Assembly (NCBI GenBank): GCA_030704615.1
Contig: CM060732.1
Location: 71,300,001 to 71,364,000, forward strand
Length of the DNA: 64,000 nucleotides
Direction of reading: 5' to 3'
Source of the DNA: Takakia lepidozioides
Taxonomy: Eukaryota > Plantae > Bryophyta
The notes under the pieces are model-generated. The model saw nothing but the letters and a program-made list of their open reading frames with translations. It searched no databases and was not told the DNA's origin. The translations under genes and the position numbers were made by a program. Every line of letters starts with the position of its first letter. Within the stretch, counting starts at the first letter, position 1. This document shows positions 1-64,000 of the stretch, piece after piece.

Positions 1-1560
1 TCGTGCCTGGTGGTTCTCTTCTGGAGCTGCATCACTTGAGAGTATGAGAACATTGGAAGATTGGCTGGTGTTTTGGCACTTCCGGTATAGACAGTGGGGA
101 GCAGCCATGACAATGGTACGAGGCTTCTATTTCATGCTTTATTCATACATTTGCTTTCCATATTTTTGACTCATTGCTTTCTTTATGTTGTTTCCTGTGC
201 ACTATTCTGAAGTGTGGTTATCCTCTTTGCAGAACATGTCCATTGAGGAAATAGCAGACATGCCATCTTGCAATTTGGCAGAAATTGTGCACAATGCATG
301 GTTGCAGCAGTCTGGGAAACGAGGTCGGGATTTGTATGTGGCAACAACAGATGATTTGATACGTGCCTTGCAACAACAAACCGATACCGTGATTTCTTAC
401 GAGGTGGGGGTGGTGGTGGCAAGGGTCCGGACAAAATCGGAGTTGATGTTGCGTGCTGCAAACAGATCTGGGGATCCAATCAAGATAGCACGGGCGGTGA
501 GCATGTATGCCCAGGGAACGCCACTTGTTTCTAGAGTTCCACATCTTGAAGGGGAGGAGAGATTCGGCTCCTGTAAGAGGAAATTGAACACTCCACCTGT
601 TCGGATTCAGATTCCCACAGGGCAGACCGTGATAACTTCTCGAAGCCTCGTGTTCCCCTGCATGACAGCTCCGTGTCCGGAAACCTCCATTGTGGAGGAA
701 CCTCCAACACGACGGCAAGCTCCAGCATCAAACCGTGCCACTGAAATGGTGCAGGAGAGAAACAACCCCCTTGATGTGCTTGAGTCCGCATGCCCCGACC
801 ACGTTTGGCACATAGAACGCACAAGTGTCGGGTCTCGTGTGAAATGTACAGCGATCAGGGCAACTAATTTCGAGAAGTGCACTTCATCTATATCCAGAGG
901 TGGTGCCGAACTCCTGCTCCGACTTTCACGGGCTTGATGCGTCCATATGGTCAACCAGAAGCCAAGAACCACAAGTTCTGGTTCTGCGCAGATGATTGTG
1001 CCAGATGTGTGCATGGAACTGTGCGTCCTTCCGTAGTGATGAAGCCATCTCCTCCAACCGTTTGGCCCGTGAAGGTGGGAACATATCTTAGCTTTCAGGA
1101 GATTGAAATGCTGGAGGAGGCAGGTTTTTCCCTTGCGAGACAACCCCAACTCCATGCATGTGCTACTACTCCTGCGTCCTCCCGGGTCCCCCCGGCAAAT
1201 CCTGACTTGTGGCCAACCAAACGAGATGGAAAGCTCGTTCGGCGTTTCCCTCCAAACGCGCTGAACACTTTGGCAAAGTGGAGTCCGCAAGAATGCTCCA
1301 AGCTCGTGTCGGAAGCACCACGGAAGTACCCGATCCAGGATATGGTCGGGTATTCACATCATCACTTCCACATCTGCTGTTCATGACAGGACCTACGACA
1401 TCACGGTTTCCAATTTCCCCAATTGCACATGTCTGATTTTGAATATGCTATAAACCAGTTGGGCAAGAGAGGTAAATTCATACCCTGCAAACATTTGTAT
1501 TTCATATTTTTGAGGAGGATGGTTTGCGATCCCAAACGTGACAACTTCATTCACCAGGCC
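1..1560 (+). pseudogene. Degenerate Mutator-like (MULE) transposase C-terminal region with SWIM zinc finger
   Basis: Translation gives EDWLVFWHFRYRQWG (56-100), a GT..AG intron (116-231), then 'CNLAEIVHNAW', which resembles the MULE catalytic-Glu motif. A SWIM-like CxC...CKH ('FIPCKHLYF') is at ~1423-1503. Several frameshifts. Confidence 0.5.
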
Positions 1561-2066
1561 ACTATGAGTTTCACGAGGTCGATACTCTTTTGCAGCGGGA
1601 TAAACAACATGGGTAGCATGAACTATGTAATGTGGTATGTGGATGACCATGATTTGAAATGTGTAATTCACATCAATCGTCGGCTGTGCAATGATATGGC
1701 CTCCAACTATACGGAGTGAGGTCTGAGTGACAACTTTTAGGTAGTGCACATTTGTCATTGCACCGTTCGAAGTCTACATGTCTTGCTGTCGCTATGCACT
1801 ACAATCATCTTTTGAAGATGATCATAACTCTCATTGTTATTTGAGGAGGGAGGAAGTTCTTCTCGTGGCAGCCTTTATGGCGCACACACTTTGTGAGGAT
1901 ATTTTGTCGTCTTCGTAATTGTAAAGTGAAACAAACATTTGTAATTGCACAATGTTGGATGCTGCAATTGTAGGCCTCAAAGCTCGTCTTGATTCTATTT
2001 AGGCAAGATTCCCTGCATTAATTCCACGGTCATAGGACCATCCACGGTTATAGGCGGGCGCATGTT

Positions 2067-2236
2067 AATGCTGACGTGGCAGTTGACGGACAGTGCCACG
2101 TCATCATTTACCGCCACATCAGCATGCTGACATGACGCTCACGCCACGTCAGCATGTGTGCAGGCTCACGCCACGTCAGCTGGCGTGAGCGTACGCTCGC
2201 GCGCTCACGTGCAACGCTCACGCCATTGCGTCGTTG
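2067..2236. repeat. Cluster of GCCACGTCAGC / GCTGACGTGGC short repeats, probably subterminal repeats of a DNA transposon
   Basis: Five or more direct and inverted copies of (at)gctgacgtggc / gccacgtcagc(atg) within 170 bp. The cluster abuts the Gypsy fragment directly. Confidence 0.5.
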
Positions 2237-5200
2237 ATGGCATGGAAGGGGTTGTTTCAGCACCTTGAGGGGCCGCCTATGGATGATTACCATGAGTTCA
2301 GGCGGGGGCATGAGGTTGAGATCGAGGAGTGGAGGATGTACTGGTCACCCGACTATGTCTCCATCACTAGGGGCACTAGAGCCACGAGGGCAGTGGCTAC
2401 ACCTGTCGCTGCACCGGCAGCTTCAACAAGCTGCAGTGGGACTAGTGAGACTGGTGGTACTGTAGCTACGACGTCCACCCAAGCCACTACCACACCAACA
2501 CCAGTACTTGTGTCTGTTTTCAACCCTGTTGTGGAGTTCTTCGAAGAATTGAAAAGGAACTACCAAGGGGTGAGGACAGAGAAGTTGCGGAGCTTGCAAG
2601 AGTTCCAACGGAAGCCTACTGAGAGCTTGAGGGAGGCTTTCACTCGCATGAGGCGCTTGATAAATGTAACCCAAGGGGTTACGGAAGCTCAGGCAGTCCA
2701 ATTCTGGTATGGGATATTGGACAAGGAGCTAAGGAGAAGGGTGCGGGATGCAACTCTCTTACAAGCGGCCCAACCCACCTTAGCAAATGTGTTTTTTGCT
2801 AACAGAGCGGATAGAACTCAACATGGTGGAGGAACGAGTGGTCATGGTAGGATTTGCTAAAGAGACACCATGGGGTAGTGGTGCTCCTAGCCAACCACTA
2901 CCTCAACGTGCTCAAGGCAACAAGGGGGCTCAAGTGAAGCTCAGGGAAGGACACAGAGGACCTCAGATGCAGGGGTCTCTCCCTTCATTTGCAGGCCAAC
3001 AACGGGCGGAGGTGGTGTGTTGGACATGTGGAGGACCCCATGTCAAGAAGGATCGCCCAGAGGGAGGCAAAGGGCCGGCACATGCACAATCTGCACAGTT
3101 CCAGTGTGGGCATTGTGGCAAGCACGGGCATGGAGAGGCCCAGTATTATGGTTTGCATCTTGAGTTGTGCCCAAGCCAGTTCCAAGGGAACAATGTGGCC
3201 GGGGGCGAGGTGGAGCAGCCCAGAAAGGACGAGGTGGCCAGGCACGAGGTGTAGGCCAAAGACAAGCTCAACATGGCCAAGGACGCAGAGGTCAGGGTGT
3301 TGACCAAGGCATGGCCAACCTGCTTCAGCAGCTAGAGCAGAGGCTCGCTGCCATGGCTACAGCTCAGGTGGTACCGGCTCCAAGGCTGGATGGTCCACCT
3401 CCGGCTCCTGAGGGAGGAGATATGGGAGGCATGGGATTCATGTGCGGGGCAGCACTACCACTAGTGCAAGTGGAGTCGGCGGCGGCAGTGACCCCAGGAG
3501 CAGCACGAGTTCCTGAGCCACGAGGTATAGTGGTGGAGTTGGATCCATAGCGTGGGGAAGCAAGCCATCAGGCCAGGCTTCCTTAGTCATTCACATTGGC
3601 AGAGACAGTGTCGACGCCATCCATGGCACCTAGTTCTCGCCCGACTGTTATCGAGGCGGAGGTTACTATGCCATTGGGGAGAGCTACACGGGCAGCACCA
3701 CTACCTAGTGTTGCCAAGGCTACGGCAGCTAGTGTGCTGCTGGGAGCGGCCATATCTGTGTGTCAGGCTCCGTTGTTCTCGGCTACCATGATTGCGACGC
3801 CGGGTGTAAGACCAGCTGAGGTGTTCAGGCTGGCAGCTACACTCTGTGAGAGTGGGGAGGTTACTTCATCTTTTGCGGAGATAGTGGGAGGTGTAGTGCC
3901 GGAGGGATCCTCGGATTTGAGGATCAAGACTGCCATGGCGGCGTCATGGCAAGCTGCAGCTACCAGATTGACGGAGCTGCCAGCTAGGCCAGCCATTGAG
4001 CGCGTCATGGTGACACCTGGAGTTGTCATGTTAGACAACCAGGATGACATTTTCTGTTTGAGTGGACCGGCAGGCAAGAAGTACCGGCCACTGCGGGTCT
4101 TGTTGGACTCGGGAGCTCAGCCATTGATGCTAGGCAGAGCTGCTATTGCAGGCTTGGGCCTCACGGAGGCGGATATAGAGCCTTGTTATTTCCAGATACA
4201 AACGTCTCTGGGAGGATCGGAGCAGGCTCGAGGCATGACACGGCGTAAGTTGGCTATCAGACTACGGCCGGATCACCCTACAAATGGCTCAGTGATGTGA
4301 GCCAAGGCCATTGTGACAGACGCGGTCTCATACGATGTCCTGGTTGGTGGGGCAGTGTTGTACCCCATGGGCTTCACCTTGAATTTTTGGGAGGAGTCAA
4401 CTTCCTATAGGTCTGGATGGCAGTCAGGGGAGGGCTGACGTGTGCAGCTCCCTGTGACGTTCATAGGAGGAGTTGTGGTTGCCCAGCGGGGCAAGATACC
4501 GACACTAGCAGCATTCACAGCTGCAGTGACTTGGTCTGGCGAGCTGCTAGAGAGCAACGCTCATTCAGAGGATGTGTCACCTCCGAGAGAGCAGGATGAC
4601 ATGTATGGTATGGCGGAGTTGCCTGCCATGGTCGCTCAAACTCCATTGTGGGGCACGAGCAAGGATTTGCAGTGGGTTGCTGATCGACGGGTGCAACAAG
4701 CCTGGGTGGAGGCTTCTGTACCAATGATCCAGGGGGAAGGGCTCCTAAGGAATCTCCAAAGAGTCAGGCAGGTCCTCAGCCATCACAGGAGGAGAGTGCG
4801 GGGATTGCTCCAGGACCACCTCAGTTGTCACCATTGGATACCACACTTATTGTGTGGCAGTATCCGGATGAAGGCATTTGCCTTCTGGACTTGTTTGGCG
4901 GGATCAGCACCGGATTGGCTGCTGTGTTACAGGCAGGTGTGCGAGTTCGGCGTTACCTGTATGTGGAGAGGGATGAAACTGCACGACGCGTCTCCCTACG
5001 CCATGTTGCTCAGTTGGTGCAACAGTACCCTAAGTTGTTGCCGGTGTCTGCAGTTCGTGGAATCAGCAGGCCTTGACATTTCGTTGTTGGGGGCGCATGA
5101 TTTGGAGCAGGTTGGCTCCATTGATCTAGTAGTGGCAGGTTGGCCCTGCCAAGGGCATTCATCAGCCGGGCATGGCAATGGATTGCGAGACTCGAGGTCA

Positions 5201-5975
5201 GGTCTGTTTTGGGAGATAGTGCGGGTTTTGCGCCACTTGCAGCTTCATCAAGCTGTATCTCCAGCATACATCTTGGAGAATGTACCACTGATGGGCAATT
5301 CTCGGGCCAGGGTGATGGCCAGTGTGCATCAAGTCCGGTCGTGGCTTGGGTCAGCAGTGTTGCTAGATGCAGCTACAGTGGGGTCACGGGCTCATCGTCC
5401 CCGGCTATGGTGGACTAACTTGATGCCACCCGCACTGCTCAAGCATGCATTTGATGGGGTGCAGCGACCAGCATACCTCACAGTGGATAGCATTTTGGAC
5501 ACAATGAGGCAGTCTTAGCGTGTGAGACACGATGACCGTTCGCCTTTGGCAGTGGTCAACAAGGTGGGTCAACCACGAGTAGCACTACCTACACTGCTCA
5601 GCTACCCAGGATCGCATGCTTTCCGAGATAGTGGACCTGGCCTCCTATGGGATGCTCAATTGCAGCAGTTAGTGGAGCGTAATGCTGACGAGCGTGAGCG
5701 GGCAATGGGTTTTAGCACTAGTACCACGGCGGTGCTATCTCTTTCTGAGGCATCACGTCGTCAGGTGTTGGGGCAAGCAATGGATCTCAATTGTTTGACC
5801 TGGATTATCAGCTTGGCTATGGCTGAGCAACGCAAAGTGCGGAGTACACTTCCCTCGCTGGTCTCTCTGCCTATCGAGACGGTACAGGCAGTGAGTGGGG
5901 GCGAGCATGTGAGGACCACGGGGTGCAAGCATCCACGGCACACGTGGGAGGTGCTCGAGGTTCAGAGGGAGCTGG
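2237..5975 (+). mobile_element. Truncated copy of the methyltransferase-carrying Ty3/Gypsy family (partial gag, protease, C5-MTase)
   Basis: Collinear with ~23626-27090. Gag 'MAWKGLFQHLEGPPMDDYHEFRRG', two zinc-knuckle remnants (~3018-3150), aspartic protease 'LRVLLDSGAQPLML' (~4091-4132), MTase motifs 4876-5790. No terminal repeats; frameshifts and stops. Confidence 0.9.
4850..5830 (+). pseudogene. DNMT3-like C5 cytosine methyltransferase domain (retroelement-borne, copy 1)
   Basis: Motif I ICLLDLFGGISTG, IV IDLVVAGWPCQ (PC at 5144-5149), VI YILENV, VIII SRAHRPRLWWTNL, IX ERERAMGF, X RRQVLGQAMD. Split by a frameshift near 5065 and a stop at 5516. Confidence 0.9.
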
Positions 5976-8900
5976 GCCACATTGGCCATTTTTTGTTGAC
6001 CAGTGAGAATCAAAGATGGTTTTTTGTCGTTTTTCTTTCTGCTTCTCAGCTGCTAGGTTTGCCTTTAAACGCCGGTCTCTTGTTTTCTGCCTCGCTTTTG
6101 TCTCCTTTTCCTGCTTTTTCTTCTCTCGTTCATTTTCAGCCTCCGCTCTCAGTAGGGTTTTTTTCTCCAATGTTGTTTTGTACTCCGTAGATGTCATGAC
6201 AATCGAGTTAGCATAGTCCACTAGAGGCTTTTTCCCTCGTGTTGGCTTTGTTGGGAATTGAGGGAGGGCCAGTAAACTTGCAAAGTTTTCTGGACTTTGT
6301 TCCTGTGCGCATTGCATATCTGTTGCCTGTGAAAGAGTCTCATCAAACATCTCGGCCATGAATATGTCTGCTAATTTTTGTGCCAACATAGAAGTGATGA
6401 GTTGGATCTGGATTTGCACCACACTCAGCTTCAAATCCTGATTGAGGTGTACTGCCTTCTGCTTCTCCAATATCTATAGGTTGACCTTGGCTGAGAGAAG
6501 GTGTTGCCTCCCCAATTGATGTAGTCTCAACTGGCTGATTCTGAGTTGTTGTGGGACTAGTGCTTTCAGTTAAGAATAGAAGAGCATTAACTCCGCTATC
6601 CAAATCAGCTTCATCATCACTGACTCTCTCATCGTGGATGTCCACACCAGGTTCTTCTCTAGATGTTGCCGCCTCAACTGTGCTGAATTGTTCAGAAGGT
6701 CCAGTCTGATCATCCATGGCTGCAAAATTCAATGGCCGTATTCCTGTTTTTCGAAATCCAGCTACAATATTATCTTTGGTAAGTGCTTCTCTCAAAGCTC
6801 CATCAACCCAAGTAGCTAATGTTTTCTTATCGGGTTCCATATAATTTCTTTCTAGCATTTGAGCATCCCGAATTTTGCGAAAGCAAGTTTTGAATGGCTT
6901 GAAACAACTTACATGAAGGGGCTGTAAAGCATGAGAGGTATGAGCTGGAAGCGTAATAATGTCTAGCCCGATGTTCATAGCATAATCAATAGCCTCAATG
7001 GTAACGTGACTACCATGTCCATCGAGTATCAGTAAATGTCGATTGGTTGGTGAGACCCCCCCTGGAATATTGTTTTGTAGGAATATTAGCCATGCTTTGA
7101 ATAATTCTGCTGTCATCCAGCCTTTGTTTTGCATTGCCATGCATGCCCCTTTCTCACAATCTGCAATGTAATCTGCCATCATCCGTTTTCCCTTGAATAT
7201 AAAATATCCTGGAATTCTCTCCCCTGCTGCATTGACGCAAGCAAGAACAGTTAGCCATTCTCTTGACTTAGGAATTGTGCTGTACACATAGTGAGAGCCT
7301 TTTTTGGCAATCACCCTTGCTCTCGGAGGTGCGACCAGCCATGCATCTTGTTTCATCACAATTCCATATGTGAGAAGGTGAGTATTTTTGCTTCTCATAC
7401 AACAACTGCAAGTTAGAGTAGAAACCCTTGCAATGTTCGTCAGTGAGGGCTTTGGCCCTTGCCATTTCCAACCCTTCAGCTATCCTGATTGAAAGCTATG
7501 GATGTCTCTTTTTGAATCAATGCCACCAAGAATTTCCTGGGATACCATCAGAAAATGGTGTGACTCTTGTTTGAGTTAATTCCGCCACCTTCAATTTCAG
7601 TTGTTGAACTGTAACTGAGTGGCCAATGTCTTGTATCTTCAATATCGAGGCCACCACCATAGCCTCCTCTTCCTTTGAGAGTACTGGTGCAGCCCCTAAT
7701 TTCCGGTGTCTAGTCTTATCTGTCAAATGATCTTTCACAGATGAGAAAGGAATTTTCCAATGTTGTGCAGCCTTGCGTATGCTCATGTTTCCACTCTCAA
7801 TTGCATCCATTGCCTCTTCCAATGCCTGATCTGTCCATAGTCCTCTTTTCTTGGCATCTTTGCCTCTAGCCCTCTTTTGTGGTTGAAGAAGTGTTGTTGG
7901 TTCAGGCCTACGATGTCCTTTATTGCGTTGCCTTGTTGACCTAGGGACTACTGGAGAGCAAAGGGTGGATCTTCTTCCAACCATGATGTTCAGATCTCAG
8001 CCTATTTGCAGCCTATTCAACCAAGTAAGTAAACCACTAATTCTATTTCCTAGAGTATGGAATGTCAATCAGCTTGACTGGCCATTCCAGTCCTTGATCT
8101 TTGTACCATTGTGCCAAATTAGTCCCTCTAGGTTTCTCTCCTATATAAGGTGCTCCAACAGAGGTGGGAGATCTATGACGTACCCAACTCTCTACAAACT
8201 CATACAAATCTTTGTGGTTTTGCTGAGCATAGGTCTTGTATAGTGGTTCTCCTCCTATAAACTCGTGGAACAACTTGAACTTATTCCAATCAAGATCATC
8301 TTCCTCACCATCCTTTCTAATCCCTTTAGGCAGCCACCTTCTCACTGATTTAGTTCTTCTTCCAAGACGGACTTTTTTCAGAGTGTGTGCCCACTTGTAA
8401 TAGTCATATTGTGCAAAGTGTCTCTTGACTAATATATCTACTGGGTTGTCTCCTTGTACTTGCAGGATTGCAGAAGATGAACTACAACCTGTCATTTGTA
8501 GCACATGGCTGTAGCTAGAAACAACAGATTGTACCCTTAAACTAAACTAAATAGTGTTAGTGAGAAAAGACACTATACTAAGCTGAACCTGAAGTACATA
8601 GAGATGCACAAATAGAGCTTGAAGTAGGATAGAAAGAGAATAAGAGTGTCAAAGCATTGCAGAAAAAGTAATTCTGCTTGAAGCACCAAAGGAAGAATGA
8701 GAGTGTCACCCTATTGCAGGGCAAACGAAGCACAAACAGAAAGAATGAAATGTTGAGAGCTTTGCAAAATGATGGTTTGAGTAGGGGCGCCAAAACAGGT
8801 CACTGTCTAATAACTGCTTTCATCCGTGTGAAAGTTCATCCTCCAGCGTTACATGTGGATTATATAATTGTATCACAATGACTTTACATCTGCGCACTTC

Positions 8901-9039
8901 TACATCCATCACCACTCAAATTTCCGTCTGCTGTCATATGTGCAGTCATAGGCTTTGTCACCATTGGTACTGAGAGGTAGGGGTGCGCAGTAATGCTGAG
9001 CAGTCATGGGGTTGTGAGCGGTCATAGGGCGTTCTACCC
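5976..9039 (-). mobile_element. pogo/Fot1-like (Tc1-mariner superfamily, DDE_1) DNA transposon remnant, one end missing
   Basis: Minus-strand HTH (WTDQALEEAMDAIESGNMSIRKAAQHWKIP, 7517-7984) and DDE_1 core (IWNCDET, KGWMT, LLILDGHGSH, LPAHTSHALQPL; 6343-7471), with frameshifts. Possible terminus ...gttctaccc|TA at 9039. The other end is fused directly to the Gypsy fragment. Confidence 0.8.
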
Positions 9040-10442
9040 TACACCTACACAGAGTTTGACAGATTTTCCAGAGAAACGCTGAGATTTTGGTGACTCTGGA
9101 AGCATTCGAGGCATCTTTCCGGGCTCTACTTCTCCCGCCATTTGTGCTGCTGGCCCCATGTCTTGCTGCCACGTTTCAGGGATTGAACCCTAGTTAAGAG
9201 TATACATTCTTGACCACCGTGTTTTCTAGAGGAGTTGCCAAGTTAACTACGACTTATCTCTTCTGAAGATTCTGAAGGAAAGGGATTGTCAGTCTGTGTG
9301 TAGTGAGTCATGCATAATCTCTTTCTCTGTGTCTGGCTCACTTTGAACAGCAAGATCGTAGTCTGGATGCCATAGCGAGGGGGGCAGTGATGGATGATGT
9401 TGGCAGGTGTCACGGTGACGGCACCACCGTCCTGCACAGGTTGTTTCTCGACCCCCTTTTCTTTCTTTCTCTCTTTCTATCTCCTTTTGTCTTCCTCTCT
9501 CTAATATCACGAAGTTCAAGTTTGGGAACACCTTCAGTAAACCTCAATCTTGCAAATGAATCGTCACTGGCTGTGATAGAGGTATGGCGGTACAATGCTC
9601 AGATTTTTTATAAATGACAGGGTAGTTTTATTTGTTGCACGTGTGTAGAGTCAAGACGTTACAGTACTACACTTATCACAGTCGATTAGGTTGTTGAGAA
9701 AGGAATGCTAGTTTTGCCCGGTGTGGGATAAATGGCTGGGTTTCAGGGTTTGGGGGTTAGCAGCTCAACCCTGAGATTTTGTTCTTTCATATTTGCTCAC
9801 ATTGACTACAGGAAAACCAGACACAACGGCTCTGGAATGATTGGTAGATTGCGCCACTCAGCTGGCACAGCAGCTCATGGCAAAAGTCACAAGGAATGCA
9901 TTAGTCTGTCCTTGTCCCTCTCTTTGGCTATCCGTCTGTGTTAAATGTGGGGCTGGTGAACAGGGCTGCACGGGAGGGCAAGCTGGACACACTCAAAGCC
10001 CTCATTCAGGTTTTACCTGCACCCTTCAAGCTCACTTGTTGTGGGAAGTCAGAGCTACTTGGGCTGTTTCAGATCAGGTCTACAAGACAAAGCACCTAGT
10101 ACCATGGAGCGCATTGTTGACAGGTGTCCCAATGCTCCTTGACAGTGAATGCATCCTCTCTGAGAGCAGAGGGGCAAGCCAAGAGCAATCAGATTTGATA
10201 AGGTGTTCATTGACAATGCATTAAAGAACATGACTTGGTCCCAGTGCTACTGATGTAGCACCCTGGTTACAGCTACATGTGGCTCTGCTTATACATCATC
10301 AGAATAGGCCTCAGAGATGTTCTCAGTAGACTTGCCTTGAACGTGTGGTCATGGGCCACTTAACAGGTTCAGATGGAGCACAGGGCACAGAGGTGGGCAT
10401 TGTACAATATATGACTGTAGTATCTTGTTGGGTGGGTTGCAG

Positions 10443-13229
10443 GGCAGGCTGGTGTGGATCCAAATTTGAGGGACCGGTGGGCAAAAACTCCCCTTCATGA
10501 GGTACACCCTTTTTCTTTATCAGGTGGCAGTTCCAGTGCAGAGTCTTTGGCCACAAGGTTACGGCATGTCTGTCATGGCACTGCATTATCTACATTGGTG
10601 TATTGTTGACCTGTCCACTTCTTCCATGGAGACTGCCTTGCTGAGGCCTAAGATTACTTCTCTTCCCCCCTTTCCTATGGTCTTTTCTTTCTTTCATTAC
10701 AGCAGGATCCTAGAATCTGTCACAACTTCCAAAAGCACAATAAATGTGATGGTTTGGCAGGCATGTGGGCATGGGTATGAAGGGTGTGTAAATTTGTTGT
10801 TGGACTTGGGCGCTTTGAGCTCCGCACACAAAACGAATGGTTTCACACCCCTCCACTACGCGGCAACTGGTGGGCATGCCTCTATTGTCTGCCTTCTCAT
10901 CTCAAGGTGCGCATCTCTAGAAGTTTCTGTGCAAGTTTGTCTTCAGACTACCATCGTGAGCTCCAGAAATAGAGAGATAGGAGATGTGCTCATGAGTCTT
11001 TACTTGCACTAGTCTTGTGGGCATAAACCCCTTTACACAATTGTATGTCCTGGCGATCACAATCTATTAAAAGGGAGAGAGGGGAAGGGACTTTTGGAAC
11101 CCTCCACCGCTTTCTTATAATGAGAAGCAACATTTTCTACTTTCTTCAATTGGGTATTTGCAATCACATTCATCATATCCACCTGCAGGGGGGCATTTGT
11201 GGATGAGGGTGACCACAAGGGAGAGAGAGCTCTTGATGTTGGAGCCCGTGCCGGATCAACACTTGTCGTGGAGGCATTACTCAAGAACGGGGCCAATGTG
11301 AATGCCAAAACCAACAATGGCCGCAGCAGGTGTGAATCTGCTCTGAGTGTGCTTGATTTTATGTCCCCAGCTCTGCATATTTGGGTCAAGGCTTAGCTTA
11401 GTCTGTATCATGGCATGTTGAGTAATCTGCTTCCCTTGTTCTGTTCCAGTCAGAAAAGGAGGTTGTTGACCGTCTGGTAAAGATCTTAAGCATAAAGGTA
11501 CAGAGATCAAACATGTGCCATAATTTGTACTACTGCTTCTTCAGGGCAGCGCAGATGCTGCAAGGCTTGTACTCAATTTATTTGAGGAGTACAGCATTTT
11601 ACAAACCTGAAAGCATGTATTATACAACAAGGGCAATTACTCGCTCATCATCATTTTTGAATCTCGACAAGCTTGTACCCGATAATTAGTGACTTCAAGT
11701 GTTTTTTCTATCAAACACTCATTGCTGTAAATCTGTGTGCAACAATGTGGTGTGGCGGTTCAGTATTATCTGACTCTCACCCACTGAGTTTTTCTTGTCA
11801 ACCCAGACTTTCCAAGCCATGTTTGGGCTTGCTAAGGAAGGATTTGCTAATTCTGTTTTCAGTTTACACACAGCAGCTCTTCACGGACACAGTGAGGTGC
11901 TGCAGCTTCTGTTGGCTGCCGGAGGGGACCCGAGAGCTGTTGACAAAGGGGGTGGCCAGCCAATACATGAGGCTGCGGCTGGTGGACATGTGGCATGCCT
12001 GGATCTGCTCTTCAGAGCCAGGGCAGATGCTAATGCATGTGATGCTTGCGGGGCCAGGCCTCTGCATCGTGCTGCCAGTGGTGGCCATGTGGCAGCAGCT
12101 CGTTGGCTGATTGAGGTGCATGCCTTGCCCCTTTGAGCCATAGAAGAGCTGAGTGAGATGGAATGTGCTTCAGATAGCACTGTTCTCTTTCAGGAGTTGA
12201 AGAAATGAACAATCCTATCATTCCATGCATCTGGCTTCCTGATTGAGATTTGTACCTTTTCTGCAACCAAACAGACCACATAATTCCATCTTGTGATCTA
12301 GGGAGGACCCTGGGCAACTTTTGCAGAGAATGGTCAATGAGAGCAGGGTAATAAATCAATGGTTTGATGGTTACATACTGCAGAAAGGAGTGGATGTGGA
12401 GGCAAAGGATGCCATAGGCTCTACCGCACTCTACTGGGCAGCCAGCCGGGGCCAGATGCAGATGGTGTCGTATTTGCTTCAGGAGGCAAAAGCCAACCCA
12501 TCGGCTGCAAATGTGCACCGATCTTGCCTTCATGTTGCTGCAGGTAGTCTCCCAGTTCTTAACTCTGCAGTTTGCTATTTTCTTTTCACTCTCTTTTCTG
12601 TCTTGACCATGTCACTAGCAGTCCATCACGTCCACATCTTTGGAGTACCCTTTCTTTCCAGAGTGGAACTGCCACTGCACCTAGAGCTAGATGCCCCACT
12701 GTGCTTTCAGTTTTGGTCCAAGTTTCATACCATAGGGAATCAAAATCCAATGAGTATGCCTATATTATGGACCCTATCTGCTGCATTCCAGTTGGGCTCA
12801 TGTTATGGCATCAAAGATGGCAATTACAGCCTAATGAGTACATCTTTTAATGGCTGTTTGCAAATTAGCTCTCTTCCATGAGTAAATCTTTTGGCTACTT
12901 CTCCTTCCTTTTATGGATCTGATAACCATGCAAATTATGAGAGTACAACAAGTCCTCAGTTGAGGAGTCATAACTGTGATACTAAACATCTGTCAGACAC
13001 GAAGGAAAAGAGACATACTTGAGTGTTTTGTCTTACAATAACCACTTAACTGTGTATTGTCTTGCACGTATAAGGATGGGGGCATGTTGGCATCTGCGAG
13101 TTGCTTCTCAAGTTCAGGGCTGATGTCAACGTGAGAGATAAAGATGGACAGACTGCTGCTGATGTTGCCTTGCACTCCAAGCGGTTCCCAGGACTAGCCA
13201 AGCTGTTTTCCTTGCATGAAGCATCTTAG
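10443..13229 (+). CDS. Multi-exon ankyrin-repeat protein (5' part unresolved, possibly extending to ~9300)
   Basis: Spliceable ankyrin exons: ~10443-10501 (GVDPNLRDRWAKTPLHE), 10761-10906 (GFTPLHYAATGGH), 11189-11329, 11852-12115 (LHTAALHGH, PLHRAASGGH), 12384-12543 (GSTALYWAASRG), ~13075-13229 (ADVNVRDKDGQTAADVA...stop). Confidence 0.8.
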
Positions 13230-14211
13230 ACTGCAAAATACTCCTTGTGAGAACTTGTTCAAGACAGTTGATTGTTTTATGTAGCTTGTGTATCAGTCAC
13301 TGCAAGTTGTTGTTAACAAAAGATTTTCTATTAATTTTCTAACCTATTGATTACATTGTGCGGCACTTTACGTTTGCTTAGAGTGGCAAGCCTCTTAACA
13401 GGTGGCCCGATTGTTTGGGGGCAGTATCCACACTGCTGGTGGTCATGGCTTCGAACCTGTTTACAGTTACCGCTTCAATGCCCGTGCCTTTTGTTGGCTT
13501 CTACCCCTGACAAGAAAAGCACCTAAAAAATCCAGAAAACATCAGAAAAAACAAAAATGACCCCTCAATACTGCGACTGCCCTATGCTGCTGACATATTT
13601 GCGGGAGACCGATGTGGGAGTTTTCTTTCAACTGTTCTACTTGATAGAGGGAAAAACAAATAGTTATTTGTTTATTTATTCATTCCTGTTTTGAATTACG
13701 GATGTCACTCTGTTGGGCCCCCAAATTTTACACACCTTTTGGATCCACATGAAGCCTCCAAAATCCTTGAAATAGGGCCATTTGGATATATTTGAAAGGT
13801 TTGGGGATTGTTCAATGGCGTTGTGGGCAATTTGGACCACAACCTTTATCTCTGGATGGAGAGAGATGGTGTGCCCTTATTGGGCCATTGCGTTGGGGCA
13901 TTGCAGTGTTTGTTCAGAGACCATTGAAGTCACAACAAGTCAGCAGCTTGGGTGTCAAACGCAGCTCTCTTCCGATGCCTCTCGTGAGAAAAGGGCCTTA
14001 CTAATGGATACTAGAGTAGTAAAGAAGAGGGCATTCACCTCCCTTATATAGCCTTTCAGGGCGGGCGGGCCGACCTCGTCAAGCGGCTCTGGAGCCTTCC
14101 ATAAGGTTGCTCAGATGCAACACATGTCATAACCCTACTCACCCTTACTCCCACCACTTGAGACCTGAACTCTAACTACCCAAATTGGCACCCAAACCAT
14201 CCCCCATTTAG

Positions 14212-14587
14212 TAAAGTTATCCGTTAAGTCCAGGGGATGCACGTTGAATTCGGCAAGATTTGATCAAAAGACAGGGTGGACAGGGTGGAAGTGGGCCCAC
14301 AAAGTACAAGCCAGATAAAGAGGGGCCCAAACTCAAAATAGCAAGAAAAACCAGCCCAAACGTGTTTGATCCCGTCTTCCTCCGCGCGGCGCCCCGTGCT
14401 GAGACACATGGATGAGCCTGACGCGGGGCCATGCTCCCATCCTAACTGGCACAAGGCCATGCCACTTTGTTCCTCTCTAGTCCCAGTTTACTCTAGTCCT
14501 GCCCATTTTACTGGACTGAACGGACAGGCTCAAATTGCCGGGATGGATCAAAAGGTCAAAGAGGGCAGAACTTAACGGATAACTTTA
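14212..14587. mobile_element. MITE-like element with terminal inverted repeats
   Basis: Perfect 18-bp inverted repeat TAAAGTTATCCGTTAAGT (14212-14229) / ACTTAACGGATAACTTTA (14570-14587). The outer TA could be the target duplication. No recognisable coding content. Confidence 0.6.
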
Positions 14588-14625
14588 TTATCTGTCCTCT
14601 TTTTATCGTCTTTTCTCTTACCCCC

Positions 14626-15174
14626 TTAACCCCTAAAGGACGAGCCCATTTTTGGTGGGCCCATTCCAAAACCGAACATGCCCTCATGTTTGAGGCTATA
14701 TCTGACATTTGACAAACATCCAGGGGACGAACCCTATGAAAGTAATCCTACCTACTTCAAGAACCTGCTGTAAAAATTTCAGTTGACCGTGTCATTACGA
14801 AGATTATAACAAAATGCAAGCTGTAAATGTTTACTGTGCTCTAGTTTTGGAGTGAAAAAATGGTTTGACCAAGCAATTGGCATGGTAAAATGAATTTTAG
14901 TGGGTTGGGGAGTCACTTGCTTCCCTTTGGTGATAACTACAACATGTCAATTTCCTAGTAAAATCTTCTTGGTAAATTTTCTGAGGTTTCAATTATCCCT
15001 CGGAAGTTCCTCAAAAACACTATGCTAGCATGTAACTGGCTGCCAATTCTCCCCGTTCATTGATGTGCACCATTTAGCTTCAGGGTTCACTTCCATCCAC
15101 TGTCTTCCACAAAACTACACCTGGATGAAATATGGAGCGGGTTGATTCAGGTCGCCTCTTCCTTTAGGGGTTAA
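14626..15174. mobile_element. Non-autonomous piggyBac-type element (TTAA-flanked)
   Basis: TTAA|CCCCTAAAGGA (14626-14640) and TCCTTTAGGGG|TTAA (15160-15174): perfect inverted ends starting CCC, bounded by TTAA. Confidence 0.65.
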
Positions 15175-15939
15175 TTTGCGGATATGTACACAACATCCTA
15201 TGTGAAAATTGAGTTGGGTCCCAAAAATTAAAGAGTTTCGAGAAATTTCAGCTGCAATAATGCCCCAGGTTTGTGTCAGGTGTGAAGATTAGAGGGTGGT
15301 CCACGAATTAAAAAGCGGGGGCATGTAGTAAGCTACATAGCGATTTGAATAAATATCCGTTGTTTAACCCCTAATGGATAACGCGAACCGTTTCGGGTCG
15401 CGTCAAAAATCAGAAATCGATTTGCCATGATGGGAAATCGTTGGATTACCTCGGATGAAACAACTTTCTGAATGAAAGTTGTGCGCCGTGACGTCACGCA
15501 CCTGCCTGTCTTTATGGCACCCTAAAATAATAAAAACACTGCCATCAATAGTTTTTTTTTTTAGTGTGCAGGGGTACCCAATTCAGGGCTCTCCAGCAGC
15601 TTTGACCTACCGACGTGGCAGGATATGGGTGGCCTATACCATGAAAATTCATTTTGCATGTAGATAGGTTAGAAAATTCATCTATGCATGTAGATAGGTT
15701 AGAATGCTTCCAATTTTTTTTATGGTAGTGAGATTCCACGCACAGAACAATGTGACGAGAGGAATTCACCTTGTGATGAAAATTTGGACACATTTGAGGC
15801 AGATTTGGGGTCAATTGTAATGGATGGTCTTTTTGACCCACCTATTTTCCAATACAAAACAACCCTCATGTGGTTTTGGAATTTTGGGCCAAGGTGCTGT
15901 ACATGCCAGACAATTATGCTGGAGTGACGGGCCACTTGT

Positions 15940-16960
15940 TGTTGAGCATAGCCCCTCAAATAGGTGGGAGCCACTTCCACCCGATCCTCGTCACTCAACT
16001 TGGCCGCCCGAAAGTACTGCTCTAGCTCCAAGAGCCAGGTGTTGAGTGGCTTCCGATTTCGGACGCCCTCGAAGGTGTCGGGTTCCTTAGGCTTCACCTT
16101 AAACTTTGCCTTAGTGGAAGTGGCATTAGCCGCCTTCAACACGTCTTTCAACGTTCCGCCAAACTACGCCAACAATCATTCTCAAAATGCTACTGGCATG
16201 GGAGACATCTGTTGGTTTGTCGGAGCTCTCAAGGATTCCTCGGATTCCGACTCCTCAAATTCCTCCCGTTCTTGAGCGGCCTCATTTTCAAAAGCATGCA
16301 TCGCTTCCTCAAATGGCCGCTTCGGTGACACGTCGCCCCCATCGGGCTCACCAGGATCCTCATCTTTCGGGTCGTTCCGCTTTCACTTTGGCTTGCCTGA
16401 CCCCATGATGAGGCCGATCCCAAGGACGATCGCGTACTGAACTCTAAGCTCTGATACCAAGTATCGCGCACCTCACTTCAGTAAGCTCTCCTTCAAGTCA
16501 TAGTTACTCGCTTTGATGCGCGCGCCTAACTCCCAACCTGGCCGCCGGGCCAACTCGGAGCTTCGGCTGCTCATCGGGATATAACGGTCCTCCTTTACTC
16601 TTCCAAAAGACCCTCCACCAATTTGGGCTTAGTGGAAATCCCCTTTGGTAGATGGCAGTCCGGATTAGCTCCCCACTCCTTGGTCGCTTTCCGGCTCGCT
16701 CGCTTACTCACTAGTTTTTAGTCACCAACGGGCTTGCACCGTTCTCGGGGTTACTACTCCCTATATATACTTCTGTGATTGTCCGCGGGGGTTTCACAAA
16801 CAACCATGTCATTTTATGGCGAACCACCACGAAGACCCTCGATTCCCGGTGATGAGTCGCGGTGAGTCTTGGCCCACCCACCACGGCCTCATTGGACCGT
16901 GATGTCTCCCAAGACTCTCCCACGACTCCCCCCACAAGGTCTCCGCCCCATGGTGAATCA
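15940..16960 (-). mobile_element. Truncated Ty3/Gypsy fragment: LTR remnant, tRNA-iMet PBS and gag N-terminus
   Basis: Minus-strand PBS TGGTATCAGAGC (16448-16459). Gag motif KPKEPDTFEG...WLLELEQYF...VAPTYLRGYAQQ. TATA-like ctatatatac at ~16761. LTR boundary approximate. Confidence 0.7.
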
Positions 16961-19900
16961 TATGTCACCCCCACTAAGTCCAGCTAAGCTACCACCACCC
17001 CTTGTGGAGCCACCCCCCACCGCAACCCGGTGAAATATGCATCCCAAGTCATTTAAAAAGTAAATCATCTTACGTCTATTAAAATGACAATAAAATAAAG
17101 TTGGATTTGGTGGGGTGAGGCAGATTGTAGTTGCAGATGTGAACCGGTTGTTATGTAAGTAGGCTGCCAAGGAAAATGAGGGCTACTCCAAAGGAATCCC
17201 TAGATATACGCCACCATCTCGATAGGCTAGCCGGTTCCGTCAGTTGGTACAAAATAGATATCATTGCACCTACATAGATTACGAGGGCGAGATCTCCAGA
17301 CGGCACAAGTCGGTAGGATTTGGCGGGGACCCGCATCTGGCTAGCAATGCCAGACTAAGCACTCATTACTCAAAGAAAAGAGGAATTCATTAAAAACCAC
17401 CATTCCGAGTCATTATGTATCATGCCGACGTGGTTTCTTCTTTTAATGTCTGGTTTCTTTCTTTGTCTACCGATATGTCTAAAAGGTGCTGCTAATTGGG
17501 GCTGCCGTCTCTCATGCTTGCATCTGGCGTTATCTTGCGTGTCGATAAATTTGTCACTTATTTTAGGGATCATCTAGTAATTGTTTATGTTTGTGCTCTA
17601 GCATCTCGGTTTCGCGACAATTCTAGTACTACTCTCTTACTTTGTGCTTTTATGTTAATGCATTGCTTTCTAGTTCTCTTCTAGATTATTATAAAGGCTT
17701 CAATATTGGAGTGATTGTCTAGTCAAACTGTGAAGAAGCTAAGAGTGCATAGAGAGACCTGTCCATTGATCAGTTGGAGGTAATGAAGCATGTTTGGAAC
17801 TTCTGTCAATTCGAATCAAGTCCGAATACAAGACTATTGAATTGGTAAGTCATATCATTCTATGTCACATTGTGTAAGCTGGAAGTATTGGTTAATTGGT
17901 TGGTTTGAAGGATTCCGCTCATGTCCTCTAAGACTCTCATTTGTATCACATAACACCACCAATCAATTTTTGGTGAGAGTGAAGATGTGTGGTTTTTTTT
18001 TCACACACGAGCGCAGAGCTGCCTAACATCTCAGAGATGCAGCCTCAGCAGACAAGACGTTTGTCGTTGGCTCGTTTGTGTTTGTTCTTGAGGACGCCTC
18101 CCTTAGTGTTGATGAAAATTGACCATGTGCTCTTTCTTCTCTTGATATCGTTTGTCATATTCTCTGTTCTATGAACGGTTTGGGTCCTACTCTAATTTCT
18201 TAAGAGGTGTAAACGTACATCCATGAAGGACTTCCAAAGGAGCTAAAAAATGACCACTGTACCAATCAAGAAGAAATCCGTTGCAATTTTATTTTTTAAT
18301 GATACCAAGGATGAATTCTTAGGAAGCCATGATCCTAGCTTGGAACTAAATTTCAAAAGTGAAAGGAAGTTGGATCCGTGACTATGATGTCATACTAGCC
18401 TACTTAGATAAAAGTCAATTATGGATCTAAGCAAAGCTGGATTTAATAGCAAAAATATAATAGGTGTCCACCAAGACATATAGAGCAGAGAGTGAGTTTT
18501 AAGGGCAAGAAAAGAATGTGGGAATAACTAACAGGTCGGCTTAGGCGTTATTAGTTGTTTGAGCATTTGCTATAAATGTAACATTGTGAATGTGTTGGTT
18601 GTAGGTTTCTGTAAGATATTCTAGAAAAACGTTGAACATTTATACATCCATGCACAAAGGGCTAGCACCATCATTGGAGTGCTAATAACTAGGGCAGGTA
18701 AGGCCTCAACTATCACTCCTAGTTCCTCCAACTCATGTGTATAACATTATTAATTTGGTGATTTGCAAGGAGTCTGTCAAGTTTTTTTAGTATGTTTTCT
18801 CTTTAATACACTGGGTGTTGTAAGGGAATATATTTTGGAGGTGTAATTTGTTCTTCTCAATAGGAAGAGTTGTTGCATATCATTGGAAAGAACGATTAGT
18901 AATCTAAACTCCAATGTGTTACAATGCAATGACCAGCTCAAATATATTCACCTGCTCAATATGACCATCCAATATTCACCTGAATATGAATATATGATCA
19001 GCTATATATTCACCTGATGACCAGGTATCAATATGACCACATGGGCCATGGGCAATGCTTTAGGACGGTGAGAGGTTATACCACCAAGTTTGTGTCCGTC
19101 ACTGTGCATCATTTTTGTAGGTGGAGAGCCCAGCTGCGGGGATCGGACTCTGCAAATTAATTCATCAAAGATGAATCTAGCATGTTTGGTTGCATGCACT
19201 GCCATGGAGGGCTCTACGCACTCCTTCCGCATGAAAGACTCTTTTCAGATCCGTTCGATTTTTGTTGACATAAAAGATGGTGCATGTGGGATGAACAATT
19301 GCTGTTGGGCCAAACATCCCGAATCCACCCCAATAGAAACAACAGATGTGGTGGATGTCTGCAAGGATGCTCCGGCTATCTCCGATACAAATCATGCACC
19401 TCGGCTGACACGGTGCCACGCCGTTCGCAGGAATTGTAGCGTCTTTAAGAACTGGACATTTGAGGAGGTTGAAATTGCATGACGGCAACAGTTGTTCTAA
19501 GTTTAGTTGAGTACTAAGTGCTTATAGATGTTGTGTATTTATTACCTCTTTCTAGTCTGGGCAATGATCTCTCTTGGAGTACAATGTTCATTTTCTTAGT
19601 CAAGGTTGTGATACTTCGCTTGGATGTCCATATTGGGAATGTTCCACCCATACTGTCATCTTTGGAGAAGGTGTGGCAAAGCCTTAAAGTCGACTTAAAT
19701 AACATGTTTTCAGCCTTCACCTCAAATGCTAGGCTTGCTTACTATTTTGTTAGGATAATATCATGTATTTCCTTATGCGCTCTAGAGTTGTGCTAATATG
19801 TAATTTACATTAGTACTTATTTATCATTAGTGTATATGTACATAATATGAATGCAATGTTTGTATGTAGTTGGAAATAACAACAATTCTATGGGCAATGC

Positions 19901-20371
19901 CACCAAGTTGTATCTTGTACTTAATATATAATGCATCTAACTTATGTTTACAATCATGTCTTCTAAAGTGCGTAACTTATACCAAGGAACGGACAATCAC
20001 AGTGTGCGGCCGGTGGTGTGAACATTGAATCTTCCACACTTTGGACTCTTGATTTTTTATATTATCGTAGCAAAATGTGTCAACATTAGTTATAAACAAG
20101 GCAATGGTTCTAGCTCATGAACTAGGTGTATTTCATTATTTGCAATATTCTACAGCTTTGCATTTTGGTAGCTTCTATTTGTTGATTGTCAAATCTCATA
20201 TGTTATGGTTGGTTGTCTATTAATTATTGGAAGTCTCATTTCCAAGCTGTCAACTAGTATAGTGATGAGGCCCAAGGAGAATACCCTAATTAAATTGATT
20301 TTGGGAATACAAATATAGGATGAGGACATTAGTAGGTCCATCAATGAATTTCAATGGATACTTGAACCATT

Positions 20372-20719
20372 TGTCATGGTTTTGTTTGTGATTAGTTAGA
20401 AATAGTTATTTCTAACTAATTAGGACATTATACATTTATATTTGTATTTTGTTGGCATTGGGACTTCATTTGGTTCCATGTGCCAAGTGAGGTGGCGAAC
20501 CTCACTTGGGACGTGGGGAGGTTATCTCCATGTGAGACGTAGGCAGGCTCGTCTTCTTCTAGTCGAGCCTCCCGAGGCCTCTCTCGCCACCATAGCTCTA
20601 GTACTTGAGATGGAGAGTGGGTGAGGTCTGTATGGTGAAGTCCTTTAGCAAATGTGCCATTGGCTTGACTTATATAACGTGATAGAGTGGTTTCTTCTCT
20701 TTTCACCATTTCCGTATCA
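20372..20719 (+). repeat. Terminal repeat A1 (LTR-like, TG...CA)
   Basis: Matches 30787-31134 with about 7 substitutions in 348 bp (counted by eye). Confidence 0.95.
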
Positions 20720-20731
20720 CTAGAAGAAGAC
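20720..20731 (+). promoter_or_regulatory. Putative self-priming primer-binding site
   Basis: CTAGAAGAAGAC immediately follows A1 and is the exact reverse complement of GTCTTCTTCTAG inside A (20551-20562; 30966-30977). No TGG-type tRNA PBS is present. Confidence 0.7.
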
Positions 20732-21595
20732 CTGCTTACATCTATGAGTGCAAGGTGTTAGCATAGTTAACACTTGTGTGTGGAAGAGAGTTTGATAGAT
20801 AGCTCTTAAGTTACAAGGTGTTGCAGGGTTTGCAAGAAGAAAGCATTGTGGTGTTTATGTACAAGAGGAGGTCTTCAAGGAGAGCCCCATTGAAAAGTTT
20901 GAGAGCTTGTGAAAAAACTCTTGTTCTGCAAGTGTTGCAGGGTTTGAGGACTTCAAGAAGAGCTCGGGTGTTAAGGAAGCAAGCGGTGCATGTGTGGAAC
21001 ATGGTTTCAGCTTGTGGGAGTCTTCAACTTCAAGCTTAGAAGAGCTATGAGTGGAGGTAGACATCTGATTTCTCTTTGGGGCAGAATAGTGTATTTGTAG
21101 AGCATGCTTTGAGTTGGGGTTTCAATCCCAAGCTTGGGAAGAGCATGTCTATGGAAGTGGCAAGTGCAGGGCTGGATTATGAGCTCTAAGAGGTGCACTA
21201 TGGCCATGGAAGGAAGCACTATGAGTGCATGCGATGGCTAAAAGATGGTATGTCATAGAAAGCTCAATAACTTGTTCTACACTTGTTTCAATAAGTTCTA
21301 TAGAGAAAGAGAGCTTGTTGTGTGGCAAATAGCTTGCTCAGGGAGTTAGAGGCACTCTTGGTGGTCTATTGATGCTCAAGAAACCAAGAACAACACCTCT
21401 GGTTGCTCCATAGAAGCCATAGCTCGTTGCAGCAATCGCAGAGGCAAAGCGGCGCAAACCCTTGGAAACGCTTGGAAACGTGTGAGAACGCTTGGGAACT
21501 CCTTGCGAACTCGTGGGAACGCATAGGAACGCATGGGAACATTGCCCTAGAGTTGGGAGCACCACCATTGTCCAATCGGATGAACTATTGAGCCA

Positions 21596-21910
21596 ATGGA
21601 TAAAAATCGGCGCTCCTGGATGAGAATCGGTTGCAGTGGATGAAACTACGCCAGAGGATGAAATCTTGTCAGCGGATGAACTATCGCGCTATCGGATGAA
21701 AAAGACGGATGAAACTGCGTCAGCGGATGAAATCGTGGCAGCGGATGAACTATCGTGCCATGGATGAAAAATCACGGCGACGGATGAAACTGCGCCAGCG
21801 GATGAAATATAGGACCAGTGGATGAAATATCGCACCGACGGATGAAGTATCGGACCTGCGGATGAGAAATCGCGGTTTTTGATGAAATTTGGTCAGTGAC
21901 GGATGAAAAA
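21596..21910 (+). repeat. Degenerate ~20-bp tandem array centred on GGATGAA in the element 5' region
   Basis: About 15 recurrences of (c/t)ggatgaa at roughly 20-bp spacing. Confidence 0.8.
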
Positions 21911-21929
21911 TCGACTGACTATGGATATT

Positions 21930-22520
21930 TTTGGAGCCTTCTGGGGCCTGCTTTGAGGACTATTTGGGTCTATTGAGGCCAATATCTTGCAGGTATTGGG
22001 GCCTGCTTGAGGACTGTTTGGGGTCTATTGAGGCCAATATTTTACAGATATTGGGGCTTGCTTGAGGACTATTTGGAGTCTATTGAAGCCAATATCTTGC
22101 AGGTTTGTGGAGCCTGCTTGGGGCTGTTTGAAGGACTATTTGAGGTCCTTCGAGGCCAATGTTTTGCAGGCCTGTGGAGCCTTGTGAGGGCTGGTTGGAG
22201 GACGATTGGAGGTCCTTGGAGGCCCATATTGGGCGGATTTATGAAACTTTCTAAGAGCTCTTTGGGGGACTATTGGAGGTCCTTGGAGGCCAATACTTGG
22301 CAGATTTGAGGAGCTTCTTAAGGGCTGTTGGGGACTATTGGAGGTTTTGGAGGCCAATACTTGGCAGATTTGAGGAGCTTCTGTTGGAGGACGGTCCTTG
22401 GAGGCCAATACTTGGCAGATTTGAGGAGCTTCTTGAGGGCTGTTTGGAGGACTCTTGGAGGCCATATTGGGCAGGCTTGTGGAGCCATTGTGAGGGCTGG
22501 TTGGAGACCTTGGAGGCCAC
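21930..22520 (+). repeat. Degenerate ~50-65-bp tandem array in the element 5' region
   Basis: Recurring gaggccaata(t/c)ttg(g)cag...gagc(c/t)t...gaggactatttgg units. Confidence 0.8.
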
Positions 22521-23294
22521 TAATTGGCGGGCGCCTAGGGCCTTTGGTGGACTGTTTAGAGTCCAAGTTTGCAAACTTCTTGAACCTCGGTGGGTCTATG
22601 TGAGGGGCTGATTGAGGGCAGATTTCAGAAGTTCATGGCAATAATTTGAGGACTCTTGAGAGTTATTTGAGAGGTTCTTTAAGGATAGTCTTATCTATTG
22701 CTTGAGCAAGAGTGAGTGTGAAGATATGGGGAGTAATGGGATGAGAGCATTCTGGGCTTAGAGATTGCTTTAGCTTCTCTTCTCTATAGTCTTCCATCAT
22801 TCTTGTAGGCCAAAGCTTTTCCGTAAGTGGAGGCAGAGCTAGTTTGGATAGAGACGTGACAATTTTGCAGGTTTATTGAAGCCGCAAGGAGATCGATTGA
22901 TTTAAGCTGTGGGAGGTGTTGTTGTTTGAGTTTCCTGTGTTTGGATCCTCCTCCCACACATGCATGCTTGACTGTGCGCCATGCTAGTTTGGTTTGGGCG
23001 CTTGCTTTTATAGGTGGTTGTGCCGGAAATATTGTGGCCGGCCAATCCTAGAGTGCTGTCGGTGGTGAGGCTGGGGTGATGACCAATAGACCATCATTGT
23101 TTCTCTTATGGTGAGGCTGGGTTGATGACCAGCAGACCATAGGAGTACCTGCGGTGGATGCAGGTGCAGGTGCAGGTTCATAATATGAACCTAGTATTCC
23201 AAACCATAAGCCGCAACATGTTCTCTACCCGGTTACCTTGTGGAAAGGGGGATTAGAGACAGGTTGATAGCCGGTTTGAGTGTGAGTTTTCATC

Positions 23295-24594
23295 ATGGAG
23301 GTGCCACCAGTTGCTGAGGAGAGTGCCGGTACGAGCACCAGCGATACTAGTGGGTATACAAGACGAGGTGTGCGGTTTAGGCCACCTTCACCTTCAGTGT
23401 CTTCTGAGGAAGGTTCAGACTCAGAGTTAGGAGGATTCTCGCCGAGGGTGCAAGCATTTCCGTGCCATTGTTGTGGGATACGATGGAGGAAATGTATGGA
23501 GCTACCAAGGGGCCACGTCGGTACTCGGGAGCTGTGGGCACCATCGAGCTTGATGATTTCATACAGGAGTTTGATAGTTGGTGTGATTTGCAGCAGATGC
23601 GCAATCCACAACTGTTTACGCCTTTTATGGCGTGGAAGGGGCTGTTTCAGCACCTTGAGGGGCCGCCTATGGATGACTACCATGAGTTTAGGCGGGGAAA
23701 TGAGGTGGAGATTGAGGAGTGGCGACAATATTGGTCACCTGACTATGTCTCCATCACTAGAGGCACAAGGGCAGCGGCGATACCAGCAGCTACACCAACA
23801 TCCCCAACTGCAAGCACTAGTAGTGGGACAAGTAAAGATGGAGCTGGGAAATCCACTCAAGCTCCTGCTGTAGCACCAGCACTCGTGCCTGCCTTTAACC
23901 CAGTTGTGGAGTTCTTCGAGGAGTTGAGGAGAAACTACCAGGGGATAAGGACGGAGAAATTGCGGAGCTTGCAAGAGTTCCAGCGCAAGCCTACTGAGAG
24001 TTTGATGGAGGTTTACACGCACATGAGGCGATTGATAAATGTAACCCAAGGGGTTACGGAAGCTCAAGCAGTCCAATTCTGGTATGGGATATTGGACAAG
24101 GAGCTGAGGAGAAGGGTGCGGGATGCAACTCTCCTACAAGTGGACCAACCCACCTTAGCAAACGTGTTTTTGCTGGCAGAGCGGATAGAGCTCAATATGG
24201 TGGAGGAGCGAGTGTCATGGTGGGGTTTGGTAAGGAGACACAACGAAGTGGGGCTCCTAGCCAACAACAACCACTACCCCAACGTGCTCAAGGCAACAAG
24301 GGGGCTCAGGCGAAGCCCAGGGAAGGACAGAGAGGATCTCAATTGCAGAGGTCATTTCCTTCATTCTCAGGCCAACAACAGTCGGGTGTGACATGTTGGG
24401 ATTGTGGAGGACCCCATGTTAAGAGAGATTGCCCGGAGAGAGGCAAAGGGCCGACACAGGCACAGCCTACACAACTACAGTGTGGGCATTGTGGCAAGTA
24501 TGGGCATGAAGAGGCCCATTGTTATGACTTGCATCTTGAGCTACGGCCAGGCAGTTCCAAGGGAACAATGGTGGCCGAGGACGAGGCAATGTAG
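23295..24594 (+). pseudogene. Gag with two CCHC zinc knuckles
   Basis: Retrotransposon-gag-like core (LRSLQEFQRKPTESLMEVYTHMRRL), CWDCGGPHVKRDC and CGHCGKYGHEEAHC. Frameshifts near 23460 and 24215. Confidence 0.85.
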
Positions 24595-25199
24595 TCCAGA
24601 GAGGTAGAGGAGGTAGAGGTCGTGGTGGAGGTCGTAACCAAAACCAATGAGCACAAGGTCAAGGTCAAGGTCAAGGTCATGACCAAGACATGGTGGATAG
24701 GCTTGCCCAGCTAGAGCAACGTCTTGCTGCCATGGCCACTACTAATGTGGCGTATTTTGATCCACAAAAGGGGGAAGCAAGTTGACAGACAAGGCTTCCA
24801 CAGTCTTTCACATTGGCTGAGACAGTGCCAACTATGCCATCGATGGTACCCGCTCGCCCAAGTGTGTCAGAGGTAGAGCCACGAGTACCAGTGGGGAGAG
24901 TTGGTGTGGCTCGGGAAATGCCAATGGGTGGTGCTGCAAAGCAGGGTGCACCAGTACATTGTTGGGGGCGGCTACGGTTTGCCAAGCTCCATTGTTTTCT
25001 GCGATGACCATTGCAATGCCGAGGATTCGGCAGCTGCTGTGTTCAGACTAGCAGCTAGACTCTGTGAGAGTGGTGATGCATCGGCACTATCTGCGGGGAT
25101 AGCGGATAATGTGCAGTGCATGGATGTCATGGACTCAAGGGTGAAGACAACCACAGCTGCACCATGGCAAGCGGCAGCTGCAAGGTTGCAGGAGTTGTC

Positions 25200-25640
25200 A
25201 GCTAGACCAGCCATTGAGCATAGTATGGTGACTTCTGGGGTAGTCCTGGTGGACAATCATGATGGTGTGTTTCAGTTGGGTGGCCCAGCCGGGAGGAGGT
25301 ATAGGCCACTACGGGTCTTGTTGGACTCGGGAGCACAGCCATTGATGTTGGGAAGAGCAACAATTGTAGGCTTAGGCCTTACAGAGGCAGATTTGGAGCC
25401 TTGCCTTTTCCAAATTCAAACATCTTTGGGTGGTTCAGAGAAGACACGAGGGATTACATGTCATGAGCTCTTCATTCGATTGCAGCCAGATCATCCTACA
25501 GATGGCTCAGTCATGAGCGCTAAAGCCATTGTTACGGACGCGATGTCCATGAGCTTGTTGGTGGGCTGTGTTATACCCCATGGACTTTACTTTGGACTTT
25601 GGGGAGGAAACGGCGTCCTATAGGCCGGAATGGCAGTCAG
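25200..25640 (+). pseudogene. Retropepsin-type aspartic protease
   Basis: Active-site motif LRVLLDSGAQ (~25310-25340), followed by a degenerate 'DVLVG'-type motif. Confidence 0.85.
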
Positions 25641-26009
25641 GAGATGGCCGACGTGCACTGCTCCCAGTGCGGTTTATTGGGAATGCAGCGGTGGATCATA
25701 GGAACATGATGCCCACATTGGCTGCATTCTCAAGGGTGGTGGCTTGGGGTGGTGAGCTCTTGGAGAGCAATAGCCATGCAAATGATAGGCTATCACCTGA
25801 TGAGGACAAACAATTGGCATACAAGGCTGATTTGCTTCCTCATGTGCCTATGCATATTCCACTGTGGGGTACGGTTGGGAATTTGCATCGAGTAGCAGGC
25901 GAGTGTGTGCACCAAGCATGGCAGGAGGCCTTTCCATTGGTGAGTGAGGGGAGTTCAGTGACATCACCTGGACCTCCTAAGTTAGCTCCTTTGGACACGG
26001 TGCCCATTA

Positions 26010-26990
26010 CCTGGCAACCACCTGACTCAGGGATTTGTTTGCTAGACCTGTTTGGAGGCATGAGCACTGGGCTTGCAGGAGTGTTGCAAGCAGGGATTAA
26101 AGTAGGCAAGTACTTGTATGTGGAGAAGGATGAGATAGCTTGGCGTATTTCTATGCGCCACATCGCCTTGCTCGCACACCAGTATCCTGAGTTGTTGTCT
26201 CTCTCAGCAATTCAAGGGTATCAAAAGGCCTTACCAGCAGACATTACCTTGCTGGGGGGCGGACGATTTGGACCGGCATGGTTCCATTGACTTGGTGATA
26301 GCTGGATGGCCTTGCCAATGACACTCTTCCGCAGGTCATGGGAATGGCTTGCATGATGCACAATCGCATTTGTTTTGGGAGATATTGCGAGTGTTGCGGG
26401 ACTTGTAGACGAGGCAAATGCAACCTCTAGGCTACATCTTGGAGAATGTTCCTCTTATGGGGGATTCTTGGGCCAGGGTAATGGCCAGTGTGCATAAGGT
26501 GCGGTCTTGGATTGGATCGGCGGTGCTATTGGATGCAGCAGCGGTGGGATCACGCACACATCGACCTCGATTATGGTGGACCAATCTTGCACCACCAGAG
26601 CTGCTCAAGAGAGCATATGATTCCATTCAACAGCCACCCAATCTCATAGTTGAGGGCATTTTGGACCAAGGGAGACAACCACAGAGGGTGCGACATGATG
26701 ACCGTCCACCTCTGGCGGTGGTCAATCGAGTAGGGCAGCCACGTTCGGCTTTGCCTACGCTCATGAGCTTTCCCTTGTCTCATGCTTTTCGAGACAATGG
26801 TCCTGGATTGATTTGGGATAATGTGCTACAACAATTGGTGGAGCCCAATGCGGATGAGCGAGAGCGGGCAATGGGTTTTACCACGGGCACTACCGATGTG
26901 CCAACTCTGTCAGAGGTATCACGCCGCCAAGTGTTGGGTCAAGCAATGGATCTAAATTGCTTGACATGGATAATTGGCTTGTGCATGGCT
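26010..26990 (+). pseudogene. DNMT3-like C5 cytosine methyltransferase domain (retroelement-borne, copy 2)
   Basis: I: ICLLDLFGGMSTG; II: KYLYVE; IV: IDLVIAGWPCQ (PC 26310-26315, then a premature TGA); VI: YILENV; VIII: SRTHRPRLWWTNL; IX: ERERAMGFTTGTTD; X: SRRQVLGQAMD. Confidence 0.92.
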
Positions 26991-27469
26991 GAGCAACGGA
27001 GATTGCAAGCATTGGTGGCTACTTCGGCACTCCTATTAGATAGTGGCAGTGAGTGGGGGCGAGCATAGGATCGTGGGTTGCAAACACCCATGGTAGATGT
27101 GGGATGATATACGCAAAGAGAGAGTCATTGGATCTCTCAAGCAGCAGTATGAGGAGTGGGGAGAGCCATGGACTGAGGATCAGTTGGAGGCCAAGGTGGC
27201 CAAGGTTTTTGAAGAGGTTGAGAATGTTTCTTGCTCAGAGGATGTTCTCAAGGTGGCTATGGCGGAGCAAGTGAAGGCTACGCCACAGTCAGATTGGGCG
27301 GACAAGGCCCAAGAGGTTGTTATCTAGCAACCGAAGGATTTGTCTCCTACCTCCAAGCCTGGTGTACCCAAGGTTGCAGTCACTGAGGACAATTGGGAAC
27401 CAACTGTTGGACCTACAGACACCAGAGGAGAGAGACGGAGGATCCAGCGATTTCTAAGGGCTTATAGGA

Positions 27470-28805
27470 ATTGTTTTGCCTTCGGATTGAAGGATTTGGG
27501 GAGTTTGAAGGGTCAGGAGATTCGTATTGATTTGGCAAGTGACACGCCAATCTTTCGAAGGCCCTACCAGTATAGTGACATGGAGAGGTCATTGATCCAA
27601 TCACGGACTATGGAGTTGTTTGAAGCTGGATTGGTGGAGTATGCCTCGGCAACGGTGATACCAGCTAAGAAGGATATCTATGGCAATTGGACAGAGAAGA
27701 AAGAAGATGTGTGTGGACTATCGTCCTGTGAACCGTCAGACTAAGTCCGATAGATATGCCATGCCAACTCCAGAGGAGATCTTTGATGCCATGGGCATGC
27801 AAAGGTGTTTAGCACATTGGACTTGCGATTCGGTTACCACCAGTTGCCAATCAAAGAGGCTGACAAGCAAAAGACGACATTTTTGGGGGATTGATCAACA
27901 TGGGAAGGATTGTTTGTACCAATGGCAGTTCTTACCGTTTGGGTTGAAGAATGCTCCTGCAAAGTTTCAGAGGGTCATGGATAGAATTCTCGCGGGGCTA
28001 GACTTCGCCCGGTGCTATATTGATGACATCATCCTCTTTAGTGCTACGGTTGAGGAGCATGAGAGACACCTTCAGGTGGTGTTTGAGCGCTTGAGAGCAC
28101 ACGGGTTGAAACTGCACCCCGGAAAGTGCAAGTTCTTCCACAATCAGATTGAGTATCTGGGCCACATGATATACCCTGGAAGATTGGGTGTTCAACAGAC
28201 AAAAGTGGAGGCCATTGCATGCATTCCACGCCCCATGGATGTGAGCAGAGTTCGTGCTTTCATGGGATTGACAAACTACTATCGACGGTTTGTCAAGGGA
28301 TTTAGCAGCATTGCAAAGGCTCTTACCAAGTTGACCAAGGTGGTCAGGAGTGGCAGGGAGAAGGAGCAGGAGGAAGCCTTTGAGGAACTCAAGGCTCGAT
28401 TGACTTCTGCACCTATTCTGAGGCGGCCTATTCGGGGGCGGCCTTTCTAGCTACATACGGATTGGAGTATGTTGGGGATTGGAGCAGTGCTCACACAAGT
28501 GGATGATGAGGGAAGAGAGTTTGTAGTGGCATATGCTAGCCGCTCGAACAATGATGCCGAGGTGAAGTATAGTTCCTATGAAGGGGAGTGTCTAACTGCG
28601 GTATGGGCAATGGCACATTTCAGATGCTACCTCTATGGCAATCTCTTCACCCTTGTCACAGATCACCAGCCATTGAAGTGGTTGATGGAGTCAGACAAGC
28701 TTACAGGGAAGCTTGCACGGTAGGCACTTATGCTTCAAGAGTACGACTTCCAGGTGGTGCATCGAGCCGGTATTGTCAATCAGGATGCAGAGGGATTGAG
28801 TCGTA
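27470..28805 (+). pseudogene. Reverse transcriptase and RNase H (Ty3/Gypsy type)
   Basis: MCVDYRPVN, LPFGLKNAP, YIDDII, FMGLTNYYRRFV. RNase H: TDWSMLGIGAVL, YASR, VTDHQPLKWL. Several stops and frameshifts. Confidence 0.95.
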
Positions 28806-29189
28806 ATCCATGCACGAGCGAGCATGATGATACTGGAGCTCGATGGCATGGTGAGACGGATGAGGAGATGGTGCCAGGATGGCATGCATCGGCCTTTTTG
28901 TACATTCTAGCAATGGGAGCTCAAGCTGGTCCATCCCATGCGATTGATCATGTAGATAGCGTGCATGATGATCTAGAGACTAGTGAGGAGTTTGGTGGTG
29001 CTAAAGAGATGCAGCAGTGTTGGCATACTTTCGTACCGGAGAGACAGCAGTCAGTGTGACTGCTAAGGAGAGGGATCGGGTCCTATAACGAGCCAAGAGG
29101 TTCAAGTGGGAGGGGACTCACCTACTCCGGGTATGGGAGGATGGACGAGTGAGGATTGTGCCTCATCCAACACAACAAGCGCGATTGGT

Positions 29190-30436
29190 ACGCCATACCC
29201 ATGAGGAGTTGGGACACTTTGGGGGTACGACGCACTCATAGTTTGCTGCAAGGGCAGTATTGGTGGCGCGGCATGCACACGGATGTGCAACACTTAGTGG
29301 CAAGGTGCATGGTGTGTGATAGAGTGCGAGCTTCTTTCCACGCCCCTACTCCACAATTGCATCATTTACCCATTATGGGTTTGGGCTATCGTTGGAGTCT
29401 TGACTTTGCAGGCCCATTGCCATTGACGATTCGCCCAAACAAGTATGTGCTGGTGATGGTGGAACACTTCTCCAAATGGATTGAACTGGTGGCATTGCTT
29501 GACAAGGCAAGTGAGGGGGCTACGTATGCATTCTTAAATCGAGTGCTTAGCCATTTTGGTGCTCCAGCCGAGGTACTCACGGACCAGGGGAGAAAGGTCT
29601 TGGGGGAGTTTCAGGCTTTGTGTAAGCAAGCCTTGATAGATCACTGCACTACTTCTCGGGATCGTCCTGAGGCTGATGGCTTGGCGCAGAGAGTTGTTCA
29701 GACAGTCAAGAGAGGTTTGCGCAAGTTTGGTTTGCTGAATGTAGGAGATTGGGACCTTCAACTGCCTTAGCTAGCTATGGGCTATAGGTTCAGCAAACAA
29801 GCTTCACCTGCCTCCTTCTCACCTTACTTTCTTCTCTTCGGCCGAGAGCCGGATTTGTCTGCATCTACTCACAGGGAGGCTGCAATAGTTCTCAACCTTG
29901 ATGATCCGGATGTGTGGACACAAGCATGTGCCCAATGGGCAGAGTTGTTCAAGAGAGTCATGCCTATGGCTTTTGAGAACCTTGCTATTGCCCAACACCG
30001 AGACACATTGAGGTACGTCACTATACGTGGAGGGGGATATCGGCCAAGTGTTCGGCGTTTCCACCCTGGGGACTATGTGTATCTGCAGCAGATAGCACCT
30101 ACGACCTTGGATGTCACCGCAGGACGTGTGATTCTAAGGGTCAGGGAGGTGTTGCCTTTAGGAGTGTTGATTCTGGAGGGTCGAGACGGCATGGTATGGA
30201 AGGACCATGTGCGCAATTGTGCGCCATGTCACCTTCCACATGTGGATAGGAGGATAGATCCTAACCTTGCAGTGGTACCTGCAGGGTTGCGTTGCATGCT
30301 ATTGTGGCATGCTGGTGGCACCACAACCATGTTGGTGCGTGACAAATGCTCAAGGGGGTGGCACATGGGATGCTTGACACCGCCACTTGAGGAGGTTCTT
30401 ATCGGAGAATGGTTATGTCCACGATGCCTTGGATAG
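29190..30436 (+). pseudogene. DDE integrase with C-terminal PHD finger
   Basis: HHCC (HEELGHF...CMVC); core WSLDFAGP, LTDQG, A[Q]RVVQTVK (catalytic E mutated). PHD 30293-30427: CML..MLV[R]DKCSRGWHMGCLTPPLEEVLIGEWLCPRC. Confidence 0.9.
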
Positions 30437-30684
30437 AGGTAGTGGGCATGACAATGGTGAGGCGGACAAGTGACCCAAGGTCTAGCTAGTGGGGCTTCAA
30501 TGCCATGGATATTCAACTGAAGATCATGGATTGTATGAAGGCGACTAACGATGGGGCTACGTTTGCACCCGACCTCTTGATCTATCGACTTCAGGTGTTG
30601 GGACTTGTGCAATTGAAGACCAATCGATGATCTTATTGGGGTGGATACTTGCAAGCCATCCGGTGTTAGAGGGACCTAATCACC

Positions 30685-30699
30685 AGCTAGGGGGGCGAT
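30685..30699 (+). promoter_or_regulatory. Polypurine-tract-like sequence
   Basis: agctaGGGGGGcgat directly precedes the TG start of repeat B1. Confidence 0.6.
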
Positions 30700-31220
30700 T
30701 GTGGCGTGGCTTTCTAGGACTATATGCTAGGAAGTGTGGTTGGACAACGATGTATGTTGTGGCACGATACTTAGGTGCACGACAGCTGTCATGGTTTTGT
30801 TTGTGATTAGTTAGAAATAGTTATTTCTAACTAATTAGGACATTATACATTTATATTTGTATTTTGTTGGCATTGGGACTTCATTTGGTTCCATGTGCCA
30901 AGTGAGGTGGCAAACCTCACTTGGGACGTGGGGAGGTTATCTCCACGTGAGACGTAGGCAGTCTCGTCTTCTTCTAGTCGAGCCTCCCGAGGCCTCTCTC
31001 GCCGCCATAGCTCTAGTACTTGAGATGGAGAGTGGGTGAGGTTTGTATGGTGAAGTCCTTTAGCAAATGTGCCATTGGCTTGACTTATATAACGTGATAG
31101 AGTGGTTTCTCATCTTTTCACCATTTCCGTATCATTGTGGCGTGGCTTTCTAGGACTATATGCTAGGAAGTGTGGTTGGACAACGATGTATGTTGTGGCA
31201 CGATGTTTGGGTGCACGACA
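30700..31220 (+). repeat. Right-end repeat block B1 (30700-30784)-gc-A2 (30787-31134)-t-B2 (31136-31220)
   Basis: B1 and B2 differ at 3 of 85 positions. Each of B1, A2 and B2 begins TG and ends CA. Confidence 0.95.
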
Positions 31221-33937
31221 CCTTAAATGCCCGCGTAGTTTGACTTTCCAAAAATATTTTATTACCTACCCTGAAAAATGTGTAATTTCCACATTTATTT
31301 ACTATTTTGAAAATACGACCACACAGAATGTGCCACCTGATCCTACACCTACTACTCGAATTTGGGGCCAATTAGACCTCTCATCTTCCAAAACCCCAAT
31401 GTTGAGGATGGGCCAATTTTTGTTTAGGTGTATATATAAGTAAGTAAAAAATTGGTTTTTTGAATATTTGGATACCGGATTCGATGCAAATAAGGCCCAT
31501 GGTCCAAATGTTTCATCTACACGATGTGTTGGATATAATTGTGAAGAAATTATCCCAATCGGCAAGAATTGAGCCCGTGGTGATTGGTCAAAGCAGATGG
31601 GTCAAATTTTGTCATGTGACGGTTGGTTTCTGTGTTTTATTGCACCATCTTCAAAAACAAATTTCTCTCTCACACGCCTTTTCCTTTCTCTCTTTCCAAA
31701 TTGGGCAATCCTTGGGAATCAAAATTAATTCAGAAATAAAAAATATAGGATGAGAACAGAGACCCATTCAATGGTAACCGTAAACACCCACATTGCTTAA
31801 CTTTCCAAATGCATCTGTCTAGCAGTATGTATATGGACACGGAGAGGCGGATATATACCGCCCATGTGTGCACCCCTACTTGGTACGGGGACTACACTAA
31901 TCTAACTAATACGTATTTCCTTACTAATTAATATAAATTACTTATTTTGAAGAGTGTTACAACATTCAACCATTACAAAAGTGCTAGTATCTGCTACTGC
32001 AATACTCCCACAAAGCATGTGCATTGCCTAATCTGATATGTAGCAATGCGCCCAACATCTACCAAAATGGGTGCAGCTTAGAAGCGACCAACTAACCAAC
32101 TATCCAAATCACGGCGATGCATTAGCACCAACACAACATAATACTTGACATACCATAAGCATAAGCCCACAAATCCATCTGCATTAGCCCCAATTTGAAG
32201 CGACTCTCTATTCCACTTAGCGACTCTTTCATTAACCCTTTATCCAAGTGATTCTCTAACCAATTCCCACCTCTAGTAAGACCGAGTCTTCAAAACCAAC
32301 CAAAGCATGTGGACATTAACACGTAATATGCAAGTTCTTGTATTCAAACATAGACACATAACCACAATGCTTCATCATCTTTCATACTAGCAGTCGCATC
32401 TTTGCAGCATCATACAAGCAATTAGGCAAAGTTCCCTCTAATTCACACTCACATGAATCACACGACATTGTGGATATGCTTCACAAAAGCAGGCCCTTAA
32501 GCAGAGGGGTACATCTCCACACATGGTGTAGCTAAAAGTACCTCTATCTTGTACAATATGAGACACACTTCTTCTTTTTAATGCTCTTGAGGTAGAAATA
32601 AACTGCTCCAAGATTTGATACAGTACAAGCACCTCACATCACTGTTGTCCAAGACCTTGATCACCCACCTTTCAATTAAACCATTAGCAACTTCTAGATT
32701 GACGAGGAGGTCAGGATGTGGAATCCGGCCATTTGACACTACAACAGATCCCGGCTTTAACGTCTGCCACATTTGCCCAATCGTAGCATATATGTCTACA
32801 ATATGCAAGGGGGCAGTCCTGGTTGCCATTTGTGACCACCAGAAGTCGTATATGCTACCTTGTACCTCTGCCACGTCAGGATCTGCGGTCAAACACATTT
32901 GACCAAATAGGGGAAGATGGTAGATACGACTAGGAGTCATGGCCAAAACTGCAATAGGGTGACGTGGGCATGGGAATGTATGACTGCCAGTATTCACTAC
33001 TGCACGTGGCGATTGCCGGTTGCCCAAGGAGTGTCTACGTGGACGATGCAAACATAAATGGATGAAACAGATGTAGGATGTGATTGCAAATGACGGCATG
33101 TCAACATATCATTGCTTGTGGGCACTAAGCCACACCCTGTGAATGAAGGAATGAATGGATGAATGAATGATTAGGATGACTTAGGATGAGTGAACTAAGA
33201 TGAATTAGGATGAATGAACTAGGATGAATTAGGATGAATGTGCTTGAATTTAGGGTTGCTAGGTCGCAATGTTAAGTATGAGGATAATACTATTAAACTA
33301 ATATTTCACTGACCCAGCAGATTAACAGTAAACTAATCGACTACTGGTTAAGGTTAGTGAAATAAAACAATTGTATTATCTCAACGAATGATACACAAAC
33401 GTCTTGCTGGCAACTATTGGATGAACGTATCAAACATAACTTTTGTGCACTGGATGAACATATGAACGAATGATACAACAAACGCCTTGTTGGCAACTAT
33501 TGGATGAACATAGGAACAAATAATAATGCAAACGCCGAGCTGGCAGTATTGGATCAACTGACAGTGAAACTCATTTAAAGATTCATTTTGGGAAATGGAT
33601 GAAATTAAAAATGGCCAAAAATGGAAAAACAAATGAATGGATGGATATATTGATGGAAAACCCAAAATCCATCCATTTATCGCTACATTCATCCATCCAG
33701 TCGTGAGTAGAGGACTTAGCGTTTTTTTTGTCTCCCATGCCATCTGTTTGTTTTCTTTGTGTCGAGTTTGATCATGAGAGACGACAAACAGGATGGAGCT
33801 GTGTTTGCTTTCTTATAGTGTCGAGTCTGATCATGAGAGACGTCGATCAGGGCAGAGCTATTGTTTTAGTGTCAAGTCTGATTATGAGAGACTACGAGCG
33901 GAGCTGGTGGGATAGGGGGCGGACATGGACTCAAACC

Positions 33938-34006
33938 TTAGAATCGGGGCATGAAGATGTGGTGCACGATGTGGCCATTGACTACTATGGGAAGCGGTTG
34001 GCCACC
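33938..34006 (+). pseudogene. SEC13: Captured SEC13 N-terminal WD40 fragment
   Basis: LESGHEDVVHDVAIDYYGKRLAT matches the conserved Sec13 first-WD40 signature. Similarity stops abruptly after 'LAT'. Confidence 0.8.
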
Positions 34007-34109
34007 TTCACGATGGACAATCGCAAGGTGTGGCTTTTTCTCAATGTACGATGTGAAGAAGTTTGTCCATCTTGCAACAAAAGGCTTAAAGCCAAATGCG
34101 CTTGCGACC

Positions 34110-34730
34110 TATGAGCAAATGATTGAGCAAGGGGTATTGCCCAACAAAGTCTTGTTCATTTGCGTTCTCAATGCATGTGCGAGCCTGGCAGCCCTGGAAA
34201 AGGGAAAAGAGGTCCTTGCTGCGATCGATGTTGGAACAGAGTCATATTTGAATCTGGAGAATACTCTCGTTGATATGTATGCCGAGTGTGGGACTGCAGC
34301 TGGCAGGTGGGGCGATCCCACAGAGGCGAGAGCAATGATGAAGGACAAAGGTGTCAGAAAGGAGGTAGGGCATAGCTGCATTGAGGTTGACAATCGGGTG
34401 CATAAGTTTACTGTGTGAATCGAGTGAATCTGATGCAAAGAGAAGGTGTGAAGGCAGATAAGGTCATTTTCTTGTGCATCTTGAATGCATGTTCCAACCC
34501 ATTGTTGATAGAGCAAGGCAAGCAAGTCCATGAGGCCATCATTAGAGTTGGATTTCAGTCAAATGTCAGTATGGGGAACGCCCTCGTCAACATGTATTGC
34601 AAATGCGGGGGTGTGGAAGATGCACGGGAAGTGTCTGCAAAATTGCCCAAGCGCGATGTGATCTCATGGAATGGGATGATGGTTGGATTAGCTCAGCCAG
34701 GTCACGCACAAGAGGCACTTGAACTATTGA
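34110..34730 (+). pseudogene. PLS-class PPR gene fragments with an internal deletion into the E domain
   Basis: VLNACASLAALEKGKEV...TLVDMYAECG is fused to AAGRW...KGVRKEVGHSCIEV. A second block reads NALVNMYCKCG...DVISWNGMM. Confidence 0.85.
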
Positions 34731-35039
34731 CAATGCAGCAAAAGGATTCTACTGAGAAAATTCGCCCTTTACATACTAGAGTGGCTGAGCCTGAACAACA
34801 ACTACAAACCCTACATGTGATGATAGTTGGACTCAGCAAAACTGCCAAGTCTGCTGAGGAGAGGGCAGCTTCTCATGTGGATAGTGCAACGGTAGTTAAT
34901 GCCAGAATTTTGGTGCTTCAAAGATTGCCCCAATCACACCTGAAAGCTGCTGGAGAACAACTTGATCTTTTGGCGGCTGACTTAACTGAGTTCAAACATG
35001 AACAATGCAGCTCATAGCAGCAGGTAGCAGAGCTGGTCA

Positions 35040-35812
35040 TGGGCAAAGAGGTGCATGGGGATATCATCAAAGCTGGGATTGTACCAAACGTCATTATGAA
35101 CACTGCCCTGGCAGCTCTGGAAATGGGGAAAGAGGTCCATGGCGACATCTTCAAAGCTAGAATTGTACCAGATTTCATTTTGAACAACACCCTGGTGGAC
35201 ATGTTTGCAAAATGTGGGTGCATCTAGGATGCAAAGGGAGTGTTCAACACTATGGCTGAACAAGATGTGGCGTCGTGCAAGCCTGGCAGCCCTAGGGAAG
35301 GGCAAAGAGGTGCATGGGGATATCGTCAAAGCTGGAAAGTACCAAATGTCATTCTAAACACTGCCCTGGCAGCTCTGGAAATGGGGAAAGAGGTCCATGG
35401 CGACATCTTTAGAGCTGGAATTGTACCAGATTTCATTTTGAACAACACCCTGGTGGACATGTTTGCAAAATGTGGGTGCATCTAGGATGCAAAGGGAGTG
35501 TTCGACACTATGGCTGAACAAGACGTGGCGTCGTGCAAGCCTGGCAGCCCTAGAGAAGGGCAAAGAGGTGCATGGGGATATCGTCAAAGCTGGAAAATAC
35601 CAAATGTCATTCTAAACACTGCCCTTGCAGCTGTGGAAATAGGGAAAGAGATCCATGGCGACATCTTCAGAGCTGGAATTGTACCAACTGTCACTCTGAA
35701 CAATACCCTAGTGGACATGTATGCAAAATGCGGGTGCATCGAGGATGCAAAAGGAATGTTTGACACTATGGCTGAACAAGACGTGGGTCGTGCAAGCCCT
35801 AGAGAAGGGCAC
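35040..35812 (+). repeat. PPR-derived 258-bp tandem array, left part (~3 units)
   Basis: Near-identical ORFs start at 35240 and 35498 (258 bp apart). Units encode deleted L/S PPR motifs, some with a TAG stop. Confidence 0.9.
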
Positions 35813-38372
35813 CGTACAGGCATTCAATTGCAGAAAATGAAGAATTAGAAAGGCAGTTGAATGACTTGTTGGAAAAGGGGTATATACGTCCAAGTAAATC
35901 CCCTTGGGGTGCCCCTGTAAAGTTTAAGAAGAAGAAAGACGGAACTTTGAGACTGTGTGTGGACTATAGATGGTTGAATAAGGTCACCATCAAGAATAAG
36001 TTCCCTTTACCTCGTGTGGACGATTTGTTTAACTATCTATATGGGAGTCAAGTTTTTTCAAAACTTGATCTTCGGTCTGGATATCATCAGATACGGATCA
36101 AGAATTCTGATATACCAAAGACAGGATTTCGATCTCGTTTTGGTCATTATGAATTCTTGGTGATGCCATTTGGGCTCACAAATGCTCCAGCAACATTTAC
36201 TTATCTGATGAACTCTCTGTTCCAGAAATATTTGGGGAAGATGGTTTTAGTCTACATCGATGATATACTAATATACTCGAAGTCTGAGGAAGAACATGAA
36301 CTGCATTTACGCTTGGTTTTAGACATACTAAGAGAGAACCACCTGTTTGCTAAGAGAAGCAAGTGTGAGTTCTTTGTAGACCACATGGATTACTTGGGAT
36401 TTTGTATTTCCAAAGATGGAATTTCAATTGATCCTAAGAAAGTCCAGACAGTGGTTGAATGGCCTAAACCAAGTGATAAGACTGAGGTCAGGAGCTTTAT
36501 TGGGTTTGCTAGCTTCCTACGGAAGTTTGTTAGAGAGTCAGATCCTTTACAAGTGGTATCAGAGCTGGTTTGCGATCGGGCAGAACAGATTGTGGATTTC
36601 GCAATTTCCAGAAGTAGTGTAATCGTGTGAATGAGCCAGATCTCGTTCGGCTCTGTGAGCACGCAACCTGGTGACGACGATCAAGATAGTGAAATGGCTG
36701 GAGATCGTGAGCGCTCAGATGCGGCCAGTCTGCACCGAGCTTCAGATCGCGAACATGGAAGTCAGTTATTTTCCCAGCAGCAAATGGAGGCCTTAGGTAC
36801 TTTGATTTGATCTGAGATACAGAAGTTGGCCCCTGCACAAACTCAAACTGACAAGCGATCTAGGGAGCTGCCTGTGAGTGAGCCACTGAATGAGGACGAA
36901 TCTGAGGCTGACTCCCATGAGGCCAAGATGAAAAGAAGCAAGGATGTCACCAGGGAGATCAGAAGATTGGTGAAGTTGCCAGAATTCTATGGTAAGCCAT
37001 CTGTCAAGCCTGAAGAAATATTGTCTTTCTTGGATACCTTAGAAAAGTTCTTTGAGGACGATTATTCAGAGGAAGCCAAGATACAGACTACAGCTCCGTG
37101 ATGCTGCCAAGCTATGGTGGTCGCGTCAGAAGCAGGAACGCCGTGAACACAAGAAACCATCTGTGGATAGTTGGGCTATGTTTAAGACACTGTTCTTAGC
37201 CCATTACCTACCTGGCGACTATGCACAAAGATGAAAGTTGAATGTACGGTTGAGCCAAAAGCCTGGGGTTAGAATATTATTACCCGGCGAAGAATGGACT
37301 AAATTATCGTGCGTTGTTTACTCTCTATGTTTGATGAGATTTCTGCTCGAGAGTCGGAACCCTGGGCCGACGAAATTATAGTATACAGTGTCGTGCAAAG
37401 AATGTTTGCTTGGCATATCACAAGAAGTTCCACTTCACATATTGAGGTGGCCAATTCCGCCTACGGACCGGCCATAATCGACCGCCTTGATTCCGGCAAT
37501 GACCAGTCTATATGTATCAATCCCAGTTATGGGTACTGTTAGGTGCCTTGAACAAAGATCGAGACCTGTCGACCAGTTTGGCGAAGCAAGTGACTGCTAG
37601 AAGACCGCCGAACTGACAGTTGCAGGTCGAATGGAGCAGGCTCGCGTTCACGAACAGATCTACGATTAGGGAATTAAAAAAGTGGGCTTGGAGATGGCAA
37701 GAGTGGAGAAGAGAAAAGAATGATGGTGTACAGACCTCTAGAGCAGATCTGTATTGACAGGAAACTAGCGTAGCATGGCGTGGTGGCTGGGCGGACCGGA
37801 CGTAGCCGGTGCTGTGCTTTTTGGTGAGCAGAAAAAGAGGTCGTGAGAAGAAGAAAAAGGATCGATCTGCACTGGTCTATAGTGATAGAATAAGTTGATG
37901 CACGGTGTGGTGGAGGGGCGGACTGGACATCGTAGTCCAGTACTGTGCATAGATAGAATGGCATGAGATGAGTACATAGGTTGACAGGGAGATCTTTTGA
38001 ACAAGGAATCAGGCCAGAGTAGGAGTGACGATCACTTGATCGATCTGTGAATTTGTAAATGAGGGAAGTGGAATAAGAATAGGGCCTTGGCTGGAATTCA
38101 GATATAGATGAGAGTCCGGTTGAAACAAAATCCCGAGCAATCAGTTTTCCTTGGAGTTTTGGTAAATTCCCTGTGAACAGCAAACCAAGCAAAGCGCCTG
38201 AAATTTTGTCATAGTTGGACAAAGAAAAGAGAGTCAGATCCTTTACAAGAGTAGCTTCTGTCTCTGGGTAATGCAACCACTTAATCAAATGTTCTTTCCA
38301 AGAACGGTTGCACAGGTGCTTTACTCGCGTTTCTAGAATCTTTTCGGGTTCAGCCATCAGCTGACCATCATG
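35813..38372. mobile_element. Scrambled chromovirus (Ty3/Gypsy) fragments: RT(+), LTR end-PBS-gag(+), probable LTR(+), chromodomain(-)
   Basis: RT 35857-36530 (YIDDILIYS). PBS TGGTATCAGAGC 36554-36565. Gag 36826-37234. The 22-bp LTR end agagagtcagatcctttacaag occurs at 36532 and 38228. Minus-strand chromodomain PEKILETR...EHLIKWLHYPETEAT at ~38250-38355. Confidence 0.85.
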
Positions 38373-39350
38373 CATGGGGATATCGTCAAAGCTGGAAAAT
38401 ACCAAATGTCATTCTAAACACTGCCCTTGCATCTCTGGAAATAGGGAAAGAGATCCATGGCGACATCTTCAGAGCTGGAATTGTACCAACTGTCACTCTG
38501 AACAATACCCTAGTGGACATGTATGCAAAATGCGGGTGCATCGAGGATGCAAAGGGAATGTTTGACACTATGGCTGAACAAGACGTGGCGTCGTGCAAGC
38601 CTGGCAGCCCTAGAGAAGGGCAAAGAGGTGCATGGGGATATCGTCAAAGCTGGAAAATACCAAATGTCATTCTAAACACTGCCCTTGCATCTCTGGAAAT
38701 AGGGAAAGAGATCCATGGCGACATCTTCAGAGCTGGAATTGTACCAGATTTCATTTTGAACAACACCCTGGTGGACATGTTTGCAAAATGTGGGTGCATC
38801 TAGGATGCAAAGGGAGTGTTCAACACTATGGCTGAACAAGATGTGGCGTCGTGCAAGCCTGGCAGCCCTAGGGAAGGGCAAAGAGGTGCATGGGGATATC
38901 GTCAAAGCTGGAAAGTACCAAATGTCATTCTAAACACTGCCCTGGCAGCTCTGGAAATGGGGAAAGAGGTCCATGGCGACATCTTTAGAGCTGGAATTGT
39001 ACCAGATTTCATTTTGAACAACACCCTGGTGGACATGTTTGCAAAATGTGGGTGCATCTAGGATGCAAAGGGAGTGTTCGACACTATGGCTGAACAAGAC
39101 GTGGCGTCGTGCAAGCCTGGCAGCCCTAGAGAAGGGCAAAGAGGTGCATGGGGATATCGTCAAAGCTGGAAAATACCAAATGTCATTCTAAACACTGCCC
39201 TTGCAGCTGTGGAAATAGGGAAAGAGATCCATGGCGACATCTTCAGAGCTGGAATTGTACCAACTGTCACTCTGAACAATACCCTAGTGGACATGTATGC
39301 AAAATGCGGGTGCATCGAGGATGCAAAGGGAATGTTTGACACTATGGCTG
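38371..39350 (+). repeat. PPR-derived 258-bp tandem array, right part (~4 units)
   Basis: ORFs at 38816 and 39074 are 258 bp apart and repeat the 35240 and 35498 ORFs (offset 3576). Confidence 0.9.
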
Positions 39351-40339
39351 ATTTTGCAGGAGTCTAGTTAGTTACCAACACAAGTGTGACAGCAAAGGAT
39401 GACAATCTGGCTGTTTGTGTGAGAGAGATGGAATAGAGGAAGAGGAGATGGATAGAGGAAGGTGAGAGATTTGTAAGTTTCTTTTGACGATGATACAAGG
39501 GTTCAACTCAAACAGATATAAGCTCGTTGGGTGGATCTGTGGTGGTTAGGAGTGACTTTGACAAGTTACTGCCGATGTGGCAGCAAGAAAGTATCCAAAA
39601 ATAGATAACATAGATGAGGAGAAGCTCGTTGGTGAATCTCTGGTGGTTTTGGAGTGATTTTGACATGTTACTGTAGGCAGGGTTAGGGCGACAGTGTCAG
39701 CTGCTAGTTGCAGCAAGGCTGAAGATGTATTCACGATTTGTACACAGGCATGGATAGTTGAAGGAGTGCAGGGATAGATTGTGGGTCCAGATTCATCTAA
39801 GAGGCCCGGATTTAAAGCTCCAGATTACCTATGATTCCTTGTGGAGGATAGCTATAAGAAACAGATGGTCAACTGGAAGCTGCCGCAACAACGACACAAT
39901 GGATAAAATCAGGCACTGCTATTGAAGGCACCTTCTTCAACACATTTCACCCTGTTTTTCCTTCTTATCAGAATTGGCCCTATATTTCCATGTTGAATTC
40001 TGCAAGTTAGCTGGTTGAGTGAATCTTGTTTGGAATGACTCTGACATGATACTGCCAATGTGACAACAGGAAAGTATCCAAAAACAGGTAACAGATATGA
40101 GGAGAAGCTGTGGGATAAATATTCTGTTGACCCCAGTAAATGGTGGGACAACTGAGGCAAAAAGGTGAATGCCTGTCAGATTACAGAGAGTAGCAGATGC
40201 AATTGACCATAGGAACTAGTATGATTAGTTGAGTTGGGTGCAATTACTCTCCCTTTCCTCTCTGCTTCTGTTTGTTATTCAAAGGTAGGATCCCTGCCCT
40301 GAGTTTATATTAAATCAATCTGGTGAGCAACTGTTGTGC

Positions 40340-40600
40340 GAAGGGTGAAGCCCAACCACATCACGTTTGTTTGTGTTTGCAATGCATGTGCAAGGCTGGG
40401 AGCTCTAGAAAAGGGGAAAGAGGTCCATGGTGACATCGTCAAAGCTGGATTTGTACCAGATGTCATTCTGAGCCCTGCCCTGGTGGACATGTATGCCAAA
40501 TGTGGGTGCATTGAGGATGCCAAGGTAGTGTTCAACACTATGGCTGAACGAGAAGTGGTGTCGTGGAACGCGATGCTTGCAGGGTGTGCAGAGCAGGAGC
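40340..40600 (+). pseudogene. Isolated PLS PPR fragment
   Basis: KPNHITFVCVCNACARLGALEKGKEVH...ALVDMYAKCG...VVSWNAML. Confidence 0.85.
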
Positions 40601-41859
40601 GCGGGATGAGGTTTTGGAGATCTGAAAGCAAATGATGGGGGAAGGGGTGAAGCTCGACGATGAGCAATAGACAAGAATGAGCAAGTCAGAGTGGCAGTGG
40701 GATGGATGGCAGCTTGGGTGGTTGGGACAATGCAGTTGGGTAGTCTTGCGCCTAAAGAGTCGCAGTACTTGTAACCAACAGTGAGCGTCTACAGAGTGCT
40801 AGATCCCGTCATCTATATATATGCCATGGTGTTTTGAAATGTGGGAAGTTGGATGTAGTCTGATGGGAGGACTAAAATTGGTTCACTTGAAAGTCTAGGC
40901 AAGTCATTGGATCAATTCACAGAAAACACCAGCATGAACTTGGGCTTTGTCACGCCTATTTTCATTTCAGGTTGATCGAAGCTTGCGGAATGGAGACATC
41001 AGTCGTGGCGTCATTTCCATGCATAAAGTACAACCATTCAACCTTTGCTTCGAAGGAAGACGCACAGTAAGCATCACGACCTCAGCTGTTCCTCTTTCTC
41101 TCATCCCTCCTCCATAGCTACGTGATATTAGAAATAGCGTTCCTGTAATCCCTGGTGGTTATATTGGGAGCCAATGCCCCTTACGCGGAACATTTTCTTT
41201 GATCAGCCAACAGTTGTGTTTGTTGTGCTGCTAAGTACTTTAAGTTCTCAAATGTACAGGGTAACTCGGGGCTTCCTTATTGATAAAAGCTTCGTGATAC
41301 TTGAGAGAGAATCTGTGTAAGTGCCATAAGAATGGGCAGTCAGACAGTTTGGGGCAGGAGAGGGCTATCATGAATTAAGTGTAGTGAGCTCTCATCCAAC
41401 AGTACTGGCATTTGCTGGTGTTAGCTGCAGTTCAGTGAAGAATTTCATGCTACTGTTCCCTACCTGCAATTTTCCATTTTGCACACATCGAGTTTGTGTA
41501 ATGGTGCTTAGACATATTCTTAGCGATGTTAGTTTGTTTCACATATGTCAAAGTGGTTGTTGCTATATTGCCTGAAAGCTTGCTCATGTATCTTCTGCCG
41601 TTTTCGGGCTGGATGGCAGTTGAAGGTGGGTGACCAAGTCCGGCCAAGCCAGTGTATGCATCTTCTGCTCAGGCATTTGGAAGTCTACTTAAACTTTGCA
41701 GTTTTGTGCATTTTTGTAGCAGCACCGGATTAGATTATGGAACGGATCTCTTAACATTAAGTCACGTTGTATTTGAATCAATGTTCCAATTTCTAATGTG
41801 CTTTTATGTTTCAATGGTTTTTTCGTATGCTTTCAATGGTGCTTTCGTGTTTCAATGCT

Positions 41860-42531
41860 ACGGTCATGTACACGACTACCTCCCATCCACAACCACCACG
41901 TGCCACTTTCACCCCTCGTGTTCGCCCATACTCGTGCCACGTGCAGTATCCAGAGTGCGCCCTGGAAGTCATATGTTCCAGTCATAATGACCATCCCACC
42001 CCCATCCTGCATAATTTGACTCCACGTGTGGACCTGGGATTAAACGTCCGAAGTCATATATGCCAGTCACGAAAGACCCTCCCGCTCCATATTGTCATGC
42101 CACGTGTCATGCCACGTGTCATGTCCAGTCTAATCCACGTGTTGTCATGGGGTTAATCTGCGGAAGTCACCCTGTCACGCCACGTGTCGTTCCTGGTATT
42201 CTCCACCTGCTGTCCTGGGGTTAATCCGCAGAAGTCGTATATGCCAGTCGTGAAGACCCTGTCGCCTTCCCATTGACGTGACACGTGGCATATCCTTTCC
42301 GTTAGCTGACATGGATTCGTAGTCATTTACTATGGTCTTATCAATGACTATGATTAGGCGTCCCCGTTGCCACGTCAATAGTGAGCTCCACGACTGGCAG
42401 ATACGACTCTATGGCGCTTACGACTCATTTATCACAACTGACTGGGTTTATCTGACTGGGCAGTCATGCAGTCATAAAAGGCTGATACGACTGGAAAATA
42501 GTAGACGTAAAAGCCGGAATCTGTTGTAGTG
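41860..42531. mobile_element. Right end of a CACTA (En/Spm) element with subterminal repeats
   Basis: Ends ...ctgttGTAGTG at 42531 (reverse complement of CACTACAA). Preceded by many gccacgtg, cagtcat and gactgg repeats. Left end not found. Confidence 0.6.
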
Positions 42532-42539
42532 TGATCTCA

Positions 42540-43520
42540 TGAATTCCAAGTAAATGAATGGAAGTACACTATGTGCCACCACTTGTGGTACTCACAAGTT
42601 TGTACATTGTAGTGCCCCGTATGTAATTGGTCTTGGACATTCACTTCCCTTATGTGTTCATTATAGTAGTGTTTTAGAATATGGGAGGTGGGAATAAAAC
42701 AATCTTGCACTAACAAATCAATTGTCATCAACAAAGCTCACAGTAGTAGTTCAAAGCATTTGATCTTGTCATACGATGCCGAAGCCACAATCTTCCCTGA
42801 ACTGTGCATTCTTCACTACAACCAGTCTATCAGTAGTATTGCTTTATAAATCTAGGCAGTTTGCACGTGATCCCACACAGATGGTTTTGACCGTGTCAAT
42901 AGCATAAATGCCCTTGCCAGCCAAGTCATAGAGTAGAACAAAGCTAGAAAAATAGTTATCCACACCTATAATGTGTCCATTACCTTTGGATCCAAAAAGT
43001 ATCAAGTAATCCATTCTGTGGGTCAAGTCCACAACTTTTGTCTTTTCCAAGTAGACTTGTATCTTCATAACAATATACCTAGAAGGTATTTGGCCAAACA
43101 TCATATTTCAATGCCCCATTAGACAGGTTTATGCGCCAAATATTGTTTGGGTTCTACTATACTTAATTTCCATCATCTCATCCACGTAACGGTTTTGTTC
43201 AAATTGGTAGAATTTGGCATATAAGGAATTATGTGCATCTATCAACCAATGTGTCTTTAGCAAGTTTGTCAAAATAACCAAATTGTCCGTTGTCCACCAC
43301 AACGATCCCAACAGCCGCCTGTTAGGGAATTTTTTTCAGACCCATTAGGACATGGATATTCAACTATGCCCTCAATTCCCTCACCATCAAAGGATACCAG
43401 GGTGCAGTTCTTTGCCCCCTTCCGTCTTCCCCTAGAGTTTAGAGTCTTAATAGAGCATATATGGGTTTGTCATCATCAAATTCGCCACATATAAGCATCG
43501 GCTGAAACAAATTGAAAAAA
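42540..43520 (-). pseudogene. piggyBac-like transposase remnant
   Basis: Minus-strand pieces in the expected order: VDEMM, GHIIGVDNYFSSFVLLYDL..KGIYAIDTVK, YYNEHIREVNVQDQL..Y....HKWW. These correspond to the piggyBac DE, DNxFxS and YN..MGGVD..DQ motifs. Confidence 0.7.
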
Positions 43521-43874
43521 TCCATAGGCTTGACATTACCACCCAAGGGAATTATCCCTCCATATTACATCATGCACTTATGATACGCCGAATGTCCCAT
43601 GTCATTTCTAAACAAAGCAAATGTTCGCCAATTGTGCTAGAGTCTTTAGGAAATGAGTACAGACCTCATCCACCACATTTATGATGGAAGTATGACACAA
43701 TAATTGAACGAACCTGGGACATTATTCTGGAAACGAAATCTACCTCATATCATTTTTCAGTGATATTAGAAGTGTACAATCTATAAATTTTAAATTATAT
43801 TGTTGATCATGTATTAGATATAGAAGTTAAATTTCCCTACCTTTTGGAGGATATATTAGCCGGGGTAGATTATT

Positions 43875-46419
43875 TTGGGGTTGTGTCTATGCAATTGCGC
43901 GTCTCCTTGTGCTATCAGGTGCTTTCATTGGGGTGTTTCTCGTTGTTTCTTGATCGCTCGTTCTGCATACTTTTTTCTGGTTAGAGTTTGGCTAGAATTT
44001 GGTGAGAGCTGCTCCTTGATTGTGAGTGCTGCTATGGCCTTCCCTGGTGATGTTATGGTTTGGAAGGGAAGAAGAGGGTCGTTTCCTAGGGGGAGAGGGA
44101 GAGGCCGTAGTTGGAGCTTGCAATACGGATCCTCGGAGGACACTTCTTCCTCCTTCCCTTCCTTGTTAGGGAGGGGGCCTTTCCACATTGCGTCTCGCGA
44201 TGTGAGTGAAACCCTGTCTTTCCCAGAAAGCCCATCTCGGGGTTTGGGTAAGTAGAATTCCAGAGTCCATGTTGTAGTTGGCAAACAAAGGTTGCCGCAA
44301 GCATTCTTGCTTGTTTGCTGGCATTCTTTGTGTGAGATTGCCTCTCATGCAATGCCATGCTTTCCAGATGGATTGCCAGGGTCTGGAGCCCAATGAGACT
44401 GCGGCGTTTCTGCTAACTATCCATCTTAGTAATTGAGCCCAGAGATGAGAGGTTGTGGGTAGGGACCCCATCAAGTAAGGTTGAATGAGTTTTGCTCCAT
44501 GGCGCATCCCTGTGTGTTATTGCCCTTGGAGTATTGCATTTTGCTCAGCAAGGCCTTGATCTGAGCAGTAGAGGGTAAATGCACTATGCCTAGCCCCTTG
44601 TATTTTCTCTGACACAACTGCTCCCAGGAGAGCAACGCTTGTCATAGTGCTGCCGTAGTGGCCACCCATATGAGTGTCGTAAGAGGTTACGTAAGAGGGC
44701 TTTCTTTGACCATGGACTTGTCTGGATCCCACACCGCCGTGAAGTACCAGATAGAGTTAATTGCCAATATGCGGTTGGATGGTCAGTTCATGAGTGAGGC
44801 AATGGTGTTGGTGCTGGAATGTCTGAGGAGAGTAGATGAGAGGGAGAGGCCGGGCCTGGGGAACATCATACTTGCCAATGTGCCTCAATATATGAGCCCC
44901 TGGCTAGATGAGAGGATGACACACACATTGCTTGCTTGGATGGCATCTTCACAAGGGAATCACATCTCGCTCATTTGCTTGTTTTTGTCATCTACAGAAC
45001 TGGTGGTGTCTGGTCTAAGGTTTCTTGCTGACCAGGAAGGGCATCTAACATATTCAGAAAGAGTGGAGATGAATCGGTCTTCGCTGTTCCATATCAGGGT
45101 GCTGGACAGCCTCGGAAATCCCAGCCCCATGCTTCCTCCGGGTTTGGAAGCTCAATGGGCTCGACAAGAAACTCTAACCTGGTTCCTCAAATGCCCCTTG
45201 ACTGATATGCAATTTGACCCGGCGGAGTGGAGGTGGATGGATAAGAAAAAAACACCATTTTTTTCCTACTCTGTCAAGAAAAGTTATGCTCTCATCAACC
45301 CCTCGCGCTCATTCAAAAACAGGTGGTCCAGCAAATGGGGGAGCCTGCAACTTGGCCAGAACACATGGAACAACATCTGGAAAGACATATGGAGGAAGGA
45401 CAGACCATCCAAGCTATCAGGTTTCCTTTGGAAGCTCGCACATAGGATTCTCCCTGTCAGACAGAAGACACATGAGGATGATCCAACATGCATCTCTGTC
45501 ATGCAAACCCAGAATCTATTGAACACTGCTTACTGCTCTACAATATGTCAAACAGAATGTGGAGTTTGGTCATCAGTTTCTACTCTCATTGGGACATCTT
45601 TCCAAACCCTCCTCCCCAATCTTTGCTTCTGCTTAATTTTCTACCTGGCCAGCCAAAAAGTGTCTGTCCAGTTTGGGCAGCTCTTAGAGCTCTTACGTTA
45701 TGGAATTTGTGGAAAAGCATATGTGCTTGGGTTTTCGAGGGGAAACCCCCCAGAGGCAGATCAATATTATTTCATACTTACCATGACCTGCTTACTGAGG
45801 GGAGGAAAACATGGTTTACTGTCTGTGAAGCTCTTCCCAAAACTTCGGAGCAACGGGGGCGGAAGCTGCTTCAAGACTTCTATGATTCATGGGGAAAAAG
45901 CAACGTGCTCAGCTCCGGTGTTTCCAACACTCGCTTTACCTGGCAACAATCCATCCCCCCGCAATGGGAGGTCCCCTGGTGACGGGGAGGAATCAGAATT
46001 CAATTGGCGTCATAAGCGAGCTAGAGACACTAAATCCAGAACTCAGCTCAAGTTCTGATTTTAATACCTGCAGCTCTGCTTTGAGGCCTCACCTCCCTCA
46101 CCTCCTTCGCAGCTTCGATTCTCCACGATTTATGCTTTAGAATGCTGCTTTAGTGTCCATCTTTATAAACCTTGCATAAAGGGCCCCTCTCTCCTTCTTG
46201 GTTCCATATTGTTTTTGGACTGCCTGGACTTTCCCCTTACTGTTCCTTTTCTGCACCTCTCTCTCCCCTTCTGCTTAGCAGGTTCGCTAGGGTAACGGGG
46301 AAGTTCCCCCTCTGTTAGCCTCCACAGCCTCCCTAGGGGTTATTTTTTCCACCTTTTAAACCTTTGTTTAATTTAATTTGATTAAAAGGCCTTTGTCCTT
46401 TTCTTATTAAAATAAAAAA
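43875..46419 (+). mobile_element. Truncated L1-clade LINE with zf-RVT, an inverted internal segment and an A-rich tail
   Basis: zf-RVT WKDIW...FLWKLAHRILPV...CHLCHANPESIEHCLL (~45370-45535). Post-RT motif 'PWQSIWKAW...QPLFAN' on the minus strand (~44230-44660). A-rich tail ~46405-46419. Left boundary uncertain. Confidence 0.7.
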
Positions 46420-46819
46420 GTATAAATAATAGACAATAACTTCAAGTTGCAATGTTATTGTCATTTCTGCAGGGATTCACCGTTCCTAAGAAGTTCCCTA
46501 ACATGATTGTTCGGTTATTAGTTGAGCCTCAGAAATACATCAGATATTGGGAGAAAAATGGTTTAAATATGTATAATCAGTAGTTGGGATCTATGATAGT
46601 TCATTCAACAGATCTAGTATATCACCACCTGGGCTCTATTTTTTTTTTTGTTTCTGAAAATTTTAATGAAAGAGCAGCACTAGGAAGTGACAGTTCAAAT
46701 CAGGGCCCTTTAACACAACGAGAGGAGTAAATAGCTCTTTCAAATAATCTTGCTGTGATGCTCATGGGACACTGCCTAAGAGAAAGGGGGGGAGAAATAA
46801 TACCTCACAAAACTAGGTA

Positions 46820-46880
46820 GCAGAAGTTGATCCCGCAATCACCTGTATATTATTCAACGCACTCTCCAACTGAGCCACCT
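46820..46880 (-). other. Possible tRNA-derived SINE head
   Basis: Minus strand reads gtggctcagttgg (A-box-like) ... gggatcaacttc (B-box-like) at tRNA-like spacing. No complete cloverleaf. Confidence 0.3.
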
Positions 46881-49800
46881 ACTGGTGAAAGGAGAATTTT
46901 CTAAGCACAAACGTCTTTGAACAGGTCCTTGACAGACACTAAGCTGCTGATCAGCACCAGAATTGTCATAACATCAGGCAGAGTTGTAGTTACTCAGAAC
47001 AACTATTACTGAGATTTGCTGAGCCTGTTCTCCCACTGTTTTCCCAAGAAAGTGATATTTAGCTCCTGCCACACTGCATAGCTAGCTGTCTGCTCCACGC
47101 ACTCCAATCCGGAGACCCTCCCTTGCGAAAAGCAATTACGCAGTTGTATAAACAAGTTCGTCACGTCAGGCCCCATGTGCTTCATGTTTGATGCGAGTGT
47201 GACGCATTGCCTACAATCCATCTATCCTCAACAGCATTCATCCATAAGGTATATTCTCTCTAGATGCCAAAAGGTCTCTGAAGGCCCGATAAGATATCGA
47301 CGAATTAAATTTGTCATTTGGTATTCGTATGCATCATAAATGCGGTATGAAGGTTGTAACGGTATTATACCCTCGTCGAGGCGCCAATGTACCGTTGCTG
47401 TGGATAGTCACCTACGTATATTGGCTGGATATCTACGATGTGTGTAACGATAATACTATATGTATAGAGAGGGTATTCAGTTTGACCGTAGGCTGGCAGC
47501 CCGTTGAAATCGTGTCAGGCGCTCAGGCTAGCCACGGACTCCATCCGACGGCCGAGATATCGGAGTACGTATTTACAGAGAGTTAATTACAGTTATTAAT
47601 CACGAAATTATCGTATTAAATTTAAGCATGCGACTCCTGTCGCTACGACCTGCGCTGTAACGGCTACCGCGGTCATAGGCTTGGCTACGGTGTAGGCCGT
47701 GGATGGACGAATACACGATCTCATCCACAAGATACGCTTCGGAAGTGATCTTTTTGGCCTCTATGTAATTATTCAAAATATGCTATTGACTGATTAATGC
47801 TAGAGGAGGTTTGGGTCACTGCAATGCAGCGATTTTTTTTGTAAATTTAAAAAAACAGCACGAGTGGTTATTAAGTTTTACAAGAAATAGCTATATATTC
47901 GGTTCATCCATTGAAATTCGGATAGAATCATCCTCATATGTACTTTCATCCATTTATATCATCCATATTTGGCGGATTCATCCATTATTATTTTTTCTTT
48001 GGAGAAGTTTGGCGATTCATCCATGAAAAATCGGGAATTTATGACAGAATGTTCCATGCGATTTTTCGCCAAAGAAAAAAACACTTTGGGTGTGACCAGG
48101 GTTTCATAATCCAATATCAAAAGCCTCCGGTCACTCCTTTCGCAACTTCGTACTCCTCTAGTACTCCACATTTTGTCGTCCGTAAACTCAATTTTCGCCC
48201 ACGAGAGACCCCCAACCCTCCCCTAGCATGGCTCCTCCCAGCCGTTACCTAGTCCCTAACCTGTGTATTACGAAGAATTCTGTTATCAAAGGGACCCCTT
48301 TATTTGATGGATTGATTGATGGACGACGGTGTGCTTGAGGATCATTATACGGTGGACCCAAGGACTCATGGCTCAATAATGTGGGATGGGGATACAAAAT
48401 ATGGCCCACATTCTTTCCATATAAGGGACTAGATTCTGATGGATGAATAACAAGGACATATATCTGTTGTCTATGTTTGCAAGCACCTAGATTTGCAATG
48501 ATGGAGGGCCCACTTTGCAAACATTCAATCAATCAATCAATCAAAGAAAGAACGCATGCATGGGAATGGGCCCATATTATGAACGGAAAAGTTCATTCTC
48601 TAGAAGACAGCGACGGCCCTTGTCATCTTATTAGAGCAAGGCCCATAGCGCCTACAAAGAAAATGGGTATACCACCCCATTTTGTTTCTATGTTCGAAAA
48701 GACAAACGACCTTTCTCTAAAAGAATTTAAAAAAAAAAAAGACCCAAAAATCACAAATTCTCTTCATACTAATTAGTAATCACTTTCATCCCATTGCCTA
48801 ACCAAACCTAAACTGCCTTGGTTTGCGTGCCTAACCCATAAAATAAAATTTGGGAGACTAGGGTTTTGATTTGAGTAAAAGGGGCTCTTAGGCTGTCCGA
48901 TCCCCTTTGAAGTTTCAAAAACAAAACAAAAAACAAAAAGGTAATAACTTGGTCAAATTTTTTAAGGAAATGGGCTGGACACGAGCCTCCCTGACAAAAC
49001 TCATCCCTAAATGACCACAACTTTTTGGAAATAATTGCTATGTCGTGTACTGTACCTCAAATATATCCACATCGTTATCCGTGCTAATAACTGAGAAATC
49101 TCCTCACAAAATTATTACTTCTACTTCTTAGCCGCCTTCCAATCTAGTCATCAATCAATGAACCCTAGTCCTCAAACGATTAGAGGAAATGTCGATAATT
49201 TCAGTACCTTGGCTTTCTATATTACAAGGTAAGTCCTGCCCAAGCCTGTGTTTTCCCGTAGGGCAGGATTCCAAAAGATGGGGCAGGAACTTAAAAATTC
49301 GGCTGAATAAGACAAATCCTAACAACAGTCAGTAGCTCAGATGATTCTGGGGTCGAATCCTGCTACCTCGACGGGTGTGGCATGCTCTTCTCCCCCTGCC
49401 TTCGCTTGGGCGGTGTCCCATGCGAAAGACTTCACGGCGAGGTTACAGTGAAAGAGGTTATTTTCTCCTCTATAATTGCGGGGCCTGTTTTGTGAGCTGT
49501 CGCTCCCAGGTGTTTCCCTTAAAAAAAGAAAAAAAGAAAAAAATTCTGCCAATGCCCGAATGTGATATTCTATGGTGGTATTCCGGACAGGGTACTTTAT
49601 GATATTTTCTTCTTACAACACATGCAAGCGAGAAAAAGCCCTTTCCTAAGAAGAAAAATGTCTCTCCGCAAATTGGTATCCCACAAAGTGAATTGATAAA
49701 TTGGTAGCCCACAAAGTAGAAGTGGGACTTCTCTGTCCCCTGTTCCTACAAAAAAGAAAAAAGAAAAAGAAGTGGGACATCAATGAAGAAGGGTCACAAT

Positions 49801-50102
49801 TCCTTGTAACGGTCGGGGTCATTTAGGGATATTTTTGGAGTGATTGAATAAAGACACCACAAAATGCTTTATGGGACGGTCAACGTTGCTCTTATCCATG
49901 CACCCGAGTAGGTACTCATCACAAGGAGGGGACCCAAAATGATTAGAGTTGTATGGGGGGGTGTGGGGGACCCACAGAAACAAACCAAAAAAAAAAAACA
50001 GAGTCCTGAAGTAATCTAATTTAGCCCAACAATCAAGAAAATATATCGAAAACAATATCCATAGAACATGAAGAAATTAATTTTAATTTACTAAATTAGG
50101 CT

Positions 50103-50169
50103 AAACCCTAACCGGTTCCCCGACCCGCCTCCTTCTGCTGCGTCGCCATACAAATTTCCGCCACGTGTC
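50103..50169 (+). promoter_or_regulatory. Telo-box and G-box at the likely IQD promoter
   Basis: AAACCCTAA (50103-50111) and GCCACGTG (50160-50167) at an AT-rich to GC-rich transition upstream of the IQD 5' region. Confidence 0.35.
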
Positions 50170-52236
50170 GCCACTGCGCCGGAAGGAATGAGCTACAGTC
50201 GGCGGGCATAGGGATGCGCGTAACGAGCGCGGTAATAGGGAGGCCTACCGGACGCACAGTAGATGTAGGGACAGGCGCTGCAGTGCGCGAGCTATGGTGT
50301 CCCGCAGCTCGCAGCAGGCCCACGCTTTTATCCTTGCGCATTGTCCTCTTCTGCTCCTCCTTTGCCTTTTGAGGGAGGCACTGAGCAGAAATCACTCTGA
50401 ACTATGCGGTAGCGGGGCGGATCCGCTGCTGGAAGTCCATCTTCATCCTTTCGTGTTCAATTATTCTGTCTTTTATCTTGCTTTCATCCTGTCGCTTTTG
50501 CTAATCTTGTTCCTGGTTTTGAGGTTCGAGCAATCCCTCCTGAGCAGAACATAGCAGTATCTGGTTCCAAAATCTGTGTACAATCTCTTGTATTATGTTC
50601 GCATAGGCCTGTTCTGCTGTTTCTATTGCTTCCTCTTTCGCTTGAAGGCATCCGCATTTTGTTCTTCTCCATGCGCCATTGAGCTTCCATTGCAGCGGCA
50701 TCTCACTGCATTCTGCTCCCTTTATGTTCGACATCCGGTCTCTCTGCTCCCGAGGGATTATCTGATACGATTCACTCGGTAGCGCATCTTACTGCCGGCG
50801 GCATATCGTGGTACAAGGAACGATCGTGACTTTCCTCTGCGGGGGACAGTCACTTCCTCGAATCCAGTACTATTCCAAATGTGAGTGTTCCAGGCTCTCT
50901 CATTCTCAATGACTAATTTGTCGGCCACTGCCTTTGCTCTGAGTGGATGCCAACATGTCTGCTGCATTTTCCTACTTTCCCCTTTGCTCTGTATCGTACT
51001 ATTTTCTGTCCTTCTCTTTCGTATGCAGTTTGGTACCTTGCAGCTCTGTTCTGATTATATATAATATTACCACCTATGTGAGAGCTGCATTGATACTGTT
51101 CTCTTTCAAGTTCATTGTGCTCGGCTTACATGGTTACAAGAAGAACCATGACCCATCAGCATTTTCAGCGACTCCGAAACACTTCGTCCTTTTGTGAATA
51201 GGTGTCGTTCTGACTCCATTGAGGGAGCTTCATGCCGTTTTGTTGCCCAACCACAAATGTGAGGTCCCAGAGATGGAAGTATGGGGATCATACAGGTTGG
51301 AGTTTGCTGGTATTTGTTATATAATGTCAACATGCGACATTGTCACAGACCGGAATAGAGACAATGAGTGAGACATATGGATATCCAGTACTGACTGAGG
51401 TATAAGTTCCGAGTAATTTGATAAGCTATCCGGCAATGGGATCTGGGTCATACGTGCGATGAAATATATGAAACGGATTAACTGGAACAGTTACCCTATA
51501 GAGCCCTGCTTGAATGGGTTTACCTCAGAAGTAGTGTCCTCGGAATAAAGAAACGCCCAAACTTGACGCTTGAGGCTGAAACTTTGTTGCCGACCGGCTG
51601 TGGCATTTAACAGTCAGGTCCACGGAAGCTGTTAAATGTTGGCCCAATGGTTTTTTTCCGTTTTGGCAGAGTATTTCATTTGTCATGATCGTCAGTCATT
51701 TCTTCAGTGAATTAGATCTGTCTCGGAAGCAGGTGGAATGACCAGCCTCGAGTAGTGTGCAATACAATAGTAGAAAGCTGAGCTCTATATCTTATGGACA
51801 GCAATAAATGTGAATATCAACTGGTAAGAGTTAGATGGTAGAAGATCTTCAAATTGGGGATTATATCACTCTACTCAAAACATCATCATTCAAACTTTCC
51901 TCAATTTGTAAGCCATTGCTTTTGGAATGGAGAGAGTTTTGTCTTTGCCTGCATGAACTTGCCAAAGCAATGGAAAGTGTCATGTTGGAAAATGAATGGA
52001 GCAAACTGTCGGCTGCTTTGAGACTTATTTGACTGCCAATCAAAGAGGCGATGTTAGCCTTTTAATTGATTTCTCAACCAGTCTGTGTAAAAAGTACCTT
52101 TTGACTGTTTCTCAGTGCACATTGACATAATGTACTGGTGTTGTTCTCTTTTAGTTGATTGCTACTGTTTGAGGGGTTTGGAGGATGTTCAGGTCCTTGA
52201 AGCTTGGGTAAGAGTTGGAGGCGCAAACATTCTACC

Positions 52237-55200
52237 ATGGGAAAGACAAGTAAACCCAGCCAGTGGCTGAAAGCTGTCAAGAAGGTCTTCAGATCACCTT
52301 CCAAGGACAAGTCTACTGACAAAGATGAAACGGTATGTGGTTTTTTGAAAACATATCAGCATCCAATCTGAATACGTCATGGTTGAAGGACATCTTCACA
52401 GTGACTTCTTCAATATGTTCTGAAAGTTGATTTTCATTGCTGTATTATGTGCCAGAGGAAGTCCTCCAAGGAGAAACGCCGTGCCAGCCTTGAGGTATCG
52501 ACGCCAACTAATGTATTGCCAACGCCCCTTCCACTTCCGTCTCTAGAGAATGTGGGTCTCATTGAGGCTGAGCAGGAGCAAAGCAAACAACCTGTGGCTG
52601 TAAATGCAGCGGCAGAACCCGTGGCAATAGCCAGTGAATGTCAGGAGGGGGAGCATGAGGAGGCCCCACAGTGCAACAATGATGGACAGTTCGAGGATGA
52701 GATGTGTGAGGAAGATGATGTTACTCGTGAAGAATTGGCAGCTATCAAGATTCAGCGAGCTTTCCGGAGCCACTTGGTATGAAGTTGTAGCCTTTCCTCA
52801 TGTCTGCTGGTGACAAGAGTAGAATAGTCTGAGATCAGAGGAATTGGTTGATTGGCTCATAGGTCTACTTGCAACTTCTGTTGTCTTGCTTTAATTATGA
52901 ATTTTGGCCCTAAACTAAGAAATTCACACTCTGGTTTGTACCTGTCTGGATGTGGTGGCACAACGGGCTCTGAAAGGGCTGGTCAGGCTCCAAGCCTTGG
53001 TTCGTGGGCATACTGTGAGAAGGCAGGCTGCCACAACGCTGAGGGCTATGGAAGCTCTAGTTCGTGTCCAAGCACGAGTCCGTGCTTGCCATGTCAGAAT
53101 GTCAGAGGAGGGCCTGGCTGTTCAGGAACACATTATGAAACGCCGCCAGCTTCGTTCTCGCCCTGCCAAAGCCACAGTAAGTCTTAAACTGTCCTTTGGT
53201 CCTTTATCTTTGTTGCCGCACCTCTTTTGTCCTACTGTGATGTCCGGATTGTGTATGTTATACCATGACTTTAGTTATATGTTCTGTGTATGAATGTGTA
53301 CCTGCTATGCTAGGTTTTGTGATTTAGGCATTGAGTTATTCGTTTCAGCACACAAGATGATGAGTGGCTCAACTTCTCTCCCTTCCTGCCACCCTCCAGT
53401 CATGCGGATGTTGGAACTTATTCAACTGTCCTGTGAGGGCAAACAACAGTTACCTTCTATGGTCAAATGATTCATGTTGTACCCTCTTGCAGTTGATGTA
53501 CACGATGCCAGTTTCAGAGCGTCTTAATTTCTGTTTGTGGGGTCCATGTTCCTTGTCTCCCGTAGGAAGGAGGCTGGGATGCAAGCAATCTAGGCTCGAA
53601 GGACAAAGCGCAGAATCGGGAAGAGGGTGCTCGAAAGCGTGAACGAGCCATGGCCTATGCGTTCTCCCAGCAGGTACAAACAAACATATGCAAAATCAAT
53701 ACCTGTTTATGATCTGTTCAAATCTGTGAAATCAACCTGTTTATTGTTTGTTTAGATAGGCATGCCTTCTCTTTGTAGATGCAGGAAACTACGATGAGGG
53801 ATTCTAATCATTCCTTTGATCTGTTGTCTATGCAACCTTGCTCTGAAGCTTAAACGAAGTGCACCAAAATGTAACCCGCTGTTTATCAACTGCGAACCCG
53901 ACCAACCTCACTGGGGTTGGACCTGGATGGATCGATGGATGACTGCCCGCCCCTGGGAACATCGCCATCTTGCTGACCTGAAAACGGGTCTCGACACATG
54001 TGGAAAACTTGACGAGGTCAAGACAAAGCAGGTGGATTCAGGTGAGGCTCGGCTGAAATCTGGTGGGGTAGTCCCCACTCCGACGCAGGAAAATGGGGAG
54101 TTTTGCCATCCAGTTGGAGTGGACGAAACTTCTCGCGAGATTCTATCACCACCTAGTCTTCCTCCGTCACAGAGCAAGTTGCCATCTCCAGAGGAGTCCC
54201 TACCGCCAGCTATGGAAGGTGACCCTCAGTCAGCACCTCAGTTTTCAGATGTGCCATTGGACAACTCCAAGCCTCCTTCGCCACCAGTTCCATCCTCCCC
54301 GCAGGCTCAATCGCCTTCAACTGTCAATGGGGGGTCTTCTCCTGAAATTCATGTGTCCAAGGAAGCTACTTCAAATGGGGCAACATTGTTTGACAGCCCC
54401 AGCCTGTTAGCCTTGAATGGTGGATATGAAAACGAGGAAGAACACAGTGTTGGCAAAGCTAGTCCTCAGCAATCTGGCTCAGGTAAGACTGCCTTATGGC
54501 CCTGGTATGGTTTTTAGTACAAGGCAGTGAAAGAATTAGCATAGTTGATCTTCTCTTAAATGTATCAGTCTACTTCCAATGAAACCGGCAGGCACTAAAC
54601 AAGCTGTGGCAGGGCTTATGATTAACTCAGCCAACAATGAGAAGGTGACGGATAATGGAGAGAGCACACTCCCATCAAGTTTCAAGCCCACAACAAGTCG
54701 CTATATGGCGGCAACAGAATCTGCAAAAGCAAAGTTCCGGTCACTCAGCAACCCCAAGAGTAGGACTATTGAGGCAGACGAGTCACCTGTCAGGCTGCAA
54801 AAGCGTCTCTCCCTGGGGGGTGCTCAACTTGGCAAGCCCAATTCCCCAGGTGGCACTCAGCGTTCACGACCAAACTCTCAGGTGACCCTCACACCAGAGG
54901 TCTGCTTGAAGCTCCAATGCATGCACTTTCCTCAAAAAGCTTCAGAGTATCCTGGCAATGTAGCTGAGTGTTTGATGTTACTAAAACTGGATTCGAGCTG
55001 TTTTGACAACTATAATTTCTATTTAGTGGAGTTCCTCTTGCTGTGATGCTGTAGTCATTTCCTTTTTTTCAGATTTCCACTTGGACTGCAGCTGGAGCCA
55101 TTGTGGAGCATCTCATTGTACTAGCAGCAGCTGCTGCATATGCTTATTGTGAAACACTGTAATTGCAGGTGCGGACAAGTCTCAAGGCGGGCCTGTGGAA

Positions 55201-55291
55201 AGAGAAATCTGGGGAGCTTGGCATTGCGTCGCCCGGTCGAAGAAACTCTTTTGGAGGGGAAACTAAACCCAATGTCGTCAAATGGAGGTAA
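52237..55291 (+). CDS. IQD: IQ67-domain calmodulin-binding protein (IQD family) with DUF4005
   Basis: Exons 52237-52332 ([16 protein letters not shown]), 52456-52776 ([13 protein letters not shown], phase-0 intron), ~52958-53176 ([10 protein letters not shown]...LVRVQARVR), 53566-53673 ([13 protein letters not shown]), 53849-54482 ([16 protein letters not shown]), 54592-54881 ([11 protein letters not shown]), 55169-55291. The exon-3 acceptor lacks AG. Confidence 0.88.
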
Positions 55292-57195
55292 CTGGTTGAG
55301 GTGGCTGGTCTTCCTTATGCGTACATAGGTAGCAGCATGCCATGTGGTGGACAGCTTCTTCCTTCTGCACATGAGGTAGAGTTGTTGCAAAGCTCAGCAA
55401 ATGGGAAGGTGTTTTTCCAGAGAAGGATGTAACCAGGGTGGTATTGCAGTTTCTTTTGACAGTTTTTTGGTAGTACTTGGCTACCCTGCTGAGTAAAGTT
55501 CCCTCTTTCATTAATTTGTAGCCTCTTGTTATATGTACTGCTGCTAAATTGTCTTTTGAATATTATTGTTCTTATCAATGGACGGTAGACAACATTGTTA
55601 CCACAGTGCTTGGGAAGCTTATTTCTGCTAAAGGCAATACCTCAAGCAGAAACTGGTATTCGTGTTTGTGCTTTTGTTTGTGCAGTCATCAATTGAACTA
55701 TACATCATTGCCAAGTTTTTCTGTTCCCTTGGTTGCCTTGACCTGAGCCTAGCTAAAGTGAGGATCTCTCTCTTTACTTGGGATGATTTTTCCGTCACTT
55801 TTTGCGGATGTTCAGCATCCAAGTAGCGATCAGCTGGGGTAACCTTAAGGAAATGTTCAAGGTGCCTGATGCTCCTTCAGATACCCTTCCAGCAAACCTC
55901 TTGGAGCAGTTTTTCTCAAATGTTTTCTTCTCAGTACAAAAAGTAAAACTTCAGGTCCTAGTTCACAAATGTGTTATGCTTAAGGCGAAGATGCTGACTG
56001 TCTTGATTAGCTTTCCTGCTGATTGCTAGCCGACATCATGGCTGAGTTTTCCTTTTCTTCTGCAATAATGGCAGAAACTCACTACCGAGATTTGTACAAT
56101 GGTATGGTGATGGGTCTGAGCGTCGGATTATATGTTAGCTATACCCACTGTTGGGAGCTGATGAAGTCAGTTTGGAGTGTTGGCTGGCAGCTTGTCACTG
56201 CCATACATGATGAATGTTTTTGTATTGAAATTGTCCCTTGCAGTTTACTAGCCTGAACCAAATGTTTTCTCTTCTGACATATCTTTGTGGTACTCGCCTC
56301 TTTTCATGTGGTGCCCAGAACTTAGATGGTTGGCACCTCCAACGATCTCTACACCGAAACTGGACAGTGAATCAATTCTCAAACCCAAGCATCGTACTTG
56401 TGCAAGGCCATCTGTTCAAGGATCAAGAGCACCTATGGTGATGGTCAGCTATGGTGATGTTAAATTCTCCTTCCAGTCTTATTTTAGGGCTAAGTGTTGG
56501 ACCCGTTTTAATTTAATTAGCCTTGGAGGTGACAAGTTTTGGTGACTGCTCTGGTTGTGTAAAGAAGATTCCAGGGCTTTGCTTGTGTGTTGTCCCCTCT
56601 TGGTTGAATGACACAGCACGATGCCATTTCATTGATTGAGGAGGCTTACCTTTTGTGTCTGAAAAGCTCTTAGTTTGATAAGTAAGTTCACACTCCCATG
56701 GGCCTAGGCCCCCAAGGATGTCAATAAAATCTTCTGTTCATTCATACAATTGAGCTGCCAGCAAATTCTCTGTACTGCAGTCAATCACAAGAACCCAACG
56801 GCAATGGTACTTGCTGTTGTGCCTTGCCAGTTTGCCTTGCTTGTTTTATACAGATTGTCAAAATTCTTTCACAGCAGCTTCCAACCGCAGCCTGTGCAGG
56901 GAAGGGATGCAGAGACGACACAAATAGGGGCACCCTGGCAGGTCTACCGTCGGATGGCCGGAAGAGGCTGTCCTCCTCTAAGCAACCTATTAGGTACAAG
57001 TCTGAATTGTTCCCGGGAATTGGGCATACACCCACCCATAGAGCACACATCAAAAGCCCATTAACTTTCAAATGCCGGGAAAAACAGATTTTGGTGTCAA
57101 TTTGTAAATCCGGAGATGGCAGTCAAACTTTGTAGCTCTCCTGTGAGAGATCCTTTGCAAGAGCCCAATAGCATGGTTTTCAAGGTCATTGGTAG

Positions 57196-59508
57196 TTATG
57201 AACAACAAAGGTGGGTGAATTGAAGCAGACTCTTCATTAACTTCATTAGTACAATGTAGTCAGTCAACTTTATTCTCCTTGCTGGAGCTGATCCTTCAAG
57301 GCAGTGGGGCTTTATAATGACCCACAAATTCAGTGCAGCAAGTGCTTCAGAAATTAACCTGGGTACAACATCATTTGAAGGCACGAGAAAAGTAAGGATC
57401 TAAAAATGATCCACGACACCTTGTCATACGACATTGTCGTCATCAAGAAAGAACAGGTGAGCTTGCCAGTCTGTGACTCTAAACTCTACTTTTTCCAGGT
57501 CAATACAATTAACACTGGTGGATTCCTTGGCCGCCCAAGGGAAGCCACTCCTCTCGACCTCTAACAAGGCCGTCAGTTCTTGCCATGGCCAAGGCGACAC
57601 TCCACTTCTTCCCGAAGAGGATGTACAGTAACAGCGCGACCTCCACCAGCTGTCTGCGGTGCACGCCCAGATAACTCTCTCTCTCTCTTCGGTTCAGAAG
57701 AAAAGCTCTCAAAATCACTTTTTCCCTGTGATGAGGCGCCTAAGGTGTCTAGAGGATATATCGTATAAAACAACCTCGGAATTTCCTCTGTTAACCCCTA
57801 AAGGCCTACAGCTTCTTCCACCCTTGACTGCAATATCTGCACCCCTGGCCACCTTTTTATTCACGACTAAGACTGCTAACTTAGATCTAAACAGCTTGAG
57901 AGTAGAAAATCAATCTGTACATATACAGCCTCAAATTGATAGTAAGAATCTTCCAACTAAAGAAGAAGAAGGAAGATTGTTGTGTCCACAGAGGGTTTAA
58001 TTACCATATGTCGCCCTTAATTAGACGAACTCAAATCGCCGAACCAGTCAGTGCCGCCCATTGTGAACAAGCACTTTAGGTGAAGAGGACAAGAAAGGTA
58101 TTTTGATATCTACCGTGCCAATCGTACGGATGTGTTAGATGACTTGAATATGACAAACAATCGCACTACATTGGACTGGTCATCTGGTAGCAATCTTGTG
58201 TGCTCTAGAATCCATAGCAATGACTGACACAAGTACTGACGTCAGCTATGGACAGGTAGGTCAAGGTGCTGTAGAAAGAAGTGTTAAGGCAGCACTCTGC
58301 GAGTAAATTTGACCATGATCACATTAAAGAGCTGATAGAACGACCTGCTTTGAACCTATGACTCACGGATGTGTAGAAATAATCTCCTTTGAACCACTTT
58401 AGAACTGTTGAAGCTCAAAATGGAAAGATCTCTGCCTTCTCTTCTGAAGCTGATTGGGGTGCAACACATAATACTTACTTGTTGCTTACAATCGGAGTCT
58501 GCCATGCAGTCCCTTCAGATAAATGCAAACCCAATCTATCCACATGTACATTCCATCTGTAATTATAGATGAGATCCATTGATGCTTGTCAACAGGGCCA
58601 ACTCACTAAACTCCAGCATACTGCAGATGTGAAAACCTAATGTTTCTCTCTGGGAAATCTGCATGTCAAAATAAACTGAGTGAAGTTTAGCTTAGCTTCG
58701 ACCGTTAGGGTTCATTCTTACGTTCCAAGGAATACTCGCACACTCTCTCGCTTTGGTGAATAGTTCCGTCTTGCTCTTGAAAGGTGATCACGTCCAGAGA
58801 TGGACCCGCTTCCAAGTTATGTGCTTGGAAAAGCTCCAAGCATGAGACCAGCTTCAGACCGGCACCAGAAGTCCTCTGATAACAAACAGAAGACAAAATT
58901 GTCTCGGCATTGATCATCTGCGGCCTGTCCAACCCATAAAGTTTTGCTCTCCTTTCTCCTATGAAAGGATGGCAGCATGCTCCGGAGCTCTCCTGCGTGC
59001 TCTGGAAGAGACCATACGGAGGTCCCTGTCGTCTCCCTGCGGAGAATTGGAAGGCCTCACATTATGTGGCAGATTACCGAGCCAGGCTGTGGAGCGGAAT
59101 TGGGTATTCACTTTCACAATTCTGGGCTCGAGACCCTTCCAAGTGATGTCAATGACGCCTCCCCTGCCTCCAGGGAAAACGAACAAAGGTATAGACATGT
59201 CCTCGATTTTAAAGTAGGGTCTCTTAACTGCGTGCATCGGACTTGACCCATCCCAGCAGAAACCACACTCTTGTTGTGTTCCATCAGCTCCTTCAGTATC
59301 TCCGAAAATATCTGCATTTGATGTATATTCTTTTCTTTCCATCATCGCATGAGGGAGGGCGAGATGTACTTTGTTTTATATGCCTTGTAGCCTCTATGTG
59401 ATACTCTTGCTTCAGGAGCATACCCATCGGGTTTCCTTCCAGGGAGAGATTTATGACAAGGCTGGCGCATATCCCATGGAAATCCAGCGGCGAGAATTCT
59501 GAGCTCAC
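57196..59508 (-). other. Possible fragmented coding remnant of unknown identity
   Basis: Chain of short minus-strand ORFs in changing frames with protein-like composition. No motif recognised. Confidence 0.2.
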
Positions 59509-59831
59509 TCATTATTTATAGGTCTACGTCTGCCAAATGTGACACACGTGTCTGTGTAGCATTGTCGAACCCATTTGCTTCACGATTTTTTAACACTGGG
59601 GGTTGAGGGCACATAGCTAGAGATTTTTCTAGTGACTTGCGAACGTTGGCTCCTACGAATCCTCATAGAGAGCAACCCTCCCGGAGCCAATTGTTAGAAA
59701 AACCCAGCAGAGTAAGGAAATTTATCCTGGCAAGGATGATCTGGTAAGTGGGAACGGAGTTACAGCTGGTCCAGATATCATTTTAGGAAAGCCAAGCTGA
59801 AGGTCTATGTTTTAGTGGGGTTTGCTTGCAG

Positions 59832-61211
59832 GCCAAGCAATAAGCATAGACCAGCTTTGGCAGGAGTTCAATTCAAGTCCTTCTGAGTGGTGGGACAACA
59901 TGTTGTGTAAGGTGAGACTATCTCTACTGTAACCATGTTCAGTTGCATTTACTATTTTGTCGTTGTCTAAGCTTAAGGTTGTTGATGCCCATTTGGGAAG
60001 CATGACTGAAAAGCATCATACTGATCTTTTTTCTCATGGAGGCTGATATGATGATGTGCTCTGGTAGCCTAGACCTTGCGCTTGGTTGCTTTGGGGTAGA
60101 TTGAAGTTGGTTTGCTCAAATTTGTGGCTTGTTGCTAGAAGCTTCAGCTGCACGCACACTTGTGGTTTCACAGGAAAGTCTAAGATCACCAGAATCCAGA
60201 CGGAAGTGCACAAAAGAGGTCCTTCGGATTGACAGCTGGTTTAATCTTCCTTGGGTGAAAGCAGAGCTAGCTACCAGGACACAAGGTCAGACACAACAAG
60301 ATTGTACACTCGTACCGGAGTTCGTTTCTAATTCTGGTGTGAGCACTGGAGCTCTCTGGAAGTTTCAAGCCTGCACTCAAGATTCTGGTGGGATGACAGA
60401 TTATGGACGAAGGAGAGAGTGTGGTCAGCTATGGGCTGTGGAGGAATGTAAGTATTACCACAATGAGTCCGGTTTGTAACTTCTTCAGTATCTTCTGCAA
60501 CATCTTATCTTTTGGTGTGTTTGGGTGTTTCAATGGCAGCAAATGAAACTTGCAGAAATGTTAACAGAATTCACAATAGCACTCAATAGAGACCCAGGTG
60601 GAGGCAAAGTCCCCTCATGTTCTTGCAGTTCTTGCATGCAGGCCAAGCAATGAGTTTAGAACAGCTCTGGCAGGATTTCTTCAGAGATCCTTCACAGTGG
60701 TGGGACAACAGGTTTGATAAGGTGAGGCTATCTTCAGCAAGGACTCAAAAGAGAGCTTGTGACTGAAGCTTGCTCGATGATTTTTAATGGACTGGCTTGT
60801 ATCTCCGGTTGCTTGGATTAATTTCAATTTGTCTGTTCAATGGGAAAGTTCAGCACAAGGGAATCTTACTGTTGCTGTCAGTATGTTCTCCTTCATTGGT
60901 AGCAGGGAATGAAAGTAGGCTGTCGAAGGTGGTTCTCTGTGATCTGAAAGATGCTGTCTATGCTGTTTGGTCTATGTGGGGCTGTGGTTGAAACCCTGGC
61001 TGGCAGCTGCCCATTGGAGCTTTTCACAGAACAGTCCAAGGTCACCAGATTTCAGACATAAGCGCACCAAGGAGGGCCTTTGGATTGAGAGTCGATCGAA
61101 CCCTTCTTGGGTAAAAGCAGAACTAGCTGCAATGATACAGGGTCGAGCACAAGCTGGCGATGGTTCTAATATTGATACAGACCATGGAGCTCGAACCCAA
61201 GAATACAACGG
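59832..61211 (+). CDS. Two duplicated exon pairs encoding OSB-type PDF motifs, probably 5' exons of the DYW-PPR gene
   Basis: 59832-59911 IDQLWQEFNSSPSEWWDNMLCK plus 60174-60447 ESLRSPESRRK...PWVKAEL (degenerate motif). 60642-60721 LEQLWQDFFRDPSQWWDNRFDK plus 61030-61211 NSPRSPDFRHKRTKEGLWIESRSNPSWVKAEL. All have GT/AG borders and compatible phases. Confidence 0.8.
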
Positions 61212-61433
61212 GTATTGTTTAGGTGATGATTAAAGGGTTTCAACTTGAATGGATTGTATCAAAAGTCTGCTCTCAAGTTAAAAGATTACTACCATAATTA
61301 CTACCATAATTAAGTAACCGTTGTTAATATTTTGTCTTCATAAAAATCTTTTTCTTTGTGGTATGAAGGAGCTTTGCAGCTAGGTAAATTTCTGTGTAGA
61401 GGTTTGGTAACTACTAGTGGTTAGTCATGCAGG

Positions 61434-63647
61434 ATGGTGTCCATTGGCTTTCAGACTGGTGGCACCTCTACCGTCTCCACTGCTATGGGAAGAAGACCAG
61501 GAGAGGGAGTCCACAAGAACTTCTCTAGCAGTAGTGGCCATGTGAGGACTCTATGTAAGGCAGGCCGGCTGAAAGAGGCGCTGCACATCCTGAACAAAGA
61601 AGGCACTCGGGCAGACCCAAGTACTTACTTCTGTCTCTTGCAGGCATGCATCAGCATGAAATACCTAGTAGAAGGAAAGCAGGTGCACTCCCACATCATC
61701 CAAAATGGATTCAAGCCCAACATCATTCTATCAAACATCCTTGTGAACATGTATGCGAAGTGTGGGAGCATGGTGGATGCACGCGCTGTGTTTGATGAAA
61801 TGCCTGAACGAGATATGTTTACATGGACTACAGTAATAGCAGGATATGCTAAGCATGGTCTTGGAAAGGAGGCTTTTGAGATCTATGAGCAAATGCAATG
61901 GCAAGGGGTGATGCCTGACAAGGTCACATTTACTTGTGTTCTCAATGCATGTGCCACCATGGAAGACCTGGATAAGGGCATGCGGGTCCATGCTGACATT
62001 AGCAAAAGTGGAATTGGGCTAGATATCATTCTGGAGAATACCCTTATTGACATGTATGCAAAATGTGGGAGCATAAAGGAGGCGCATCAACTATTTGACA
62101 AAATGGCTACACGAGATGTGATCTCGTGGAATGCCATGATCACAGGTTCCGCTCAGCATGGGTTTGGTAGGGAGGCTTTCGAGTTCTATGAGCAAATGCA
62201 ACTGGAGGGGGTGATGCCTGATAGGGTCACATTCATCTCCATTCTGAATGCATGTGACTGCTTAGGAGACCTGGACAAGGGCAAAGAGGTCCATGCTGCC
62301 ATTCGCAAAGCCGGGATTGTCCCAGATATCATCTTAAAGACCGCCCTTGCTGACATGTACGCCAAATGTGGGAGTATGATGGATGCCCGTGAAGTGTTCG
62401 ACAATATGGCTAAACGGGATGTGGTCTCATGGAACATCATGATTGCTGGTTATGCTCAGCATGGGTGTGCAAGGGAGGCTTTCGATATCTATGCCCAAAT
62501 GCAATTGGCAGGGGTGACACCCGACAGGGTTACATTCATTTGCATTCTCAATGCCTGTGCCAGTCTAGGAGCCTTGGACAAGGGCAAAGAGGTCCATGCT
62601 GAGATTTTGGAAGCTGGAATAGCTTCGTACATTAATCTGGAAAATACCCTTGTTAACATGTATGGCAAATGTGGGAGTGTACAGGATGCACGCCAAGTGT
62701 TTGACAACATGGCTGAACGAAATGTGATCTCCTATAATGCGATGATAGCAGGCTATGCTCAGCATGGCTGTGGTAGGGAGGCACTGAAACTATTTGAACA
62801 AATGCATCCGGAAGGCTTGAAGCCAGATGGTATCAGCTTTATTGCAATTCTCTCAGCATGTAGCCACATGGGCCTGGTGGATGATGGGTTTTGCTACTTC
62901 AATTCCATGAATGGAGATTATGGTCTCACTCCTACAGTTGACCATTTCGGCTGCATGGTGGACCTTCTTGGGCGCGCAGGGCGATTGGATGAGGCTGAGG
63001 ACTTCATCAACAAAATGCCAATCGATGCAGATGCTTCAGTGTGGCGGCCATTGCTTGGTGCCTGCAGAATTCACGGTGATGTGGAACTAGCAGAGCGTGC
63101 AGCAGAAACCCTTCTGAAGTGGGATCCACAGCATGCTGCAACTTATGTGCTGCTATCAAACATCTATGCTGCTGCTGGCAGGTGGGATGGTAAAGCAAAG
63201 GTGAGACGAATGATGGAGGACAGAGGTGTCAGAAAGGAGCCAGGATGCAGCTGCATTGAGGTGAACAACCAGGTGCATACATTTGTTGTGGAAGACAAAT
63301 CCCATCCACAAATTGAGGAAGTCCATGCCGAGTTGAAGAGGTTGTCCGAGCAGCTGAAAGATGCTGGGTATGTGCCTGACACACGCTTTGTATTGCTTGA
63401 TCTGGAGGAGGAGCAAAAGGAATTTTCTCTTTGTCACCATAGTGAGAGGCTTGCCATTGCGTTTGGTCTCTTCAGCACACCCCCTGGAGCACCCATCCGC
63501 ATCATCAAGAACCTTCGGGTATGTGGTGACTGCCACATTGCCACAAAGTTCATCTCGAAGATTGTTGGGCGAGGTATTGTTCTACGGGATGCCAGCCGCT
63601 TTCACCACTTCCAAGATGGGGTTTGTTCTTGTGGGGATTACTGGTGA
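61434..63647 (+). CDS. PLS-class pentatricopeptide repeat protein with E/E+ and DYW deaminase domain (organellar C-to-U editing factor type)
   Basis: Intact 737-aa ORF with repeated P-L-S triplets, PG box PGCSCIEV, HSERLA, CGDCH and terminal CSCGDYW. Confidence 0.97.
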   Translation: MVSIGFQTGGTSTVSTAMGRRPGEGVHKNFSSSSGHVRTLCKAGRLKEALHILNKEGTRADPSTYFCLLQACISMKYLVEGKQVHSHIIQNGFKPNIILSNILVNMYAKCGSMVDARAVFDEMPERDMFTWTTVIAGYAKHGLGKEAFEIYEQMQWQGVMPDKVTFTCVLNACATMEDLDKGMRVHADISKSGIGLDIILENTLIDMYAKCGSIKEAHQLFDKMATRDVISWNAMITGSAQHGFGREAFEFYEQMQLEGVMPDRVTFISILNACDCLGDLDKGKEVHAAIRKAGIVPDIILKTALADMYAKCGSMMDAREVFDNMAKRDVVSWNIMIAGYAQHGCAREAFDIYAQMQLAGVTPDRVTFICILNACASLGALDKGKEVHAEILEAGIASYINLENTLVNMYGKCGSVQDARQVFDNMAERNVISYNAMIAGYAQHGCGREALKLFEQMHPEGLKPDGISFIAILSACSHMGLVDDGFCYFNSMNGDYGLTPTVDHFGCMVDLLGRAGRLDEAEDFINKMPIDADASVWRPLLGACRIHGDVELAERAAETLLKWDPQHAATYVLLSNIYAAAGRWDGKAKVRRMMEDRGVRKEPGCSCIEVNNQVHTFVVEDKSHPQIEEVHAELKRLSEQLKDAGYVPDTRFVLLDLEEEQKEFSLCHHSERLAIAFGLFSTPPGAPIRIIKNLRVCGDCHIATKFISKIVGRGIVLRDASRFHHFQDGVCSCGDYW

Positions 63648-64000
63648 AGCGCATGCAACATGAAAGAAACTGCGTAGGAAGATTATAACACCCAAAGCAG
63701 CAAATTGTCGTTCAAGGTGATAGTTGCACTTTCTGTCAGTTGACCATGGTGATGATGATGATGTTCATGTATCATTATCTGAATGGGAGTGAATTTAGAG
63801 TCCCTTTCTGAGAAGGATCTGTCAACAGATTGTGCAAGGATTTTTAAATCCTCCTGTTGTCGGGGTTGAAAGTTTTGTACCAGAACAGTATAAGGGGAAA
63901 GTGCTCAGAGGGTCATTTTTGTTGTACTGACTGGGTAAAAAATCGAGTTTCTCAGTACATGTACACCCATTCCTGCTGCTTCCACATCTTGAGACTTCTC

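Follow-up and report, generated by a model that had tools for sequence, protein, structure and literature searches.

Insertions of a self-priming Ty3/gypsy retrotransposon group end at a palindrome inside the LTR

Within the window, a 64-kb stretch of the Takakia lepidozioides genome, lies a decayed and dead element; it belongs to a Ty3/gypsy retrotransposon group that primes itself and occurs in moss- and liverwort-type plants. The split-repeat layout of this group and its outer ends, which correspond to the two halves of a palindrome inside the LTR, are confirmed as family-wide. We propose, at a probability of roughly 0.85, that the integrase uses this internal palindrome throughout the family. 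With less assurance, we favor a version in which the DDE integrase cuts the palindrome after the two ends made by reverse transcriptase (RT) have been joined, probably in a 2-LTR circle.

Results

Architecture of the window copy

The element (20372..31220) is arranged as A1, gag-PR-DNMT-RT-RH-IN-PHD, polypurine tract (PPT), and B1-gc-A2-B2 (Table 1). A1 and A2 differ at 7 of 348 bp (98.0%) and B1 and B2 at 3 of 86 bp. A first, sequence-only reading had given the same order but with a separate "t" between A2 and B2; this "t" is the first base of B, the same base being found at 30699 directly after the PPT, and A2/B2 is therefore an exact end-to-end joint. That reading correctly recognized the perfect palindrome at the B1/A2 junction, the core of which, GACAGCTGTC (30781-30790), occurs once in the window, and the identity of the outer ends, TGTC.. 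and ..GACA, with this junction minus gc. Perfect 10-bp palindromes are common, with 62 in the window; it is the placement of the palindrome at the B/A boundary in other families, not the palindrome itself, that exceeds chance.

Table 1 Features of the window copy and the evidence on which each was assigned
Feature	Position	Strand	Basis
Left target-site duplication catt, 4 bp	20368..20371	+	sequence; length from relatives
A1, 348 bp, left end of insertion; begins with right half of att palindrome (TGTCATG)	20372..20719	+	
Predicted self-primer (RNA 5' end), exact complement of primer-binding site	20551..20562	+	12/12 match
Primer-binding site, directly after A1	20720..20731	+	complement to 20551..20562
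5' leader tract of degenerate tandem repeats with units of 55-69 bp	21577..22545	+	
gag-like region, two frames	23483..24543	+	tblastn with Marchantia protein P0125
Aspartic protease region	25033..25602	+	Asp_protease_2 E 0.006, under Pfam cut-off; P0125
C5 cytosine methyltransferase (DNMT) domain, frame-broken	25970..27035	+	tblastn; PF00145 in relatives
Reverse transcriptase and RNase H, broken	27370..28807	+	RVT_1, RT_RNaseH
DDE integrase (H2C2 zinc finger, rve core, C-terminal part)	29219..30320	+	profile match
PHD finger, end of pol	30323..30427	+	PF00628 E 1.7e-06
PPT AGGGGGGCGA, directly before B1	30689..30698	+	sequence; tract also precedes B in relatives
B1, 86 bp, first part of RT-defined LTR	30699..30784	+	
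att palindrome at B1/A2 (CACGACA, central gc, TGTCATG), putative integrase cut site	30778..30793	.	
A2, 348 bp	30787..31134	+	
A2/B2 joint, exact join of two predicted RT termini	31134..31135	+	
B2, 86 bp, right end of insertion; finishes with left half of att palindrome (CACGACA)	31135..31220	+	
Right target-site duplication cctt	31221..31224	+	sequence; length from relatives

The domain order gag, PR, RT, RH, IN, the primer-binding site (PBS) after the 5' repeat, the PPT before the 3' repeat, and the short target-site duplication (TSD) are those of Ty3/gypsy elements, and Ty3 RT provides the closest solved structures to the intact relative P0007 (E 1e-91, 3e-71). The outer ends are A.. and ..B instead of two complete identical LTRs, and the element is therefore a variant and not a standard member. 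The gag-like region (23483..24543) has no Pfam match. Relatives of the DNMT region, with up to 70% identity, carry PF00145, and the DNMT lies upstream of RT in the window as well as in the L019, L052, L072, and L026 families. No chromodomain, a trait of Tcn1 and Tf1/Sushi elements, follows the integrase; a PHD finger occupies its place.

The window integrase contains stops and lacks the third carboxylate; D, D, and E are present in 25/25 aligned relatives. As initially stated, the element encodes a DDE integrase; its rve core is present, and no tyrosine recombinase (YR) family was found among all 35 window ORFs of at least 80 aa or in 40 ORFs of L019 and L036. These observations bear on the idea that a YR acting in trans integrates the element in the fashion of PAT and Ngaro, its own integrase being a passenger. 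The A..B-A-B layout is a hallmark of PAT/Ngaro elements as described in PMC4157794. However, in addition to the YR searches and the retention of D, D, and E in relatives, ends at CA/TG, 2 bp lost, and a TSD of 4 bp that varies in sequence are signatures of DDE enzymes, and the element has the PBS and PPT of an LTR retrotransposon. We consider this idea largely refuted already and very improbable.

Self-priming and the RT-defined repeat

The predicted self-primer and the PBS are complementary at 12/12 positions (0/300 shuffles; helix z -3.74), the PBS letters after A are the same in other copies, and self-priming is significant in 6/10 5' ends. Because the PBS adjoins A1 and the PPT adjoins B1, RT should make B+gc+A repeats; B+gc+A is thus supported as the true RT repeat, in agreement with the earlier proposal that the LTR is B+A. 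The RT-defined termini across families (TTGTGG/TATCA, GTTGTGG/TTTTCA, and GTTTGG/CTTTTG) have no TG..CA or att sequence in common.

Survey of related insertions

Among 80 related loci, 15 distinct insertions (23 loci) end in B-A-B and 15 (19 loci) in PPT-B-flank, one further insertion of the latter kind having been found separately, and no ordinary LTR end was seen; BA..BA or A..A copies, named at the outset as potential counterevidence, were looked for and not seen. All 10/10 distinct 5' ends start at A with TGTCA(T/A)G, so that B or A-B in front, as in the mirror product A-B-A..B, is found in 0/10 of these, including 0/5 PPT-B-flank copies with both ends. The 38/80 loci counted in neither end class comprise those with a deleted or interrupted LTR (L013, L023/24, L034, L047, L049), a B2 that is cut short (L025), a fold-back (L008/9), or a contig ending inside A (L036, L042, L046, L075, L080), together with L045, which is displaced, L048, which was added later, and L026, in which PPT-B-palindrome is present with no B2 within 658 bp of available sequence, and others that are too short. 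The search of viral_contigs returned no relative.

A one-off rearrangement or an assembly artefact of an ordinary LTR element might be suspected from the single TSD mismatch of the window copy and from its B1-A2-B2 block, which no listed contig spans entirely. However, the same layout recurs in 15 other insertions, which belong to three more families, and also in further copies of the window's family; this recurrence refutes such an event, to which we give next to no chance, and settles in favor of a family-wide trait the choice that the sequence-only reading had left between family and single event. Moreover, in four runs from one sample, possibly the source sample, assembled contigs continue from B2 into the flank with 0 differences, arguing that B2 is not an assembly slip. 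In the window's organism, 23-30 contigs per run exit at 31220 into mixed sequence (agreement 0.40-0.48), and the loose ends listed for the end of A consist of the PBS alone.

An early caveat about the TSD came from comparing 5 bp (ccatt vs cctta) and does not hold in that form, the TSD being 4 bp, in the window catt/cctt with one mismatch. It is exact in 3/7 copies, matches at 3/4 bases in two more, and matches at 2/4 bases in L050 and L067; among mismatched pairs analyzed as a control, 4/294 are exact and 30/294 match at 3 or more bases. Lengths of 5 and 6 bp gave a poorer fit than 4 bp.

In the 22 junctions compared, 36 changes from the window sequence occur within the central 14 bp, every one of them C>T or G>A, and this conservation extends to families with integrase identity down to 48% and to families whose A repeats do not align; it is in part by construction, because the junctions were first chosen by fuzzy match to the window motif with up to 5 mismatches in 16, while their placement was fixed independently from the repeat boundaries.

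Origin of the second B

A tree of 16 L019-family ends has no supported branch. There are no fixed B1-vs-B2 differences in the L019 and L072 families, and the old L052 family has only near-even B1/B2 splits typical of decay; within these data, B2 is therefore not inherited as a separate lineage. In L073, B1 and B2 share a private 4-bp insertion. The A/B joint is exact in 12/16 callable joints, as judged by eye; the joints of L016 and L031 retain PPT bases and lack A's last base, with 17 nt of filler added in L016. From these sequences, the A/B joint is probably made anew. A..B and A..BAB copies are about equally frequent and, in the L019 family, similar in age (median distance 0.091 vs 0.080, p 0.31), and the PPT-B-flank forms may partly reflect B1xB2 recombination or short-read collapse. 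The L008 end, whose left counterpart lies outside the contig, consists of A, the PBS, and an inverted A(1-180) stopping exactly at the start of A, as expected if a fold-back cDNA were cut at the palindrome; it suggests that the two ends may come from different palindromes without the need of a circle.

Discussion

In our model, the RNA would start inside A1 and self-prime on the PBS, for which the complementarity speaks, and RT would make, judging from the positions of PBS and PPT, a linear B-gc-A-internal-B-gc-A. Both RT ends would then be joined end to end, consistent with A/B joints that are exact in most copies and carry PPT remnants or filler in a few. Integrase would cut the GACA-gc-TGTC palindrome before the PBS on both strands, with a 2-nt stagger after CA, giving two ends like 3'-processed retroviral ends that would be inserted with a 4-bp stagger; insertion ends at CA/TG, loss of gc, and the 4-bp TSD point to this step. 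The product A-internal-B-gc-A-B would keep the promoter, PBS, PPT, and both R regions and could cycle again, while A-internal-B copies would be dead-end by-products, arising from a 1-LTR circle opened once or from ends of two palindromes.

Of the original suggestion that a 2-LTR circle is opened at the palindrome, the use of the palindrome is supported; the circle itself, like the cDNA and the integrase activity, we infer from the sequences of insertions. A 2-LTR circle has two palindromes, and unbiased opening therefore predicts A-B-A-internal-B as often as A-internal-B-A-B; with the mirror product at 0/10, the circle route needs an unexplained bias.

The insertion product does not reveal whether cutting or joining came first, and a possible but clearly less likely scenario is that integrase cuts the same palindrome without a free circle by opening or trimming linear cDNA. 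Either the left palindrome is cut and both new ends are inserted, after which the host seals the remaining RT ends to each other within the chromosome, or the right end first gains an additional B-gc-A, through an end-to-end jump of RT or the joining of a plus-strand strong-stop DNA, and the outer palindromes are then paired by integrase. The product would be identical to that of the circle route, the extension version leads one to expect A..B and A..BAB, exactly the classes seen, and no A-B-A..B, and the pairing of ends of different palindromes in L008 as well as the similar frequency and age of the two classes (L019 family) favor linear cDNA. Against it, post-insertion repair should scar the joint more often than in 4/16 cases, nothing directly indicates an extended linear form, and internal cleavage by HIV-1 integrase requires a symmetric junction and a tetramer, which fits one palindrome yielding both ends.

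Within the circle model, we consider it doubtful that the circle is an obligate intermediate of this green-lineage clade and integrase a restriction-like endonuclease for the internal palindrome, with the element's own DNMT marking other palindromes. The early-made palindrome behind the PPT and the many chromosomal copies would be marked, and only the last-made palindrome, before the PBS, would be opened. If true, this would place restriction-modification logic inside a retrotransposon, and methylation would account for the missing A-B-A..B product and for the retained DNMT.

The circle transposition of IS3/IS911 and IS30 also relies on a DDE enzyme, which opens the circle where the two ends abut and then inserts it; these are DNA transposons, however, and their junction is formed by the transposase from the element's own ends, not copied by RT. 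Cleavage of 2-LTR circles in HIV-1 and foamy virus similarly involves a DDE integrase and a palindromic att junction, with a product that can integrate (PMC1905944, PMC4372172): tetramers of HIV-1 integrase cut both strands of the palindromic junction between the two LTRs, each time after CA (PMC1905944), and 2-LTR circles can integrate (PMC4372172). In these viruses this is a side route, the palindrome arises where the RT ends are joined, and proviruses have the normal form. In the window element group, by contrast, the LTR itself contains the palindrome as templated sequence, the att site lies elsewhere than at the RT joint, and insertions are permuted as a rule.

PAT, Ngaro, and VIPER, as presented in PMC4157794, also have A1..B1-A2-B2 split direct repeats with an internal junction equal to the joined outer ends; unlike these, the window element has no YR but a DDE integrase, protease, PBS, and PPT, and its group loses 2 bp at the junction and makes a 4-bp TSD. 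Tf1/Sushi and plant Tcn1 elements likewise have a PBS complementary to their own R region and not to a tRNA (PMC6317226), and the elements of that survey, which required ordinary LTR pairs, have such pairs and chromodomains, unlike the PHD, DNMT, and permuted ends of the window element. Gypsy-7a_cRei of Chlamydomonas reinhardtii, active in laboratory strains, is also a Gypsy element with a PHD finger, and its legend refers to subparts of the LTRs and to a left LTR that is unequal to the right one; unlike for the window element, its description lists no DNMT (PMC9940879).

KnitGypsy-Dnmt3 of Klebsormidium nitens (de Mendoza et al. 2018, PMC5890265) resembles the window element in combining a Gypsy pol carrying a DNMT domain with a DIRS-like repeat layout; the Fig. 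4 legend describes DIRS-like repeats with Gypsy domains, and the DIRS layout is given as A-coding-B-A-B. The layout has thus been remarked once in print, in this legend, and is unexplained there, and the account in section 9 and the Fig. 4 legend of PMC5890265 includes no palindrome, TSD, priming mode, or mechanism. KnitGypsy-Dnmt3 was reported from one alga, whereas we describe a high-copy liverwort/moss-type clade with several families. The K. nitens protein P0105 is among the integrase-PHD matches (51%), and no K. nitens protein is among the 57 DNMT matches. We found no explanation of this layout in listings of the open-access literature.

To our knowledge, integration uses the termini of a linear cDNA in every well-studied LTR element and retrovirus. 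LTR circles are regarded as by-products, and it has long been asked if the junction of such a circle can serve as the normal att site. The group described here would be a natural high-copy clade with an att site moved away from the RT termini, making the circle-junction question testable in Marchantia, Klebsormidium, and possibly Chlamydomonas. LTR finders requiring two terminal LTRs and a TSD, as in PMC6317226, will miss or clip such elements. Finally, as this group shows, a tyrosine recombinase is not needed for split direct repeats, and the group offers a route between the LTR and PAT/Ngaro layouts.

Results

The main element is a decayed Ty3/gypsy copy ordered A1–internal–PPT–B1–gc–A2–B2, where A and B are the split parts of its LTR. 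Repeat alignment and coordinates bear out the split order and the palindromic B1–A2 junction proposed by the sequence-only reading, while the "t" placed there as a spacer between A2 and B2 is part of B and the A2–B2 joint is exact. A1 and A2 have 7 differences over 348 bp, and B1 and B2 have 3 over 86 bp. At the B1–A2 junction stands CACGACA-gc-TGTCATG, whose palindromic core GACAGCTGTC is perfect, and the insertion itself starts with TGTCATG and finishes with CACGACA. The notable feature of this palindrome is its location, ten-base palindromes being common (62 in the 64-kb window).

Repeats of the main element and other features of the window
Feature	Position	Length
A1	20372-20719	348 bp
Hairpin-type inverted repeat in U3-like part of A (93%)	20391-20420	30 bp
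Hairpin-type inverted repeat in U3-like part of A (78%)	20476-20516	41 bp
Segment of A complementary to the PBS	20551-20562	12 bases
B1	30699-30784	86 bp
Palindromic core of B1–A2 junction	30781-30790	10 bases
A2	30787-31134	348 bp
B2	31135-31220	86 bp
Older second fragment of same clade	2213-5989	
Presumed pogo/Tc1-like fragment, minus strand	~6600-7800	
Region with another Ty3/gypsy RT	35041-39351	
RT within this region	35794-36567	
Units related to 258-bp array unit	~34100, ~40400, ~61600-62900	

The PPT adjoins B1 directly, and the 12 bases that follow A1 directly are fully complementary to a segment within A, with a predicted PBS/self-primer helix of z -3.74 (0/200 shuffles); we take this complementarity to be self-priming of the Tf1 type. 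PBS complementarity reaches 11–12/12 in six of ten distinct 5' ends, and the four older 5' ends fall short of significance. Plant Tcn1 elements are described as self-priming (PMC6317226). Because a PBS follows A1 and a PPT adjoins B1, the standard scheme of reverse transcription yields the cDNA B–gc–A–internal–B–gc–A, of which the inserted form is therefore a circular permutation. At the A2–B2 joint the two RT termini meet, and opening a single B–gc–A junction, with gc lost, gives the outer ends. The adjoining PPT and the exact self-complementary PBS thus uphold B+A, with the PPT abutting B, as the true LTR. Both hairpin repeats in the U3-like part of A1 are present in A2 too, and in three families a short hairpin also contains the self-primer.

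The internal region carries gag, protease, a C5 cytosine methyltransferase (DNMT), RT, RNase H, a DDE integrase and a PHD finger, in coding regions disrupted by stops and frame changes. Its integrase lacks the third catalytic residue (E); D, D and E are all kept in 25/25 aligned relatives. Among named proteins, those of Marchantia and Calypogeia come closest (71–75% over the integrase C-terminus and PHD finger, up to 70% for the DNMT), and more distant matches come from Sphagnum, Klebsormidium and volvocine algae, which makes a liverwort or moss the likely host. Ty3 RT is the closest solved structure to an intact relative. In agreement with the proposal of a DDE integrase without a recombinase, neither the 35 window ORFs of at least 80 aa nor 40 ORFs from two relatives that are almost complete matched any tyrosine-recombinase family. 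PAT and Ngaro elements, with the same A..B–A–B layout, rely on a tyrosine recombinase (PMC4157794). In the distant relative P0040, the DNMT (residues 925-1021) lies between RNase H and integrase, whereas the window's clade has it before RT, reflecting either relocation or a second capture.

Elsewhere in the window, the older fragment contains gag, PR and DNMT, which are 53–84% identical to the main element in amino acids; it has neither RT nor integrase nor A/B repeats that can be recognised. By eye, we take a degenerate fragment to be a pogo/Tc1-like DDE transposase. The other Ty3/gypsy RT (30–36% to the main element's family) has arrays of a 258-bp unit on both sides.

In four runs of one sample, possibly the source sample, contigs bridge B2 into the window's flank without any difference, and at 31220 the match gives way to mixed sequence in 30, 23, 27 and 29 contigs (agreement 0.40–0.48), part B1–gc–A and part unique flanks; loose ends at A's end lead only into the PBS among the matches listed. 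One diverged contig passes A–B and enters a different flank, and one from another study has a different flank and begins precisely at the first base of A. A scan of metagenome contigs confirmed 526 stretches, of which the best 80 were kept. With repeats of one insertion merged before counting, PPT–B–gc–A–B–flank occurs in 15 distinct insertions (23 loci) and PPT–B–flank in 15 (19 loci), with locus L048 as one more; 38 loci, uninformative or special, fall outside both classes. None of the 80 showed a full-length A running straight into plain flank; at L026, PPT–B–palindrome is present and no B2 is visible within 658 bp. In all ten distinct 5' ends, the window's included, TGTCA(T/A)G is the first sequence and B never precedes it. 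Independent copies are thus of A..B–A–B and A..B types, and of the two options considered earlier, a family-wide layout or a single event, the former holds: the permuted layout is real and family-wide. Loci beyond the window's family represent at least three further LTR families (integrase–PHD identity to the window 48–72%) whose A repeats do not align to one another; the window's B weakly resembles that of the L019 family. At L047, a second clade member in the opposite direction, 400–5200 bases after the PHD match, interrupts A2 at about base 56. On the minus strand of L046, ~2300–2600 bases before the PHD match end, an A–B stretch with no internal region in view is possibly a solo A–B.

Discussion

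Across 22 junctions, chosen by loose motif match but positioned independently by repeat boundaries, the central 14 bp vary solely by C>T or G>A. RT-defined termini share no comparable sequence across families, and A's end lacks CA in one family. Integrase very probably uses the internal palindrome as such. Among seven copies having both ends, L002, L019 and L076 have an exact 4-bp TSD, the window and L012 match at 3/4 bases, and L050 and L067 at 2/4; mismatched-pair controls were exact in 4/294. The CA/TG ends, the two central bases lost and the short variable TSD are the traces that a DDE integrase's 2-nt staggered cut would leave. HIV-1 integrase tetramers are described as cleaving both strands of a palindromic 2-LTR junction after CA (PMC1905944), and 2-LTR circles as able to proceed to integration (PMC4372172).

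We suggest, with a probability of about 0.6, that the RT ends are first joined end to end, probably giving a 2-LTR circle, and that integrase would then open the joined DNA at the palindrome in front of the PBS. By eye, 12 of 16 callable A–B joints are exact; L016 and L031 keep PPT bases and miss the last base of A, L061 has one additional base, and L045 is uncertain. Together with a private insertion common to B1 and B2 of L073, these joints make A–B look newly formed every cycle. The L008/L009 terminus (B–gc–A, PBS, inverted A(1-180) stopping exactly at A's first base, then unique flank) is best read as a plus strand folded back via its PBS copy and cut at the palindrome.

The chief result against a plain circle is the absence of the mirror product A–B–A–internal–B, expected if the circle opened without bias (present in 0/10 5' ends and 0/5 PPT–B–flank copies with both ends). 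A polar route via right-extended linear cDNA, or cutting first and joining later, is the less likely alternative. In the L019 family, A–internal–B and full copies are of similar age (p 0.31), consistent with 1-LTR circles or double cuts, and B1×B2 recombination or short-read collapse may also have produced the A–internal–B forms.

KnitGypsy-Dnmt3 was described with repeats ordered as in DIRS elements and the domains of Gypsy (de Mendoza et al. 2018, PMC5890265), with no explanation of this layout in section 9, the legend or the supplement text; a literature search found the name in that paper alone. A candidate active relative is Gypsy-7a_cRei, for which "LTR subparts" and a PHD finger are reported (PMC9940879). 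Searches of open-access literature listings yielded no account of an internal-palindrome integration route; subscription papers, theses and repeat-database notes may have one. What is already in print is the layout, glimpsed once, and the mechanism is now testable via the internal att palindrome, self-priming, the 4-bp TSD and by-product classes. The permuted family departs from the rule that the cDNA termini of LTR elements are integrated.

Follow-up and report, generated by a model that had tools for sequence, protein, structure and literature searches.

Putative self-priming and integration through joined ends in a split-repeat Ty3/gypsy element of Takakia lepidozioides

Results and Discussion

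The 64-kb stretch of Takakia lepidozioides DNA analyzed in this study (hereafter, the window) contains a Ty3/gypsy element of approximately 10.8 kb (positions 20372-31220), and the sequences of this element and its relatives support a tRNA-independent, self-primed mode of reverse transcription. The primer would quite probably be the 5' end of the element's own RNA, as in Tf1, and the arrangement of the repeats tips the balance toward integration through an end-joined intermediate. Taken together, these features raise the possibility, which we put a little below an even chance, that a green-plant Ty3/gypsy lineage combines independent Tf1-type self-priming, a hairpin that lets the primer segment act from its 5' copy alone, an end-joined life cycle, and an integrase that opens an internal palindrome instead of the cDNA ends, like the circle junction of a bacterial IS element.

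Structure and affiliation of the element

The element, all of whose features lie on the forward strand, has the order A1, internal region, polypurine tract, B1, GC, A2, B2, and is flanked by a target-site duplication with one mismatch (CATT at 20368-20371 on the left, CCTT at 31221-31224 on the right). Repeat A1 (20372-20719; 348 bp, TG..CA) begins at the inserted left end, and the primer-binding site (PBS; 20720-20731) abuts its other end. A long 5' leader with tandem arrays (21638-22527; periods of approximately 18-69 nt) precedes gag and a zinc knuckle in two frames (23408-24594), where the Retrotrans_gag match was obtained on the homologous left copy and the knuckle was recognized from the translation. 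These are followed by an aspartic protease with a weak domain match (24877-25623; E 0.006; 42-45% identity to Marchantia P0105 and P0109), a C5 cytosine methyltransferase domain broken up across two frames (25553-27068; 62-65% to the same Marchantia proteins and 41% to Klebsormidium P0047), a reverse transcriptase and RNase H interrupted by a frameshift and a stop (27328-28723; best solved match, the Ty3 reverse transcriptase), and domain matches to a DDE integrase and then a PHD finger (29153-30436). The polypurine tract (30687-30698) adjoins B1 (30699-30784; 86 bp, with GACA at its end). Repeat A2 (30787-31134) differs from A1 at 7 of 348 positions, and B2 (31135-31220) is flush with the end of A2, the CA of B2 forming the inserted right end.

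The internal region of the window copy carries stops and frameshifts. Pfam DNA_methylase matches were found on the left copy and on P0047 and on neither of the two broken pieces of the window element, and the third acidic residue of the integrase is Q in the window copy and E in 19 of 21 aligned rows. No tyrosine recombinase was matched by Pfam in 32 frames of the element, in which rve is present. A search of 20200-21200 against Rfam gave no match, and thus no match to a retrozyme-type ribozyme. Near the start of A, a near-perfect self-complementary stretch of 30 nt (20391-20420) is one of several hairpins upstream of the segment that pairs with the PBS. Depth in sequencing run X1 was far above that of the flank on A and the leader, indicating a high-copy repeat, although depth does not give the copy number.

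By its domains and repeats, the element is of the Gypsy-DNMT3 (KnitGypsy-Dnmt3) type: it has the order PR-RT-RH-IN with a DDE integrase, a C5 methyltransferase in the polyprotein region, and A-coding-B-A-B repeats. KnitGypsy-Dnmt3 of Klebsormidium nitens is described in PMC5890265 (De Mendoza et al. 2018) as having gypsy domains, split repeats like those of DIRS elements and a polyprotein that includes a cytosine methyltransferase, and it shares both the A-internal-B-A-B layout and the methyltransferase with the window element. P0047 would be this same element, judging from its organism and domains, and the Klebsormidium DNMT-RT-IN protein matches pieces of the window element at 40-54%. In contrast, the named proteins closest to the window copy are those of the liverworts Calypogeia, Riccia and Marchantia, followed by those of Sphagnum, Klebsormidium and Closterium. 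The architecture was therefore already known; no mechanism for the layout was found in the searched text of PMC5890265, which makes no mention of priming, a polypurine tract, target sites or circles. In a literature search with little coverage of subscription journals and supplementary material, no account of priming or integration turned up for the Gypsy-DNMT3 lineage, and in the consulted portion of a preprint (10.64898/2026.05.21.726589) streptophyte Gypsy-DNMT3 is named only in passing.

Several other features were observed in the window. A second, truncated relative of the element (2226-5949) retains gag, protease and methyltransferase at 69-79% DNA identity and is followed on the minus strand by a pogo-like DDE_1/HTH_psq transposase (6343-7996). 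Ankyrin repeats occur in two frames at 10470-12881, and a 481-aa frame with a weak zf-RVT match (44613-46058) is possibly a LINE remnant. PPR repeat arrays are found at 33900-41000 and 61425-63647, the latter comprising a 740-aa PPR-E-DYW frame typical of plant organellar RNA editing factors.

Pairing between the primer-binding site and repeat A

The original prediction held that the 12 nt following A1 could pair with a segment inside A, and the sequence agrees with it in detail. The PBS, CTAGAAGAAGAC, begins at the first base past the terminal CA of A1, where the 3' end of the primer had been placed, and is the exact reverse complement of 20551-20562, the predicted self-primer segment, whose last base (20562) is the predicted primer 3' end. 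The reverse complement also occurs, as had been claimed, at 30966-30977 in A2, and a third copy is found nowhere else in the 64-kb window. The proposed extension of the pairing is likewise present, since 20731-20743 pairs with 20535-20547 with one G-U and one mismatch; C20731 is common to both helices, and a G>T change at 30962 makes the extension one pair shorter in A2. When A was shuffled with its dinucleotides preserved, a perfect 12-nt match to sequence beginning 0-2 nt after A arose in 4 of 20,000 shuffles, and the 9-nt run of the extension was reached in 0.4% of 5,000 shuffles. The predicted fold of 20372-20780 includes both helices.

Relatives of the element were drawn from the best 80 of 402 related stretches in a metagenome scan and from 8 loci in a genome scan; none was found in the viral contigs searched. 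Six of these plant or algal relatives (L081-L086) come from contigs assigned to prokaryote genome bins, which is likely to reflect contamination. The relatives form three families besides that of the window, each with a different PBS that pairs with the A of its own family, so that the complementarity is kept in four families of different sequence (in family 3, between copies only). This amounts to the compensatory covariation that the original prediction had proposed as a check. Family 2, which has the most loci, has the PBS CTCAAAGAACT and the A partner AGTTCTTTGAG. Seventeen 5' ends were available for this family, 15 of them distinct (L009 equals L015, and L013 equals L011), and the partner was found in the A1 of the same copy at 12 of the 15, being deleted in L007 and L072 and not located in L052. 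Over 11 nt, these 12 pairs had no mismatch in three cases, one in six, two in one and three in two. Among the 15 ends, positions 1-11 of the PBS are conserved, and most of the changes they do show are C>T or G>A. Position 12, by contrast, splits 7/5/3, a pattern suggestive of a primer of 11 nt. The family 3 PBS (L073/L075) matches the A2 of L068 over 11 nt and that of L077 over 13 nt, and its complement is absent from its own A1 in the only 5' end seen (L073/L075). In family 4, the PBS of L081, CTTGACAAAGAT, matches its partner, ATCTTTGTCAAG, over 12-13 nt, and the frames of this relative are unbroken.

Priming by RNA of the element

No PBS starts with TGG, the motif being absent from all 15 family-2 ends, from the window and from families 3 and 4. 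ARAGORN, applied to the window and to 18 of the first 80 loci, identified no tRNA. Together with the pairing in other families, the lack of a TGG start gives good support to the self-priming part of the original prediction; its preference for priming by a folded-back 3' end finds no support (see below). Priming might instead fall to a tRNA or tRNA half of the host or to another small RNA, the pairing between PBS and A then being a structural stem with a role in packaging or timing, and half-tRNA priming is known in plant copia lineages according to PMC6317226, as far as that source was consulted. Such a primer is nevertheless very improbable here, given the missing TGG, four unrelated PBS sequences that each follow their own A, and a duplex that begins at the first base after A, which is the required site of the primer 3' end given the flush joints described in the next section. 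The other alternative is that the transcript ends at the A2 segment (30977) and that this 3' end folds back to prime on the PBS. The identical 12 nt in A2, the lack of a tight hairpin hiding the segment in the window family, and the fact that no cleavage would be necessary all speak for it, and the original prediction had leaned toward it because of a TATATAA motif downstream of the A1 segment. This motif does start at 20671 (20671-20677) as reported; however, it has a TATA-like counterpart in the A copies of 1 of 25 relatives, and it is not taken as a promoter. A start near 20700 would leave A partly uncopied, an RNA that began at TATATAA and ended at the primer segment lacking A positions 192-329, and a polyadenylated end would require trimming. 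TATA-like boxes approximately 30 nt ahead of the segment, and a 10-12 bp hairpin predicted to lock the segment in families 2, 3 and 4 once the upstream sequence is transcribed, as it is in A2, also count against fold-back, which we regard as a slim prospect.

The position of the boxes is best seen in family 2, for which 27 A copies were surveyed (2 without a box match, 3 without the partner and 1 with a deletion). Of the 22 copies with both features located, 21 have a distance of 40-42 nt from the start of the box to the end of the partner, and an 11-nt primer would thus begin 29-31 nt after it, although approximately half of the boxes are weak (TATAGC or TATAGG). The segment begins 29 nt after a TATA-like box in L081 and approximately 30 nt, by count, in L068. 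In families 2, 3 and 4, the partner supplies the 3' arm of a predicted hairpin, and the 5' arm is located farther upstream. With RNA starting at the segment, folding predicted the PBS duplex at a mean P of 0.7 or more in 7 of 12 family-2 copies, and with a start 40 nt earlier it fell to 0 in 6 of those 7; L081 followed the same pattern, its duplex forming with a start at the segment and being lost with an earlier one, and the hairpin lock was not predicted in L015, L060 and L063. Because the A2 segment is always transcribed with the 5' arm of the hairpin, it is predicted to be locked, which argues against fold-back of the 3' end.

For priming by the RNA 5' end, the proposed course of events begins with transcription from the primer segment in A1 or from a point a little ahead of it. 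The RNA would fold onto the PBS, and a cut, likely made by RNase H, would free the primer 3' end at 20562. The window copy does not by itself pin down where the RNA begins, since its PBS duplex is predicted from any start tested and the sequence at the place of the box (TTATCT, 20522-20527) is a poor match. Its RNA may start slightly earlier than in the relatives, with the extension (20535-20547) used in pairing. Contigs from two runs guessed to be RNA begin at different places (20532 in X8 and 20502 in X6), so that no start site can be taken from them.

Inserted ends, junctions and a proposed route of integration

Twelve elements were seen with both ends. In these, 4-bp duplications flank the start of A and the end of B (perfect in 7, with one mismatch in 4 and with two in 1), and in all 12 the inserted ends correspond to an internal palindrome, GACA-GC-TGTC, at which the start of A and the end of B meet inside the element (30781-30790 in the window; the predicted integrase site). 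Families 2 and 4 retain the palindrome, as does L083, a distant relative with 38% protein identity to P0032, in which it is 14 bp long (L083:4609-4622). The repeat copied between PBS and polypurine tract would be B+A, but the duplications flank the start of A and the end of B, which points to integration from end-joined DNA. With the primer site and polypurine tract fixed, the A-B-A-B layout says that the inserted ends differ from the ends of reverse transcription.

The joint between A2 and B2, where the two predicted cDNA ends meet, is flush in the window element. The same holds for 10 of the 12 distinct insertions of family 2 that remained from 16 loci once 4 duplicates were removed (L053 was judged by eye). 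The joints of L012 and L037 contain additional bases similar to the last part of the polypurine tract, and one of the two also has filler. In the young copy L082, the last approximately 20 nt of A differ from those of L081, and the joint may not be flush; a terminal CA on A is not required in families 3 and 4. A microhomology between the PBS and the start of B was considered as a rule for joining and rejected, as it amounts to 5 nt in family 4 and is absent from the other three families. The distance between B1 and B2 was 0.081 within elements versus 0.101 between elements (permutation p 0.00035, n=12), with the within-element value raised by two mis-delimited rows, and B1 and B2 do not split into separate lineages. 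This closeness indicates that B2 is remade in each cycle from the same template as B1.

A route that would produce this layout begins with two-jump synthesis from the self-primer and the polypurine tract, yielding linear DNA with B+A at both ends. The end of A would then be linked to the start of B, after which integrase would open the joined DNA at the GACA-GC-TGTC palindrome, where one staggered cut would leave two CA-3' ends with 2-nt overhangs. Insertion would then give A-internal-B-A-B and the 4-bp duplication. Joining could be either ligation into a circle or a directed transfer of B. Free cutting is argued against by the fact that a two-repeat circle has two palindromes and should also give A-B-A-internal-B, and no B was found upstream of A at any of 15 5' ends (14 distinct). 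The junction that escapes cutting might be marked by the methyltransferase of the element.

The restriction to one of two possible permutations also fits an account in which the element is self-primed and A-B-A-B arises without a closed circle, for instance through a template jump of the reverse transcriptase or a one-strand transfer by which B would be relocated from the left to the right end of the linear DNA. Host end-joining is usually less exact than flush joints, and the 10 of 12 flush joints favor that account as well. Nonetheless, the tract-end-like bases in L012 and L037, with filler in one, are as expected for ligated ends. In addition, most distinct family-2 3' ends (18 of 31) stop at B1, giving a single-repeat A-internal-B form, and 13 run on into A2; these 31 remain from 43 after 11 flank-sharing ends and 1 truncated B were dropped, and the L031 contig ends before B2. 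The single-repeat form carries target duplications and is scattered on a poorly resolved tree (13 changes versus a shuffled mean of 10.1), a pattern compatible with the opening of one-repeat circles at that same junction, although recombination between B1 and B2 gives the same form. We regard a route without a circle as rather unlikely, though a serious competitor to the end-joined intermediate. For the single-repeat form, the possible sources are one-repeat circles, B1xB2 recombination, a collapse of the permutation that is missing and, in part, assembly.

Some individual loci are of separate interest. L012 and L017 are 99.4% identical over 2.7 kb and differ in their 3' forms and flanks; at least one of the two contigs is probably chimeric, the alternative being a recombinant between copies. 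L081 has a terminal overlap of 127 nt, which fits a one-repeat circle or an assembly collapse. In L087, a 35% relative, TGTCGTG lies one base past the purine tract (L087:3831-3850), like the start of a conventional LTR and like the left end of A, and this element may represent the ancestral, unpermuted layout.

Comparison with other retroelements and mobile elements

Tf1 is primed by the first 11 bases of its own RNA after a cut by RNase H, as stated in the consulted parts of PMC7175516 and PMC4600332. Likewise, in Tf1, Tf2, Tj1 and the Tf1/sushi-Tcn1 group, the PBS pairs with approximately 11 nt of the element's own repeat at the expected RNA 5' end (PMC7175516, PMC4600332 and PMC6317226, in part). 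The window element is, from its sequence, likely to work like Tf1. However, compared to the Tf1/sushi-Tcn1 chromoviruses, it has a PHD finger, a methyltransferase and split repeats in place of two whole LTRs, and the present lineage has a predicted hairpin that would conceal the primer segment in its 3' copy. No Chromo match was obtained, and a PHD finger was present, in the window element and in 5 of 6 scanned integrase-bearing relatives, P0047 having neither; with no chromodomain, the element is not classed as a chromovirus. Among plant elements, the part of PMC6317226 consulted gives self-priming as predicted for Tcn1 and TAR, and that of PMC2864245 reports no evidence of self-priming for Selaginella Tcn1. 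A Gypsy lineage with a PHD finger, a methyltransferase and four covarying primer sequences would be an addition to these two predicted plant self-primers. The moss element Phygy, by contrast, has a tRNA-Trp primer and an NCGN target (PMC6317226, in part). Unlike Phygy and other tRNA-primed LTR elements, the window element has no TGG at the start of its PBS, and NCGN occurs in none of the duplications of the 12 elements.

PAT and Ngaro elements have the layout A-ORFs-B-A-B, a tyrosine recombinase and an internal copy of the end-to-end junction. The window element resembles them in its split direct repeats and its internal copy of the end-to-end junction, but it has a DDE integrase, 4-bp target duplications, a PBS and a polypurine tract, and no tyrosine recombinase match. 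Split-repeat elements of the DIRS order use a tyrosine recombinase, and DIRS1-like elements integrate without target duplication, according to the sections of PMC3266345 consulted. Membership in the DIRS order was considered and is ruled out by the DDE integrase, the lack of a tyrosine recombinase match and the 4-bp duplications.

In the retroviruses, foamy virus and HIV-1 integrases cleave palindromic junctions of 2-LTR circles (PMC1180852, PMC4372172 and also PMC1905944, in part), and whether a retroviral-type integrase makes use of circle junctions in an ordinary cycle has been a matter of argument in both viruses (PMC1180852, PMC4372172). The proposal for the window element is similar in that a retroviral-type integrase would open a palindromic CA..TG junction to give processed ends. 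It differs in that, as far as these sources go, the junction there is one of cDNA ends and serves as an extra route, whereas the palindrome here is internal to the copied repeat. If the proposal is true, the circle junction would be the obligatory integration substrate of a naturally occurring LTR retroelement. The question is directly testable, as the signature is present in 12 of 12 both-ended elements and the frames of the relative L081 are intact. In the bacterial IS3, IS30 and IS21 elements, a DDE enzyme acts on two abutted ends of a circle that lie 2-3 bp apart; these, however, are DNA transposons without reverse transcription.
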